Of a DNA stretch of 64,000 nucleotides, positions 1-64,000 are shown one piece after another. This stretch comes from Malacoraja senta (Eukaryota). The position numbers and the translations under genes are program-made. The stretch covers positions 7,442,001 through 7,506,000 of the forward strand of contig CM075988.1 of assembly GCA_038087875.1 (NCBI GenBank), given 5' to 3'. Each line of letters starts with the position of its first letter. Position 1 is the first letter of the stretch. The notes beneath the pieces are model-generated. The model did not search any database and was not told the origin of the DNA. It saw only the letters and a list, made by a program, of their open reading frames with translations.

Positions 1-225
1 TGTTGAGTGCTGGCAAGTCAGCAGAAAGACAATACATGATTACAATCAAGCCGTCCACAGTGTATAGATACGGAATAAAGGGAATAACATTTAGTGCAAG
101 ATCAATTCCAGAAGAGCCCGATTAAAGATAGCTTGAGGGTCCCAATGTGGTAGATGATAGATCTGGACTGCTCTCTAGTTGGTGATAGGATGGTTCAGTT
201 GCTTGATAACAGCTGGGTAGAAGCT
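1..225 (-). mobile_element. Rex1/Babar-like LINE 3' fragment, cut by window edge
   Basis: Same sequence family as 11843-12048 and 48222-48560 (gaaagacaatacatgattacaatc...gataacagctggg), whose reverse strand encodes the ...SFFP.VIRQLN C-terminal motif. Confidence 0.6.
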
Positions 226-430
226 GTCTGTATGGAGTTTGCATGTCCTCCCTGTGACCGCGTAGGCTTTCTTCGGGTGCTCCGGTTTCCACCCACATTC
301 CAAAGACGTGCAGGCTTGTAATTGTAACTTGCCCCTAGTGTGTAGGATAGTGCTAGTGTACAGGGGTGATCACTGGTCAGCGCAGACTCGGTGGGCTGAA
401 AGGCCTGTTTCCGTGCTGTAGCTCGAAGAT
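222..430 (+). mobile_element. HE1/V-SINE-like SINE, 5'-truncated
   Basis: Core gggtgctccggtttcc.cccaca.tccaaagacgt and tail aggcctgtttccgtgctgta shared with full copies. Confidence 0.8.
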
Positions 431-444
431 TTAATCCACTGTTA

Positions 445-692
445 AGGGCCTGTCCCACTTGCCGATTTTATCGCCCACTGCCGGCGTCATTAACTGACGT
501 ATCAGGGCCGCCGAAAGATTTTGAACATTTCAAAATCCAGCGGTGACGAAAAAAAATGTTGCGACACTTGAGGTAACACTGCGCGTCAATACGACGTCAC
601 GCCGGATCACGCCGCGACTTTTATGGTGACCTGATACGTCAGTCAATGATGCCGGCAGTCACCGATAAAAACCGCCAAGTAGGACAGGCCCT
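445..692. mobile_element. PIF/Harbinger-type MITE
   Basis: About 65-bp imperfect TIRs starting agggcctgtcccacttg and ending caagtaggacaggccct; TTA at 442-444 and 693-695. Confidence 0.8.
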
Positions 693-1762
693 TTACCTTG
701 GAAAATAAAATCTGAAGATCCCCTAAAAACATCCTATCCATTCCTTCCACAGATGCTGCCTGCCCCGCAGAGTTACTCCAGCACTTTGTGTTTTGCCTTG
801 CAAAGTAAAGTTGAACTGGAGGCACTTTTCACGATGAAGATTGGGAGCTGTGGGTGGAATGGTGGCAGCAGTGATGCAGGCATTATAGTTCATGGTTTAG
901 GGAGTGGAACTGCAGTGTTGTGATCATATGTGGCAGAACAACAGCCGTCACACAGCCATTTCCACAGTCAGATTAAATCCAAGCCGAGGAGGTAATTTCC
1001 ATCAGATCAGAATTAAATGGTTCTGTGTAAACAGGTCTTTAGAGAGTCTGGGAGCTGTGTTGATTTGATAATGATTCTATTAAAACGAGATGCTGTGGGC
1101 ACTGGCAGTGGCACCTCGCTGCTTTGCTATACGAATGTAAACTTTGAAAGCGTTTGGGTGGCTGCGGGAGGCAAAGATAATTGGCCGGGCATTTGATTGG
1201 GTGATTAGGCCGAGGCTATGATGGTGATTCAATTTGCATTATTTATTCATATAGTGTCAAATCGCTGCTTTTAGACACGATGCATTTTACATTAGTCGTA
1301 TAATGAAGTGAAATTAAATGAAATGTATGCTTATATTTGAAATGTGTTAACATTTGAAGCATGAACACTATAATTACCAGTGGCATTTGTGTCTTTTGAA
1401 AGCACATCTACTAGTAATTCTGGCTTGCAGCCACCCTTCGGGGGGGGGGGGGGGGGGGCAATGGGGTGGTTGGGGGGAGGCAGTATTTGTGGTGTGGATG
1501 CGGGGATTGCGGGTGAAAACGATGGCAGTCGTATTTTGTTTGCAAAGTCAAGAATCAGTCTCGTGCTAATCTCGCGCTATCAATGAGTAGCAGTGTTTTA
1601 AACGTCAAACCAGCATCTACGCTTGCATCTAGGCCATTTGATGCCATTTGACATTTGATGCCATGTTCTCGGCCTTGCCTCTCCAAGGGCAAGGCACTAC
1701 ATTTATATTGTATGTAGGATACACAAAGAACTGCAGATGCTGGAAACTTACGTCAAACACTT

Positions 1763-2053
1763 GGGCGGTGGTGCAGTGGTAGAGTTGCTGCCTTACAGCG
1801 GGTTCGATCCTGACTATGGGTGCTGTCTGTATGGAGTTTATACGTTCTCTGAGTGACCTCGTTGGTTTTCTCCGGGAGCTCCGGTTTCCGTCCACGCTCC
1901 TAAGACGTACAAGTTTGAGGCTAATTGGGCTGGTAAAATGGTAAATTGTCCCTAGTGTGCATGGTGTTAGTGTGTGGGGATCACTGATTGGTGCGGACTT
2001 GGTTGGTCGAAAGGCCCGATTCCTCACTGTATCTCTAAACTAAACTAAATTAA
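1763..2053 (+). mobile_element. HE1/V-SINE-like tRNA-derived SINE
   Basis: A-box-like tggtgcagtgg, B-box ggttcgatcc, family core, (ctaaa)n tail. Confidence 0.85.
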
Positions 2054-2609
2054 ATGAAACAAAGTGCAGGAGTAACTCAGCGGGTCAGGCAGCATCTCTG
2101 GAGGACATGGATAGGAGACGTTTCGGGTGAGACCCTTCAGTCTCCTAACGTTTTGATTAGCCCGTTCAAATGGGCGTTAAAGATCCTCATGAGTTTGGGG
2201 GACGAAAATAAATACCAGCATTCAGAAAACATTTAACTTAACACAGTCGTTCCAAAGTCCAGAAAGCAGCCGTATCTCCCTCTGCAACTTGCTGCATTCC
2301 AGCAATTTACTGTGTGAATTTCTCCGACCATGTGGCAATTCTTATGTAAACAAAAGTTATTCCTTTCTGACTTCAAGCCGTCCACGCTGCTTGCTTCTGG
2401 CCGGCTGGAGAATGATAATACATTCTGCTTTGTACGTGGGTGTCTTTACAAACGGGCTAAGTTTACCTTTGACTCAGGGAGCGCAGTGATGAAGCGGCGA
2501 ACTATTGGCAGATCACCCACCTGAACCGTGTGCGACCTGCAGGGTAAATGTGTGGCAGCTCACCCAGCTCTCTGTCTTGTTCACCATTTCACAGCTGCAT
2601 GTCTGCAGA

Positions 2610-3190
2610 TGCAGCATGGAAACAGGCCCTTCGGCCTACCGAGTCTAAGCCGACCCTCGTTCACACTAGTTCTACAGACACAAAATGCTGGAGTAACTCA
2701 GTGGGCCAGGCAGCATCACTGGAGAAAAGGAATGGGTGACGTTTTGGGTCGGAACCTTTCTTCAGACTGAGATAGAAAAGGCCAGAATACGGAGGTTACA
2801 CATAAATTTTGGCCTTCTCTATCTTTCAGCCTGAAGAAGTGATCCAACCTGAAACGTCACCTAATCCTTTTCTCCAGAGATGCTGCCTGACCTGCTGAGT
2901 TACTCCAGCATTTTGTGTCTATCTTCAGTATAAACTAGCATCTGCAGTTCCATCTTTCACACTAGTTCTATTTTATTCCACTTTCGCATTCACTCCCTCC
3001 ACATTAGGGGCCATTTAGAGAAGCTAATTAACCTACAATCCCGCACGCCTTCAGAGCACTCGGAGGAACCCAGTGAGGTCAGAAGGAGAGTGTGCAGACT
3101 CCACATGGACAGCACTCGAGGTCACGATCGAACCCGGGTTTTGAACGCTGTAAGGCAGCAGCTTCACCAACTGTGCCACTGTGTCGCCCT
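2610..3190 (-). mobile_element. HE1-like SINE interrupted by a mini-PLE palindrome
   Basis: Reverse-complement tail (ggaaacaggcccttcggcc) near 2618 and head (gatcgaacccggg) near 3126. Confidence 0.8.
2675..2955. mobile_element. Palindromic hammerhead-type mini-PLE element
   Basis: Two inverted arms around a self-complementary spacer; 15-bp duplication ttcacactagttcta at 2660-2674 and 2956-2970. Confidence 0.8.
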
Positions 3191-4004
3191 GTTTTGTCCT
3201 GTTATATTGTGTAACTGCTGCTTGAGAGAGTACATAAGAAAGAATAACTTGCATGCCTTTGGTGGTAGTTTTGAAGAGAGAACTTTGGGTGAATTATATT
3301 CCTGTTGGCATTCGTCAATTGAAATTGTCCTCAATCTAGCCTTGCCCAGCGATTGGAATCTAAGTTACATTTTCAGATTAATTAGTTGTCACCGAGATTG
3401 TAAAACTACTTGTGTGAACCCTAATGATCTGCACCAAGGCAACCAATCTGGAAAACCTATCACACTGCCACCAATGCGGGAGAGCGGACCTGGGACTATA
3501 TTGAATACTGTTGTAACTTTGTCGAGCCCCATACTCTTTGCATACTTGTGTATTGTAGGCAGAACAAAGAATTTCACTGTACCAAGTACATGTGACAATA
3601 AAGTATCAAAGAATCAATCATGGGATGGATGTATGGGTGTGGTTACAAACTCCCAAGTGTGAGTGTGTTGGATAACACGTTATGTTCCATCTCAGGATTG
3701 TAGCCGCATGTCGTAAATTGAACCTTTGATCAGAGTACAGTGGGGATTGAAGGAGGGAAGGGATCAGAGTAGGGTTTGCGAGAGAGTTGAGCAGGTGACA
3801 AGGGCTTGTGTGAGTGCCAAGTCTGTGCACTGGAACAACCCTAGCAGATCTTGGTCTCCAATTGTCTTGGGCCATCTTGCCAATAGACAGAACGTCCCTG
3901 TCATGAATCACGTGGTAGCTGGTGCCCGATGACCACCCCATGTTAAAACACATTCCTGCACCATTCCTTAGAAAGCAAGTAGAAGCATGTCCCCCTCGTG
4001 TATC

Positions 4005-4365
4005 AGTGCATTTACCCAATCTATTTCTCTCATGATCTTACACACCTCCATAAGATCACTCCTCATCCTGCGTTCCAAGGAATAAGCCTGCTCAGTCTCT
4101 CCCTATATCTCAAGCCCTCGAGTCCTGGCAACATCCTCATAAATCATCTCTGCACCCTTTCCAGCTCAGCAATATCTTTCCTATAAAAGGGTGACCAAAA
4201 TTGAACATAATACTTAATTTATATACTCCACAACTTCAGCTGCCGAAGCACAGTCTGGAATTATCTAGGCCTCACCAATGTCTTGTACAACTGTAACATG
4301 AGCTCCCACCTTCTATTCTCCTGGATCTCTCTGCTCTGCAACACTCCCCAGAGCCCTGCCATTCA
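4005..4365 (-). mobile_element. Old CR1-type LINE fragment
   Basis: gggtgaccaaaattgaaca...tact and cctggcaacatcct...aaatc match reverse complement of the YCVQFWSP / QRRFTR region of the CR1 at 43173. Confidence 0.6.
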
Positions 4366-5412
4366 TTAAGTTGGTTCTTTCATGATATATCGTTTTGAGC
4401 CAACGTCCTTGCTAGTTAAGGCTGAGGGGTAACCAAGGCATCTGGCCCCCTCATTAGGGGAAAGACAACAATGGCTGAGAAGAGAAAGGAATGTTAGCAA
4501 CAGACATTGTGAGAATGTCTTACTGCTGCACGACTCGAGGGCCAGAATCTCTGAACATTTCAAACAAAATCATTGCAAAGTGTTAAATAATAACTATTAA
4601 AAATTGTAAGTAAAAAGCTGGGCTTGGAAATTAATCTTTGGTGGACAACGCTAACTTCTATTGTCATGCACCCTCATCGGTTTGAATTCATTCCACGGAC
4701 ATTGCTGGAATAGCTTTTGGAGGCACAGTATGACATGCTGATGTGGTATTTGGCATCGATGATGGAGTGACTTGGGATGAATTTCTAAACACTAGTCTGT
4801 TTAAACTATGATAGATAAAGGGACAGAACTGCAAGAAACCAAATTTTGATTGATAGCATATTGCTCTTCAAAAGTAGTTTATAAATACATTTTTCATCTG
4901 GGTTCTGTGGACGGAACCTGGCTCGTACAATGTCCCTCAAGACTTGCGAGGCAATTCCGTTCACCATGCAAAGTAATTTTCCAGGGTGGAGGGATGAGGG
5001 CTGTGTGTTTCGTGAAGTACAAAACACCAAGCCTCCTTGTTTAAGGAAGAAAGTTATTGCATTGGAAACGGTTCAGAGAAGATTTACTGGATCAATGGTT
5101 GGAATAAGAAAAGGTTGGAGAGGCCAGGCTTTTATCTGTTGGAGTTGAGAACAAGGATTGAAATGTACAACATTTCCTGAGGTCTTCACAAGGTCAATGG
5201 CAAATGTTGTAGATTTGTTGTTGTTGTTAAGATGAAGCAAATAATCCAATTCAGCCACATCAAGAATAACTTGAATTACACTCCACCTTTAACGGAATAA
5301 AATAATCCGTAGTACTTTATGTGAACAAAGTTCATCAAAATTTGGCAATCAGGTTGATGCAAGAAATCTAATGTCATAGACAAAGAAAGAGGAGAGATAG
5401 AACTGCATGGTT

Positions 5413-5728
5413 GGGGCAGCACGGTGGTGCAGCGGTAGTTGCTGCCTCACAGCGCCAGAGACCTAGGTTTGATCCTGACTGCGGGTGCTGTCTGTACGGA
5501 GTTTGTATGTTCTCCCTGTGACCTGCGTAGGTTTTCACCGGCAGCTCCGGTTTCCTCCCACACTGCAAAGACATAACAGTTTGCAGGCTAAGTGGCTTGG
5601 TAAAATTATAAAATTGTCCCTTGTGATTCGGACAGTGTTGGTGTGTGGGGATTGCTGGTTGGCGCCGACTTGGTAGGCCGAAGGGCCTGTTTCCGTGTTG
5701 TATCTCGAAAACTAAACTAAATTAAACT
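5413..5728 (+). mobile_element. HE1/V-SINE-like SINE, full length
   Basis: A and B boxes, core and ctaaa tail. Confidence 0.85.
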
Positions 5729-6874
5729 CTTTAGGGAGATGATTCTAGACTGTGCTTAGGCAGCAGAAGTTGCGGAGTAAATAAAATTGAAAATATCTGT
5801 CCCATAAATGGGGAATTTGTGCAACCTGAAGAAACTACATAACATCCAAGATGGGAGCAGAGAGGGAATTGAAAGCACGGATGAGTATTGTCAGTTTGGT
5901 TATGTTCCAGTCAAGGGAACATTGGGCATTTATATTTAATATCAGTCAGATGAGTTCTGGAAAATTGTTTAAATTTATGGAAGAATAATAAATTCAAGTC
6001 AATAAGTCCAGTGGGGCAGCTGTCGAACTCCAATTTTTTGCACAGTTCGAAGTCTTGAGGGTGTTCAAATCCAGACATAACTATATCAAAATAAATTTCG
6101 GCCTCACTCAGAAAGTCTCTGGGTGAGTATGTAACATGCTGTCAGTTGAAAAAGCACCGGCTCCTGATGTGTTAGATTGTATGAAATGAACTCGCCGAAG
6201 TCTGATTAGTTATTTTAGTGTTTTATGGAGATGATTATGTTAATTGCAAGTTGGCACCCATTTTCTACAGTGTTCTATGGAAAGCTGCGGTCTGCTTTCT
6301 GAAAGGACGGAATGGAAAGAAATTTAACATTTGCGAAATACTATTGAACTTCAATCCCTGCTGTTTTCCTCAAGAGTTTTGACAAGGGCGAGGAATTGGA
6401 GGTTGAAGCCAAGCTCTGTTGCCACTATCTCTCTGGGAAGTTGCTTTTCAGCCCCAGCTTACACTGATATAAAATACAGACGTGTGTTTAGTGCAAGCAT
6501 GAGGAAGGGAAAAAAACACACTGCCCGATTCTTAGCTTCTCCTGGGAGCCATGGACAGCTGGAATTTGGACCGATTGAAATTGTCTGAGCGCTGGTCTTG
6601 TTTAACGCTTTGCTTCCTGGTTAAAATGGAAGTCTTCACCGTGCATCTCCAGAATATGAACCATAAGATTGAGGGGAGGTTGTGCTGATATGGGAGAAAA
6701 CATAATTGTTCAGATTGTGCACTATCAACATTGTAGTTATTACAGTTATACAGCACGAATCAGGCCCTTCGACCCAACCTGGCCATGCTGACCAAGATGC
6801 CTCATCTAAGCTAACCCCATTTAGCCTTTATTTCTCTAAACGTCCCTATCCATGTACCTGTCCAAACGTCTCTT

Positions 6875-9398
6875 TTTTTTTTATTTTTTTTTTAATTTTT
6901 ATTTATTAGAAGTACATTACATCACAGCCACATACATTAATACTCGTCATTTATATCTTCTTACAATTAATGTACTCCCTTTATTTTTTTTTTTACGCTA
7001 AAGAAAGAAAAGATTGAAAGAGAGAAGAAAGTGAAGGAAAAAGTGCAAGTGTAGAAAAGTGTAGAAAATGTAACAACAAAAAAAAAAAAGGACGAGGACC
7101 CTATGAAAGCGAAATTAAAAACAAAAAAAAAAAAGAGTTAAGAAATAGGCCCTAAGAAAAGAAAAGAGAGAGAGAAAAAAAGAAAAACAAATGTTTTTTT
7201 TTTTGAGCATCACGTAAATAGGACATACCAACTCTTCAACTATCATCCCCCCTTACCCGACCTCAATTTTTTATTTTTTTAAAGTACTTTTGCACCCTAT
7301 GTTTGTAATAATTCTATAAATGCAGACCACGTCAGGTGGAAGTGATCTGGTTTACCTGCTAGGAGGAGTCTAATCTCTTCAAGGTGTAGTGTTTCAAACA
7401 TATTTGAAATCCACATATTTATAGTTGGTATTGGAGCCTTCTTCCAAAATTTTAGAATTAGCTTTTTTCCAGTTATTAACCCATAATCCATTAATTTCTT
7501 TTGAAACACATTTAGTTCTGGATCATCTTCCGTTATACCGAAGATAATCCATTCTGCTTTGGGTATCAGTCTTGTTTTAAATAACTTTGTAAAGATTTCA
7601 AAAATTTCATTCCAAAATTTTTGAATTTTTGTACAGAAGACAAATGAGTGCGCTATAGTTGCTTCTTGGGATTGACATTTATCACAAATAGATGATACGT
7701 TTGGGAAAATTTTATGAATTTTAGTTTTCGAATAATATAATCTATGTAAAATTTTAAATTGTATTAAAGTGTGTCTTACATTAATCGAGCATTTATGTAC
7801 TTTTAATAAGTATTCATTCCAACTTTCCTTTGAAATTTTAATAGCTAACTCTTGTTCCCAGTCTCTTCTGATACCCTCCGTAGATGGTATTTGTACATTT
7901 AAGATAATATTGTACAAATATGATATTAAGTTTGCTGATTCCGCTTTTGTCTGCATTGCCTCGTCCAGTACATCTGCTGGGTTATTATGATGATCTTTTA
8001 TATATTTTTTCAAATAGTCGCATATTTGAAAGTATTTAAAATATTGATTATTTCCGAGTTTATATTTTATTTGTAATTGTTGAAATGAAAGTAATTTTCC
8101 AGTTTCATACAAGTCACCAAGCGTTTTAATTCCTAGTCTATCCCATTGTGTATAAGCTTTATCTATAATAGAAGGACTAAACGAAGGGTTATTGACTATA
8201 GGTAATAAAAGTGATAAGTTTCTTAATTTTAAATTTTGTTTTATTTGTTTCCAAATACGGATTGTACTATGAATAATTGGGTTCTTATTATAGTTTATGT
8301 TATTCAATTTCATTGGAGAGAGGAGGATCGCTCCAATGTTTCTAGAGGAGCAATCCTCTTTCTCCATTACAATCCAGTCTACTTGCTGGGCGGAGTTATC
8401 CATCAGTTGAATCATGTTTTTAATATTTACTGACCAATAATAATACATAAAATTGGGTAGTGCTAGACCCCCCAATACTTTAGATTTATTCAGATGGGTT
8501 TTTTGTATTCTATGTGATTTATAGTCCCATATAAAATTAGTGATATCTGAGTCGAGTTTTTTAAAAAACTTCTTAGGTAAGTATATAGGAATTGATTGAA
8601 ATAGGTATAAAATTTGTGGTAAAAAGATCATTTTTATTGCGTTTATTCGGCCTATTAAAGACATCGGAAGCGTTTTCCAGAATTTAATTAATGTATTCAG
8701 TTTATTAAGTAGGGGGTCAAAATTTGCCCTGAGCATACCTTGATATGCTCTGGTAATTTCGATTCCCAAATATTTAAATTTTTCTGTAGCTATTTTAAAA
8801 GGGAATTTTAAAAGATGTGTTGAATCTTTCGGTTTTATTGACATAATTTCACTTTTATTCCAATTTATTCTATATCCAGAAAAAGATCCGAAGTCTTCAA
8901 TTAAATTTAATATATTTGGTATAGTGATTTGAGGTTTTGTAATATACAATAATATATCATCCGCGTATAAAGATATTTTATTATATGAGTCTTTAGTATT
9001 ATATCCATGAATATCAGGGTGTATTCTAATTTTTTCTGCTAGCGGTTCAATAATGAGAGCAAACAGCTGTGGTGATAATGAGCATCCTTGTCTATTTCCC
9101 CTTGATAGTTGAAATTTCGAGGATAATATGTTATTAGTAAGTATTCTAGCTGTAGGTTTGTTATATAGTAACTTAATCCATAAAATAAAATTCTCTCCCA
9201 GTTGAAATTTTTGTAATACTTTATCCATATAATTCCATTCTACTTGATCAAATGCTTTTTCAGCATCCAGCGAAATAATTGATAATTCTTGATCTTCAGA
9301 TTTGTGTGAGTGCATTATGTTGAGTAAACGTCTCATATTATTAGAAGAGTATCTCTTAGGGATAAACCCTGTCTGATCTGGGTTTATTAATTTACTAA
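6875..9398 (-). mobile_element. Young 5'-truncated L1-clade LINE
   Basis: Poly(T) at left end, ORF2 fragment, perfect 16-bp TSD tgtccaaacgtctctt at 6859-6874 and 9399-9414; inserted in an older CR1 fragment (about 6745-6874 plus 9399-9690). Confidence 0.95.
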
Positions 9399-9399
9399 T
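7297..9399 (-). pseudogene. L1 ORF2 fragment (RT domain to C-terminal CCHC), 700 uninterrupted codons, no endonuclease
   Basis: Motifs DQTGFIP, SLDAEKAFD, RQGCSLSP, LYADD, CDKC-x8-H-x4-C. First 28 aa of the tracked ORF (9400-9483) are flanking DNA. Confidence 0.92.
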
Positions 9400-9927
9400 G
9401 TCCAAACGTCTCTTAAATGTTATTATAGCCTCGACCACCAGCTCTGGATGAAAAAGTTGCCTCTTGGGTTCGTATTTAATCATCTCCCTCTCACTTTAAA
9501 CCTATGTCCTCTTGCTTTTGATGCCTCTCCCTTGGGTAAAAAGCCCTGTACATTCACCCTATCTATTTCCCTTATGATTTTATACACCACTACTATAAGA
9601 TCACCCCTCAGCCTCCTGCGCTCCAAGGGACAAAATCCTAGTCTGCCCAACCAGTTTAGCCATTCAAATCCTGGCAACATCCTTATAAAACGATATTGGG
9701 GTTACAGCAATTTATTGGCGGCTTCCAAAGGCAAATTATTTGATATTGTATAGATTTACTTTTATCACGTAAGAAGGGTGAATATTACACATTTTGCTTT
9801 TGCAAATGATCCCAGTACTCTTATCAATGGAGTTTTTCTCAATATAGAATTATAACATCGTCCATGTGGTAAATTATAACAGAGTCCATATGGTAAATGA
9901 GTATGAAGGAACTTGCTTCCACTGAAG

Positions 9928-10022
9928 TTAGACATAATGCTGGAGTAACTCAGTGGGACAGTCAGCATCTCTGGAGAGAAGGAATGGGTGACGTTTTGGG
10001 TCGAGACACCTTCCTCAGACTG
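9928..10022 (-). mobile_element. Mini-PLE single arm
   Basis: gctggagtaactcag...ggaatgggtgacgttttgggtcgagac...tcagact; hammerhead core degenerate. Confidence 0.75.
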
Positions 10023-10562
10023 AGAGTTAGGGGAGAGGGAAACTATATGTCTAATTGTCTACAGTAGCATTAGTTACCATGTAATCTGTTTGCTGTGTCA
10101 CTTGCCCTAGTATTGATCCCCCGATAGATCAGTTATTCAAGCCACTGCTACTGTTTAGATCGTCATGGAGGACAGGAATGTGTGGTATTAATTCATGTCC
10201 CCTGGTATGGAAGTCGAGATGATACGGTCCGCCTCCATTTCTCTTGCCTTGGGAGTAGAAATCTAGCCATGTTTCTCAGCTCTGATCTCCTGCTGGTGGG
10301 TATGTGGACTGAATGAGCAGTGAAGTGGATGTGCGGACAGACAGAATTACTTCAGTTCTAATGCAGACATCATTAAATAGTCTGTGATTTGCAACCCAAA
10401 ACACGTCAACCTTGGATCCAGATGCTTTAAAGAATGGAAGTGAGAAAAGCAGATGGCAGACAGAGGTCGGGGAAAGTACTTATTATGTTGCCTATCACAT
10501 ATTTGAGAGAAAACAAACAGTTATTTACCTTGGAGTGGAGACAATTTAATCTGCTCTTCAAG

Positions 10563-10870
10563 TGATACAGCATGGAAAACAGGCCCTTCAGCCCATCGAG
10601 TCCATGCCGACAATTGATCACCCATTCATATTGGTTCTATGTTATCGCACTTTCTCACCTACTCCCTGCACACGGAGCAATTTATAGAGGTCATTAACTT
10701 ACAAACCTGCATGTCTTTGGGATGTGGGCGGAAACCAGAGCACCTGGAGGAAATCCAGGCGGTCACAGAAAGAATGTGCACACCTCACATGGACACACCC
10801 GAGGCCAGAATCGAACCTGGGTCTGTGGCACTGCAAGGCAGGGGCTCTACCACCCGACCACTGCGCCACT
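10563..10870 (-). mobile_element. HE1-like SINE (older subfamily)
   Basis: Reverse-complement tail, core and B-box (aatcgaacctggg). Confidence 0.8.
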
Positions 10871-11499
10871 CTCTATGAACTTTTTTATTCGCTCTTTAAC
10901 ATTAGGGTCCCCCGTGGTATTTTTCACGTGTCACGTGGGGTGAGGATTCTTCAGTTTACTTGTCGTGAGACAGCCCCAGAGTTTCAGCCTTGAGCAGGAA
11001 TAAAATAAAGGAATTAACTACAGAAAACTCAACTCCACTGAGGTAAGCATCACTGAGGCAGAAGGAATATGTGACATGGCTGGTACAAAATTAAAACACA
11101 ATTATCAGCATTTGATGAGAGCGAAAGAGCAGTTAAAATTATAACCAAAATCACTGCCTCACATATGTAGCAAGTAATTAAAGTAATACTTGTCTTATGA
11201 TGCTCCAGAGGTGTAACAAGTGGAAGAAGTGGAGGCTGTATCTGTCTGTATAAACGCTTGACTGAAGAGGGGGATTTTGAAGGGTTTGAGTACTTAATAA
11301 GTGTCCATGACTGTGGGAACAGATGTTGAGTGTTTGACTGGTTCCAACATGTGAAATGGAAATTGCAGGAGTCCAATGTGGAGGAGGAGTGTAAAATTAC
11401 ATATCTTGGCTAGTTTTACATGGGAGCCAATAGCCCAGATTTTGCCATCATGACTTGCACAAGATGTTAGTGAGGGCACATTTGTAGTATTGTGTCAGC

Positions 11500-12130
11500 C
11501 TATTATAGGAAAGATGCTGTTAAGCTGGAAAGATTGCAGAGAAGATTTACAATGCAAAGGGCCTACTCTGTAGGGAGAGGTTGGGCAGGTTTTTATTTCT
11601 TGGATCAGACTGGGCAGATGCACAGTATTTTACCCAGATTTGGGGAAATCAAGAACCAGAGGCCATAGGTTTAAGTTGAGAAGGAAATGATTTAATAGGA
11701 ACTTGAGGAGCAACTTTTTCATACAGAGGGTAGTGGGCATATGAGGTAGTTGAGGCAAGTATGATAACAACATTCAAAGCACATTTGGACAGGTACATGG
11801 ATAGGAAAGGTTTAGAGGGAATGCGTCAAATGTAGGCAGGCTTAGTTTAGTTTTGTTTATTGTCATGTGTACCGAGGTACAGTGAAAAGCCTTTGTTGCA
11901 TGTTATCGAGTCAGCGGAAAGACAATACATGATGACAATCGAGGCATTTACAGTGTATAGGTACATGATAAGGGAATAACGTTTAGTGCAAGGTAAAGCC
12001 AATAAAGTCTGATCAAAGATAGTCCGTGGGTCACCAATGAGGTAGATAGTGGGACTAGCGTAAATGGTGCATCTAGCTTGGCATGAGTGAGTTGGGCCGA
12101 AGGGCCTGTTTCCCTGCTGTATGACTCTAA
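11500..12130 (+). mobile_element. CR1/HER1-like LINE 3' end interrupted by a Rex1/Babar-like 3' fragment (11843-12048, minus)
   Basis: Degenerate RKD..KLE..QRRFT coding remnant; resumes after the insert and ends gggccgaagggcctgtttccctgctgtatgactcta, the tail shared with the SINE. Confidence 0.7.
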
Positions 12131-12329
12131 CGTTTCCCTGTGCAGAATCACATCTGTGATTTCTATCTGGCTCTGACTGTCCCAAAGCAGCCAGGTGTCC
12201 AGTGGGATGGTTTGAATGCAATGATGGGATCTGCCTCAAAACTACCCTGAGATGAAAGCCAAGACCTGTCGCAAGGCCCTGTTAGGGTCATAGAAGCTGT
12301 TTAATTGTTTTCAAGTATTGAGTGATTGA

Positions 12330-12755
12330 AAGATAGAGCTTGAAAACAAGTCCTTTGGCCCACCGAGTCCACACCGACCATCGATTACCCTTTCACACTA
12401 GTTCTATGTTATCCCACATCTTACACACAAGGGGGGATTTAGAGACTAATTCATCTACAATCCTGCATCTCTTTGGGATGTATGTAGGAAGGAATTGCAG
12501 ATGCTGGTTTAAACTGAAGATAGACACAAAATGCTGGAGTAACTCAGCGGGACAGGCAGCATCTCTGGAGAGAAGGAATTCTTTCTCCCCAGAAATGCTG
12601 CCTGCCCCGCTGAGTTGCTCCAGCATTTTGTGTCTTTCGGATGTGTTGGGAATCCCCTGCGGACACAAGGAGAACATGCAAACTCCACGCAGGCGTTGTC
12701 CGAGGTCAGTATCGAACCCGTGTCTCTGGCTCCGCGTGGCAACAGCTCTACCAGC
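12330..12755 (-). mobile_element. HE1-like SINE containing a mini-PLE palindrome (12482-12632) that lost the ribozyme-bearing centre
   Basis: Inverted arms fused at aaggaattctttc; approximate duplication tctttgggatgt (12470-12481) / tctttcggatgt (12633-12644). Confidence 0.75.
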
Positions 12756-13614
12756 CTATGTTAAATATCTTTAACATCCTCTGATAGTTTCAAAACTGCT
12801 AACATGAAAGTAAATAATTTGACCTATTTTTAATTTTAATAAGTTAACAAAACATAATTAAAGACAATAAACCAAAGTGAAATATTTGAATAAAGGTACC
12901 TTCCCTTCCCCATTGCCTTTACAATCCCCAATAAAATAAATGGGTTCTAACCTCAGCAGTATAATTGTGAATTTTTGGATTTTGTTGGCACTAGAGCGTT
13001 TGGCTGCTGCCAAATCTTTAAATTTAAAAACCCAGTAAAAAATGTTTCTGTTTCAACTGATAAAGATCATTTTTGAAAGTTTCAAGATGTACGCAGTTTA
13101 TTCCCAACCAGAATAATACTGGTTAACTCTTCCATCTACTTTCACTGTGGGATACGCAGTCTTTAGCATCCATGGCTCCAATGGAAATATACTTACATCA
13201 AAAAAAGGATAAAGCTCATGCAATTTACTCGTGCAGTTTTTCTTTAAAGGAATCCATCTTCTGTGGTTATTGCAGCAGTATTTTCTTTTTAATGACCTGT
13301 TTTGATTTGATATTTTAAAACGTTGCTTTCAAAAACACCCTAATCAGGGGTTGCTTCACCAAATGATTGAATTAGTAGTTTGTATTGCAGTAGGTGCCCT
13401 ACTTTTGCCTCTCAAAAGAAATCCAAGAGCGAGTGTAACCTGTGAGCAGACTGCAGTTTGCACGAAAAGAGTGATTTGAAGCCCCTCTTTGCATGGTTAT
13501 GTTAAATTATATGACACTTGGGAAATTTCACTGCTGCAAGATAGTGACTTTGCGCTTGAAAGGGCTGTTTTGTGGGATTTGTGCACTGTGGATGACTTGA
13601 TTTCCTTGGTTCAT

Positions 13615-13822
13615 ATGTTATAAGAGTAGAATTAGACCATTCGGCCCATCAAGTCCACTCCGCCATTCAATCATGGCTGATCTGTCTCTCCCATTCAACT
13701 CCACTCTCCTGTCTTTTCCCCATAACCTGTGGCACCCGTACTGATCAATAATCTGTCAATCTCCACCTTAAAAATATCCATTGACTTGGCCTCCAAGCCA
13801 CCTGTGGCAATGAATATCCATG
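13615..13822 (-). mobile_element. CR1-type LINE 3' end
   Basis: ORF remnant ...SMDIFKVEIDRLLISTGATGYGEKTGEWS* and 3'UTR like the 43173 element. Confidence 0.75.
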
Positions 13823-14490
13823 AATTATAATCCTGTATAGTCTTCGCTGACTGGATAGCACACAACAAAAAGCTTTTCACTGTACCACAGTACATGTGAT
13901 AATAATAAACTAAAGGAAACTAAACCAGTTTTGTGTGACGTTGTGCTCCCTCAAGTATTTTGCAAAATGGAATGGCCTTCCCTCTGCAATTTGCTGTCAC
14001 TGGAGTGTAAAAATTAAGAGAATTTTTAGAGAAATTTAGAGAATTAATGGGGTTTAGGGACTGGTGAAGAGACGAATGTGTGAGAAGATGGGAGGAGAAC
14101 ACAGTCGGTGGGAGTAATCGCTATGAAAGGAGCAGCAAGCTGGAAGAAGATGGATGTAGCTGGACTGTTGCAGTTGCTTGTTTGAGGCCAGGTGCTCTTT
14201 AGAAAGACCAATGGCGACTTCTACACTTTCACTGGCTGCTGAAAGTTGGAGACCGATGGTGTCTGGCAGCTTTGCTTCATGGTACAGGTTGACACTAGGA
14301 TTGTTAAAAGGAGCGTTGCATGCCCATTGCCATCATTGCACATGTCTGTCAAGTTCTTTGCACCCTCATGTAATTTCCAAGTGCAGTATGTGCTACCAGC
14401 ATACTTACCCGGTTACATAATACTTTTAACATCCTCTTCTCCACTACTCCCATGAAACTGACTTTGTTGTATTTCAGTGGTCACTTTGGC

Positions 14491-14712
14491 TGTGCAGGAA
14501 GGAACAGCAGATGCTGGTTTATACCGAAGACACATACAAAGTGTTGGAGTAAGTCAGCGGGTCAGGCAGCATCTCTGAAGAAAAGGTGCAGGCAATGTCT
14601 AGGGTCGGAAACTTTCTTCAGACAGGAAGAGCCTGGAAGAAGAGTTCCAACCGGAAACATCGCCTGTTCCTTTTCTCCGGAGATGCTGCCTGACCCGCCA
14701 AGTTACTCCAGC
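14491..14712. mobile_element. Palindromic mini-PLE, diverged
   Basis: Long arm tgtgcaggaaggaacagcagatgctgg... plus inverted arm ending ttactccagc. Confidence 0.75.
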
Positions 14713-14915
14713 TGTCACCCTTGATTCTTGAAGAATTTCAATTTTGTCACTTGCTAATTTGATATCCCTCAATAATTGCATTCCACTTTCCTTGATTAAT
14801 AGAATGCATTAAATAATTACCTAAAAAAGAATCCCCAAACGTAATTTTCTGTGCTTACCCAGTGCTGGGAGCAGTAAAGAAGAAACTGCTTTTGCTGCCA
14901 TTTGCATCATGCTTG

Positions 14916-15183
14916 ATGATCCTGACTATGGGTGCTGTCTGTAGTGAGTTTGTACCTTCTCCCCGTGACCTGAATGGGTTTTCTCCGGGTGCTCCAGCTT
15001 CCTCCGACACTCCAAAGATGCACATGTTTGTAGGTCAATTGGCGTTGATAAAATTGTAAATTGTCCCTAGTGTGTAGGATAGTGTTAGTGTGTAGGGATC
15101 ACTGGTCGGCACGGCCTCAGTGGGCCAAAGTGCCTGTTTCCGCGCTGTGTCTCTAAAACTAAAAGCTAAAACTAAAACTAAAG
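14916..15183 (+). mobile_element. HE1-like SINE, 5'-truncated
   Basis: Starts gatcctgactatgggtgctgtc; (ctaaaa)n tail. Confidence 0.8.
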
Positions 15184-15650
15184 CAGCCAACTGATCTCTT
15201 GCACAAAAGTACAACTTGATTTCCCTTGATGGCCTTTCTACTTGCAGTTACCGGTCACCTGTAATTCAGTGCATGCTTTAAAAGCCCTGTTACAATATAT
15301 CAATTACCAGAGATGACACCGTGCAGAGTTTACAGATATGCTCAATGGGACTGTACCATATTACCATGATACTTTTTGAATAGAAAGATTTTATTGCATA
15401 ATTCCCTAACTGCATTTTAAAGGTGTATTCTCTTGTTTTCCGGTGGCAGAAATGGTTTCTCTGTGCACACCCTTACTGAATAATTTAAATGTTTTAAAGA
15501 CATTAATTATTTTATCCCTTCAGTACAGGGTGCCTCAAATCAGGCAGCTTGTGAATAAAGTAAAGATAGACACAAAATGCTAGAGTAACTCAACGGGAGA
15601 AAATGGATCATATGTTTCGGGTTGGGACCCTTCATCAGACATATTGTGAA

Positions 15651-15958
15651 CGGTGGGCGCAGCGGTAGAGTTGTTGCCTTACAGCGCCAGAGACGTTGGT
15701 TTGATTCTGACCTCTGACTGTCTGTACGGAGTTTGTACGTTCTCCCCGTGATCGCGTGGGACTTCCTTGGTTGCTCTGGTTTCCTCCCACACTGCAAAGA
15801 CGTACAGGTTTGTAGGTTAATTGGCTTCAGTAAAAAAATTATAACTTGTCCCTAGTGTGTAGTGTGTGCCGGTGTAACGGGGATCGCTGGTCGGCGCGGA
15901 CTCGGTGGGCCGAAGGGTCTGTTTCCGCGCTGTATCTCTAAACTAAACTAAACTAAAA
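15651..15958 (+). mobile_element. HE1-like SINE
   Basis: Head, core, tail; preceded by a mini-PLE arm (15565-15640) with CTGATGA core on the minus strand. Confidence 0.85.
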
Positions 15959-16014
15959 GCATCCAAGTAACGGATGGGAATGAAAATTGTAAATTGTCTC
16001 CAGTGCGTAGGATA

Positions 16015-16313
16015 GTGTTAGTGTGTAGGGATCGCTGGTGTTAGTGTGTAGGGATCGCTGGTGTTAGTGTGTAGGGATCGCTGGTGTTAGTGTGATGGGA
16101 TCGCTGGTGTTAGTGTGTAGGGATCGCTGGTGTTAGTGTGTAGGGATCGCTGGTGTTGGTGTGTAGGGATCGCTGGTGTTAGTGTGTAGGGATCGCTGGT
16201 GTTAGTGTGTAGGGATCGCTGGTCTTAGTGTGTAGGGATCGCTGGTGTTAGTGTGTAGGGATCGCTGGTGTTAGTGTGTAGGGATCGTTGGTGTTAGTGT
16301 GTAGGGATTGCTG
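16015..16313 (+). repeat. Minisatellite, 13 x 23 bp (gtgttagtgtgtagggatcgctg) derived from SINE interior
   Basis: 299 bp = 13 units, few substitutions; flanked by contiguous SINE sequence. Confidence 0.95.
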
Positions 16314-16336
16314 GTCGGCACGACCTCGGTGCTCGT

Positions 16337-16497
16337 GAGCTTGATAGGGCTCTTAAAGATAGTGGAGTCAGGGGATATGGGGAGAAGGCAGGAACGGGGT
16401 ACTGATTGTGGATGATCAGCCATGATCACATTGAATGGCGGTGCTGGCTCGAAGGGCCGAATGGCCTACTCCTGCACCTATTGTCTATTGTCTATTG
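16337..16497 (+). mobile_element. CR1-type LINE 3' end
   Basis: Encodes ...DRALKDSGVRGYGEKAGTGY*, stem-loop ggccgaatggcc and (attgtct)n tail. Confidence 0.85.
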
Positions 16498-16729
16498 AAA
16501 GTATAATTGTCCATACCATCCAATTATCTGAACATGGATTAAGATGTCAGAGTTTAACGTTACTTCACTTTTCAGATTTTTTTTTGTAAAGAATAATTGA
16601 TCATTTCCTGTGCAGATCTGGTCCAGTTGCTCTGCTTCATTGGTGAATAATTAGCATTATGCAGATTTGATTCTACGCCCATGAATGAAGGGAAAAAATG
16701 TTGTTTTACAACATCCATGGCTCTACTGC

Positions 16730-17055
16730 AGCCCAAAATGCTTCCACACTCAGTTAAATGTTTTTAAAGTGCTATCATTTTATTTGTTTAGAAAATAAGA
16801 TAGCCAATTGTGCATAGCAAGGTTCCATAAACAGCAATGTGATTATGAGCAGATTATTTGCTTAATGATGATACAAGGGATAAACATTGGCCAGGACATT
16901 ATTCTTTGAATAATACCATATGATTATTTTAACATCCACCTCCGGGGCTGAAAGGGCCTTTATTTAATGTCACATTCGTAAGTTGGGTACTCTGATAGTA
17001 CAAGACTCTTCAATGTCTTATTGAATTATCAACCAAGGTCTTGTGTTGAAGCTGG
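16730..17055 (-). mobile_element. Ancient DeuSINE (SacSINE1/AmnSINE1-like) relic
   Basis: Resembles the recalled Deu-domain reverse complement (agcaagg.tccataaacagcaatgtgat...gggataaacattggccaggaca...tttaatgtc); not aligned computationally. Confidence 0.6.
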
Positions 17056-17094
17056 CTAATATTAAAAGCTTGCTTCTCTAATCCTTCTAACGAC

Positions 17095-17410
17095 GGGGGA
17101 GGCACAGTGGCGCAGCAGTAGAGTTGCTGCCTTACAGCGCCAGTGACCCGGGTTCGATTCGGATGACGGGTGCTGTCCGTACGGAGTTTGTACATTCTCC
17201 CCGTGACCATGTGTGTTTTCTCCTGGTGCTCCGGTTTCCTCCCACACTTCAAAGGCGTACAGGTTTGTAGGTTGATTGGCTTTGGTAAAATTGTAAATTG
17301 TCCCTAGTGTGTAGGATAGTGCTGCTGTACAGGTGATCACTGGTCCATGCGGACTTGGTGGGCCGAAGGGCCTGTTTCCGTGCTGTATCTCTAAAGTCTA
17401 AATTCTAAAG
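17095..17410 (+). mobile_element. HE1-like SINE, full length
   Basis: tggcgcagcag A-box, ggttcgattc B-box, core, tail. Confidence 0.88.
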
Positions 17411-17737
17411 ATGATATTGTTTTGGAATCCATTGCATTGTAGGTGATTAATTTTCTGTCTGTATCTTTGGGGAGGTAAGGAATTGGTCAAGGTTCTTATT
17501 CCCACCTTCTATTTGAAGAGTTTTGGTGGTCAATATGGATTTGCACATAAGGCAGGATTACTAGGAGGGCCAATAATTTCTTGATGTTTCTGTCTTTGCT
17601 AAGTACTATCCCTTTTCCAAAAGCCTCTTTCCTTTCCTTGAATCCTGTTGCCTCATAGGCTTGTGTCCATCTTTGAAACAGATTCAAGTTAGAATCTGCC
17701 TATGTTTCGTTTAGTTTCAAAGAAACTTTTAGAAACG

Positions 17738-18010
17738 TTTTAGTTTAGCAGAAACAAGCCCTTCGGCCCACCAAATCCGCACTGACCAGTGATCCTTGCA
17801 CATTAACACAAGCCTACACACACACTAGGGACAATTTACACTTATACCAAGCCAATTAACCTACAAACCTGCACGTCTTTGGAGTGTGGGAGGAAACCGA
17901 AGATCTCGGAGAAAACCCATGCGGTCACGGGGAGAACGTACAAACTCAGTACAGACAGCACCCATAGTTGGGATCGAACCAGAGTCTACCTCTGCGCCAC
18001 CGTGCCGTGC
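17738..18010 (-). mobile_element. HE1-like SINE
   Basis: Reverse complement of family consensus. Confidence 0.85.
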
Positions 18011-18524
18011 GGCGGCATTACAACCTATCCCATCTTCAGTCTCTGCAACAAACTCACGCCCAAAACAGTTGTTGTCATGTTTTAATCTAGGTTTAGAAAT
18101 TCTGCACGAAAACAAGCCCTTCGGCCCACTGAGTCCATGGTGACCATCAATCACCCATTCACAGTTGTTCAAGAGTAAAGGTTGTTTAATTGTCATTTGT
18201 ACTGAAACGGAACAATGACATTCTTATTTGCAGCAGCACAACAAGTCTGTAAACAGTGTTCAATAGATAACATAATAAGACAAACAGAAATATAGTTCAA
18301 TAAATAATTAATAATATCAATATTAGTACAACACAAAAGCCTGAAGTCCCTAGTGCAACCAAGACAGTTGGTAGTTTGTATTTTAGTTGGCGTTTGCAGT
18401 GTTCAAGAATGTGCTGGTGGAAAGAAGCTATTCCTGAACCTGATTTTCAGACTCTTGTACCTTCTTATAGGTATATACCTTCTTACACCTCTTATACCTT
18501 CTTCCCGATAGCAGGAGTGAGATG

Positions 18525-18727
18525 TGTAGGAAGGAACTGCAGATGCTGGTTTAAACCGAAGATAGACACAGAGAGCTGGAACAACTCAGCGGGACAGGCA
18601 GCATCTCTGGAGAGAAGGAATAGGTGACGTTTTGTGTCGAGACCCTTCTTCAGTCTGAAGGAAGTCACCCATTCCTTCTCTCCAGAGATGCTGCCTGTCC
18701 CGCTGAGTTACTCCAACCTTTTGTGTC
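18525..18727. mobile_element. Palindromic mini-PLE inside a Rex1/Babar-like fragment
   Basis: Perfect 16-bp duplication tagcaggagtgagatg at 18509-18524 and 18728-18743. Confidence 0.85.
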
Positions 18728-19761
18728 TAGCAGGAGTGAGATGACAGCTTGGCCAGGGTGGTATCGGTACTTCATCCCACTTTCCAATCCACACCCTACA
18801 CACCAGAGGGAACTTTGCACAGGCCAATTAACTTACAAACTCGCATGTCTTTGTGATGTGGGAGCAAACCCGAACAGCCGGAGGAATCCCACATGGTCAC
18901 AGGAAGAATGCACAAACTCCACACAGGCAGCACCTGAGGTCATGATCAAATCCGAGTCTGTGGAGCTGTGAGGCAGCAACACCACCAGCTGCGGCCTTCA
19001 GCTGCCTCCTAAGCCTGGCGATGATGGATTTGCATCTCCCCCTGAGAATGATAAAGGAATTTTTTAAGGCCATCACATGTACAAGTGTGACTGTTAGTCG
19101 CATATAATACCGAACTAAAGCCCTGTGCCAGATGGAAGGGTTTGAGAAGAAATTAACGTTGGTGTGGTCTAAAGTCCTAACCTTTCCATCACCCCAGTTC
19201 TATAATATGAAGAATTGAATTCTGGACACTGGTCCTACTACGATTTGGGTTTAGAGCATCAGGTGAGAATTTTAATTTTTAAATAATAAAGGAGAGAGGC
19301 TAATTAATGGCAAGGCAGACAATTGTGCGTTCCATAACTTTAAGCACTTTTTCATTGAATGTCAGAACGGCACAGCTACTGTGCTGGATGGACTAAGTCT
19401 GACGCTCATGGTTTCACTCACAGCTGTTAGCTTAAATTGTAGAAGCAGTTTACGAGGTTCTCACTTTAACAACTGCTGCAGGAGCTCCTGCAAACATTTG
19501 ATATTCTCTGCGTATTGCAGTGTAGCAGCAGGTGTGAATAACATAAGAAATATGGTGCTTTTGGTTATTTGCTGCTTGAGTGGCGCCTGCAAAAGGCAGG
19601 GTGACAGTGGCACCCACTGGGCCTTCTCCACCTTCAAACTCTCAATTGTGAAACCTCTCTCTTTTTGAGTTCCATTTTAGGCTCTAACATCTTATCAAAT
19701 CCAGACTTGTGCTCTTTTAGATCCCCGTGTCTACCCTGTTCTGTCCCTGTGTCTATCCTTG

Positions 19762-20064
19762 GGCGGCAGAGTGGCTCAGCGGAAGAAATGCTGCCTTATA
19801 GCTCCACAGACCCAGGTTCGATCCTGACTATGGTTGCTGTCTGTATGGAGTTTGTACGTTCTCCCTGTGACCGCATTGGTTTTCTCCGGGTGCTCCGGTT
19901 TCCTCCTGCACTCCAAAGATGTACAGGTTTGTCGGTTAATTGGTTTTGTGAAATTGTAAAAAAATTGTCCCCAGTGTGTAGGATAGTGTTGGTGAATGGG
20001 GTGATCACTGGTTGGAGTGGACTTTGTGAGCCAAAGGGCCTGTTTCAGCGCTGTATCTCCAAAG
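19762..20064 (+). mobile_element. HE1-like SINE
   Basis: A and B boxes, core, tail. Confidence 0.85.
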
Positions 20065-20236
20065 TCACTTTCCTATTGTGACTTTCAGTTTTATTGCTGC
20101 CATACTAGACTGATCCTGATTGATAGTCAAATTGGAAATATTAAATTTGAGAGGCAAAACAGTACATTCACAATGGGTAGACACAAAATGCTGGAGTAAC
20201 TCAGCGGGACAGGCAGCATCTCTGGAGAGAAGGAAT

Positions 20237-20271
20237 GGGTGACGTTTCGGGGCCAGACCCTTCTTCAGACT
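20237..20271 (-). ncRNA. Minimal type I hammerhead ribozyme motif in mini-PLE (20178-20312)
   Basis: Minus strand reads agt-CTGAAGA-a-ggg tctggc ccc-GAAA-cGTC-accc. Confidence 0.6.
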
Positions 20272-20809
20272 ATCTTCGATTTAAACCAACATCTGCAGTT
20301 CTTTCCTGCACATTCCCTCTATACTTTACTCATTCAACTATCAGCCCAGATGCCTCTTCAATGTAAATATTTACTCTTCCTGTCTCCTTGATCTTCTCTA
20401 GCAGATCAAACCCGATGCCAACTATCTTTGCGTGGAAAAATTTACCCCACTAATCCCCTTTAAATCACCTTCCTCTAGCCTGAGAGCTGTGCCCTCTAGT
20501 TTTAGACACCCATGCCATGGGATACAGACCATGCCTGACTACCCGTCTATGCCTCACAAAATGTATCTATCTTTGTCATGTCACCTCCTTTGTTCAGGGA
20601 AAGTGGACTTTAGACTTTTAGACTTTAGAGATACAGCAGCGAAACAGGGCCTTTGTCTCACCGAGCAGAACCCCTGGAGAAAACCCACATATGGGGAGAA
20701 CGTACAAACTCCATATAGATAGCCCCTGCAATCCGGATCGAACTGGGGTCAGTGGTGCTGCAAGGCAGCAACTCTACTGCTGCACCATTGTGCCGCCCAA
20801 GTCGACCCA

Positions 20810-21640
20810 GAATATACAATAATTTCTTGTAACTCAAGATCTTCAATCCAGGCAACAAACTTGTGAATCTTTTCTGCACCCTCTCTAGCTTTTCTCTCGT
20901 CTTTCCTGTAGTGAGATGACCAGAATGGCAATCAATACTTTGAGTGGAGTCAAAATGTTTAGTATGAATGTAATATGACATCCCAACTATCAATGCTCCG
21001 ACTGATGATGGCAAATATGCTGTATGCTGCCTTCACTCCCTGTCTACTTGTGTTGTCACTTCCACTATGTACCTGTATCCCAAGGTCTTTCTCATCAACA
21101 TCATGCCCCACTGTGCATGTCCTGCCCTGATTTAACATACAAACATGCATTACTTGCACTAGTCGGAGATAAATTATATCAGTCATTCCCTTACTAGTTC
21201 ATCCATATCCTCTTGGAATCTAAGATAACCTATTTTCCTGTCCACTATACCACCAATCGTGTTGTCATCTGCAAAGTTACCGACATTTTCGTCAAAATCA
21301 ATAACAGATAAGACAAACATCAGTGGACCCTGTGCTGATCCCTGCAGCACTCCAAACAGAGTAACAGCCTCCACTACCACTCACTGCCTCCTTCCAACAA
21401 GCTAAGTTTGTATCCAAATGGCTCGCTCACCCTGGATTCTGTGTTCAAACCTTTGGACGCCCACCATGGGGACCTTGTCAGAGGTTCCATGTGGACAATA
21501 TTTATCACCCTGCCCTCATAAATTTTCTTGGTCACCTCTATATAAACAGAACTCAATCACATTTAAGAGACGTGTTTGCTCATTCACAAAGCCAGGCTGA
21601 CTATCCCCAATCAAATTGTAAATAAATCCTGTCCCTCGGT
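20810..21640 (-). mobile_element. Old CR1-type LINE RT fragment
   Basis: Broken frames GVLQGSAQGPL, NFADDNTIGG, KLERVQKRFT. Confidence 0.8.
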
Positions 21641-21947
21641 ACCTTCCATTCTACTTATTGAACTACCTTCCAGTAACTTCCCCACTGCATCAGCTAAGGT
21701 TCCCTAATCTTGCTGGCTTTGCCCTTTACTCTTACAAGAACATGCTGGTCCTGAACTCTTCCGATCTCACTTTTGAAAGCCTCCCGCTTACCAGTTCCCT
21801 ATATCTGCAAACAGCTTCTCCCAATCATCGTGAGGGGTCGGGCAGTCTCATTTTTTCTCATTAGCTGAACAATGGCTTCACTGGCACTCTGAGTAATGTT
21901 CTCACCATCACAGGGAGTGGTAAACAGGAGAGGAAGAACTCTTTTAA

Positions 21948-22362
21948 GGCGGCACAGTGGCGCAGCAGTAGAGTTGCTGTGTTACAGCGCCAGAGACCCG
22001 ATTTCTATCATAACAAGGTGTGCTGTCTGTATGGAGTCTGTACGTTTTCCCCATGACTGCGTGGGTTTTCTCCAGGTGCTCCGGTTTCCTCCAAGAATCC
22101 AAAGATGTGCAGGTTTGTAGCTGGTGTAGGAAGGATGTTGGTTCACACCGAAGGTAGACATTCAGCTGGCAGCATCTCTGGAGAAAAGAAATGGGTGATG
22201 TTTCAGGTTGAGACCCTTCTTCAGGTTTGTAAGTGCGAAAGTGTCCATTAAAAAAATTGTCCCACGTGTGTAGGATAGTGGTAGTGTACAGGGCGATCGC
22301 TGGTAAGTGCGGACGTGCTGGGCTGAAGGGCCTGTTTCTGCGGTGTATCTCTAAAGTCTAAA
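21948..22362 (+). mobile_element. HE1-like SINE with inserted mini-PLE arm (about 22124-22221)
   Basis: caggtttgta duplicated at 22110-22119 and 22222-22231 around the insert. Confidence 0.8.
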
Positions 22363-23103
22363 CTCTTGTCACCATCACAGAGTGCTACAAAATGTGCAGG
22401 AATGAAATGCCACTTCAAGCATTAAACAGTTAATCTGCAAGGCAAAACAACATGGGGATGGGGAAATTGGAGGTGGGTGGGGAGAGGAGCTTTTTTAACA
22501 CCTTCAAGTATCTTGCTGTCTTAATTTATACCAATGTCAGGGACAGAGGGTGGTGGTTTGACTGGAAGTGGGAGTTGGCAGGAGTCGAGGCTGGGGTTGT
22601 CTCTGCATCTGTTAGTGTTCTGTTTACATTTGATTTAACTAGGTGGAATGTTTATAGCCAGTTTGAAGTTATTTGCTGCTCGATTATTCAGATCTCAGTG
22701 CCGCAGTTAGATTTAATGAAAGCTGTATTCAGCCCACACACAGCACTCTTCAACCCAGCCTCATTGTACAGGATTCTTGCTGCAAGATTAACACTGACTG
22801 ACAAGCTATCTTTTCAATAGCTCAAATTTAATTTTGGCTTCAGCGCTCAATTATAATTCTTGGTTGATGCTCTCAGATCGAGATTACTAATTTACAATAA
22901 GGGAGGCTGTGGCGAAAAGTCTAGAAATGTGCGTGGCCTGTTGCCAGTGTGGTGTCCACGGGTTTGTGTGGGAAGGAACTACAGATGCTGGTTAATACAC
23001 AATAGGATACAAAGTGCTGAAATAACTCAGCAGGTCAGGTAGCACCTCTGCAGAACACGGACAGATGACGTTTCAGGTCGAGGGACTTCCTTGTTTCTTC
23101 CTT

Positions 23104-23429
23104 GGGCAGTCACGGTGGCGCAGCGGTAGAGTTACTGCCTTACAGCGAATGCAGCGCCAGAGACCAGGGTTCGATCCTGACTATGGGTGCTGTCTGTACA
23201 GAGTTTGTACATTCTCCCCGTGATCTGCATTGGTTTTCTCCGCGATCTTTAGTTTCCTCCCACACTCCAAAGACCTACAGGTTTGGAGGGTTAATTGGCT
23301 CGGTAAATGTTAAAATTGTCCCTAGTGGGTGTAGGATAGTGTTAATGTGCGGGGATCGCTGGTCGGCGCGGACCCGGTGGGCCGAAGGGCCTGTTTCCGC
23401 GCTGTATCTCTAAACTCTTAACTAAACTA
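23104..23429 (+). mobile_element. HE1-like SINE, full length
   Basis: tggcgcagcgg A-box, ggttcgatcc B-box, core, tail. Confidence 0.88.
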
Positions 23430-23488
23430 TTCCTTATTTATACATGTGCTAGTCCCACTGCAGACACAAAGTACCTTTGATATTGCAA

Positions 23489-23621
23489 TGTGTAAGAAGG
23501 AACTGCAGATGCTGGTTTAAACCGAAGAAAGACACAAAAAGCTGGAGTAACTCAGCGGGACAGGCAGCATCTCTGGAGAGAAGGAATGGGTGATGTTTCG
23601 GGTCGAGACCCTTCTTCAGAC
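23489..23621 (-). mobile_element. Mini-PLE full single arm with hammerhead motif (AUC variant, 23588-23621)
   Basis: Minus strand gtCTGAAGAagggtctcgacccGAAAcATCaccc. Confidence 0.8.
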
Positions 23622-25186
23622 ATGACCTGTTGAGTAGTTTGCCTCATCACAGACTTGTGCCGCACTGAATTTCTCACCAGTAGGGTCTTGAATAAAATGT
23701 TGGCTCACTGAGAATGAATCCCTCAATACTGTACAGGCCACTGATTAATTGCCACAAAGTTGTACGCACAATGTGCAGAGGGCGCCAGGCAATGATGCGT
23801 TGATGTTGGGGATGAAGGGGTGGTCTGTAATGGCTGTCACAGGGTGTCTTGGCACATCTGCAGTTGAGCTTCACTGTCTAGACTGGCTCTGGCTGTTTCG
23901 ATGTGTGAAAAATTGCCTTTTTCATGGGGGAGGTGGAGGAAAACAAGTGGGTGGAGCGGTGTTCCATGTGGGAGTCAGAACATTCACCAGATGGAACCGG
24001 AGAAAAGGGAAATGAGTAATAAATTATTTTATTCAGAGAAAAAAAGTATTTTGAGAACAAGCCATTCTTCAGTCTAGTAAATGTTTAATTTGATTGATAC
24101 AGATGTACCGATAGAGGTTTATTAAAGGGCTTCTGTATGATCGTGGCAGTCTTCCAGTTGAGCTGTTGAAGAAACCCTGCCCCTTTTTACTTCACTCTGA
24201 AACAGTGTTTTCCATTTAAAATAATGGAATAAGGGACTAATCAGATTAATAACCTTGAAGTAAATCTCCTTGGAGTCTACCCAGGGAAAGGTTTGACCCA
24301 ATCCCTGCGCTGTGAAAGGACACCGCTCCAAAATAGGCCAGGGTGGAAAATGTACAATGAACTCAACCCCAAACTGAATCAAAAACAGCAAGGGCCCCGA
24401 CCTGAAACGTCACCTATCCTTTTCCCCAGTGATGCTGCTGGACCCGCTGAGTTACTCTAGCACTTTGTGTCTTACCTGTTGCAAAATTAACACTTGCTGG
24501 ACACCAGAGATAGATAGATTCTTGATTAGTACAGGTATCAGAGGTTATGGGGAGAAGGCAGGAGAATGGGGTTAGGAGGGAGAGATCGATCAGCCATGAT
24601 TGAATGGCGGAGTGGACTTGTTGGACCGAATGGCCTAATTCTACTATTCCTTATGACCTTATGACCTACACAGCCATCTGTTAAAGGCAATGAAAGAATT
24701 AGCATTTTAAGTGTCTGTAATAGAAGGATGTTTGAGGTTGGGACTCTGTGTCTGAAGAAGGGGCCGGACCCAAAACACTATCTATTTCTCTCCATAGCTG
24801 CAGCTTAATCACTGAGTTCCTTCAAAAGTTTGTTTTTTGTTCAGGATTCCAGAATCTGCATGTCTCAATCTCCATTTTAGGTGTCACCCATCTTCATAAG
24901 TTCTATACGAGGGCTTGCTTAAGAAATACTGTTGTTTCCTTGTACTATTGTCATTGGTATTAGTTTCAATTTTTTATTCCCTTGTGCACCACTACTCACT
25001 CAATCGCATTGGAGACCACTGGAGACCCTCAAACTATCTTTCATCAGACTTTACTGGACTTTATCTTATTCCCTATATCACGTATTTGTACACTAGGGAT
25101 GGCTCGATTGTAATCATGTATGAAAATAATATATTCGAAGACACAAGGTATATGCTAGAATGTGCTTAATATGAAAATCAGCTCAC

Positions 25187-25702
25187 CCAACTATAAACAT
25201 GTGGATTTCAAATATGTTTGAAACATTACACCTAGAAGAGATAAGACTCCTCCTGGCAGGTAAACCAGATCACTTCCACCTGACGTGGTCTGCATTTATA
25301 GAATTATTACAAATATAGGGTGCAAAGGTACCTTAAAAAAATTGAGGTCAGGTAATGGGGGATGATAGTTGGAGAGGTGGTATGTCCCATTTGCGTAATG
25401 CTCATAAAAACTATTTGTTTCTCTCTTTTTCCTCTTTCTCTTTCTCCTTCTTTTCTAGGGTCTATTTCTTAACTCTTTTTCTTTTGTTTTTAATTTTGTT
25501 CTTACAGGGTCTTCGTCCTTTTTTGTTGTCACATTTTCTACACTCTTACTTTTTCCTTCACTTTCTTCTTTCTTTCAATCTTATCCTTTCCTTTTACTAG
25601 TGTAAAAAACAAATGGAGTACATTCATTGTAAGAAGACATAAGTGACGAGTACTAATGTATGTGGTTGTAATGTAATGTACTTCTAATAAATAAATTTTA
25701 AA
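25187..25702 (+). mobile_element. Second, shorter copy of the same L1 family (ORF2 end plus 3'UTR)
   Basis: Near-identical to reverse complement of about 6900-7430; 14-bp TSD gaaaatcagctcac at 25173-25186 and 25703-25716. Confidence 0.92.
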
Positions 25703-25737
25703 GAAAATCAGCTCACATACCGAAGAATGTTGCATAG

Positions 25738-26012
25738 GTTAGTTTAGTTTAGAGATGCAGTGTGGAAACAGGCCTTTTGGCCCACCAGATCTGTGCCAAC
25801 CAACGATCTGTTAGTCCAGCTTTGCATCATACACAAAAGCAATTTACAGAGGCCAATTAACTTACAATCCTACACATCTTTGGGAGGAAATCTGAGCACC
25901 CAGAGAAAACCCACACGGTCACAGGAAGAACGCGCAAACGCCACACAGACAGCACCCGAGGTCAGGATCAAACCCGGTCCTCTGGCGGTGTAAGGCAGCA
26001 ACTCTACGACTG
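25738..26012 (-). mobile_element. HE1-like SINE hosting a nested insertion cluster
   Basis: aactctacgactg (26000-26012) recurs as aactctatcactg (27080-27092) beyond the cluster. Confidence 0.8.
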
Positions 26013-26043
26013 TGTAGGAAGGAACTGTAGATGCTGGTTTAAA

Positions 26044-26612
26044 GTAAAGTAAGTAAAGTAAATTTATTTATATAGCACTTTTCAATCAATTTGAATCACT
26101 GAAGCCAAAGTGCTTTACAGAGAAAATTATCCATATAATTTTTTTTTTAAATAGAGGTAGAAAAAATAAAAAGACACGACACACTATTAGAGATTCAACA
26201 CGAACATCCCCCCCACAGCAGAGTTGACACTCTCCACTGTGAGGGAAAGGCACCAAAATGTCCAGCCCTCCTCCTCGTCCACCCGAGGTCGGGGCCAATT
26301 TGAGGGCTCCGCAGCCAGTCGCCGCAACGGCAGCCCGATGTTGTAGGCCCACCCGCCGGGAAGCTGGAACACCGGCATCGGGTGGAAAGTCCTCAGCGGC
26401 TTGGAAGTGTCTGGAGCGGCCGCTCCCTCCCCGGAGACGGCGACGCCCGTAGTCTTCAGGCCGCGCCGGTTGGAGCTTCGACTCTGACTCCCGCGGTGGT
26501 TTTCGTTCCAGCGCCGCCCGCCCGCGGCGGGATGCCCTCAGACCGCAGACCACAGACCGCAGACTGCGGCTGCTCGATGTTGGTGGTCGGCGGTCACAGC
26601 ACTCCGGAGTGG
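26044..26612 (-). mobile_element. GC-rich non-coding retroposon with L2-type 3' tail
   Basis: Minus-strand end ctgtaaagcactttgg...aaaagtgctatataaataaattt(acttt)n; second copy at 55606-55982. Confidence 0.65.
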
Positions 26613-26658
26613 CGAAGATAGATACAAAACCGAAGATAGATACAAAAAGCTGGAGTAA

Positions 26659-26973
26659 TGGGGCTGTCCCACTGTACGAGCTAATTCAAGAGTTCTCCTG
26701 AGTTTCCCCTGATTCGAACTCGGAGAATTACGGTAATAGCCGCTTGTAGGTACTCGGGGCTCTCGTGGACATTTTTCAACATGTTGAAAAATCTTCACGA
26801 GTCTTCACAAGCTTACCGCGTTTCCCAAGTACCTGCCGTTAGCGTTACGAGCCGCTAAGAGAGGTCCCGAGCTCTGACGTACCCGCTACGTACATTCTAC
26901 GTGCTTACCACGAGTTTGATTTTTTTTTTCTCGGGAGAGCTCTTGAATTAGCTCATACAGTGGGACAGCCGCT
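26659..26973. mobile_element. PIF/Harbinger-type MITE
   Basis: TIR ggggctgtcccactgtacgagctaattcaagag / ctcttgaattagctcatacagtgggacagccgc; TAA at 26656-26658 and 26974-26976. Confidence 0.82.
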
Positions 26974-27496
26974 TAATTCAGCGGGACAGGCAGCATCTCT
27001 GGAGAGAAGGAATGGGTGATGTTTCGGGTCGAGACCCAAGGGTCTCGACCCGAAACATCACCCATTCCTTTTCTCCAGAAACTCTATCACTGGGTATGTA
27101 CAGTGCTTATGTTGTATTTGCAATCTGCTGCTGAATTTAGAAACATATCAGCTATCATTCAGAGTATTCAACTGATCTAAAAATACTGCTGCACTTCGTT
27201 GAAGAGAAAGGTTCTCATTTATCCCCTAATCAATGGTGCAGATGTTATCAGCTCACTCTTGCATTGTTGCTAGTGTGTAGTTGCTGTGTGTGAATTGACT
27301 GGCTTGTTTTTTTCTATTATGGTCAAACACACGGGTTTCTCACAGTTATGCGATACAAGTTCTTTCTTTGGTCAATTGATTTGAAAGGAGCCAAAATACA
27401 AAATTTCACAAATTCAAACAAGTGTCATAAGAGTTTTTATTGTTATGTCCCCCGAAACAGAACAATCTTACGTGCACCATAACAGGTTTGTAAACA

Positions 27497-27629
27497 GACT
27501 GAAGAAGGGTCTCGACCTGAAACGTCAGCCATTCCTTCTCTCCTGAGATGTTGCCTGTCCCGCTGAATTACTCCAGCATTTTGTGTCTATCTTTGATTTA
27601 AACCAGCATCTGCAGTTCTTTCTAACACA
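27497..27629 (+). mobile_element. Mini-PLE single arm with hammerhead motif at 27499-27526
   Basis: CTGAAGAagggtctcgacctGAAAcGTC followed by the family body. Confidence 0.8.
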
Positions 27630-27631
27630 CA

Positions 27632-28110
27632 GTGTTTGATAGCCTGATGGTTGTTGAGAAGATGCTGTTCTTGAACCTGGACATAACAGGCAGGCTCCTA
27701 TATCCTCTTTCCGATGGAAGGAGTGAAATGAGCGCATGGCCAGGGTGATGTGGGTTCTTGATGATGTTGGCTGCCTTTTTGAGGCAGGGCCTTCGATGGT
27801 GGGGAGGTCAGTACCCATGGTGGACAGGGTAATGTTCACCGCTTTTTGTTATCTCCTTTGTCCCTGAGAGTTCGAGTTGCCGAACCAGACTGTGATGCAA
27901 CCCGTCAATGTGCTCCCACCCGTACATCTGTTGAAGTTCAGGAGTATTCGTTGTTATACCGAATCTCCTCAATCTTCAAAGGAAGCAGAGGTGTTTACGA
28001 TTGCATCAATGTGCTGCGTCCAGGGCAGATCTTCAGAGATATGCATGCCCAGGAACTTGTTGAACCTCTCCACCTCTGACCCGTCAATGAAGAGAGGTTT
28101 GTGGATCCTC
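27632..28110 (-). mobile_element. Rex1/Babar-like LINE fragment (RT C-terminal region)
   Basis: Broken minus frames resembling KFLGMHISEDL.WTQHIDAI and HP.H.L..L.PS.R.Y....SRFKNS. Confidence 0.65.
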
Positions 28111-28235
28111 AACAGACAGAATAGTCGAGCATGGCCTGCTCTTGAGAAGTCAGGGCTGGTTCACCACTTTCCACACTTTTGGATGGAAACTCCCGGGAAT
28201 GTATTATTCTTTCAGCTGATAGTTACTTTCTGCTT

Positions 28236-28343
28236 ACACAAAAATGCTGGAGAAACTCAGCGGGTGCAGCAGCATCTATGGAGCAAAGGAAATAGGTAAC
28301 GTGTCGGGCCGAAACCCTTCTTCAGACAGGGTTTGTTACATTT
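28236..28343 (-). mobile_element. Solo PLE terminal repeat, same subtype as 35143-35240
   Basis: Diagnostic catctatggagc.aaggaaataggtaa; 14-bp duplication gttactttctgctt at 28222-28235 and 28344-28357. Confidence 0.8.
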
Positions 28344-28709
28344 GTTACTTTCTGCTTGTTTTGTTGCATTAATTATGGTGATTTCCACTTTCCTGTTTCG
28401 GTATTCACATTCTTCTATCTTCTCTTATAAGAAAATAAAACATTCAACGCCCATTATTAAATCTCCCATTTAAATTATGACCATTATTATTTTCAAGGGG
28501 TCCACAGTACTTGTGACTATCTTTCCCTTAATTACAACAAAACATTTATTTCTATTCATACTCACTTTCAGTGGCACTTACCATCTATTTAATCATCTTT
28601 TGCTGTTCTTTGTTTTTCTACCACACACCAGGTTTTATGATAGTTTTTGCCTTTGGTTCTTAATCTGTTATCTATTTCTAAGTTCTCCCCATTTTGCTTA
28701 TTTCTGTAG

Positions 28710-29002
28710 TTTAGTTTAGTTTAGAGATACAGCACGGAACCTGGCCCTTCAGCCCACCGAGTCGACACACGAACACCATCCTACATATCCTACATACACT
28801 AGGGACAATTTATAATTTTACCAATTATGCCTACAAACCTGTACGTCTTTGGAGTGTGGTAGGAAACCGGAGCTCCCGGAGAAAACCCATGCGGTCACGG
28901 GGAGAACGTACAATCTGTATACAGACAGTACCCAAAGTCAGGATCGAACCCGGGTCTGGCGCTGTAAGGCAGCAACTCTACCACTGCGCCACTGTGCTGC
29001 CC
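28710..29002 (-). mobile_element. HE1-like SINE
   Basis: Reverse complement of consensus with (tttag)n tail. Confidence 0.85.
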
Positions 29003-29394
29003 TTTCTTCTTGAATCTTTTGTTGTAAAAATAATAATAATAATAATACACTTTATTGTCATTGTAAACACATACAACAACATTTCAGGCCCGCTGCCCGA
29101 GCGGAGCTCCAACGTATCAGATAAATAATAACGACAATGGAAATAACAAAAACGGCAAGAAAAACGTCAAGTTAGAATGTGCAATATTTCACAATATTTT
29201 GTCAATAATTAAATGCCATCTCCTCTTCCTTCACTGTTTGCTCAATCTTTTCTCTCTTCATTATAATCTGGTTAATTTAGTTTCCAGACCTGATAATATT
29301 ACATTTATATTTCAATAAAGTCTAATAGATTGAAAGTACCACTGCATTTCATTCAATTGGATTACTGATTGATTGATTGGTTGGTTGATTGCTT

Positions 29395-29682
29395 GAAAGA
29401 TACACTGTGTGAAAAGATAGATTTTCACCCATCGGGCCCCACGCCGAACATCGATCACCCATTCGTACTAATCCTATGTCATCCCATTTTCGCATCCACT
29501 CCCGGCACATTAGGGGAAATTTACACAGGCCAATCAACAAACCTGTGCGTCCTTTGGGTGGGAGGAAACCAGATCACCTGGAGGTGATCACGTGGTCACA
29601 GGGAGAACGTGCAAACTCCACACAGCCAGCACCCAAGGTCAGGAGTGAACCCGAGTCTCTGGCGCTATGAGGCAGCAGCTCT
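29395..29682 (-). mobile_element. HE1-like SINE (older subfamily)
   Basis: Reverse-complement core and head. Confidence 0.75.
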
Positions 29683-30319
29683 TGTACCCTATGGTTTGTA
29701 TTCCCATAGGGAATATGCTGCTATAATATATATGAATATAGGGAATTACCTATAGGGAATATAGAGAACATATAGTATATGCTTCTCTGATGTACAACAC
29801 TAAATTATTTTTAATTATTTTGAGGTGGGATCTGGGCATTATTTCCTGTGCCTAATTGCCCTTGGGAAGGTGGCATTGGGTTACCATGTTGAACCACTGC
29901 ACTCCCCCTGTACGGTTGTTAACACAACAGAGTCATGCAGTGGTTAAGTTACTAGTCTAGCAGCCTGTAACATGAATTTGAATCCCACCATGACAGCTGT
30001 GGAATTTAAATTTGGATAACTAAAAAAATCTTTAAAAAATCTGTTATTAAAGCCAGTCTCAGTAATGTTACGCATAAAGCTCTTGCATTTTTTATTTTTA
30101 AAAAACTGATGTGGTGCAGACTATTGTCTTTTGGGAAATGATCTCTGTCAACCTTAGCTGATTTGGACAATATCTGACTCTAGTCTCATGAATGTGTTTG
30201 ATTCTTGAATGTTTCTTGGCTTTCATTCATATGCTACTGGAATGAATGTTGGTTAGCTATGGCCATTGTGGGAGCAAGACTGTACCTATTTTGTCCTTGC
30301 CTGTCACCTTCATATATTG

Positions 30320-30744
30320 GGTAGGAAGGAACTGCAGATGCAGGTTTAAACCGAAGATAGACACAAAATGCTGGAGTAACTCAGCTGGACAGGCAGCCTC
30401 TCTGGAGAGAAGGAATGGGTGACGTTTTGGGTTGAGACCCTTCTTCAGACTGAATAAAGGGCCTGTCCCACTTTCACGACTTAATTCTTTCATCCCGACC
30501 ATTTTTTTACTCGTGGACATTTTTTATCGGGCTGAAAAAAATTAGCCCCGACTTACCTGATGCCACGAGTACCTACGGCTAGCATAACGAGCTGCTACGA
30601 TATATCTACGAACTCGTAATACCTCCTACGGACTCGTTACGAACATTCTGCGAGTTTGAATCAGGGGAAAACTCGGGAGAATTCTGAATTACCTTGTGAA
30701 AGTGGGACAGGCCCTTAAGGGTCTGTCCTGCTGAGTTACTCCAG
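30320..30744. mobile_element. Mini-PLE palindrome interrupted by a MITE
   Basis: 12-bp duplication cttcatatattg at 30308-30319 and 30745-30756. Confidence 0.8.
30458..30715. mobile_element. PIF/Harbinger-type MITE
   Basis: Perfect 20-bp TIR agggcctgtcccactttcac / gtgaaagtgggacaggccct; TAA at 30455-30457 and 30716-30718; internal blocks shared with 26659-26973. Confidence 0.85.
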
Positions 30745-30847
30745 CTTCATATATTGTTATTGGTTTATTATTTTCACATGAACTGAGATACGGCGAAAGG
30801 TTATTTTTTTTACTGCAACTCAGTAACACTTGCCTGTTAACTGCATA

Positions 30848-31315
30848 TCTCTATAATATTAAAACTCTTCGTCTTGTGTGTGGCTGTGTGCGAGTGTGTG
30901 TGTGTCAAACTGGTTAATTTTCCTATTTTCCTATTTCTTTCCAAACGCTAGGCCACAGCCTTCCCATTTTCACACATTCTACTCACATTTTTCCCGTCGA
31001 GGCGATAAACATCTTCGCGTTGCATTCCCGCCTATATTTCAAAACTTTTTAATTGTTTAAAGTTTTAAGAACAGCCCGAAAACTCACCCATTTCGGAAAA
31101 AAACAACAAGTGACGTCACAATGCAATCACAAGGCAGGACGGGACACTCCGGGGGGGAGGGGCACTCCAGTGCTCGCGTGGCGCCCACGTCCGATGCCCG
31201 TTGGGGAGGGTGGTGCTGGAGCTGGAGTGAGGGCCAAGCCCGGGGCTTGGGATGGGGCCATGACCCGGGCCGAGAAAGAAGCCGCCGGTGGAACCAAGGA
31301 CGAGCCTGGGTCCAG
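30848..31315 (+). mobile_element. Probable non-autonomous Helitron 5' part running into the gap
   Basis: a|TCTCTATAATATTAAAACTC resembles the 5' end of the 36956-38313 Helitron (a|TCTATATTACTAAAAGTC); 3' end not visible. Confidence 0.45.
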
Positions 31316-31515
31316 NNNNNNNNNNNNNNNNNNNNNNNNNNNNNNNNNNNNNNNNNNNNNNNNNNNNNNNNNNNNNNNNNNNNNNNNNNNNNNNNNNNNN
31401 NNNNNNNNNNNNNNNNNNNNNNNNNNNNNNNNNNNNNNNNNNNNNNNNNNNNNNNNNNNNNNNNNNNNNNNNNNNNNNNNNNNNNNNNNNNNNNNNNNNN
31501 NNNNNNNNNNNNNNN
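31316..31515. other. Assembly gap (200 N)
   Basis: Run of N. Confidence 1.
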
Positions 31516-31519
31516 GTCA

Positions 31520-32110
31520 GTATAGTCTTAAATGTAGAAGAGCATGCGATTGCGTGGGCAATGAAATTTAATGTAGTGTGAAATTATGCATTTTGGCAGA
31601 AAAACTAAGGAGAGATGACATAAACTGAATGGCAAAGTTCTAAGTATACGTAGCAACAGAGGGGCCTGGGTGTGTTTGTTTAGATTCTTGAAATGGGGAG
31701 GGCATGTTGAGAGATTAAAAGCAAATGGGATCAATGGGACTGATAAACAGAGACTGGGAATGCAGGAAAGTTGTGTTAAACCAGAATGATTGGAACAACT
31801 AAAGCATCATGTTCAATTCTGGTCAGTCAACTTTAAGTTTGGGGTCCAAGACTGCAGAAAAGATTTTGCAAAAGATTCTGTGGCTGATAAAATATGTTTT
31901 GAACTGGAGAAGCTATGGTTCTCCTTAGAGTGAAAAAAATGGTGTCGAGATTTGATGCGGGGTGTATAAGATCAATTTAAGTTAGCTAAGGTAAAGTAAA
32001 TACAAATGTTGTTCCCATTAGCAGGTGGTGGAAGGTTTAAAAGGGCGCATTTACGATTTTGAGAGAAAAAACTGCAAGGGGATGGTGAAGCATAACTTTT
32101 TTTCTGCAGA
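31520..32110 (+). mobile_element. Very old CR1-type LINE fragment
   Basis: Remnants of W.MKFNV..CEIMHFGRK and VQFWS motifs. Confidence 0.6.
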
Positions 32111-32772
32111 GATCACTTATGACTTGAATCTCCTTGCATGAAACAATCGATCAGGAATTTTGGAAGTGATGTGGAGGGTGTTTGGGAGAGAGAGAGTGAT
32201 TTGGCAGTGCAGGAAGAAAGGGCAGGAAATGTGACTGGAATTGCTCTCCCTGGTGCTGGCATGGTCTCGATTTGGCCGAGAGTCTGCTTCCTATATGACA
32301 ATAAAAGATCCTCGTCTCTAGATTCAACGCTCGACACATCAACTCCTTCCAAACCCTTCTCCATTCACGTGCTGCACTGTGTGACTTGCACATCTGTTCC
32401 CAAGGTGCTTCATTCATTATCTTGCTGTTTTTAATTTGTGTATCTATAAACCTTAACCCGGCCAACAACTCTCGACTTACTTGCCTAATAAATTACTGTT
32501 CTTCCGGTAGTTCAATTGTGAATTCATCTCTCGTCACCCATTGCTCTCTAGCATTAAGCCAGACCTTAAGCCTTTCCCTTTCAGCCTTGCTCACTTATTT
32601 AAGTCCCTACTTAACAAAATCAAGCCTCTTTTCAACTTTGTGCATAGTTTTGTGGAACTTGACTCCGCAAAGTGCTTTTATACTTTATAGTTCGGGCTGT
32701 TACGTAAATATTGTTCAGTCTAATTTTCACCCATAAATCATCTGTCAGTATTCTAATGTTCATTGATTTCTG

Positions 32773-33010
32773 GGATAGACACAAAAAGCTGGAGTAAATC
32801 AGCGGGACAGGCAGCATCTCTGGAGAGAAGGAATGGGTGACGTTTCGGGTCGAGACCCTTCTTCAGACCCTTCTCCAGTCTGAACAAGGGTCTCGACCCG
32901 AAACGTCACCCATTCCTTCTCTCCAGAGATGCTGCCTGTCCCGCTGAGTTACTCCAGCATTTTGTGTCTACGGTTTAAACCAGCATCTGCATTTCCCTTC
33001 CAACACATAA
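32773..33010. mobile_element. Young, near-perfect palindromic mini-PLE
   Basis: About 90-bp inverted arms nearly identical; tgatttctg on both sides (32764-32772, 33011-33019). Confidence 0.85.
32835..32870 (-). ncRNA. Minimal type I hammerhead ribozyme motif, intact core
   Basis: Minus strand gggt-CTGAAGA-a-gggtc tc gaccc-GAAA-cGTC-accc: 4-bp helix I, helix II, palindromic ACGT in place of helix III. Confidence 0.7.
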
Positions 33011-33354
33011 TGATTTCTGAGAGTTGATCTTTGTATCAATCTCATGACATAAAGTGAGACTCAATCTTCTCAGGGCTGTATTAGTCGAACACCCAAAGTG
33101 TTGTTGCTAAGGAACCATTATTCACTTTTACCTAGACAGGGCAGTCTAGACAGTGATACCCCAATGTTTTCTCTTTCTAGCTGCATTGAAGCCATGTTAT
33201 CTAGTGGCATGGTACTCCTAGTACTGAGTTAAAAGTATTGGTCAAAGCCCAGCCAATTTCTCCTATGTTTCGGGCAATTAAATTGCTTGGCTGTTGAGTA
33301 AAGGATAATCTTGCTGGGAGTGGTGCACTGTGTTGGTTCAGCTGGCAGCACACA

Positions 33355-33630
33355 GACTTTAGAGACACAGCATGGAAACAGGCCATTCGGCCCACACCAA
33401 ATCCACACCACTAGTACTATCCTACACACTTGGGACAATTTACGATTTTATCAAAGCCAATTGATCTACAAACCTTTGTCTTTGGAGCCTGGGAGGAAAC
33501 CAGAGCACACGGACAAAACCCATGGTGTCACAGGGAGAGCGTACAAACTCCACACATAGCACCCGTGGTCGGGATTGAACCCGGATCTCTGACGCTGCAA
33601 GGCAGAAAACTACCGCTGTGCCACCATGCC
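33355..33630 (-). mobile_element. HE1-like SINE
   Basis: Reverse complement of consensus. Confidence 0.8.
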
Positions 33631-34714
33631 ACTTGGACTCAAAAGATACACTCGAGAGACTTGTGTGGATACATCCTGTTAATCAAATATCCAGGCCCAC
33701 AAAATGGTGGATGTGTAGATTACTAAGGAGGTGCTGTACTGCTGAAGGTATAATCTTTTTGGATGGGATGTTACACTGAGACTCTATCAGTCATCTTGGG
33801 CGATTGTGAGTAATTCTGTGGTACTGTCGCAAGGAATAGCGGGGACTTCTCCCCCATCGCGGTTTTGTCCTGCATAAATCTCTCAGTATTTAAAAACTAT
33901 CAATTATTTATTTGTCTTGTTTGTGGTTTTGTACAAATTGATCTCTGAGGTTCTTGAATCATTGTGACGAGAACCGTTCTCAAGTATTCCACCCTTTTTT
34001 TGTGCGAGGACTTCCTGAGATTACACACGGTGATTACAAAAGGTGGTCTGAAGAAGAGTTCTGACACGAAAATTCACCTCTTCCTTTTTCTCCAGAAATG
34101 CAGCCTGACCCGTTGAGTTGCTCCAGCACCTTGTGTCTATCTGCTCTTAACATGGGTTCCTTGCACGAATGGAGACTGGCCAATTCACCAAGGAACCCAT
34201 GTTTAGAGCAGATAGACAATTCAAGGTCTGTCGGTTGAAGCAGGTCTGAAGAGGTCGTGTCCCTTGGATGTGCGCCCCCACCTGCCCAAACCTCTTGCAA
34301 TTCTATGCATAGGAACCAAAGCCCAATGTGCAAGGACAATTAAACTACCCCACAATCATTGTAAGTGGGTGTTGACAATCAAGTGAGTTGCCATTTCCAA
34401 CCATCTGTTAATAATTATCTTTGCAATTACAAGCTATGGAAGGAGACCTCCTGAGAAAGTGGCACTGGATTTGAGCAACAGATGTTTATACAACAAGGCC
34501 ATCAGGTCTCCATGTGATGGCGTCAATTATGGCCGACCCGAGTGACCTGCTCAATCAATCCTCCCTTGGTTTTATTTATGGATTTCCCTGATTCAAAATG
34601 TCAGCTTGATGTGATGACTAAATTCAGACATTGACACTGCTCCTTTCTCCTTAAGGCAGCTGCGGATAGATGTGCGCTGTGAATGCAGTCTGAAAGTGTT
34701 TATCCAAGTGTTTA

Positions 34715-35240
34715 TTCCAGGTGCGGCAGAGGTTCACCTGCACCTCCTCCAACCTCATCTGTTGCATCCGCTGCTCTAGATGTCAGCTGCTCTACATCGG
34801 TGAGACCAAGCGTAGGCTTGGCGATCGCTTCGCCCAACACCTCCGCTCGGTTCGCAATAACCAACCTGATCTCCCGATGGCTCAGCACTTCAACTCCCCC
34901 TCCCATTCCGAATCCGACCTTTCTGTCCTAGGCCTGCTCCATGGCCAGAGTGAGGACCACCATAAATTGGAGGAGCAGCACCTCATATTTCGCTTGGGCA
35001 GTTTGCACCCCAGCGGTATGAACATTGACTTCTCTAATTTCAGGTAGTCCCTACTTTCTCCTCACCCTCTCAGCTCTTCCTCAGCCCACTGGCTCCACCT
35101 CTTCCTTTCTTCTTCCCGCCCCCCTCCCACCCACCCACACATTAGTCTGAAGAAGGGTTTCGACCCAAAACTTTACCTATTTCCTTCGCTCCATAGATGC
35201 TGCTTTACCCGCTGAGTTTCTCCAGCGCTTTTGTCTACCT
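34715..35240 (+). mobile_element. Penelope-like element 3' fragment: GIY-YIG endonuclease (to stop at 35047) plus terminal repeat
   Basis: FTCTSSNLICCIRCSRCQLLYIGETKRRLGDRFAQH...AQHFNSPSH...KLEEQHLI...GMN; then ctgaagaagggtttcgaccc...gatgctgc...gctgagtttctccagc; tttatcca at 34699-34706 and 35241-35248. Confidence 0.9.
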
Positions 35241-36432
35241 TTTATCCATGAACTCATGTGTTCATAAAAACGCACCTGCCAGATACTTGATGAAGTTGTG
35301 GGAATACATTTTTTAAACTATGTAAGCTTTTGTTTCCGAGAGATCCACTCCAGGCTTGATATGTCTGCTTTCGTATACTCCTGGAGCTTTGATCTGATGT
35401 CTTGCAGCCTGCTACTATTCCCACATGCACGCAGAGACTTTTCCCCCCATCTCCAGAACTCTCTCAGCTGATAAGCAAGATTGCGGGAAGTAAATAATAC
35501 TTTGATAAGGCTGCTGTGATTTCTATTCGAGTTGATCGCGGTAGTGCGCTGGAGATCAACATTTAATTCCTAGAGATTTCCGGATAATCATGCAGACTAT
35601 CAGGGGATTGCCATCTATATCTCTCCCAGCAAGATGCTTCAATCCACATGCAGGGTTGAATTTCCACATCAGGTAACCGCTGTTAAACTGTGGGAATACT
35701 GAATGCCTTAAAGGGGAAAGGAGAAGCATATGCCTGTGTTTTCACACAGAGGAACTTCAATCACCAAGAATTTCAGGCTTGGATTCTAGTCTGCATTTAG
35801 AGACAAATAGAACTTGGATTCTAGCCCGCATTGATGGACACATAGAATACAGTGGGAGCAAGAGCTAGAATAAGAGTTGGAAAGAGAGGAAGACTGATCA
35901 GCATTCTTTCTCCAGAATGCAGTACATTTACTCTGCCTGATTACTGAGGGTATATGGATGGATGTTGGGTGGAAATGCAGATTCTTGATTAGTAAGGGTT
36001 TCAAAGGTTATGGGGAGAAGGCAGGGAATGGGGTTGAGAGGGAAAGATAGATCAGCCATGATTGAATGGCTGAGTAGACTTGATGGGTTGAATGGCCTAA
36101 TTCTGGTCCTGTGACTTATGAAGGTTGGCTTTAACTGATGTTCCACAATGGATGGACAACCACTGATATTGACAAATAAGATGATTCGCATTTTGGACAT
36201 TATGGTATCCAACTTCTCCAACTTCTAGATGAGGAATCTGCAGTGAAATCTCTGATTCTGCAACAGTGCACACAACAGTATAAATGGTAAGAATTTTATT
36301 GTGAATGGTTATTAAGGATTGTTTTTTTTTTTGATACATTGCTTCGTCTTCATATAGATGACTGCAATTCCAATTCTGTGGTTTGGAGGAACTCCTGAAG
36401 TGCTTTTATTTATCTGGGTGCTTTTTATTGGT

Positions 36433-36635
36433 AAGAAAGAACTGCAGATGCTGGTTTAAATTGAAGGTAGACAAATGCTGGACGACCAGCGGGTGAGGCA
36501 ACATCTCTGGAGAGAAGGAATGGGCGACGTTTCGGGTCTGAAGAAGGGTCTCGACCCGAAACGTCACCCATTCCTTCTCTCCAGTGATGCTGCCTCTCCC
36601 GCTGAGTTACTCCAACATTTTGTGTCTACCTTTGG
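36433..36635. mobile_element. Palindromic mini-PLE
   Basis: 11-bp duplication tttttattggt at 36422-36432 and 36636-36646. Confidence 0.82.
36534..36569 (+). ncRNA. Minimal type I hammerhead ribozyme motif, intact core; predicted cleavage after 36565
   Basis: gggt-CTGAAGA-a-gggtc tc gaccc-GAAA-cGTC-accc. Confidence 0.7.
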
Positions 36636-36955
36636 TTTTTATTGGTGTTCCTTGGACTTGGAACATGGTCCATATAACAGTACAACACAGCAACTATATC
36701 TGTACTCAACAGTATGTCAAGTTAAAGTAATCATCTCTGCCTGCACATGATCCAGATTCCTCCACCCCATGTATGTCTGTGCCTATCTAAAAAACATTTA
36801 AATGCCACAATCATATCTGCCTCCCCCACCACCCTCAGTATGTAAACAAAAAAAATTGCCCTGTACATCTCCTTCATACTTTGCCCCTCTCACCTAAAAG
36901 CTCTGCCATTGTATAAATTGCTATGCCATTGTATTGAACTTGCATTTATAGAGAA

Positions 36956-38313
36956 CTAGACTAAGTGGGACCCATTGGGTCACAGCATCACATGGGACGG
37001 CTGGTCCCCCAACGAAATATTCCACCAATTCCAATATTGGGGGGGGGGGGCTTTCTGGAGCGCTAGTATGGGTGTTGTGGGCTGAAGGGACTGGTTTCCA
37101 GAGGGCTTGTATGGACATTGTGGGCCGAATGGATTCTTGGGCTGGCGGCTCAGTCACTCAAGCCTGTTGTGCTGGCAGCTCACTCACTCACGGCTGGTGG
37201 GCTGGCAGTTGACTCATGGCTATTCCTTGAAATTCCATTTCAAGCAGGGTGCAAGGCCACCAAATTCAAGTGCAGTTTCTTACCACTTCAAGCAGGGTGC
37301 AAGGCCACTAAAGACAGTGTGTCATGACCTCTCCCTCCTCCATCTTGCAGAGACTGAGCCACGCCCACACTTCTGAGTTTTATAGTTTCTACCCCCTCCC
37401 ACCAGAAGGGGGCGTGGCCTTCATGGCGTGATTGACAGGAGAGAGAATGTCAACATTTTTTAAACACTAATAAGTCTTTTATTTTTCATCGATGGGAAAA
37501 ATCCTCAGCACCTGATGAGCAGAGGGAGACTCTGAGTAAGATGGCCAAATATCACAGCCATACGTTGTAATGTTTTTTCTAAAATCAATATAGAGCACAA
37601 ACAGGAAGTGGTCAAGATTAGACTTTTAAGTATATAGAAGGCAAGGCAATTTTAATTAGGCAAGGTAACTTTAATTAGGCAACACAGCTTTAGCATTTCC
37701 AAACCAAAGGCAACACAGCTTTAGCATTTCCAAACCAAAGGCAACACAGCTTTAGCATTTCCAAACCAAAGGCAACACAGCTTTAGCATTTCCAAACCAA
37801 AGGCAACACAGCTTTAGCATTTCCAAACCAAAGGCAACACAGCTTTAGCATTTCCAAACCAAAGGCAACACAATTTTGGCATTTCCAAACCAAAGGCGAC
37901 ACAGCTTTAGCATTTCCAAACTATATTTTCAAACCACATTAAGGGCACTGACAGGTCAGTAAAACCACTCACAGTTTAGTAGACATGTGTTCAGTGTTAT
38001 TCACAGCTCAGACTGAGAGATGTGACCCTCTCGCTCCCCCATCTTGCAGAGACTGACCGAGGCATTCAACACCTCCGGGTTTTACAGTCCCTCCGGAAGG
38101 GGCGTGGCCTTCAGGAGAGAGAATTTCAACATTTTTTAAACACAAATAATTATTTTATTTTTCATCAATGGGAAAAACCCTCTTGTCCTGCGCAGCGGAG
38201 GGGGACTCTGAGTAAGATGGCCAAAAATCACAGCCGTAAGTGGCAGCGTTTTTTCTAAAATCAATATACAGAACAACAGGAAGTGGTCAAGATCAGACTT
38301 TTAGTAATATAGA
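36956..38313 (-). mobile_element. Non-autonomous Helitron (1358 bp)
   Basis: Minus strand reads A|TC...CTAG|T, no TSD, gaccc-att-gggtc hairpin (36969-36981) about 10 nt from CTAG; duplicated 5' segment; internal minisatellite. Confidence 0.8.
37678..37921 (+). repeat. Minisatellite, about 8 x 31 bp (ggcaacacagctttagcatttccaaaccaaa)
   Basis: Units start at 37678, 37709, 37740, 37771, 37802, 37833, 37864, 37895; last unit partial. Confidence 0.95.
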
Positions 38314-38379
38314 TATTCCAAACTGCCTGGCAGTCAATAAATTATTTTTGACATGTCGTCCCTGTTGTCATATTGTATA

Positions 38380-38665
38380 AAGCAGCAGCCAATGTAACCA
38401 CAAATGTGCTGATTGCTAAATAATCCACTTTAGTGCTGTTGGATGAGGGAAAGATGTTGGCAGGACACTTGGTCTCTTCCTTGAATTGTACCCTGGGATT
38501 TTTTGTGTCTATTTGAGGGCAATCAATGTCTCATCTGAAATACAACACCTAAAATCGTGCATTTAACTCTCATGCTACATTAAAATGCCAGACGAGAGCT
38601 TTGGGCTTTGGTTTCAAGTGAAGCTTGAAATCTTGACCTGCTGACTTAAAGGTAAAAGCACTTCC
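38380..38665 (-). mobile_element. Ancient DeuSINE relic
   Basis: gttggatgagggaaagatgttggcaggacac...gggattttt...aatgtctcatctgaaa, similar to 16730-17055. Confidence 0.55.
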
Positions 38666-38847
38666 TCAGGGTTTTGTGCTGAACTTTAAAAAGTGCTATG
38701 TGATTGCAAACAAAAATCCATCTGTGAGATGTTAGTGATTTCTTTTCTGCAGGTATGTGTGAGAGTGGATGGGCGGAGTATTGACATTTTCTTCTAATCT
38801 TGCTAGGTCAAATACGTCCCCTGTAGCTTTGAGAATACTTTCTGACC

Positions 38848-39316
38848 CTTGCTATTGAGGGAGTGCAGCGTAGGTTCACCAGGTTAGTTCCCGGGATGGC
38901 AGGACTGACATATGATGAAAGAATGGGTCGACTGTGCTTGTATTCACTGGAAAGTAGAAGGATAAGAGGGGAACTTATAGAAACATATAACATTCTTAAA
39001 GGATTGGACAGGCCTGATGCAGGAAAAATGTTCCCCAGGGTTCACAAATTAAGAATAAGGGGTAGGCCATTTAGGCCTGAGATGAGGAAAAACGTTTTCA
39101 TCCAGAGAGTTATGAATCTGTGGAATTCTCTGCCACAGAAGGCAGTAGAGGCCAATTCACTGGATGTTTTCAAGAGAGAGTTAGATTTGGCTCTTCAGGC
39201 TAACAGAATCAAGGGATATGGGGAAAAAGCAGGATTTTGGATGATCAGCCATGATCATATTGAATGGTGATGCTGGCTCGAAGGGCCGAATGGCCTACTC
39301 CACCTATTTTCTATGT
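38848..39316 (+). mobile_element. CR1-type LINE 3' fragment
   Basis: VQRRFTRLVPGMAGL...NLWNSLPQKAVEA...GYGEKAG and CR1 3'UTR. Confidence 0.9.
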
Positions 39317-39479
39317 TTTTAATACCATATATTAGTGGTATAGAGGTATTAGGGCTCTTTTGAAACCTTGATGCTTAATACAATAAACCTCTGTAATATC
39401 CATTGAAACACGTTATAGGTTTGGAGACGGGTGACTGGAAAATAATATGGCACCATACAGGCAGGGAGCCCAGACTTCA

Positions 39480-39870
39480 ACAGTCAAGAGTGTTTAATTG
39501 TCATATATACTGAAAATGGAATATGAGATTCTTACTTGCAGCAGTGTAAAAGGGTTGTAAACACAGGACTCAAAGATAAGAAAATAAACAAAAAAAAATC
39601 AATAACTTAAAAACCTTCATATTATTGCAAAATGTGCAAAGTCTCTAGTGCAAGGCAGTTCATAATTCATAGTTTAGTTGGTGTTTGTAGTGTTTAAGAG
39701 CCTGATGGTTGTTAGTAAGAAGCTGTCCTTGAATGCGGAGGTCACGGTTTCCGATTCCTATACTTCCCGATGGCAGGAGTGAGCGTGGCCAGATTGGTGT
39801 GGGTCCAGGTCCCTGATGATGCTGGTTGCCTTTCTGAGGTGGCGCCTCCTATAAATCTCTTCAATGGCGG
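39480..39870 (-). mobile_element. Rex1/Babar-like LINE 3' fragment
   Basis: Similar to 18170-18520 and 27632-27800 (agcctgatggttgtt...gaagctgt.cttgaa). Confidence 0.6.
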
Positions 39871-40310
39871 TGATTTGATCCTGTGTGTGGAGCTAGAGAA
39901 TCCATGTTGAATTAGTCACTAGGATTCGAGTGTAGGTGGTTGCTTGCCTAATAGAATAGCTCATACATTTGTTTCAGGAAGAATGGCGCAGTGCTGGAAA
40001 GACTTAGTACCTCTAGAACATTATCCAGAGTGAGCACAAATGGAGCAGAGGGTCGGAAAGAACTTGGGAGGTAAAGAGCTGTCTAATGTTTGTGGTGATC
40101 ACGTCAAAGCTTTTGAAACATGACCGATTTTATATGGTTGTTCTGCTATCAGTTACTAGTGCAGGATTTTGGGGTTATTATTTGCTCGAACCTCAACACT
40201 GATGCCACCAAAGGCTTAATTTGAGCAGAGCCGGAATTGTTCGAAACTGCTTGGGTGGTGCAGCTGGTAGAGCTGCTGCTTCACAGTGGCAGAGACCTAG
40301 GTTCGATCCT

Positions 40311-41266
40311 GACAATAGGTGCAGGAGTAGGCCATTCGGCCCTTCGAACCAGCACCGCCATTCAATGTGATCATGCTGATCATCCCCAATCAGTACCCCG
40401 TTCCTGCATTCTCCCCATATCCCCTGACTCCGCTATCTTTAAGAGCCCTATCTAGCTCTCTCTTGAAAGTATCCAGAGAACTGGCCTCCACTGCCCTCTG
40501 AGGCAGAGAATTCCACAGACTCACAACTCTCTTTGAGAAAAAGTGTTTCCTCGTCTCCTTTCGAAATGGCTTACCCTTTGTTCTTAAACTGTGGCGCCTG
40601 GTTCTGGACTCCCCCAACATCGGGAACATGTTTCCTGCCTCTAGCGTGTCCAAACCCTTAACAATCTTATATGTTTCAATAAGATATCCTCTCATCCTTC
40701 TAAACTCCAGAGTGTACAAGCCCAACCACTCCATTCTCTCAGCATATGATAGTCCCGCCATCCAGGGAATTAACCTTGTAAACCTACGTTGCACTCCCTC
40801 AATAGCAAGAATGTCCTTCCTCAAATTAGGGGACCAAAACTGCACACAATACTCCAGCTGTGATCTCACTAGGGCCCTGTACAGCTGCAGAAGGACCTCT
40901 TTGCTCCTATACTCAACTCCTCTTGTTATAACGGCCAACATGCCATTCGCTTTCTTCACTGCCTGCTGTACCTGCATGCTTACTTTCAGTGACTGATGTA
41001 CAAGGACACCCACGTCTCGTTGTACTTCCCCTTTTCCTAACTTGACACCATTCAGATAATAATCTTCCTTCCTGTTTTTGATACCAAAGTGGATAACCTC
41101 ACATTTATCCACATTAAACTTAATCTGCCATGCATCTGCCCACTCCCCCAACCTGTCCAAGTCACCCTGCATTCTCATAGTATCCTCCTCACAGTTCACA
41201 CTGCCACCCAGCTTTGTGTCTTCAAATTTGCTAATGTTACTTGAATCCCTTCATCCAAATCATTGA
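40311..41266 (-). mobile_element. CR1-type LINE 3' fragment (269-aa open remnant)
   Basis: QGDLDRLGEWA...YCVQFWSP...GYGENAGTGY*, highly similar to the 43173 element. Confidence 0.92.
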
Positions 41267-43171
41267 CAGAAGTATCAAATGCTTGAGGTTAAACACCATT
41301 TAAAATTTGGAAAAGAACAAGAACCTCCTGAGCATGTCATTGGTAGCAGAAATTAGCTTCCAATTGACCTCGGGATGTCTCAATTAAACTGTAATTGATC
41401 AGGGTGTTAGTTCTAGGTCTTGTAGAAAACAGTAAGGTTTCACGTAACCGCATCTTTAGCAGCGGGATAATGGAATGCGCACTTAATGATATAAAGTACC
41501 TATCTTTATGTTCCTTCCAAGGCCAAGGAGATCTAGTATTACATTTACAAAGAACCCTTCTATTTCTGGGTCTTGAAGGAAATTGGTCCTGTACACCACT
41601 CCTCATGTTTCCATGCACTGTGCGAGAAGAGAAATTTCCTATTAGGATGTTTTAAAATTGATTATCCAAATCAATTCTCAATGTTATTTAATATACAGAT
41701 GTTCCCCGATTTATGATGCTTCGACTTACGATATTTCGACTTTGCGATAAAGAATAACAATCATAATTGAGCAGACAGGGAGATTGCTAATGAAAAGTGG
41801 ACAAGATTCTCGCTGTTCAGTAGATTTGGTAATTGAAAAACAACCTCTGTTTTATTTCAGGAGTCGTTCAGAAATCATCATCAGCATCTTTAAATGCTTT
41901 GCTTTCAAATGCTTTTAGTAAAAATGCCAAGATGAAAAACATTTTTCTGAAACAAGGAAAAATAAAATTAGTTCTTTTAAACGTTCTACTCTCCAATCCC
42001 ATGAGCCTAAACAGTTTAATGCTGATTGATATTGTTTATTTAATAATTGTATTTTGTGATCTCGAAGGGATATTGTTCCATTTTTTGCAGTGTAATAATA
42101 TGGTCCTACAGCATGGAAACAGGCCCTTTAACCCAACTTGCCCACACCGATCAACATGTCCCATCTTCATTAGTCCCACCTGCCTGCATTTATTGCAAAA
42201 AAAGACAGAGTGCTGGAGTAATTGAGTGGGCCCAACAGCATTTCTGGAGAACACTGATCGGTGGAGCAACTGCAAAGATTGCTGGCTTGTTTTCCACTCC
42301 GTATTGCTCTTTCCTCAACTGGACTGATAATTCATCAAACTCTCCTCCAGTGCATTCGCTGCTGCATTTATGAAGCGTTTCTGGGAGGAGAAAAGACACA
42401 TTAGCTGTGAGCCATTTTCTGAAGGAGATGGATGTTATTGGTGTTAAAGATTAGATGTGGAGGTCACCTAATGTTTCGTCGTCTCTGATTTGTGTTTTCA
42501 TGAATGAATTGCAAGAAACCTAAATATTGATCTCGTAAATAATAAAGCACAGCAATTTACCATCATGAATAATGTTTTTTTTTAATTAAAAATGAGAACT
42601 TGAAGATTAAGTGTCTTGGAGCTGGTGGGTCATGTCTAAAGTGTCCTTAGTGGCTCCAAGATGTATAATAGCTGTTTTCAGCCATAATGTAATCTATTGA
42701 ATTTGTTGATTATAGATCAACTGAAGTCATATGGGTAAAGATTAGATTCAAAAGAGATGTTGTCGCTGTGCTGGGTGTGTTTTACTGCACAAACAAAGTC
42801 ACCAGGTGATAAGGGGGATTGATAAGTAGGCAGATGTTCGACAGATGTGGTAAAGATAGGATTATTTTAGGGGATTTCAATTCCCAAATATTAATTGGGA
42901 TTGTCTCCGTGTAGATGGTTTCAGGGGGGGCGGGGGTATTTGGGAGTTCTGAGTTTTGTCCAGACAAGCTTTTTAACACTATATTCAGTGCCCTCCATAA
43001 TGTTTGGGACAAAAACCCTTTATTTAATTATTTGCCTCTGTACTCCACAATTTGAGATTTGTAATAGAAAAAAAATCACATGTGTTTAAAGTGCACATTG
43101 TCAGATATTAATAAAGGCCATTTTTATACATTTTGGTTTCACCATGTAGAAATTACAGCAGTGTTTATACA

Positions 43172-45893
43172 TATGATATAGTTGGGATCACGGAGACATG
43201 GCTCCAGGGTGACCAAGGCTGGGAGCTGAACATCCAGGGATATTCAATATTCAGGAGGGATAGAGAGAAAGGAAAAGGAGGTGGGGTAGCGTTGCTGGTT
43301 AGAGAGGAGATTAACGTAGTGGAAAGGAAGGACATTAGCTTGGAGGATGTGGAATCGGTATGGGTAGAGCTGCGAAACACTAAGGGGCAGAAAACGCTGG
43401 TGGGTGTTGTGTACAGGCCACCTAACAGTAGTAGTGAAGTTGGGGATGGCATCAAACAGGAAATTAGAAACGCGTGCAACAAAGGCAAAACAGTTATAAT
43501 GGGTGACTTCAATCTACATATAGATTGGGTGAATCAAATTGGCAGGGGTGCTGAGGAAGAGGATTTCTTGGAATGTATGCGGGATAGTTATCTAAACCAA
43601 CATGTTAGAGGAACCAACGAGAGAGCAGGCTATTCTAGACTGGGTATTGAGTAATGAGGAAGGGTTAGTTAGCAGTCTTGTTGTGCGTGCCCCCTTGGGC
43701 AAGAGTGACCATAATATGGTTGAGTTCTTCATTAGGATGGAGAGTGACATTGTTAATTCAGAAACAATGGTTCTGAACTTAAAGAAAGGTAACTTTGAGG
43801 GTATGAGACGTGAATTGGCCAAGATTGACTGGCAATTAGTTCTAAAAGGGTTGACGGTGGATATGCAATGGAAGGCATTTAAAGACTGCATGGTTGAACA
43901 ACAAAAATTGTTCATCCCAGTTTGGCAAAAGAATAAATCAGGGAAGGTAGTGCATCCATGGATAACAAGGGAAATCAGGGATAGTATCAAAGCAAAAGAT
44001 GATGCGTACAAATTAGCCAGAAAAAGCAGCATACCAGAGGACTGGGAGAAATTCAGAGACCAGCAGAGGAGGACAAAGGGCTTAATTAGGAAAGGGAAAA
44101 TAGATTATGAAAGAAAACTGGCAGGGAACATAAAAACTGACTGCAAAAGTTTTTATAGATATGTGAAGAGAAAGAGATTAGTTAAAACAAATGTAGGTCC
44201 CTTGCAGTCAGAAACAGGTGAATTGATCATGGGGAACAAGGATATGGCGGACCAATTGAATAACTACTTTGGTTCCGTCTTCACTAAGGAAGACATAAAT
44301 AATCTGCCGGAAATAGCAGGGGACCGTGGGTCAAAGGAGATGGAGGAACTGAGTGAAATCCAGGTTAGTCGGGAACTGGTGTTGGGTAAATTGAATGGAT
44401 TAAAGGCCGATAAATCACCAGGGCCAGATAGGCTGCATTCCAGAGTACTTAAGGAAGTAGCTCCAGAAATAGTGGATGCATTAGTGATAATTTTTCAAAA
44501 CTCTTTAGATTCTGGAGTAGTTCCTGAGGATTGGAGGGTAGCAAACGTAACCCCACTTTTTAAGAAGGGAGGGAGAGAGAAAACGGGGAATTACAGACCA
44601 GTTAGTCTAACATCGGTAATGGGGAAACTGCTAGAGTCAGTTATTAAAGATGGGATAGCAGCACATTTGGAAAGTGGTGAAATCATTGGACAAAGTCAGC
44701 ATGGATTTACGAAAGGTAAATCATGTCTGACGAATCTTATAGAATTTTTCGAGGATGTAACTAGTAGAGTGGATAGGGGAGAACCAGTGGATGTGTTGTA
44801 TCTGGACTTTCAGAAGGCTTTCGACAAGGTCCCACATAAGAGATTAGTATACAAACTTAAAGCACATGGTATTGGGGGTTCAGTATTGATGTGGATAGAG
44901 AACTGGCTGGCAAACAGGAAGCAAAGAGTAGGAGTAAACGGGTCCTTTTCACAATGGCAGGCAGTGACCAGTGGGGTACCGCAAGGCTCAGTGCTGGGAC
45001 CCCAGCTATTTACAATTTATATTAATGAACTGGATGAGGGAATTGAAGGCAACATCTCCAAGTTTGCGGATGACACTAAGCTGGGGGGCAGTGTTAGCTG
45101 TGAGGAGGATGCTAGGAGACTGCAAGGTGACTTGGATAGGCTGGGTGAGTGGGCAAATGTTTGGCAGATGCAGTATAATGTGGATAAATGTGAGGTTATC
45201 CACTTTGGTGGCAAAAACAGGAAAGCAGACTATTATCTAAATGGTGGCCGATTAGGAAAAGGGGAGATGCAGCGAGACCTGGGTGTCATGGTACACCAGT
45301 CATTGAAAGTAGGCATGCAGGTGCAGCAGGCAGTGAAGAAAGCAAATGGTATGTTAGCTTTCATAGCAAAAGGATTTGAGTATAGGAGCAGGGAGGTTCT
45401 ACTGCAGTTGTACAGGGTCTTGGTGAGACCACACCTGGAGTATTGCGTACAGTTTTGGTCTCCAAAACTGAGGAAGGACATTATTGCCAGAAAGGGAGTG
45501 CAGAGAAGGTTCACCAGACTGATTCCTGGGATGTCAGGACTTTCATATGAAGAAACACTGGATAGACTCGGCTTATACTCGCTAGAATTTAGGAGATTGA
45601 GAGGGAATCTTATAGAAACTTACAAAATTCTTATGGGGTTGGACAGGCTAGATGCAGGAAGATTGTTCCCGATGTTGGGGAAGTCCAGGACAAGGGGTCA
45701 CAGCTTAAGGATAAGATGGAAATCCTTTAAGACCGAGATGAAAAAAACATTTCTCACACAGAGAGTGGTGAATCTCTGGAACTCTCTGCCACAGAGGGTA
45801 GTTGAGGCCAGTTCATTGGCTATATTTAAGAGGGAGTTAGATGTGGCTAAAGGGATCAGGGGGTATGGAGAGAAGGCAGGTACGGGATACTGA
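43172..45893 (+). pseudogene. CR1 ORF2 (endonuclease plus RT) with one +1 frameshift at about 43605-43606
   Basis: ORFs 43133-43654 and 43602-45893 join as LNQHV/EEPTREQAILD if one T of catgttagag is removed. Confidence 0.9.
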
Positions 45894-45985
45894 GTTGGAT
45901 GATCAGCCATGATCATATTGAATGGCGGTGCAGGCTCGAAGGGCCGAATGGCCTACTCCTGCACCTATTTTCTATGTATCTATGT
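43173..45985 (+). mobile_element. Young CR1/HER1-type LINE, 5'-truncated at the start of the APE endonuclease
   Basis: YDIVGITETW...GVVYRPP...MGDFN, SDH; RT motifs YLDFQKAFD, GVPQGSVLGP, KFADD; tail tttctatg-tatctatg. Confidence 0.95.
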
Positions 45986-46056
45986 AGTCCCCCCCCATTT
46001 CAGGACACCGTAATGTTTGGGACACAGCAATGTCATGTAAATGAAAGAAGTACTTG

Positions 46057-47098
46057 TTAGTATTTTGTTGCATATCCTTTGCATGCAATGACAGCTTGAA
46101 GTCTGCGATTCATAGACATCACCAGTTGCTGGTTGTCTTCTCAGGTGATGCTCTGCCAGGCCTGTATTGTAGCCACCTTTAGCTTATGCTTGGTTTGGGG
46201 GCTAGTCCCCTTCAGTTTTCTCTTCAGCATATAAAAGGCATGCTCAATTGGGTTGAGATTGGGTGATTGACTTGGCCACTCAAGAATTGACCATTTTTTA
46301 GCTTTGAAAAACTCCTTTGTTGCTTTAGCAGTATGTTTGGGATCATTGTCTTGCTGTAGAATGAACCGATGAGTCAATGAGTTTTGAGGTTATTGTTTGA
46401 ACTTGAACAGATAGGATGTGTCTATACACTTCAGAATTCATTATGCTACTACCATCAGCAGTTGTATCATCAATGAAAATAAGTGAGCCAGTACCTTCAG
46501 CAGCCATACATGCCCAGGCCATAACACCCCCACCATCGTGTTTCACAGATGTGGTGGTATGCTTTGGATCATGGGCAGTTCCTTCTCTCCCCCATACTTT
46601 GCTCTTGCCATCACTCTGATATAAGTTAATCTTCGTCTCTTTTGTCCACAAGACCTTTTTCCAGAACGGTGGTTCCTCTTTTAAATACTTCTTGGCAAAC
46701 TGTAACCTGGCCATTCTATTTTTGCGGCTAACCAGTGGTTTGCATCTTGCAGTGTAGCCTCTGTATTTCTGTTCATGAAGTCTTTTACGGACAGTGGTCA
46801 TTGACAAATCCACACCCGACTCATGTAAAGTGTTTCTGATCTGTCGGACAGGTGTTTGGGATTTTTTTCCCTTTATTATAGAGATAATTCTTCTGTCATC
46901 AGCTGTGAAGGTCTTCCTTGGCCTGCCAGTTCCTTTACAATTAGTAAGCTCACCAGTGCTCTCTTTCTTCTTAATGATGTTCCAAACAGTTGATTTTGGT
47001 AATCCTAAGTTTTGGCTGATGTCTCTAACAGTCTTATTCTTGTTTCTCCATCTCATAATGGCTTCTTTGCAATTCATTGGCACAACTTTGGTCTTCAT
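46057..47098 (-). pseudogene. Tc1 DD34E transposase pseudogene
   Basis: ATG at 47098; GRPRK, WTKETK (first catalytic D lost), frameshift near 46370, QQDND...SPNLNPIE (34 residues D to E), premature TGA at 46141-46143, ends KGYATKY*. Confidence 0.93.
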
Positions 47099-47486
47099 GT
47101 TGATAAACAGCAATAAAAGTTTCCAAAGGTGATGGAAAGACTAGGTGCCGAGAGCTCTCTTTTACCTGGCTTTTAAGGAGGCAATTATTACACACCTGAG
47201 CAATTACAAACACCTGTGAAGCCATATGTCCCAAACATTATGGTGCCCTGAAATGGGGGGGACTATATATAAACACTGTTGTAATTTTTACATGGTGAAA
47301 CCAAAATGTATAAAAATGGCCTTTATTAAAATCTGACAATGTGTACTTTAACCACATGTGATTTTTTTTCTATTACAAATCTCAGATTGTGGAGTACAAA
47401 CAAATAAATGATGGGTCTTTGTCCCAAACATTATGGAGGGCACTGTATACATTGATTAATGAGAGAAGGAGCATTCCTAGACCTTG

Positions 47487-47757
47487 CAGTGCTAGATACC
47501 TGTGTTCGAACCTGACTGCGATTGCTATCCTAACGGAGTTTGTACATTCTCCTTGTGACTGCATGGGTTTACTCCGAGTGCTCCGGTTTCCCCCCACAAT
47601 TCAAAGATGTACATGTTTGTAGGTTAATTTGGCTTTGGTAAAAAGATTGTAAATTATCCCTGGTGTGTAGGATAGTGCTAGTGTGCGGGTATCGCTGGTT
47701 GGTGCGGACTCAGTGGGCCGAAGGGCCTGCTTCCGTGCTGTAGCTCCAAACTAAAAC
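47487..47757 (+). mobile_element. HE1-like SINE
   Basis: B-box gttcgaacc, core, tail. Confidence 0.8.
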
Positions 47758-48221
47758 TCTGACTCTGAGTAAACTGATGTTTAACTTGCAGAGACATTCT
47801 CAATCGGTAACTCTTGAGTTCTGTGTGCACATGTGTATATCAAATGCCGATATCATTAACTTGCTAACAAGTTGGCATCTTTAGTATCGTTATTGGTGCT
47901 GTCCAGGTTTTTTTGATTTGAATGCATGAAGTTAAGACCCTCGTTGCTCTGTTCCTCTTTCCAAGAGGTTTCCCGATGACTGCAGGAGAGCTGCAGCCTT
48001 TGCTCGATCTATGGTTGCTTCATACTGTTTGTATTTCATTGAGGGGCTAACGTCCTTCTGAAGCCACTCAGCATATCCTTCATGGCTACATTTTTGTCAT
48101 GAAATTTGAAGTGGGGCTGAATATTTTTCTGACTGCATGCCTCCTAATTTGCCTGACAAAGGTGCCAGGATTACTTCGGCATGCTCTTCACCAACATGGA
48201 AAAAAATGGGCTTGGGTTTAT

Positions 48222-48560
48222 CTTATTATTGTCATGCGTACAGTGAAAAGCCTTGTTGTGCGCTATCCAGTCAACGAAAAGACTGTACATGATTACAATC
48301 AAGCCGTGTACAGATACGGGATAAAGTGAATAATGATTAGCGCAAGATAAAATCCGATTATGTCTCCAATGAAGTAGGTGGGAGATTAGGACCGCTCTCT
48401 AGCTGGTGAGAGAATGGTCAGTTGCCTGATAACGGTTGGGAAGAAACTGTCCCTGAATCTGGAGTTATATAGTTTAAAATGTCTGCACTACTTGCCTGAT
48501 GTGAGAGGGGAGAAGAGGGAATGACCGTGGTGAGACTGGTCCTTGATTATGCTGGTGGCT
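48222..48560 (-). mobile_element. Rex1/Babar-like LINE 3' fragment
   Basis: Minus strand encodes ...SIIKDQSH.GHSLFSPL.SG...SRFRDSFFPTVIRQL. Confidence 0.7.
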
Positions 48561-48806
48561 TCAATTTGCAGGTGATGGCTTCGCTAACAATGAAAGTACA
48601 ATAGGAAGGATTTGAAGCATTGGCACAAGTCTAACCAAAATGGATGACACAAGTAATTTTGTTTTGGAAATTTCCAATGTGCTCAGATTTTCAATGAAGT
48701 GATGCGGCAGGAGTGAGAGGATCACGTTAGAAAGATTTCTGCCTATAGATTTCTCCCATGATATCTTGGAGTTGCATTGGATTGCACCTTCCCTTGAGCA
48801 ACATAT

Positions 48807-49107
48807 GGGCGGCACGGTGGCGCAGCGGTAGAGTTGCTTCCTTACAGCGCTTGCAATGCCGGAGACCCGGGTTCTATCCTGACTACGGGTGCTGTCTGTA
48901 CGGAGTTTGTACGTTCCCCCAGTGACCTTTCCCCGAGACCTTCGGTTTCCTCCCACACTCCAAAGACGTACATGTTTGTAGGTTAATTGGCTTGGTATAT
49001 AAATATAAAATTGTCCCCAGTGTGTGTACGATTGCTGGTCGGCGCTGACTTGGTGGGCCAAAGGGCCTGTTTCTGCGCCATATCTCTAAAAAATAAAAAT
49101 AAAAACT
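48807..49107 (+). mobile_element. HE1-like SINE, full length; tail-to-tail with a minus copy at about 49130-49410
   Basis: ggcggcacggtggcgcagcggtagag head, core, tail. Confidence 0.85.
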
Positions 49108-49429
49108 ACATGGGTGGAGTTTGGAGTTTGGTGACAGCATGAAAACAGCCCCTTTGACCCACCAAGTCTATGCCAACCTCTATCACCCATTCACACTAGC
49201 ACTGTTAATCTCACTTTCTGATCGACTCACTGGACACTAAGGGCATTTTACAGAGACCAATTAACCTACAAACCTGCACGTCTTTGCAATGTGGGAGGAA
49301 ACCAGAGCACCCAGAGGAAACTCATGTGGTCGCAGGGAGAATGTGCAAACTCCACACAGACAACACCCGAGGTCAAGATCGAACCCGTGTCTCTGGCCCT
49401 GTGAGGCAGCTGATCTTTTTAACTTTTTT

Positions 49430-49660
49430 TTTTTTACTGAAAAACCTCATGAGCCAAAATAACTCAATGATTCAACATGTTGGCGTTAAGTGTGGATGCG
49501 GTGCCAAAGAAAGCACAGCAATAATCAAACCAATGGATTCAGTAACCGAGTATGGTGTGCCAGTGTTAGCTAGCAATACTCATGCAAGTATGACCTACAC
49601 TCAGCTAAATGATGCTTTGCAGATCATCACAGGTGCTCTGTCGATTACCTGTTCTACCCT
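49430..49660 (+). mobile_element. Possible Vingi/Ingi-like LINE remnant
   Basis: SVTEYGVPVLASNTHASMTYTQLNDALQIITGAL resembles the post-RT motif YS.AEY..PVW..S.H....D..LN...RIITG.L. Confidence 0.45.
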
Positions 49661-52021
49661 GCAGCTTCACAATGAATGATCTGGGAAGCTGAAATTCTGG
49701 AGGTGGGATGGAGGGGAAATGTGCCAAATCTAGCAAATCTACCCCCGCCTTTGCCTGCAGAAGTGTTGAGCTCAATGAGAGCCTGTCGGAAGGGTTCATG
49801 TGATGAGAGGTGATCACGTACACAAAATGTGACGTGATAGTGACTTTGGCGTTAGTGTAAATTACAAATGATTGCTCCAGTGTCCTGATGGATGAGGACA
49901 TGCGAACACACTTCAAAACATGCTCAAAACCATGTTTATGCACTAATTATCTTTTTTATTAAATAGTGTAATTTCTTATTATTAAATCATTCAACTTCTT
50001 GACTTTACTCTTTCCTTACAGTTTTTAAATGTTCTCATCAGCAGTGTTATTGCGGCAAATGTTTTCCTTAGGCGCTGCATTAATTTGCGACGTTATGATG
50101 CAATGATTATCTCTTTTCATTTTTTAATTTGGCTAAACTTGTGCTGCGTTCGCTCGAAGCCCAATTATTCCGCAGGCTGTGTACACGCTCAGCAAATGCA
50201 TGCAGCACAGAGATTGTGTTTCCGAGAACTTCCGACAGAATACAAGGAATTTTAAAATAGTCATTTGGTTTCTATATTACGAGCATTTAATGATTATGTT
50301 CTCTTGTTGTTTTGCTTGTAAATAAATTGGCAGTGACAATTTAATCTTTATAAAGCGGTTTAATACTTTCCAGTGTCTACGTTGATGCATGGTGTTAGCG
50401 TGCATCCCGCATACTCCCTAGTAAGCATTTTATGATTGTGGTTATATGTTAGACTGCAGACATATTGATTTAGATGCAGCAGAAAGTAATGATTTTAGTT
50501 ATGTTTCATTAGTTGAAAACTTTCTGTAGTGACTGTAGGTCGAGGAGGGACACAACTTACAAGCTAACACAATTAACATGTTTTGACTGTACAGAGCCCA
50601 GAAGCCGCCTGTGCCAGATCTTTTTTGTTGAGATTCTTCCCAGGCCCAAGTGGGAAGCTGCAGTACCTCGAGGCAAATATGTGAGTGGTTGTCTTCCCGC
50701 ACTTGCAGATATATTTCAGTGTTTTGACGCCAAGTGTATTGACTATTACCACCTGCTATGATTAAAACAGATGCAATAAAAATGTGCTTACTGCTTGCTG
50801 TAAGGATTTTAATCTTTCAATTAAAAGAAATCTTGTTCTTTAGGATACTATATCTAACAGTGGCCTCCAAAATCAGCCAATTCTCTGTGCAAACACCAAC
50901 TCTGTTAGGGCAATTATTTTTGGGCATTATTTGCGCTAATGGTTTTGCCCTGTTCTTTAATTATTATTGCAATTGTGTCTTGTAAATTGTTTGGCTTTGA
51001 GTTTTGCTGGTTGGTTGTATTTGGGAACATATGAACCAGAGGCAGAAAGTCATACAGCATGGAAACAGGCCCTTCGGCCGAACTTGCCAACACCAACCAA
51101 CATACCCTATTTACACTCGTCCCACCTGCCTGCGTTTGGCCCATATCCCTCCAAACCTATTCTATCCATGTACCTGTCTGAATGCTTCTTAACTGTTGCA
51201 ATAGTACGTGCCTCAACTACCACCTCCAGCTGCTCATTCCATACACCCGCCACCCTTTGTGTAAATAATAAAGTTACCCCTCTGGTTCCTATTATATCCA
51301 GAGACCCGGGTTTGATCCTGACTACAGGTGCTGCCTGTACGGAGTTTGTACATTCTCCCTGTGACCACGTTGCTTTCCGGTTTCTTCCCACACTCCAAGG
51401 ACGTGCAGGTTTGTGGGTAAATTGGGTTCGGTAAAAAAATTGGAAATTGTCCCTAGTGTGTAGGATAGTGCTAGTTGTTCTTCAGACGAAGAAGGTTCCT
51501 AACCCGAAAGGTCACCTATCCCTGTTCTCCTGGCCTGCTGAGCTACTCCAGCACTCTGTGTCTTTTGTAAACCAGCATCTGCAGTTCCTGGTTTCTGCTT
51601 TGTGTTAGCTCACTTAGTCTGCCTTTATCCCCTTCCACATGGCTCATATGCTCTTCCCCGCTCACGTTCCCACCCAGCTTCGCATCTACCAGTAAAATAA
51701 TATTGTTACTGAGTGCCTTTTCATCTGTGTCATTTGATAGTGATTAACTGATTAGCCCAATGCCAATATCTAGGGTACTCCACCAATAAAAGTTTTCCAA
51801 ATAGAAAACTGCTGCTACTCTCTATATTTATGCTTTCATCAACCCTTTGTTCAAACACATAAGCTGTTGGACAACAACATCTGGTGCTTTGTGTTTTGTT
51901 TAAAAAAAACTAAATAATCTATATTCATTGATCTTCTGCTTAAGGATACTGCTAGTTACATCTTTGAAAAGTATAGATCGTCAGACGTGATCATCTTTCA
52001 CTGATCCACATTGATCCAAGG

Positions 52022-52150
52022 GTGTAGGAAGGAACAGCAGATGCTGGTTTACACAGAAGATAGACACAAAATGCAGGAGTAACTCAGCGGGACAGGCGGC
52101 ATCTGTGGATAGAAGGAATGGGTGACGTTTCGGGTCGAGACTTCTTCAGA
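52022..52150 (-). mobile_element. Mini-PLE full single arm; further diverged copies at 51477-51595, 52306-52495, 55272-55372, 55465-55587, 58440-58680
   Basis: gtgtaggaaggaacagcagatgctgg...ggtgacgtttcgggtcgagacttcttcaga. Confidence 0.8.
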
Positions 52151-52511
52151 TCCAAAGGTGCTGTCACCAGAATCTTAAGAAAGGATTCCAGCAATTTTCT
52201 GATAATTAATTTTCGGCCAATTGGTTTGTGGTTCCCTATCTTCTTTTCACTGTTCTTTTTCTTGAATAGTGGTGTTTCACTGGCCAGTTTCAAACAAATT
52301 GAGACTGTAGAAACAAGGAACTGCAAGATGCTGGTTTGCAAAGAAGGACATAAAGTGCTAGAATAACAGTGGATCAGGCAGCATCTCCGGAGAACATGGA
52401 TAGGTGACGTTTTGATCATCAACGGGTTTTAGGACCTAAGACGTCACCTATCCACATTCTCCAGAGATGCTGCTTGAGTTACTCTAGCACTAGGTGTCCA
52501 ATTTAGACTGT

Positions 52512-52748
52512 CGTTTAGTTTGTAGCGCAGAAACAGGGGCTTTGACCCACATTAGGGACAATTTACACTTTTTACCAAAACCAAATTAACCTGCTAACCT
52601 GTACGTCTTTGTAGTATGGGAGGAAATCGGAAAACCCACGCGGTCACAATGTACAAACTCCAAACAGACAGTACTCCAGGTCAGGATCAAACCCGGGTCT
52701 CTGGCACTGTAGGGCAGCAACTCTACCACTGTGCCACCGTGCTGCCCC
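52512..52748 (-). mobile_element. HE1-like SINE
   Basis: Reverse complement of consensus. Confidence 0.78.
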
Positions 52749-53851
52749 TGTTCCTGGAGTTTACACTGGAACCAAAGCCACAGACATTAGGGAATGGAGA
52801 ATCAAAGTGGAAGGAAACTGGATATCAGGGTCGTCCTTGTGTACTGAACAGTTATTCTGCAAAGCTATTCAATCTGAGCTGGTTTTCTCTGATATTTAAA
52901 AGATATATATAATTCTGTCTTCATAGATGCCTTGTTTTTATTTACTGGTTTTAATGTTGCTATCATGGAGAAATTTGATATGAGATTATCTTCACATTGT
53001 GTCCACGTGGACAACACTGAACCATGCTTCTCAGTGGTTTAAGGCACTTGCCTTTTAGGTCTCCATACATAAACCATCTTATTATCTGAAGGTTAAGATA
53101 GATGGGGCCAAGTAACTAACGATCCGTGTGTTCTTGATTCTGTTGCGTTTAATTGCGGCTTTTGAGAATTGCCTTCATCTTAATGAATTAACTTAGGAAG
53201 TGGGTTTGGTAGCTGGAGAAAGTGCAAATTGTTTTCTCTTTCCTGTGAACATTAGCCATCTGTTGACTGCTCCCAGCCCCTTGTCGAAATAAGAACCAGC
53301 ATAAGTGAAGTATGAGAAAGTAAGGTTAATTATTGTGATTTCACTGATAGTGTCGCAATGATTCTCTCTAATAATCACTAATAACTAAATAAAATTAATT
53401 ACCTTTTTTTGTAAAACATATCAAGCTGAAATATATTTTATCCTTTTCACTTTGGTCTAACCTTATGATTCGTGGTCACTTTTCAACCTCTGAGGATCTG
53501 GTCTAGTTATCACATCTGGAGAGCTCGCTCATTCATCAGGATTAATTGCCCCTCTGGGGCATGCATTTTGTTGGGCTCAACATCTGTAATGGTGTGAGTT
53601 GATCACATGAAGGTGCACACTTGTGTCAAAGCAAAACAAAAAAATAAGCTTCAAAATATATTTTTGTCGCACGCGTGGGACTGCAAATGGACCATTGATT
53701 GTGCTGACAATGTGGAGTATTACCAGCATTTTGTTTTTATTTTGTACTGACAAAGATCTTGGTTAAATTCTTACACCATATTCAATTAGCAGATTCCTGC
53801 CAGCTGGCATTAGGTGTGTTAACTGTAGATCAGGAAGGTTACATTCAAACC

Positions 53852-54105
53852 TAGTTTAGTTTAGAGATACAGTGTGGAAACAGGCCCTTCAGCCCACCGA
53901 ATCCATGCTGACCAATGAACCCCCATGTGCTAGTTCTGTCCTACACACTAGGGACAATTTATAGAAACATGCACGTCTTTGGAATGTGGGAGAAACCCCC
54001 GCGATTACAGGGAGAACGTGCAAACTCTGTACAGACCGCAGCGATAGTCAGGATCGAAACTGGGTCTCTGGCGCTGAAGGCAGCAGCTCTACCACTGTGC
54101 TGCCA
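53852..54105 (-). mobile_element. HE1-like SINE, followed by a CR1 3' end (about 54115-54295, minus)
   Basis: (tttag)n tail, core, B-box; adjacent aaataggtgcaggagtagg CR1 tail. Confidence 0.8.
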
Positions 54106-55605
54106 TGTTGATTGAGTTACATAGAAACATTGACATAGAAAATAGGTGCAGGAGTAGGTCATTCAGCCCTTTGAGCCAGCACCGCCATTCAATATAATCA
54201 ATATGATCATGGCTGATAATTCAAAATCAGTACCCTGTTCCTGCTTTCTTCACATATCCCTTGATTCCATTAGCCCTAAGAGCTATATCTAACTCGTTAA
54301 CAGATCGTTCATTATCTTTTTGAATGGCAGTGCAGTTTTGAGTCTGTGTTTGCTGTCGATCAGCCCGTTCCTTGTGAATTACCCAGAATACCTACATTTA
54401 GGCTCCAATGCGCAAAGGCCCGAAACCATAAGACTGGTCAATGAGCCAACTGAGAAGCACCATTGAAAGCTACCCCTTGATTGTGGAACAGTTAATTAGA
54501 GTGTTCTTTTACATTTTAACGTGTGTTTAGAGTTCTCTCCATTAATTGCATGCAAGACGATACTTTGCTTAATCAGACTGGATTGATTTATTTTCTCGCT
54601 GCCATTCAGGACCTGCAGCGTGCAATTAGCAACATGAAGCTCTTGGCCCAATTTCTGGAGTCAAATTAAATAATTCCGAAATCAATACTGTTGGCAAACA
54701 CCCCTAATTTGTTCAGTTCATTAAGGCTTCATTCCACAAAGGTCTGAGTTCAAATGTTAAAAATCTTGTGATGTGAGGAAATTGTATTGCTGCAGAATGT
54801 GAGGAACTGTGCATGATTGGAGCTATTGATGTCTGGCTAATTGTGAATAAACTCTGAGGATGAATCTTGTGAGGTCTGAGTGTTGATGCTTCAGATGATA
54901 ACTGCAGGAGTTGGGAGTGTGCTTTGTTGTATTGTCCCAACGTCTGTGACACGAATCAATGCTACTCACTGAAGGGATCCTGGATTAAATGCGTTTAATG
55001 GGCAGTTCTGTACAAATATCAAACCGATTTGGCTATAACTGGCAGTTGGTTAGGACTGAGGTTTAACATGGGAAGTAAACTTCTGCAGTTGAAGGTGTTT
55101 TCCCAAAGTCGAGACTGTTCGAGAATGGAAGGTATTTCAAGCTACATTTATCCATAGTATACAGTGCACATAATTGTGCTCATATTGTGCCCTGGATCCC
55201 ATTCCACAGAGGGGGCATCCTGAATGAATATAACATTCTCCTGTACATGTAGAAGATAATAGTTTGTCTGATGTGCAAGAAGGAACTGGTTTAGATCGAA
55301 GATAGACACAAAAAGCTGGAGTAACTCAGCGGGTCGGGCAGCATCTCTGCGTTTTTGGATTGAGACCCTTCATCCTGCCTGATGCATAATTAACTTGTGC
55401 CTGATAACTGCAAGGCCAGGAATAGAGATAGCACTGATAGTCTGTTATCCATGAATTTTGAGAGTAGAAACAAGTGCTGGTTTCCAGAAAAAAATAACAA
55501 AAAAGTACAGGAGTAACTCAGCGGGTCAGGCAGTATCCCTGGAGAACATGGATAGGTGACATTTCAGGTTGGGACCCTTTTCAGACTGGATATTGAGTAT
55601 AGTAG

Positions 55606-55982
55606 TAAAGTAAAGTAAATTTATTTATATAGCACTTTTCAATCGATTTCAATCAAAAGCCAAAGTGCTTTACAGTGAAAACTATCCATACAAATAATAA
55701 AAAGAGGTAGAAAAAAATGACACAACACACTATAAGAGATTCAACACGAACATCCCCCCCACAGTAGAATCTACACTCTCCACTGTGAGGGAAGGCACCA
55801 AAATGTCCAGTCCTCCTCCTCCTCCTAGTCCACCCGAGGTCGGGGCCAGTCTAAGGCCACTGCAGCCAGTCGCCGCAACGGCAGCCCGATGTTGTATGCC
55901 CACCTGCATCGGGTGGAAAAGTCCTCAGCAGCTTGGAAATGTCTGGAGCGGCCGCTCCTTCCCCGGAGACTGCGACGCCCGT
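55606..55982 (-). mobile_element. Second copy of the L2-tailed GC-rich retroposon
   Basis: Collinear with 26044-26450. Confidence 0.7.
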
Positions 55983-57289
55983 ATATTTTAACAGCCATGC
56001 CTATTAATGGATCCCCACTGTTGAACAACTAATAGATTTATGTAGCAGTACAATGTATTTCTTAAAGATGTACATTCAAAGATGGAGCAGTAAATTCATT
56101 TGCTTCCAGTGTCTTACTTCCCACAAAGGTGTACCTACATCTTTGATCAAACATTTGGTCCTCTACGTTATTGCCAATTTTACAGCACTTCATCTGCTAA
56201 TATTCTTGTGCAGCACCCTTGGGATATTCTTGTTTTTAAATACATCAAATGTTGCAACAACAAAAAATCCCAATGCATTGCAATGTGAGCTGGAGGGTCC
56301 ATGGCCAGGGCTGTATGTGATAAATGGTCCTGCAATATTCCAGGTTTCTTTGACAAACTTTCCACATCTCAATTCTGTAGCCATGAGAACAGCAAATGCA
56401 ACAAATGCACCAGGAACACAATTATTCTTTTTTTCAAAATCTGAATTCCCCCCCCCCCCTAATATTGCTGAATCTGCAATATTCTTCATGTGCTCTGTAA
56501 ACTTCACAAAAGAGGCCCTGTAATCTTCTCAAGGCAAAACGAGGATTGGCAATCAATTCTCGCCTTGCTGTCAATACTCTTGTCCACAGATTAAAACTTA
56601 ATTGAATTGTGCTGCAGTGTGTTGATGCTGCAACTTGTCAAGCCATTAGGTTCAGCAAATGGCTGATTCATACTGAATCTGCAAGCTCATGTACCTATTT
56701 TCTCTCCCTTTCTCACAGGGCAGTAGTTGTCTCTGGACTAACCCATGCCAAGTCCTATAGCCACTTCCTTTGCATGAAGTTCTTGCAAGATGTAAAGAGG
56801 CTAAATAATTTGTTAATTATTCCTTTCCTTCTTTAATATTTCCAACATTCCCCGAAGTTTTTATCTTATTTTAAGAGAGTCACAATCACAATAATACTTT
56901 ATTAGCCAAGTATGTTTTGAAACATACGAGGAATTTCATTTGCCAAGTCAGTCATACAAATAAAAAGCAACGGAACACACAAAGCAGATTATAACATAAA
57001 CATCCATCACAGTGACTCCTCCACATTCCTCACTATGATGGAAGGCGAAAAAAAGTTCAATCTCTTCCCTTTGCTCTCCCGCGGTCGGGGGCCTCGAGCC
57101 CTCCGTTGACCGGACGATCTTCGCTCCCGTAGCTGAAATGGGCCTCCCTATGTTTAAATAAGGTTGCCTGATTCTTGATCGTTGGTTTCTTAAACCAAAC
57201 TCTCTTTATAAAGGGCAAATGAAAATGAAATAAAACCAGATGCTGCAAATCTGAAGTAAAACTGAAAAGGCTCTGCAGGTTTTTTTTAA

Positions 57290-57570
57290 TTTTTTGGCCC
57301 ATCGGGTCTGCGCCGACCAGCGTTCCCTGCATATTAACACTATCCTACATACATTAGGGACAATTTTTACATTTTTGCCAAGCCAATGACATACCTGTAT
57401 GTCTTTGGAGTGTGGGAGGAAGCAGAAGATCTCTGGGAAAACCCACGCGGTCACAGGGAGAACGTATAAACTTTGTACACACAGCACCCGTAGTCGGGAT
57501 CGAACCCGGGTCTCCGGTGCTGCAAGAACTGTAAGGCAGCAACTCTACCGATGCACCACTGTACCACATC
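57290..57570 (-). mobile_element. HE1-like SINE
   Basis: Reverse complement of consensus. Confidence 0.82.
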
Positions 57571-57954
57571 CTATCTGTGGAAAGAAGAACAAAATTGGTG
57601 TTTTAGATGAACGCCCTTCATCCGAACTGTTATAACTTTATAAAGGGGATTGATTGAGATTTGTGACTTGAATGGTTGGATTACAATGACATGATCTTTG
57701 ACCCGCAAATAACCATGCAAGTGATTCATATAGTGGGTCCCAATCCACAGAATGGGCACTCTCAATCCTGTTCTTCTCCCACTGCTGTTGTCTTTGGCAC
57801 AGTAGCCTAGTGGTGGAGTTGCTTCCTTACAGGTGCCTTATTCTAAGTGAAATCCTGCTGTATCCTGGTCAACTGTTTTGTCTTTAACTGCACTTGAGAA
57901 TATCCTGGGACTGTAAAAGCACATTAAACAAGTATTATAAAAACAATTTTTAAT

Positions 57955-58225
57955 GGGCTGCACAGTCGTAGGGCTGCTGCCTTACAGCGGCAGAGACCTG
58001 AGATCGATCCTGACTATGGGCGTGTCTGCATGGAGTTTGTACGTTCTCCCTCTGATCGCATGGGTTTCTATAGGTGCTGCGGTTTTCTCCCACACTTCAA
58101 AGGCGTTCAGGTTTGCAGGTTAATTGGCCTCTGTAAATTGTCTCTAGTGTGTCAGATAGTTCTATAGCAGTTTGACGCAGACTTGGTGGCCTGAAGGGCC
58201 TGTTTCCATGCTGAGTTTGAAAACT
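57955..58225 (+). mobile_element. HE1-like SINE
   Basis: Head, core, tail. Confidence 0.78.
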
Positions 58226-59664
58226 TTAAGAAACAATGTATACAAAAAGATGGACGAAAATGATCGTGTATCAATGCTGCCTTATTTCAAAGATAGTGCA
58301 GTCCATGAACTATTAGTCCATGAAGTGCATGCGGTCCATGGACATTAGAGCCAGGAATCATTCAATAAAGTTGCCGTGCAGTTTATCGTCATACTCAATA
58401 TAATTACGAGATAAAATGTCAACCCCATGTTTATTGGCAGACAAAGGAACTGCAGGTGCTGGTTTATACCAAAGATTGACACAAATGCTGGAGTACCTCA
58501 GTGGGTCAGGCAGCATCTCTGGAGAAAAGACAAAAGAGGATAGAGAAAATGGCATTGATTTGTCCCATTTTTTTGGACTTAGTTATTTTTGGCCACAACC
58601 CTACTACAATCAGTCTGAAGGAAGGTCCTGATCCGAAATATCATCTCTTCTTGTCCTCCACAGATGCCGCCTGACCTGTTGAACTATGAGTTATGTTCAA
58701 CTCATGATTCCTGCATCTTTGGTGGCTCTTTTTAAATTATAAAATCAATCTAATCTTGTTGGGGGAGGGGTGGGGGGTGCAACTTCATGCTTTGTGTACT
58801 GTTGGTGCATTAACTTTCTTGCAACCAGCAAACAATTGTGATATTCTAAAATGTTCAAGACCAAGGACAAAAATATTGACTCCCCATCACCTCCTGTACG
58901 TATGTTCGCACAAGGATTGGGCATATGCACAGAACAAGGAAGGAAACAAACTGCAAAAGTTTAAAAATATATATATATTTTGGAGATGTTAAATATAATC
59001 TGTACTCGAGTAGTCTGTGAAGTAGTTACTCATTACAAGGAGTGCGTGTGATCTGGTAATCGGCAGTGGTTGTTGTAGAATTCTGCATCAGTACAGCTGG
59101 CACAGCGGGAACGTTTTTGGGATCTGTGGACTTGCATGTGAGCTAAAAGTCTCTGTTTCTTATCAGCCTCCGTCGTACAGAAACTGTTCCCTGGACCATC
59201 ATTCCCTGTAGAATGTGATTTTGGCTTTTCAAATTGCCCCCTGGGGAAAAGGCATTTCGTAGTGAAATGGCCTTGGACATCTGACGTCCACAGCAGTGCA
59301 TCAAATGGGCATCTGTGGGAAGTGTGAAATTGCAGGAAACAGCAAAGCCTGTGGATTTATAAAAGTACCATTTTAGGAAGCAGTGAATATGCGCAGGTAG
59401 CTATTTGTAGTACAATTGTTTAATTCTGTTCATGTACTAGGTTGTAGGAGCAGAGCTTGTGTGCTTTTCCTGTATCACCATCTTAAAGAACAAAAAAGGT
59501 ATCCTTAGTATATGCTCAGTGTTCAGTTTCTGCCCTTTCCCCATGTTGAAGATCTTCAGTGAAGCCAGTCCCTTTAAAACAAAAAAGCCAGTTTATAATT
59601 TTGAACAAATTGCATTAAATCAATAAACTGTTGTAGCTGTAGGGGCTATGTTATGATTTGCATT

Positions 59665-59963
59665 GAAAGATACAGCCTGGAAACAGGCCCTTTGACCCAC
59701 TGATCACCCGTTCACACTAGTTCTATGTTATTCCACTTTCGTATCCACTCCCTACACACAAGGATCCATTTGCCAATGCAAATTAACCTACAAGCCCACA
59801 GGTCTTTGGGATGTGGGAAAATAAAACTGAGCACCTGGAGGAAACGCACACGGTCACGGGGAGAATGTGCAAACTCCACACAGACCGCATGAGAAGTCAG
59901 GATCGAACCCAAGTCCCTGGCGCTGTGAGGCAGCAGCTCTACCATCTGCGCCACCGTGCCACC
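59665..59963 (-). mobile_element. HE1-like SINE
   Basis: Reverse complement of consensus incl. ctgcgccaccgtgcc head. Confidence 0.82.
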
Positions 59964-60609
59964 CATATGAATGTGCAGCATTTAAAAAGGAGAAAAAATG
60001 CCTGCGCAGTCTTGTATGCAGCCACATGCAATGATGCGCAAAGCTGGTGTTATCAGGAAGGTCAAAAATTGGTCAACAGTTATTTAAGGTAATGACAAAA
60101 CGAAGAGGAGAGCTGTGATTGATTTTGCTCGAGGAGTGGAAATGCTTTGGAATGGGTAATCCATAAGGCTGGTGGAAGCAGGTTTAATAGCAGCTTTCAA
60201 GGAGAGGTGGAACAGGTAATTTAACAGGAATTAGTTATTGGGCGATGGGGAATATAGAGAAGTTTATTAAATAGAATATTTAAGAAAGTTTGCAGGCATA
60301 ATGGGCCAGTGGACAGTCTGCAGAGCTGTATGAATAAGTCTCTCAAGTGTTGGTCAGAAACAGGTGGTAATAGGCTTGACTCCTCGCACTCGAGTCATAC
60401 AGTCAGAATCTCTTGCCCTCAAGTACAATTGGTGATTATTGAATGCAAATAAGGAAAACCCGCAGATGCTGAAGTTCTGAAATAAAAATACAAGATGCTG
60501 AAAACACTCAGCAGGTCAGGCAGCATCTGTGGAGGGAGAAACAGGCATACACCTATCTTAACTATATTACCTGCATGTTAGCTGTCCCTTCCATTTACTG
60601 TTCCTCTGC

Positions 60610-60910
60610 CTCTATAATTGCTCCGATTATGAGATTCCCCCACAGGAACCTCCAAGATGGTTTCCTTCTTCCAGAACCATGGCTTTCTCTCTATCATAGT
60701 TCACAGAGCTCCTGACAGTATTTTGTGTATCTTCATAGGCTCCCCATGCCAGAGTAAAGACTGTTCTCCAGGACTTCTCCTTCCATCCCGCCAGCCCCCA
60801 TGTTCAACGGGTCATTTTTGTTATTGCCAGGAATTTCAATAAGATTCCACAACTAAACCCTCCACTCCCTCCTCAGCATTTCAAAAGGGCCATTTCAATG
60901 TCCTGGTTGG
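60610..60910 (+). mobile_element. Old Penelope-like ORF remnant (RT-endonuclease linker)
   Basis: MVSFFQNHGFLSIIVHRA and later FHP.S.H.Q / P.SAF.R remnants resemble the PLE linker; an inverted terminal-repeat arm lies just upstream (60455-60540). Confidence 0.45.
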
Positions 60911-61049
60911 CATTCTTCCTTCAAGCAGCGCCATCGGACATAAACTGTTTGTTTTGTAGAGATTTGTTCAGCATCGTGTGGGTTTGGAATTTTTTAAATC
61001 ACCAGTTCTGCATGTGAAAATAATAATGTGCCATTGAATTGGAGCAAGA

Positions 61050-61460
61050 GAGAGTCATAGAGTCATACAGCATGGATACAGGCCCAACGGCCCAACTTGC
61101 CCACACCGACCAATATGTCCCATCTACACTAGTCCCACCTGCCTGCGTTTGTCCCAGATCCCTCTAACCCTATCCTGTCCACGTACCTGCCTAAATGACT
61201 GGCATTAAGGTGAGAGGGGAAAGATTTAATAAGAACCTGAGGGGAAACTTTTTTTATTCAGAGGGTGGTGGTTATATGAAATGAGCTGCCAGAGGATTTA
61301 GTTGAGGCAGATACTATAACAATATTTAAAAGACACTTGAATGGATATGAAAGGTTTGTAGGAATATGGGCCAAACGTGGGAAAATGGATCTAGCTTAGT
61401 TCCATTGGTCGGCAGGGACGAGTTGGGCCGTAAGGCCTGTTTCCGTACTCTATGACTAAG
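61050..61460. mobile_element. Two CR1/HER1-like 3' fragments in inverted arrangement
   Basis: gagtcatagagtcatacagc... (minus tail) and ...gggccgtaaggcctgtttccgtactctatgact (plus tail). Confidence 0.7.
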
Positions 61461-62250
61461 ACGGAACCTAGGTTACTCGAGCAGCCACACTACCTGCTGC
61501 ATCAGTTTGTGACAGGGGTTGGAAGGTAGCACTGTTTGGAAATTGTGGTCCTCTTTCAAAATGTATTTTCAAGGAATATATCTGTTGCTTGCACGGTAGC
61601 CGTTTATTCAGTATCACTTATTGCCTTATTGCCCTTGAGAAGATCATGTTGAAATGCTACAGTCATTGTTGTGAAACAACCACGTCGCTTTTGGTTAAGT
61701 AGTTTTATATCAAAGGAGGATTCTTATCGGAGGTTAAATTTGGTAAGAAGAAGTCTCTCTTCATTGCATTATTTTCCCCTTTGAGGGTCGTTGAATCAGC
61801 TCAATTGAAACCGCCTTGGAAAATGTTCAAGAAGAGACCTTGAAAGATGACGGGATTTTTGTTTTGGGCAGATTCCATGTCTGTGTCCTCACAACGACTA
61901 ACTGCTGTGACCAATTACACTAGTTTGATTCCATTAAGATACATGCATATCTCACAGCCACATCAGTGAAGCATAATTAGACAAAACTTGTGCTGAAGAA
62001 ATGATTAAAGTCTTGAATAGATTTTAAAGGAAGAGGAAAATTCCTGTATGCAAAACTCACTTAGTTGTGAAGGGCGAGCTGAAAGTTGTGATGTATGAAA
62101 TAGAGTTGAAACAAAGTTTATACAGAGGGATGTAAGGATGGAGAAAGTCATTGATATAATAACGTTCCCTAATTCATTTCTTGTAAAATATCCAATTTGT
62201 ATTATGGAAATAGGCATTGTAAGTGTGTTTTACTTCTTTGCATTGGGCAA

Positions 62251-62990
62251 TTTATTTATTTAATTCTTTATTTCGAACAGAATAAAAGAATAAAAAGCAA
62301 GTGTGAAACAGCATACAAAAAACAAAACAAAAATATTTATAAAGTGTCATAAACAATATCTATGAATAAATGAAATCGTATGTGTCCGAAAAGGAGCAGG
62401 AAGAAGCCAAAGCTTATTAATTCCCACCCCTTATTCAACTGCTTATAATTATCTTATACAAATTTAGCAGCTATATGTACACCATATGTACACCAGCAGC
62501 TATGTACACCAAATTATTTACATTTATACACTAATCAAATATTTACAAAGCCATACAAAAAAAGAGAGAAAAAAAGAAAAAAGAAAAAAGAAAAGAAAAA
62601 ACCCTCATATATTATACAGTATCTCTTAGTCATATATACAACCCATCACCCTATAATCACACTTCCCAATACAATCAGTATAACAAATATCCCACTCACA
62701 ATCACCTATCCTCATCCCAATATCCTTTAAAAAAAGTGTACAAAACATCTTTTTAAACTGAATTATGTTTGTGCTAAGTTGTATCTCCTGTTCCAGACCA
62801 TTCCACAAATTCAACTCACAGATTGCTATGCACATACTTTTAAGAGTTGTTCTGGCATTGAGTTTTTTAAATTAAGTTCCCCTCTCAAATTATACCCACC
62901 CTGTCTTTCCATAAACAGTTTTTGTATATTTCCTGGAAGTAAATTATTTCTTGCTTTGTACATGATTTGTGCAGTCTTAAATTTAACCAG
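62251..62990 (-). mobile_element. L2-group (Crack/Daphne-like) LINE 3' fragment
   Basis: Minus strand LVKFKTAQIMYKARNNLLPGNIQKLF...YNLRG / MCIAICELNLWNGLEQEI...IQFKK, long 3'UTR, (aaat)n tail; clade assignment tentative. Confidence 0.6.
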
Positions 62991-63548
62991 AGCAATGAAT
63001 CAAAATATTAAAGAAAGCGGGTTTTGAAGAACAATGCTTGGTTGAAGTCTGTAGAAGGTGGAGAACGCAAAGCCTGCCTGCAGAATGTTGGGAATGTCCC
63101 ATTAATCTGCCCAATATTATTCTTGTTATCCCACTCTGCAACTATTGATGGATCAAGTTGAAGCTGGACTTGTTAAACTAACTTCCCTTGTCGCCCAGTT
63201 TCAAAGTGGCACTACTAAGGATTACAGTAATATCTTTGTGTTCTATTGACTGGACTTCCCAAGATCTATGAGGACTAACAAAGGTTATGTTCTTCTAGGC
63301 ATATAGAGAAAGAACATTTTGATCTGTGCAACAAGGTTGAAGTGATGGAAATTGCATGTTTGTTATTAGAAGTAATGATGGGAGTATTCTAAGGTGTAAG
63401 GTAATTTATTCTGATATGCTTTCTGCTGATGCTTTATTTTTCCAAGAAATAAATTGAAATGAATATCTTCCTATTAAGAAAATAACAAAATTTTGCATCA
63501 CTCAAATACTCATTTTGCAAACTCAAAATGAGACAAACCATCAACCAC

Positions 63549-63810
63549 TTTAGTTTAGTTTAAAGATACAGAGTGGAAACAGGCGGTTCAGTCCACTGAG
63601 TCCGCACCGACCAGCAATCACTCCGTACAATAACACTATCCTACACACATCAGTGACAATTTACAATATTTACCAATTAACCTACAAACCAAACCTACAC
63701 GGGTCACGGGGAGAACGTACAAACTCCTTACAGACAGCACTCCTTGTCAGGATGAACCAGGTTCTCTGGCACTATAAGACAGCTTTTTTCATCTGCATCA
63801 CCATGCCGAC
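63549..63810 (-). mobile_element. HE1-like SINE
   Basis: (tttag)n tail and reverse-complement core. Confidence 0.75.
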
Positions 63811-64000
63811 CTTGTTACATTGGATCCTGACTGTGAAGGTTTTCCTACTGTCCTTACGATGGTGCTGAATGTTGCATTTAAAGGCCTGCAACATCATGGT
63901 TTAACTGTAAAATAGCACTTCTGACAACGGAGCAGTCCATCAGTACTATATGAATCGTTTTGACCTTGGGGTGTTACATCTCAGTAGCATTTGATGGGTG

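What the first reader, a model, noticed from the sequence alone, without database searches (positions are those of the whole stretch)
32773..33010. High-copy non-coding mini-element carrying a minimal hammerhead ribozyme, built as a two-ribozyme palindrome
Seen: a 90-135 bp unit recurs at about 25-30 loci in 64 kb. One end reads CTGAAGA-A-GGGTC-TC-GACCC-GAAA-CGTC-ACCC; the core is intact at 32835-32870(-), 36534-36569(+), 20237-20271(-), 27499-27526(+) and 23588-23621(-, AUC). Helix II variants keep pairing (gggtcccaaccc, gggtttcggccc). Many loci are head-to-head inverted dimers with a motif on each strand (here the plus-strand core is mutated to CTGAACA). Known: CUGANGA/GAAA/NUH is the hammerhead core; minimal type I hammerheads with a palindromic helix III occur in Penelope-like terminal repeats and are thought to act as dimers; an extra A after A9 is tolerated in a natural viroid hammerhead (CChMVd). 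Inference: a retrozyme-like, non-autonomous family that became nearly as abundant as the main SINE in this window. I cannot tell whether this family is already catalogued.
Basis: partly seen in the sequence, partly recalled or inferred. Interest (0 to 1): 0.85.

Follow-up and report, generated by a model that had tools for sequence, protein, structure and literature searches.

The report
Penelope-element ends carrying minimal hammerheads
The short repeat is real and very abundant, but it is the cut-off end of an ordinary Penelope-like retrotransposon of a shark or ray, a class already known to carry such minimal hammerhead ribozymes, and its back-to-back pairs cannot work as a two-ribozyme unit.

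Summary
The repeat is real: 43 arms at 34 loci in the window and about 0.9 million copies, 4.6% of the genome. It is not a separate retrozyme family. It is the pseudo-LTR end of a Neptune-type Penelope-like element (PLE): 30 of 30 GIY-YIG loci carry it downstream, it flanks a full RT-endonuclease ORF, and one window copy keeps its endonuclease (34715-35044). In four subfamilies, short, inverted and long copies share consensus and age. The minimal hammerhead fits the published PLE type, and helix I covaries across distant relatives. Head-to-head pairs put the cores on opposite strands and fold as one hairpin. They are single insertions with target duplications and a tail on one arm only (39 of 46). 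Apparently undescribed: the scale, and 5' ends piling up just before the core, not at the cleavage site. Cleavage itself was not tested. Interest 0.3.

The parts
32764..32772 (+). left target-site duplication, 9 bp
   Evidence: identical to 33011-33019
32773..32868 (-). inverted arm: pLTR unit positions 1-96, no tail; intact minimal hammerhead core 32866-32839, predicted cleavage between 32839 and 32838
32867..32878 (-). junction: imperfect 12-nt duplication of the first bases of the core; supplies the non-native GGGT upstream of the minus-strand core
   Evidence: read directly from the sequence
32876..33010 (+). direct arm: native CAGT, core with G8C change (CTGAACA), body and ~40-nt tail
33011..33019 (+). 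right target-site duplication, 9 bp
34715..35044 (+). C-terminal GIY-YIG endonuclease part of a longer, 5'-truncated copy of the element (older subfamily)
   Evidence: 85% identity to P0001, E 5e-55; Pfam GIY-YIG E 0.005, below the cut-off
35045..35242 (+). pyrimidine-rich 3' UTR and the unit (35145-35242) ending that longer copy
36431..36638 (.). head-to-head pair joined at a GGGTC microhomology; intact core on +; 11-bp flanking duplication
18523..18731 (.). head-to-head pair, tail on one arm, 16-bp flanking duplication
20175..20312 (.). head-to-head pair; the plus arm is tail only (positions 89-133)
12483..12638 (.). head-to-head pair in which both arms lack the ribozyme (start at position 35)
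14491..14715 (.). head-to-head pair, diverged
26973..27081 (.). short head-to-head pair, both cores truncated
52312..52501 (.). head-to-head pair, diverged
23489..23621 (-). solo full 133-nt unit with tail (ACAU at helix III)
27498..27629 (+). solo full unit with tail
30318..30450 (-). solo full unit with tail
52022..52150 (-). solo full unit with tail

Best explanation
The unit is the terminal 95-133 nt of the pseudo-LTR of a Neptune-type Penelope-like retrotransposon in a cartilaginous fish. Shown: in a full-length element it stands both ahead of the ORF and about 190 nt behind the endonuclease stop; short copies are separate insertions with 7-16 bp target duplications; their 3' ends fall at two places (about +95 and +130). 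Inferred from the anole enzyme: the RT-endonuclease nicks target DNA and starts reverse transcription at those two internal sites of uncleaved RNA; priming from both target strands, one at each site, gives head-to-head pairs with one tail. Least certain (about 50%): most cDNAs stop within a few bases upstream of the core because the transcript starts there (conserved initiator-like YCAGT), so priming on the 5' copy of the unit runs off the RNA end after 95-133 nt. The short copies are dead by-products. The ribozyme is selected in the source elements, where it probably cleaves weakly, as a dimer or with the element's protein.
For: 30 of 30 best GIY-YIG loci carry the unit downstream on the same strand, 26 at 160-225 nt (one is the query locus, two are duplicates). 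L180 and L181 are partial tandems pLTR-ORF, and L180 also has the 3' unit. P0001 has an RT part, a CX4CxxC linker and a CCHH GIY-YIG domain, the Neptune signature in PMC8557442; closest named relatives are shark and ray proteins at 60-69%. Four subfamilies each hold long, short and inverted copies with the same consensus and divergence (youngest 0.055/0.049/0.051; commonest 0.080/0.067/0.068). Duplications of 9 bp or more: 12 of 91 short solos (0.6 shuffled), 11 of 46 pairs (0.5 shuffled). One tailed arm in 39 of 46 pairs, 22.9 expected, p 8e-7. Of 238 arms, 113 end at the core edge, 95 inside the unit, 30 run 20 nt or more into the UTR; whole-genome counts fall 65,032 > 49,276 > 38,308 > 29,358 over four bases; the same edge shows in runs of three other organisms. 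12 of 55 metagenome relatives with a mapped endonuclease end carry the same motif 94-152 nt downstream; helix I pairs 1-2 hold in 16 and 17 of 18 rows with 8 and 10 double changes.
Against: No cleavage, transcription start or enzyme activity was measured. The cap-derived extra G that a run-off to a capped end predicts was suggested by small samples (12 of 18; loose-end consensus) but not borne out in the larger one (33 of the first 100, p 0.18), and the 5' edge is spread over several bases with target microhomology. Core positions are invariant among four subfamily consensuses, but the ribozyme span is not significantly less variable than the rest (4 of 32 against 15 of 62, p 0.28). Native helix I has only 2 bp (third pair A-C). 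43 of the 55 relatives showed no motif at that place under my strict descriptor. Neptune is assigned by motifs, not by a tree with named references.
Confidence: 0.85

Rival explanations
1. A non-autonomous, retrozyme- or SINE-like family: short copies, or head-to-tail tandems of the unit, are themselves transcribed, self-cleave as dimers and are mobilised in trans by the Neptune enzyme.
For: Short copies far outnumber ORF-bearing ones (192 arms against about 12 loci with ORF fragments in 399 kb); whole-unit head-to-tail joints exist in DNA of related organisms (4535 back to 4403-4406); animal retrozymes derive from pLTRs (bioRxiv 10.64898/2026.07.22.740005).
Against: Only 6 direct-tandem neighbours among 192 arms; no short-only subfamily; copies span the cleavage site instead of starting at it (2-4 of 100 inverted arms start there, by eye); only 14 of 143 sampled copies keep an intact core.
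Confidence: 0.1
2. Same origin as the best explanation, but the 5' pile-up is an RT stop: the enzyme primes on the 3' copy of the unit and stalls or joins the target just after copying the folded or protein-bound ribozyme; no transcript start is involved.
For: 5' ends spread over several bases, frequent target microhomology, no clear cap G; longer 5'-truncated copies show that priming on the 3' unit occurs.
Against: YCAGT is kept while the UTR upstream differs among subfamilies; initiator-like motifs and an internal promoter are reported for other PLEs (PMC3846280, PMC2377424); the unit folds weakly on its own (z -0.4).
Confidence: 0.4
3. The head-to-head palindrome is a functional two-ribozyme unit.
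For: A core-like motif lies on each strand at many loci.
Against: Dimeric hammerheads need two cores on one RNA (PMC4209133); here they are antisense to each other and form one hairpin; arms are often cut inside the core at scattered microhomologies; the plus core at this locus carries G8C.
Confidence: 0.02
4. The hammerhead likeness is a vestige in this lineage: the core survives for a promoter or protein-binding role and no longer cleaves.
For: Helix I is 2 bp; no pile of read ends at the site in one poly(A) run of a related organism (weak); the anole ribozyme was dispensable for insertion in vitro.
Against: Both helix I pairs are kept in all four subfamilies (U-A or U-G, G-C); a 2-bp helix I is also reported for D. 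virilis Penelope; the anole ribozyme cleaves when protein is added.
Confidence: 0.3

Closest known systems
Minimal hammerheads (min-HHR) in pLTRs of metazoan Penelope-like elements (Cervera and De la Pena 2014, PMC4209133)
   Same: Core, extra nucleotide between 9 and 10.1, G10.1-C11.1, palindromic 15.2-16.2, mostly single truncated copies, some pairs on opposite strands; reported in Xena, Poseidon and Neptune elements of fishes.
   Different: Scale: at least 34,632 exact intact motifs here against about 4,000 in coelacanth and 9,000 in Xenopus (other descriptor, so only roughly comparable). Helix I is 2 bp rather than 4-5. No cartilaginous fish in the main-text parts I read; supplements not seen.
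Neptune clade of endonuclease-containing PLEs (described in PMC8557442)
   Same: RT, CX2-5CxxC linker, CCHH GIY-YIG; heavy 5' truncation, partial tandems, inverted 5' copy, 30-40 bp tail at one end only.
   Different: About half of the arms end within a few bases of the ribozyme edge, giving a near fixed-length 95-133 bp repeat of about 0.9 million copies; I found no description of this.
PAc (Poseidon) of the green anole (Frangieh et al. 2024, PMC11167929)
   Same: Two 3' end points about 40 nt apart downstream of the ribozyme; copies made from uncleaved RNA; both target strands nicked and extended by a predicted dimer.
   Different: Other clade; in PAc the ORF starts inside the ribozyme, here the likely start codon lies about 35 nt after the tail (L180:4569, inferred).
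Animal non-LTR retrozymes (bioRxiv 10.64898/2026.07.22.740005)
   Same: Type I hammerhead, derived from pLTRs, dispersed monomers exist, found in one chondrichthyan.
   Different: Defined by head-to-tail tandems with a ribozyme in each unit; here tandems are rare and head-to-head pairs and solos dominate.

Membership tests
PLE minimal type I hammerhead | CUGANGA / GAAA / UH core in type I order | tested here: met
   34,632 exact genome-wide matches, control 0
PLE minimal type I hammerhead | Extra nucleotide after A9, G10.1-C11.1, helix II of 4 bp or more | tested here: met
   all four subfamily consensuses; helix II counts are partly circular because relatives were selected on it
PLE minimal type I hammerhead | Palindromic ACGU in place of helix III | tested here: met
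   consensus; decays by CpG change in many copies
PLE minimal type I hammerhead | Helix I (4-5 bp typical, 2 bp in D. virilis) | tested here: inconclusive
   2 bp here; those two pairs covary across 18 rows, 0 of 500 shuffles reach the score
PLE minimal type I hammerhead | Self-cleavage as dimer or with protein | not testable with these tools
   no assay; no read-end pile in one poly(A) run
Neptune-clade PLE | Single ORF with RT and C-terminal GIY-YIG | tested here: met
   P0001 itself scores below the Pfam cut-off, relatives pass
Neptune-clade PLE | CX2-5CxxC linker and CCHH motif | tested here: met
   C305, C310, C313; C348, C351, H370, H386; criteria
Neptune-clade PLE | Direct pLTRs by partial tandem, inverted 5' copies, optional tail | tested here: met
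   L180, L181
Neptune-clade PLE | RT phylogeny with named references (Neptune against Nematis) | not tested
   no named reference sequences at hand
Non-LTR retrozyme | Head-to-tail tandems with an intact ribozyme in each unit | tested here: not met
   6 direct neighbours against 37 head-to-head pairs in 192 arms; rare whole-unit tandems in related organisms
Non-LTR retrozyme | Own non-autonomous lineage | tested here: not met
   no short-only subfamily among 129 copies
Non-LTR retrozyme | Circular RNA intermediate | not testable with these tools
   no suitable RNA data
Rfam hammerhead families | Score at the gathering threshold | tested here: not met
   expected for a motif without helix III

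The most novel reading that the evidence does not exclude
The roughly 0.9 million short copies are a genome-wide record of the PLE mechanism: a dimeric enzyme primes both target strands at the two internal start sites of the 5' copy of the unit and runs off the transcript's start, so the element sprays leader-length, ribozyme-bearing cDNAs (a strong-stop-like by-product) over 4-5% of the genome. With tens of thousands of intact cores, many in host transcripts on either strand, the four-base palindrome could let copies cleave as dimers in trans or with the element's protein, which would make this one of the largest ribozyme-motif families in a vertebrate.
Probability: 0.3. Interest if true: 0.55.

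Novelty: new member of a known kind. Interest (0 to 1): 0.3.

Why it matters
As a family it is ordinary: a Neptune-type element with its known ribozyme. Its use is as a very large natural data set for a poorly understood transposition route. The one-tail rule in inverted pairs and the pile-up of 5' ends at the ribozyme edge give direct predictions for the in vitro PLE system, and they explain a SINE-sized repeat that fills several percent of shark and ray genomes without any SINE-like master. It also matters for annotation: these hairpins score as microRNA-like and the ORF is fused into host gene models.

Tried and rejected
Rfam: nothing at the gathering score; only hairpin look-alikes below it. 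Cap-derived G at the 5' junction: looked good in 18 copies, not supported in 100, and some Gs belong to the target duplication; dropped as evidence. A 3' splice site at CAG/TCTG as cause of the 5' edge: rejected, since the edge is spread and target duplications abut it. A splice donor after the tail (L180:4567): more likely the start-codon context; not tested further. Copies starting at the cleavage site: no peak among 100 inverted junctions (by eye; the commonest junction, about 15 of 100, is the GGGTC microhomology also seen at 36534). RNA: no RNA holder listed for this organism; one poly(A) run of a related organism shows equal depth on both strands over the unit and no pile of ends, which is weak either way. 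PDB sequence search with the ORF alignment: no hit. A tree was built but not printed or used. My first subfamily classifier was too loose and was replaced. A larger random sample of the genome could not be had, so the sample stayed at 40 stretches plus the window and its two neighbours. Earlier findings of the scan: none. Dfam and Repbase could not be searched, so whether the family has a catalogue name is open.

Full report
Observation. The repeat is there. A profile built from eight window copies finds 43 arms covering 4,036 bp, at 34 loci against 41 for the main SINE-like family. All five cited cores are present, three with blemishes. In 40 evenly spaced 10-kb stretches (399.4 kb) there are 192 arms covering 4.6% of the bases, which scales to about 0.93 million copies (bootstrap 0.70-1.18 million; near-identical duplicated loci in the assembly may inflate this). 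An exact 18-nt core pattern occurs 65,032 times, its reversed control never; a pattern for the whole intact motif occurs 34,632 times. In the sample only 14 of 143 anchored copies keep an intact core, and the weakest positions are two CpGs. Rfam has no match.

What it is. Some genomic copies continue upstream through a pyrimidine-rich stretch into a GIY-YIG coding region. Searching with that region, 30 of 30 fetched loci have the unit downstream on the same strand, 26 of them 160-225 nt after the stop (one is the query, two are duplicates of each other). The window holds such a copy: 34715-35044 encodes the endonuclease end (85% to P0001) directly ahead of the unit at 35145. L180 is a full partial tandem: pLTR 4253-4535, a 5' region, the RT-endonuclease ORF ending at 7958, UTR, unit 8159-8289, with a short copy nested in the ORF; L181 shows the same 5' junction. 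The protein has the CX4CxxC linker and CCHH motif that mark Neptune in PMC8557442 (passages). Its nearest named relatives are from sharks and rays at 60-69% identity, so the host is a cartilaginous fish (inference).

No separate family. Among 129 copies from unbiased DNA, four subfamilies each contain long (UTR-linked), short and inverted members with the same consensus and similar divergence (one subfamily has only 2 long members). Short solos and inverted pairs are single insertions: duplications of 9 bp or more flank 12 of 91 solos and 11 of 46 pairs, against 0.6 and 0.5 in shuffles; the finding locus has a 9-bp duplication at 32764-32772 and 33011-33019. Direct tandems, which define non-LTR retrozymes (bioRxiv 10.64898/2026.07.22.740005, part 1 of 5 and passages), are rare: 6 against 37 head-to-head pairs.

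The ribozyme. The motif matches the PLE minimal hammerhead in every listed trait (PMC4209133, parts 1-2 of 4). Of 80 metagenome loci encoding relatives, 55 had a mapped endonuclease end, and 12 of these carry the same motif 94-152 nt downstream; L106 has it in both direct repeats. On 6 own and 12 foreign motifs the first two helix I pairs hold in 16 and 17 of 18 rows, with 8 and 10 changes on both sides; no shuffle of 500 reaches the covariation score, and slid controls are far lower. Helix II was a selection criterion for the foreign rows, so its counts are not independent. In this family helix I is only 2 bp (native upstream CAGT). Core positions do not vary among the four subfamily consensuses, but the span is not significantly more conserved than the rest (4 of 32 against 15 of 62, p 0.28).

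The palindrome. The two cores are on opposite strands; the locus folds into one long hairpin (-186 kcal/mol, z -24) that buries either core, and the plus core carries G8C, a change that inactivates the anole PLE ribozyme (PMC11167929, parts 1-2 of 4). Inverted pLTRs with a tail on one side are a known PLE signature. Here the rule can be counted: exactly one arm has the 40-nt tail in 39 of 46 pairs (22.9 expected, p 8e-7).

Mechanism. Shown: two 3' end points (about +95 and +130), target duplications, and copies that span the cleavage site (2-4 of 100 inverted arms begin there). Taken from the anole enzyme: internal priming at two sites that define the tail, use of uncleaved RNA, nicking and extension of both strands by a predicted dimer. 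Inferred: one cDNA from each strand, each from a different site, joined head to head. The 5' ends are unusual: of 238 arms, 113 stop at the core edge, 95 inside the unit and 30 reach 20 nt or more into the UTR; genome counts lose about a fifth per base over the bases before the core, and loose ends pile at L180:4403-4406 in runs of three other organisms (part of that pile is other subfamilies' UTRs). YCAGT is kept across subfamilies whose UTRs differ and resembles an initiator (consensus recalled; initiator-like motifs and an internal promoter in other PLEs: PMC3846280, PMC2377424, passages). I therefore favour, at about even odds, run-off from the 5' copy of the unit to the transcript start. 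Against it, the expected cap G failed in the larger sample (33 of 100, p 0.18), so an RT stop behind the ribozyme remains open.

Novelty. The kind is known. Searches for a description in cartilaginous fishes found none (the whale shark paper only lists Penelope, one passage; the review PMC6155905, passages, adds nothing on sharks), but subscription journals, Dfam, Repbase, the supplements of PMC4209133 (not opened) and those of the bioRxiv preprint (closed; it includes one chondrichthyan) were not seen. What may be new is the copy number, the fixed 5' edge and the measured one-tail rule. Verdict: new member of a known kind, interest 0.3.

Noticed in passing
window 23110-23429 and about 40 other loci: The main SINE-like family (41 merged loci, 7.2 kb); the one tRNA call, 33562-33629, lies at the head of such a copy. 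The name HE1 is recalled, not tested.
   Followed up: partly
window 7297-9495 (-), 40390-41250 (-), 43115-45893 (+), 46343-47140 (-): Long open frames that look like an L1/Tx1-type RT, CR1-type endonuclease and RT, and a Tc1-type transposase; labels are from recalled motifs, not scanned.
   Followed up: no
L001 and L002 (G000:C12:7583577-7586710 and 7463988-7467121): The stretch around window 23488-23621 is repeated exactly about 120 kb away (1,500 of 1,500 bases compared); several other locus pairs are also near-identical (L009/L010, L019/L020, L026/L028, L037/L038, L074/L075): segmental or assembly duplication.
   Followed up: no
P0004, P0008, P0110: Neptune-type ORFs filed under host gene names (a kinase-domain, a chitinase-domain and an XIAP protein) in public annotation: misannotation or exonisation.
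   Followed up: no
P0006 C-terminus: A zebra shark gene model reads on into a peptide that fits a translation of the same hammerhead motif, a hint that the motif sits behind the ORF in sharks too.
   Followed up: partly
L067 sense 7385-7864; L185 sense 2698-3311: Short head-to-tail arrays of partial units (period about 50-67 nt) that mostly lack the ribozyme's 5' half.
   Followed up: no
L180:4535 joined back to 4403-4406 in runs X18 and X20: Whole-unit head-to-tail dimers exist at low frequency in related organisms: the only arrangement with two cores on one strand, and so the best retrozyme candidates.
   Followed up: no
L180:4543-5064, run X24: Beyond the unit, reads over the 5' region are strand-biased (up to 20 to 1) while the unit is even; the library direction is unknown, so sense or antisense cannot be told.
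   Followed up: no
L174:4142 and L106:906, 3972: L174 carries a hammerhead with a real helix III 271 nt behind a more distant ORF; L106 is a complete element between two direct repeats.
   Followed up: partly
window 36484-36608, 26997-27079, 12541-12614: Inverted pairs score as microRNA precursors below threshold: a source of false miRNA calls and possibly of double-stranded RNA.
   Followed up: no
window 11500-11594: Weak U6-like match, 20 bits against a gathering score of 44.
   Followed up: no

Follow-up and report, generated by a model that had tools for sequence, protein, structure and literature searches.

Here we present an analysis of a 64-kb stretch of skate DNA (hereafter the window, meaning all of its 64,000 nucleotides; all positions refer to it), in which positions 34715–35241 likely represent one dead, 5′-truncated insertion of a Penelope-like element (PLE), a retrotransposon, that carries a hammerhead repeat as its own terminal pseudo-LTR (pLTR). 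Such a terminal pLTR is a textbook feature of PLEs. Related short hammerhead repeats, dispersed through the window as solo arms and head-to-head pairs (together, the mini-elements), would have been inserted by PLE enzymes, most likely as short cDNA by-products. We assign a probability of about 0.7 to this explanation as a whole.

Overall structure of the insertion

All parts of the locus lie on the plus strand. The open reading frame (ORF) extends from stop to stop over positions 34694–35047, and homology to PLE proteins (tblastn) begins at 34715. From there, identified by homology and contigs, the 5′-truncated end of a PLE ORF (34715–35047) encodes the C-terminal 110 amino acids of a GIY-YIG endonuclease and ends in a TAG stop codon (35045–35047). 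A pyrimidine-rich 3′ UTR (35048–35143), defined by its sequence and its repeat-level depth, joins the stop codon to the pLTR arm (35144–35241), which is of subtype B, contains a decayed minimal type I hammerhead at 35145–35176 and has no optional tail. The ORF piece and arm are flanked by two copies of TTTATCCA (34699–34706 and 35241–35248), a candidate 8-bp target-site duplication with a chance of about 1–1.4%; the same search found a duplication of at least 8 bp at 43 of 2992 random position pairs. Between the left copy and the ORF piece, an 8-nt filler at the 5′ junction (34707–34714) is, by its sequence, a copy of target bases 34695–34702.

We compared the locus with three genome-scale contig sets of related organisms (X1, X2 and X3, with 89377, 75362 and 115160 records, respectively, at 80% likeness). 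Summed contig depth, which serves for boundaries and rough order only and not for copy number, is approximately 30–50 in the flanks, jumps to millions at 34715 and falls back behind approximately 35241 in all three sets. There is no gap across the UTR, for which the depth is 0.7–1.6 million. In each run, 193–233 contigs extend the ORF upstream of 34715 (in-frame translation LTSIQGPKQS), and 405 X3 contigs run on behind 35241 into tail-like sequence. The ORF, UTR and arm are tiled by contigs that are 11–12% divergent from the window (X1 record 6, X2 record 15 and X3 record 23). Five of the 15 joints listed connect the ORF interior to 35143/35144, with short sides of 21–27 nt; no contig among those listed has at least 31 nt in both the ORF and the arm, and each of these links is weak by itself. 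In addition, a zebra-shark gene model with RT and endonuclease (P0005) extends 119 amino acids past the endonuclease into SLMKGLRPKR, which is identical to the translated arm at 6–7 of 10 residues (11 and 1 of 20000 shuffles).

The same order of parts would also arise if a common but unrelated repeat had inserted 99 nt past the ORF by coincidence, and arms are dense enough in the window that a same-strand start of any arm falls within 150 nt with a probability of 3–5%. For the rare subtype B, however, this probability is 0.2%. The shared, bracketing duplication, the continuous repeat depth and its limits, the paralogous bridges and other ORF-to-arm joints, the read-through of P0005 and the layout known for PLEs also stand against a chance landing, which is largely refuted already and which we consider highly improbable. 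As the sequence-only reading supposed, the adjacency of ORF and arm is best seen as the architecture of the family and not as a one-off product of chance.

No empty site is present among the 15 listed of 280 joints, no full-length copy was obtained, and the single-insertion reading, which we consider likely, therefore leans on the 8-bp match with its chance of approximately 1%. In X3, contigs cover both junctions of the insertion at the orthologous site and reach 45 and 35 nt into the element; X2 likewise has the insertion there (right junction 34 nt, left junction 30 nt), and X1 probably does (left junction, 29 nt). Being common to the orthologous sites of X1–X3, it would be older than the split of these organisms.

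A dead Neptune- or Nematis-type endonuclease

The endonuclease piece at 34715–35047 is the sole match to PLE proteins in the 64-kb window (7 query proteins). It is 81% identical to P0001 over 109 amino acids and 62% identical to P0004 over 113 amino acids (tblastn). Homologue sets comprised 30 matches among 124 candidates and, in a second search, 109 of 111. The top matches are gene models of the skates Leucoraja erinacea and Rhinoraja longicauda (75–82% identity), followed by matches in other sharks and rays (63–67% identity). The Pfam GIY-YIG match is weak (E 0.005, below gathering); by eye, the conserved R, H, E, N and CCHH residues of the domain are present at the C-terminal end of the ORF. 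The first Tyr of the GIY motif is replaced by Cys in the window copy (codon 34760–34762), and is present in 97–99% of contig depth in the three sets, in which the majority base at 34761 is A. The RT and the CX2-5CxxC linker are absent from the window copy, which is cut just downstream of the linker. The fragment had been put forward as the autonomous partner of the mini-elements. Lacking RT and linker, with a truncated endonuclease and the GIY Tyr lost, it is instead a dead fossil of an autonomous family.

The type of this family is indicated by its relatives, which at 45–63% identity combine RT (RVT_1) and GIY-YIG in one ORF (P0004, P0014 and P0028). CX4CX2C precedes the endonuclease as the first regular-expression match in 14 of the 30 longer relatives, including the closest, P0001, and the motif is also seen, by eye, in P0003. 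A CX2-5CxxC linker characterizes Neptune and Nematis and is lacking in Penelope/Poseidon, according to excerpts of PMC8557442. Because the relatives carry this linker, the family is assigned to the Neptune/Nematis type and not to Penelope/Poseidon, by motif rather than by RT phylogeny, and the original label of Penelope is replaced. The EN+ PLEs of the Neptune clade, as described in those excerpts, have the RT, C-terminal GIY-YIG and CX4CX2C linker of the relatives and display the 5′ truncation, pLTR, inverted copies and 30–40-nt tail at one end only that are observed here. By contrast, the window copy is only a 527-nt remnant, and Nematis is also possible.

Pieces of the same endonuclease also form the ends of three skate gene models, P0001 (DUF4518), P0002 (LINE RT) and P0027 (neuromedin-U receptor 1), likely through annotation read-through into the repeat. 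Two further models outside the window, P0003 (Rhinoraja longicauda, XP_078265981.1) and P0018 (Heptranchias perlo, XP_067851243.1), are annotated as receptor-transporting protein (RTP) 3-like (PF13695) and end in a PLE zinc linker and GIY-YIG domain. They are colinear over their length with 54% identity, have the same fusion point and have in common the changes GETERRL and EKR (EQH in the window). In the endonuclease tree, the two are not recovered as sisters. They could represent an old domesticated RTP–endonuclease fusion in sharks and skates, or parallel exonization; no paper combining both terms and no Atlas match was found. For the element itself, viral contigs (0 loci), a GTDB pattern scan (0) and a PDB sequence search (0) gave nothing. 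A metagenome scan gave two loci, both of which were rejected as unrelated: they are weak and have neither an RT match nor an arm.

The hammerhead motif

In the arm at 35144–35241, CTGAAGA starts at 35147, 99 nt after the TAG stop codon. The sequence-only reading was accurate both in placing the repeat about 100 bp behind the stop codon of a GIY-YIG fragment and in describing its GAAA as decayed to AAAA (35167–35170). A second position of the core is also off (CTT for CGT), and the arm departs from the intact core CUGANGA...GAAA...NUH at 35167–35173. Three arms elsewhere in the window carry an intact minimal type I hammerhead under a strict descriptor, against 0 in 50 shuffles. Across 20 window copies the stems are paired in 84% of cells, compared with 8–46% when slid; covariation of the stems within these 20 copies is not above shuffles (165/500). 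Rfam returned no hammerhead match in the window, only palindrome-driven miRNA-like matches below the gathering score. Single-strand folding returned the hammerhead fold for none of four arms, in keeping with the view that the motif has to dimerize. The arm family is described here as a predicted minimal type I hammerhead repeat, intact in some copies, with self-cleavage likewise a prediction.

The closest counterparts are the minimal type I hammerheads of PLE pLTRs described in the sections of PMC4209133 that treat them. They too have CUGANGA, an extra base before stem II, a G–C closing pair, palindromic 15.2–16.2 positions and no helix III, and they occur mostly as single motifs from truncated PLEs, with some opposite-strand pairs. 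The skate repeat differs in its stem I of 2 bp only, its stem II of 4–5 bp and, in the window copy, its broken core. Skates are not named among the PLE pLTR hammerheads in those sections.

Solo arms and head-to-head pairs

The window contains 41 profile matches to the arm (approximately 1 per 1.6 kb), and arms and tails together make up 6.2% of it. Counted from the hammerhead start, the arms have two end points, about +90 and, in the form with a 40-nt tail, about +130. The best match of the 35144–35241 arm within the window is a solo subtype-B arm on the minus strand (28236–28343; 89% identity over 93 nt) that has no tail, a 16-nt filler at its 5′ end and a 14-bp duplication (28222–28235 and 28344–28357). 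This solo had already been recognized from the sequence as a copy of the same subtype with its own 14-bp duplication, and the duplication is exact. Its hammerhead core, too, is broken (GACA). In each of the two subtype-B insertions, a short filler at the 5′ junction (34707–34714 and 28328–28343) repeats neighbouring target bases; the second filler also contains a 7-nt inverted piece of the arm. More generally, exact 8–16-bp duplications flank 7 of 28 units, against 4 of 398 random pairs. The duplication-defined 5′ ends of five solos lie between −18 and about +4 of the hammerhead start, and there is no separate head.

Eleven pairs of arms are arranged head to head. Exactly one tail is present in ten of these pairs (2673–2958, 12483–12643, 14493–14714, 18524–18735, 20171–20310, 30321–30750, 32771–33008, 36431–36636, 52315–52503 and 58441–58685) and two tails in none; in the eleventh, one arm is cut at +48. 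Tails are present on 9 of 19 solos (partly by eye), and independence would give the pattern of the ten pairs a probability of approximately 0.001. The tail-less arm ends short in three of the ten one-tail pairs. The subtype-A pair at 36431–36636 has its tail on the left arm only, an 11-bp duplication and an intact minimal hammerhead in the right arm; the pair at 32771–33008 shows the opposite layout, with the tail on the right arm only, a 9-bp duplication and the intact minimal hammerhead in the left arm. Arms within a pair are not clearly more alike than arms of different pairs. The junctions differ in all 11 pairs, which indicates that inverted pairs are not copied whole.

We conclude that the mini-elements are likely of PLE origin and mobilized by a PLE-type enzyme, because of their variable duplications, head-to-head pairs and single tails. 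Tails confined to one end of an inverted structure have been described as a hallmark of PLEs (excerpts of PMC8557442 and PMC3846280). Solo arms might alternatively be the leftovers of recombination between direct pLTRs, in the manner of solo LTRs; such recombination would leave a lone arm still flanked by a duplication, and rotifer solo pLTRs are attributed to recombination or deletion in the available part of PMC3846280. It does not, however, give head-to-head pairs with one tail, and it predicts variable lengths of upstream UTR, whereas the five duplication-defined starts cluster at the hammerhead edge and the many contigs that start at 35144 suggest a sharp common 5′ edge. We regard this origin of the solos as very unlikely.

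The ORF-linked subtype accounts for only 3 of 22 near-complete arms, and the two subtype-B arms are joined weakly in the tree (88/63). Judged by these arm sequences, the window copy thus belongs at most to a sister of the family that gave rise to most mini-elements. The claim that the mini-elements derive from PLE terminal repeats therefore stands as to their PLE insertion signatures, but not as to the window family as their main source. A protein search with the translated subtype-A arm gave 0 matches, which is weak evidence, and an ORF link of the majority subtype was not found in this way.

Mobilization of the mini-elements

An explanation of the two 3′ ends is suggested by the Poseidon element PAc of Anolis, the enzyme of which has two RT start sites in vitro and cuts and extends both strands (PMC11167929). 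The skate arms resemble PAc in their two 3′ ends (approximately +90 and +130), as two RT start sites predict, and in a tail that ends in AC-rich sequence. PAc belongs to the Poseidon clade, different from that of the skate family, and the two-start-site model thus comes from another clade (PMC11167929).

At the 34715–35241 locus, the endonuclease of an intact copy would have nicked an AT-rich site, at which the reverse transcriptase would have primed. Synthesis would have started at the tail-less one of two fixed sites, approximately 95 nt behind the hammerhead start, copied approximately 527 nt and halted inside the endonuclease, and repair may have left the 8-bp duplication and the 8-nt filler. 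As their duplications, tails and inversions suggest, the solos and head-to-head mini-elements would be the same terminal segment, brought in by an enzyme of this kind, each of them as a short cDNA made afresh from a pLTR-bearing PLE RNA. Such a cDNA would end at the 5′ edge of the hammerhead, either because the RNA begins there or because the enzyme stops there. Since the pLTR also forms the 5′ end of the element, short copies with a fixed 5′ edge would be the product if synthesis on an ordinary PLE transcript began internally, close to the 5′ end of that transcript. Hammerhead cleavage was rejected as the cause of this edge in the solos, which lies approximately 30 nt upstream of the cleavage site.

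Alternatively, the mini-elements may be true non-autonomous families, in which PLE proteins act in trans to copy short RNAs that come from solo or tandem arm masters. A sharp shared 5′ edge speaks for such masters: 436–638 contigs per run start at 35144 behind unrelated upstream sequence (agreement 0.32–0.33 in the three sets). The 41 arm matches contrast with one ORF piece in 64 kb, and the arms outside the ORF-linked subtype lack a detected ORF link. Head-to-tail arm joints (35226 to 35144) are found in 2, 4 and 4 contigs of the three organisms and could let the hammerhead work as a dimer; retrozyme-like tandem arm arrays with such joints are possible elsewhere in these genomes. Mobilization in trans by pLTRs alone is documented in excerpts of PMC3846280, and non-autonomous PLE derivatives are known (bioRxiv 2026.07.22.740005; excerpts of PMC8557442). 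Against masters, there is no promoter head, all 11 pair junctions differ, tailed and tail-less forms are mixed, and one subtype-A arm (9921–10045, minus strand) retains, by eye, approximately 20 nt of pyrimidine-rich UTR-like sequence upstream. The contig depth of the ORF is of the same order as that of the arm, which suggests that copies with an ORF are not rare. Ending at a start site may also make an arm a poor template, as the RNA of the Anolis element had to reach +172, beyond the start site at +111–118 (PMC11167929). We consider such families possible but doubtful. By-products made as fresh cDNA from PLE RNA are the most likely origin, at slightly better than even odds when set directly against SINE-like masters, and both may occur.

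A more far-reaching version of the master model describes a headless, PLE-driven skate SINE: a 95/130-nt hammerhead repeat with its own non-coding masters and perhaps a million copies, with one-tail head-to-head pairs that would record the priming of both target strands by a single dimeric PLE enzyme from two fixed start sites. We regard this version as unlikely. SINEs have a Pol III head derived from tRNA, 5S or 7SL RNA upstream of a LINE-like 3′ end, and the five duplication-defined 5′ ends start at the hammerhead.

Relation to known systems

The insertion of short repeats by a PLE enzyme is an arrangement already described in other animals. Metazoan non-LTR retrozymes are likewise non-coding hammerhead repeats related to pLTRs, and they have been proposed to use PLE proteins and likened to SINE–LINE pairs (bioRxiv 2026.07.22.740005; excerpts of PMC7229834). 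Retrozymes are tandem repeats with a hammerhead in each unit, whereas the copies in the window have minimal hammerheads and lie scattered as solos and head-to-head pairs, and no tandem hammerhead units are present at 34715–35241. Non-autonomous PLEs of Chlamys such as MRC1 have a 3′ end in common with autonomous families, as here, but are described in excerpts of PMC8557442 as defined families that possess a separate body and form head-to-tail arrays; the skate arm lacks such a body. Non-autonomous PLEs are also mentioned in the accessible parts of PMC8557442, PMC8969392, PMC7229834 and bioRxiv 10.1101/596502. A search of the open-access literature found no report of these repeats in skates.

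The comparison with a SINE–LINE pair, drawn from the sequence alone, can be kept for the PLE origin of the mini-elements but not for a SINE-like lineage with masters, given the missing head, the 11 different junctions and the 3 of 22 near-complete arms of this subtype. Nor is it new: a published study that sampled one chondrichthyan already draws this analogy for the terminal repeats of PLEs (bioRxiv 10.64898/2026.07.22.740005). The present locus adds a skate example to the known PLE layout and corrects its label from autonomous Penelope to dead Neptune-type remnant. At 11 inverted pairs in 64 kb and approximately 1 arm per 1.6 kb, such insertions should be very numerous in a skate assembly. 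They would constitute a data set for the origin of PLE tails, inversions and sharp 5′ ends, a part of the PLE cycle, and for whether vertebrates have dispersed non-autonomous PLE families.

Other repeats in the window

Copies of a palindromic MITE-like element, the ends of which are related to AAGGGCCTGTCCCACT, lie at 435–702, 26653–26979 and 30457–30716. Two of these three copies lie inside arm pairs and are thus younger than those arms. A 30-bp hairpin with 97% complementarity (34134–34218) directly follows an old arm. Other abundant repeats, unrelated to the hammerhead arm, also occur as inverted pairs (17145–17986, 20026–20661, 48923–49324 and 61061–61457), with 266–566 nt between their arms. 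The only ARAGORN match is a tRNA-Cys call inside a repeat (33562–33629), which we take to be probably the head of a tRNA-derived SINE.
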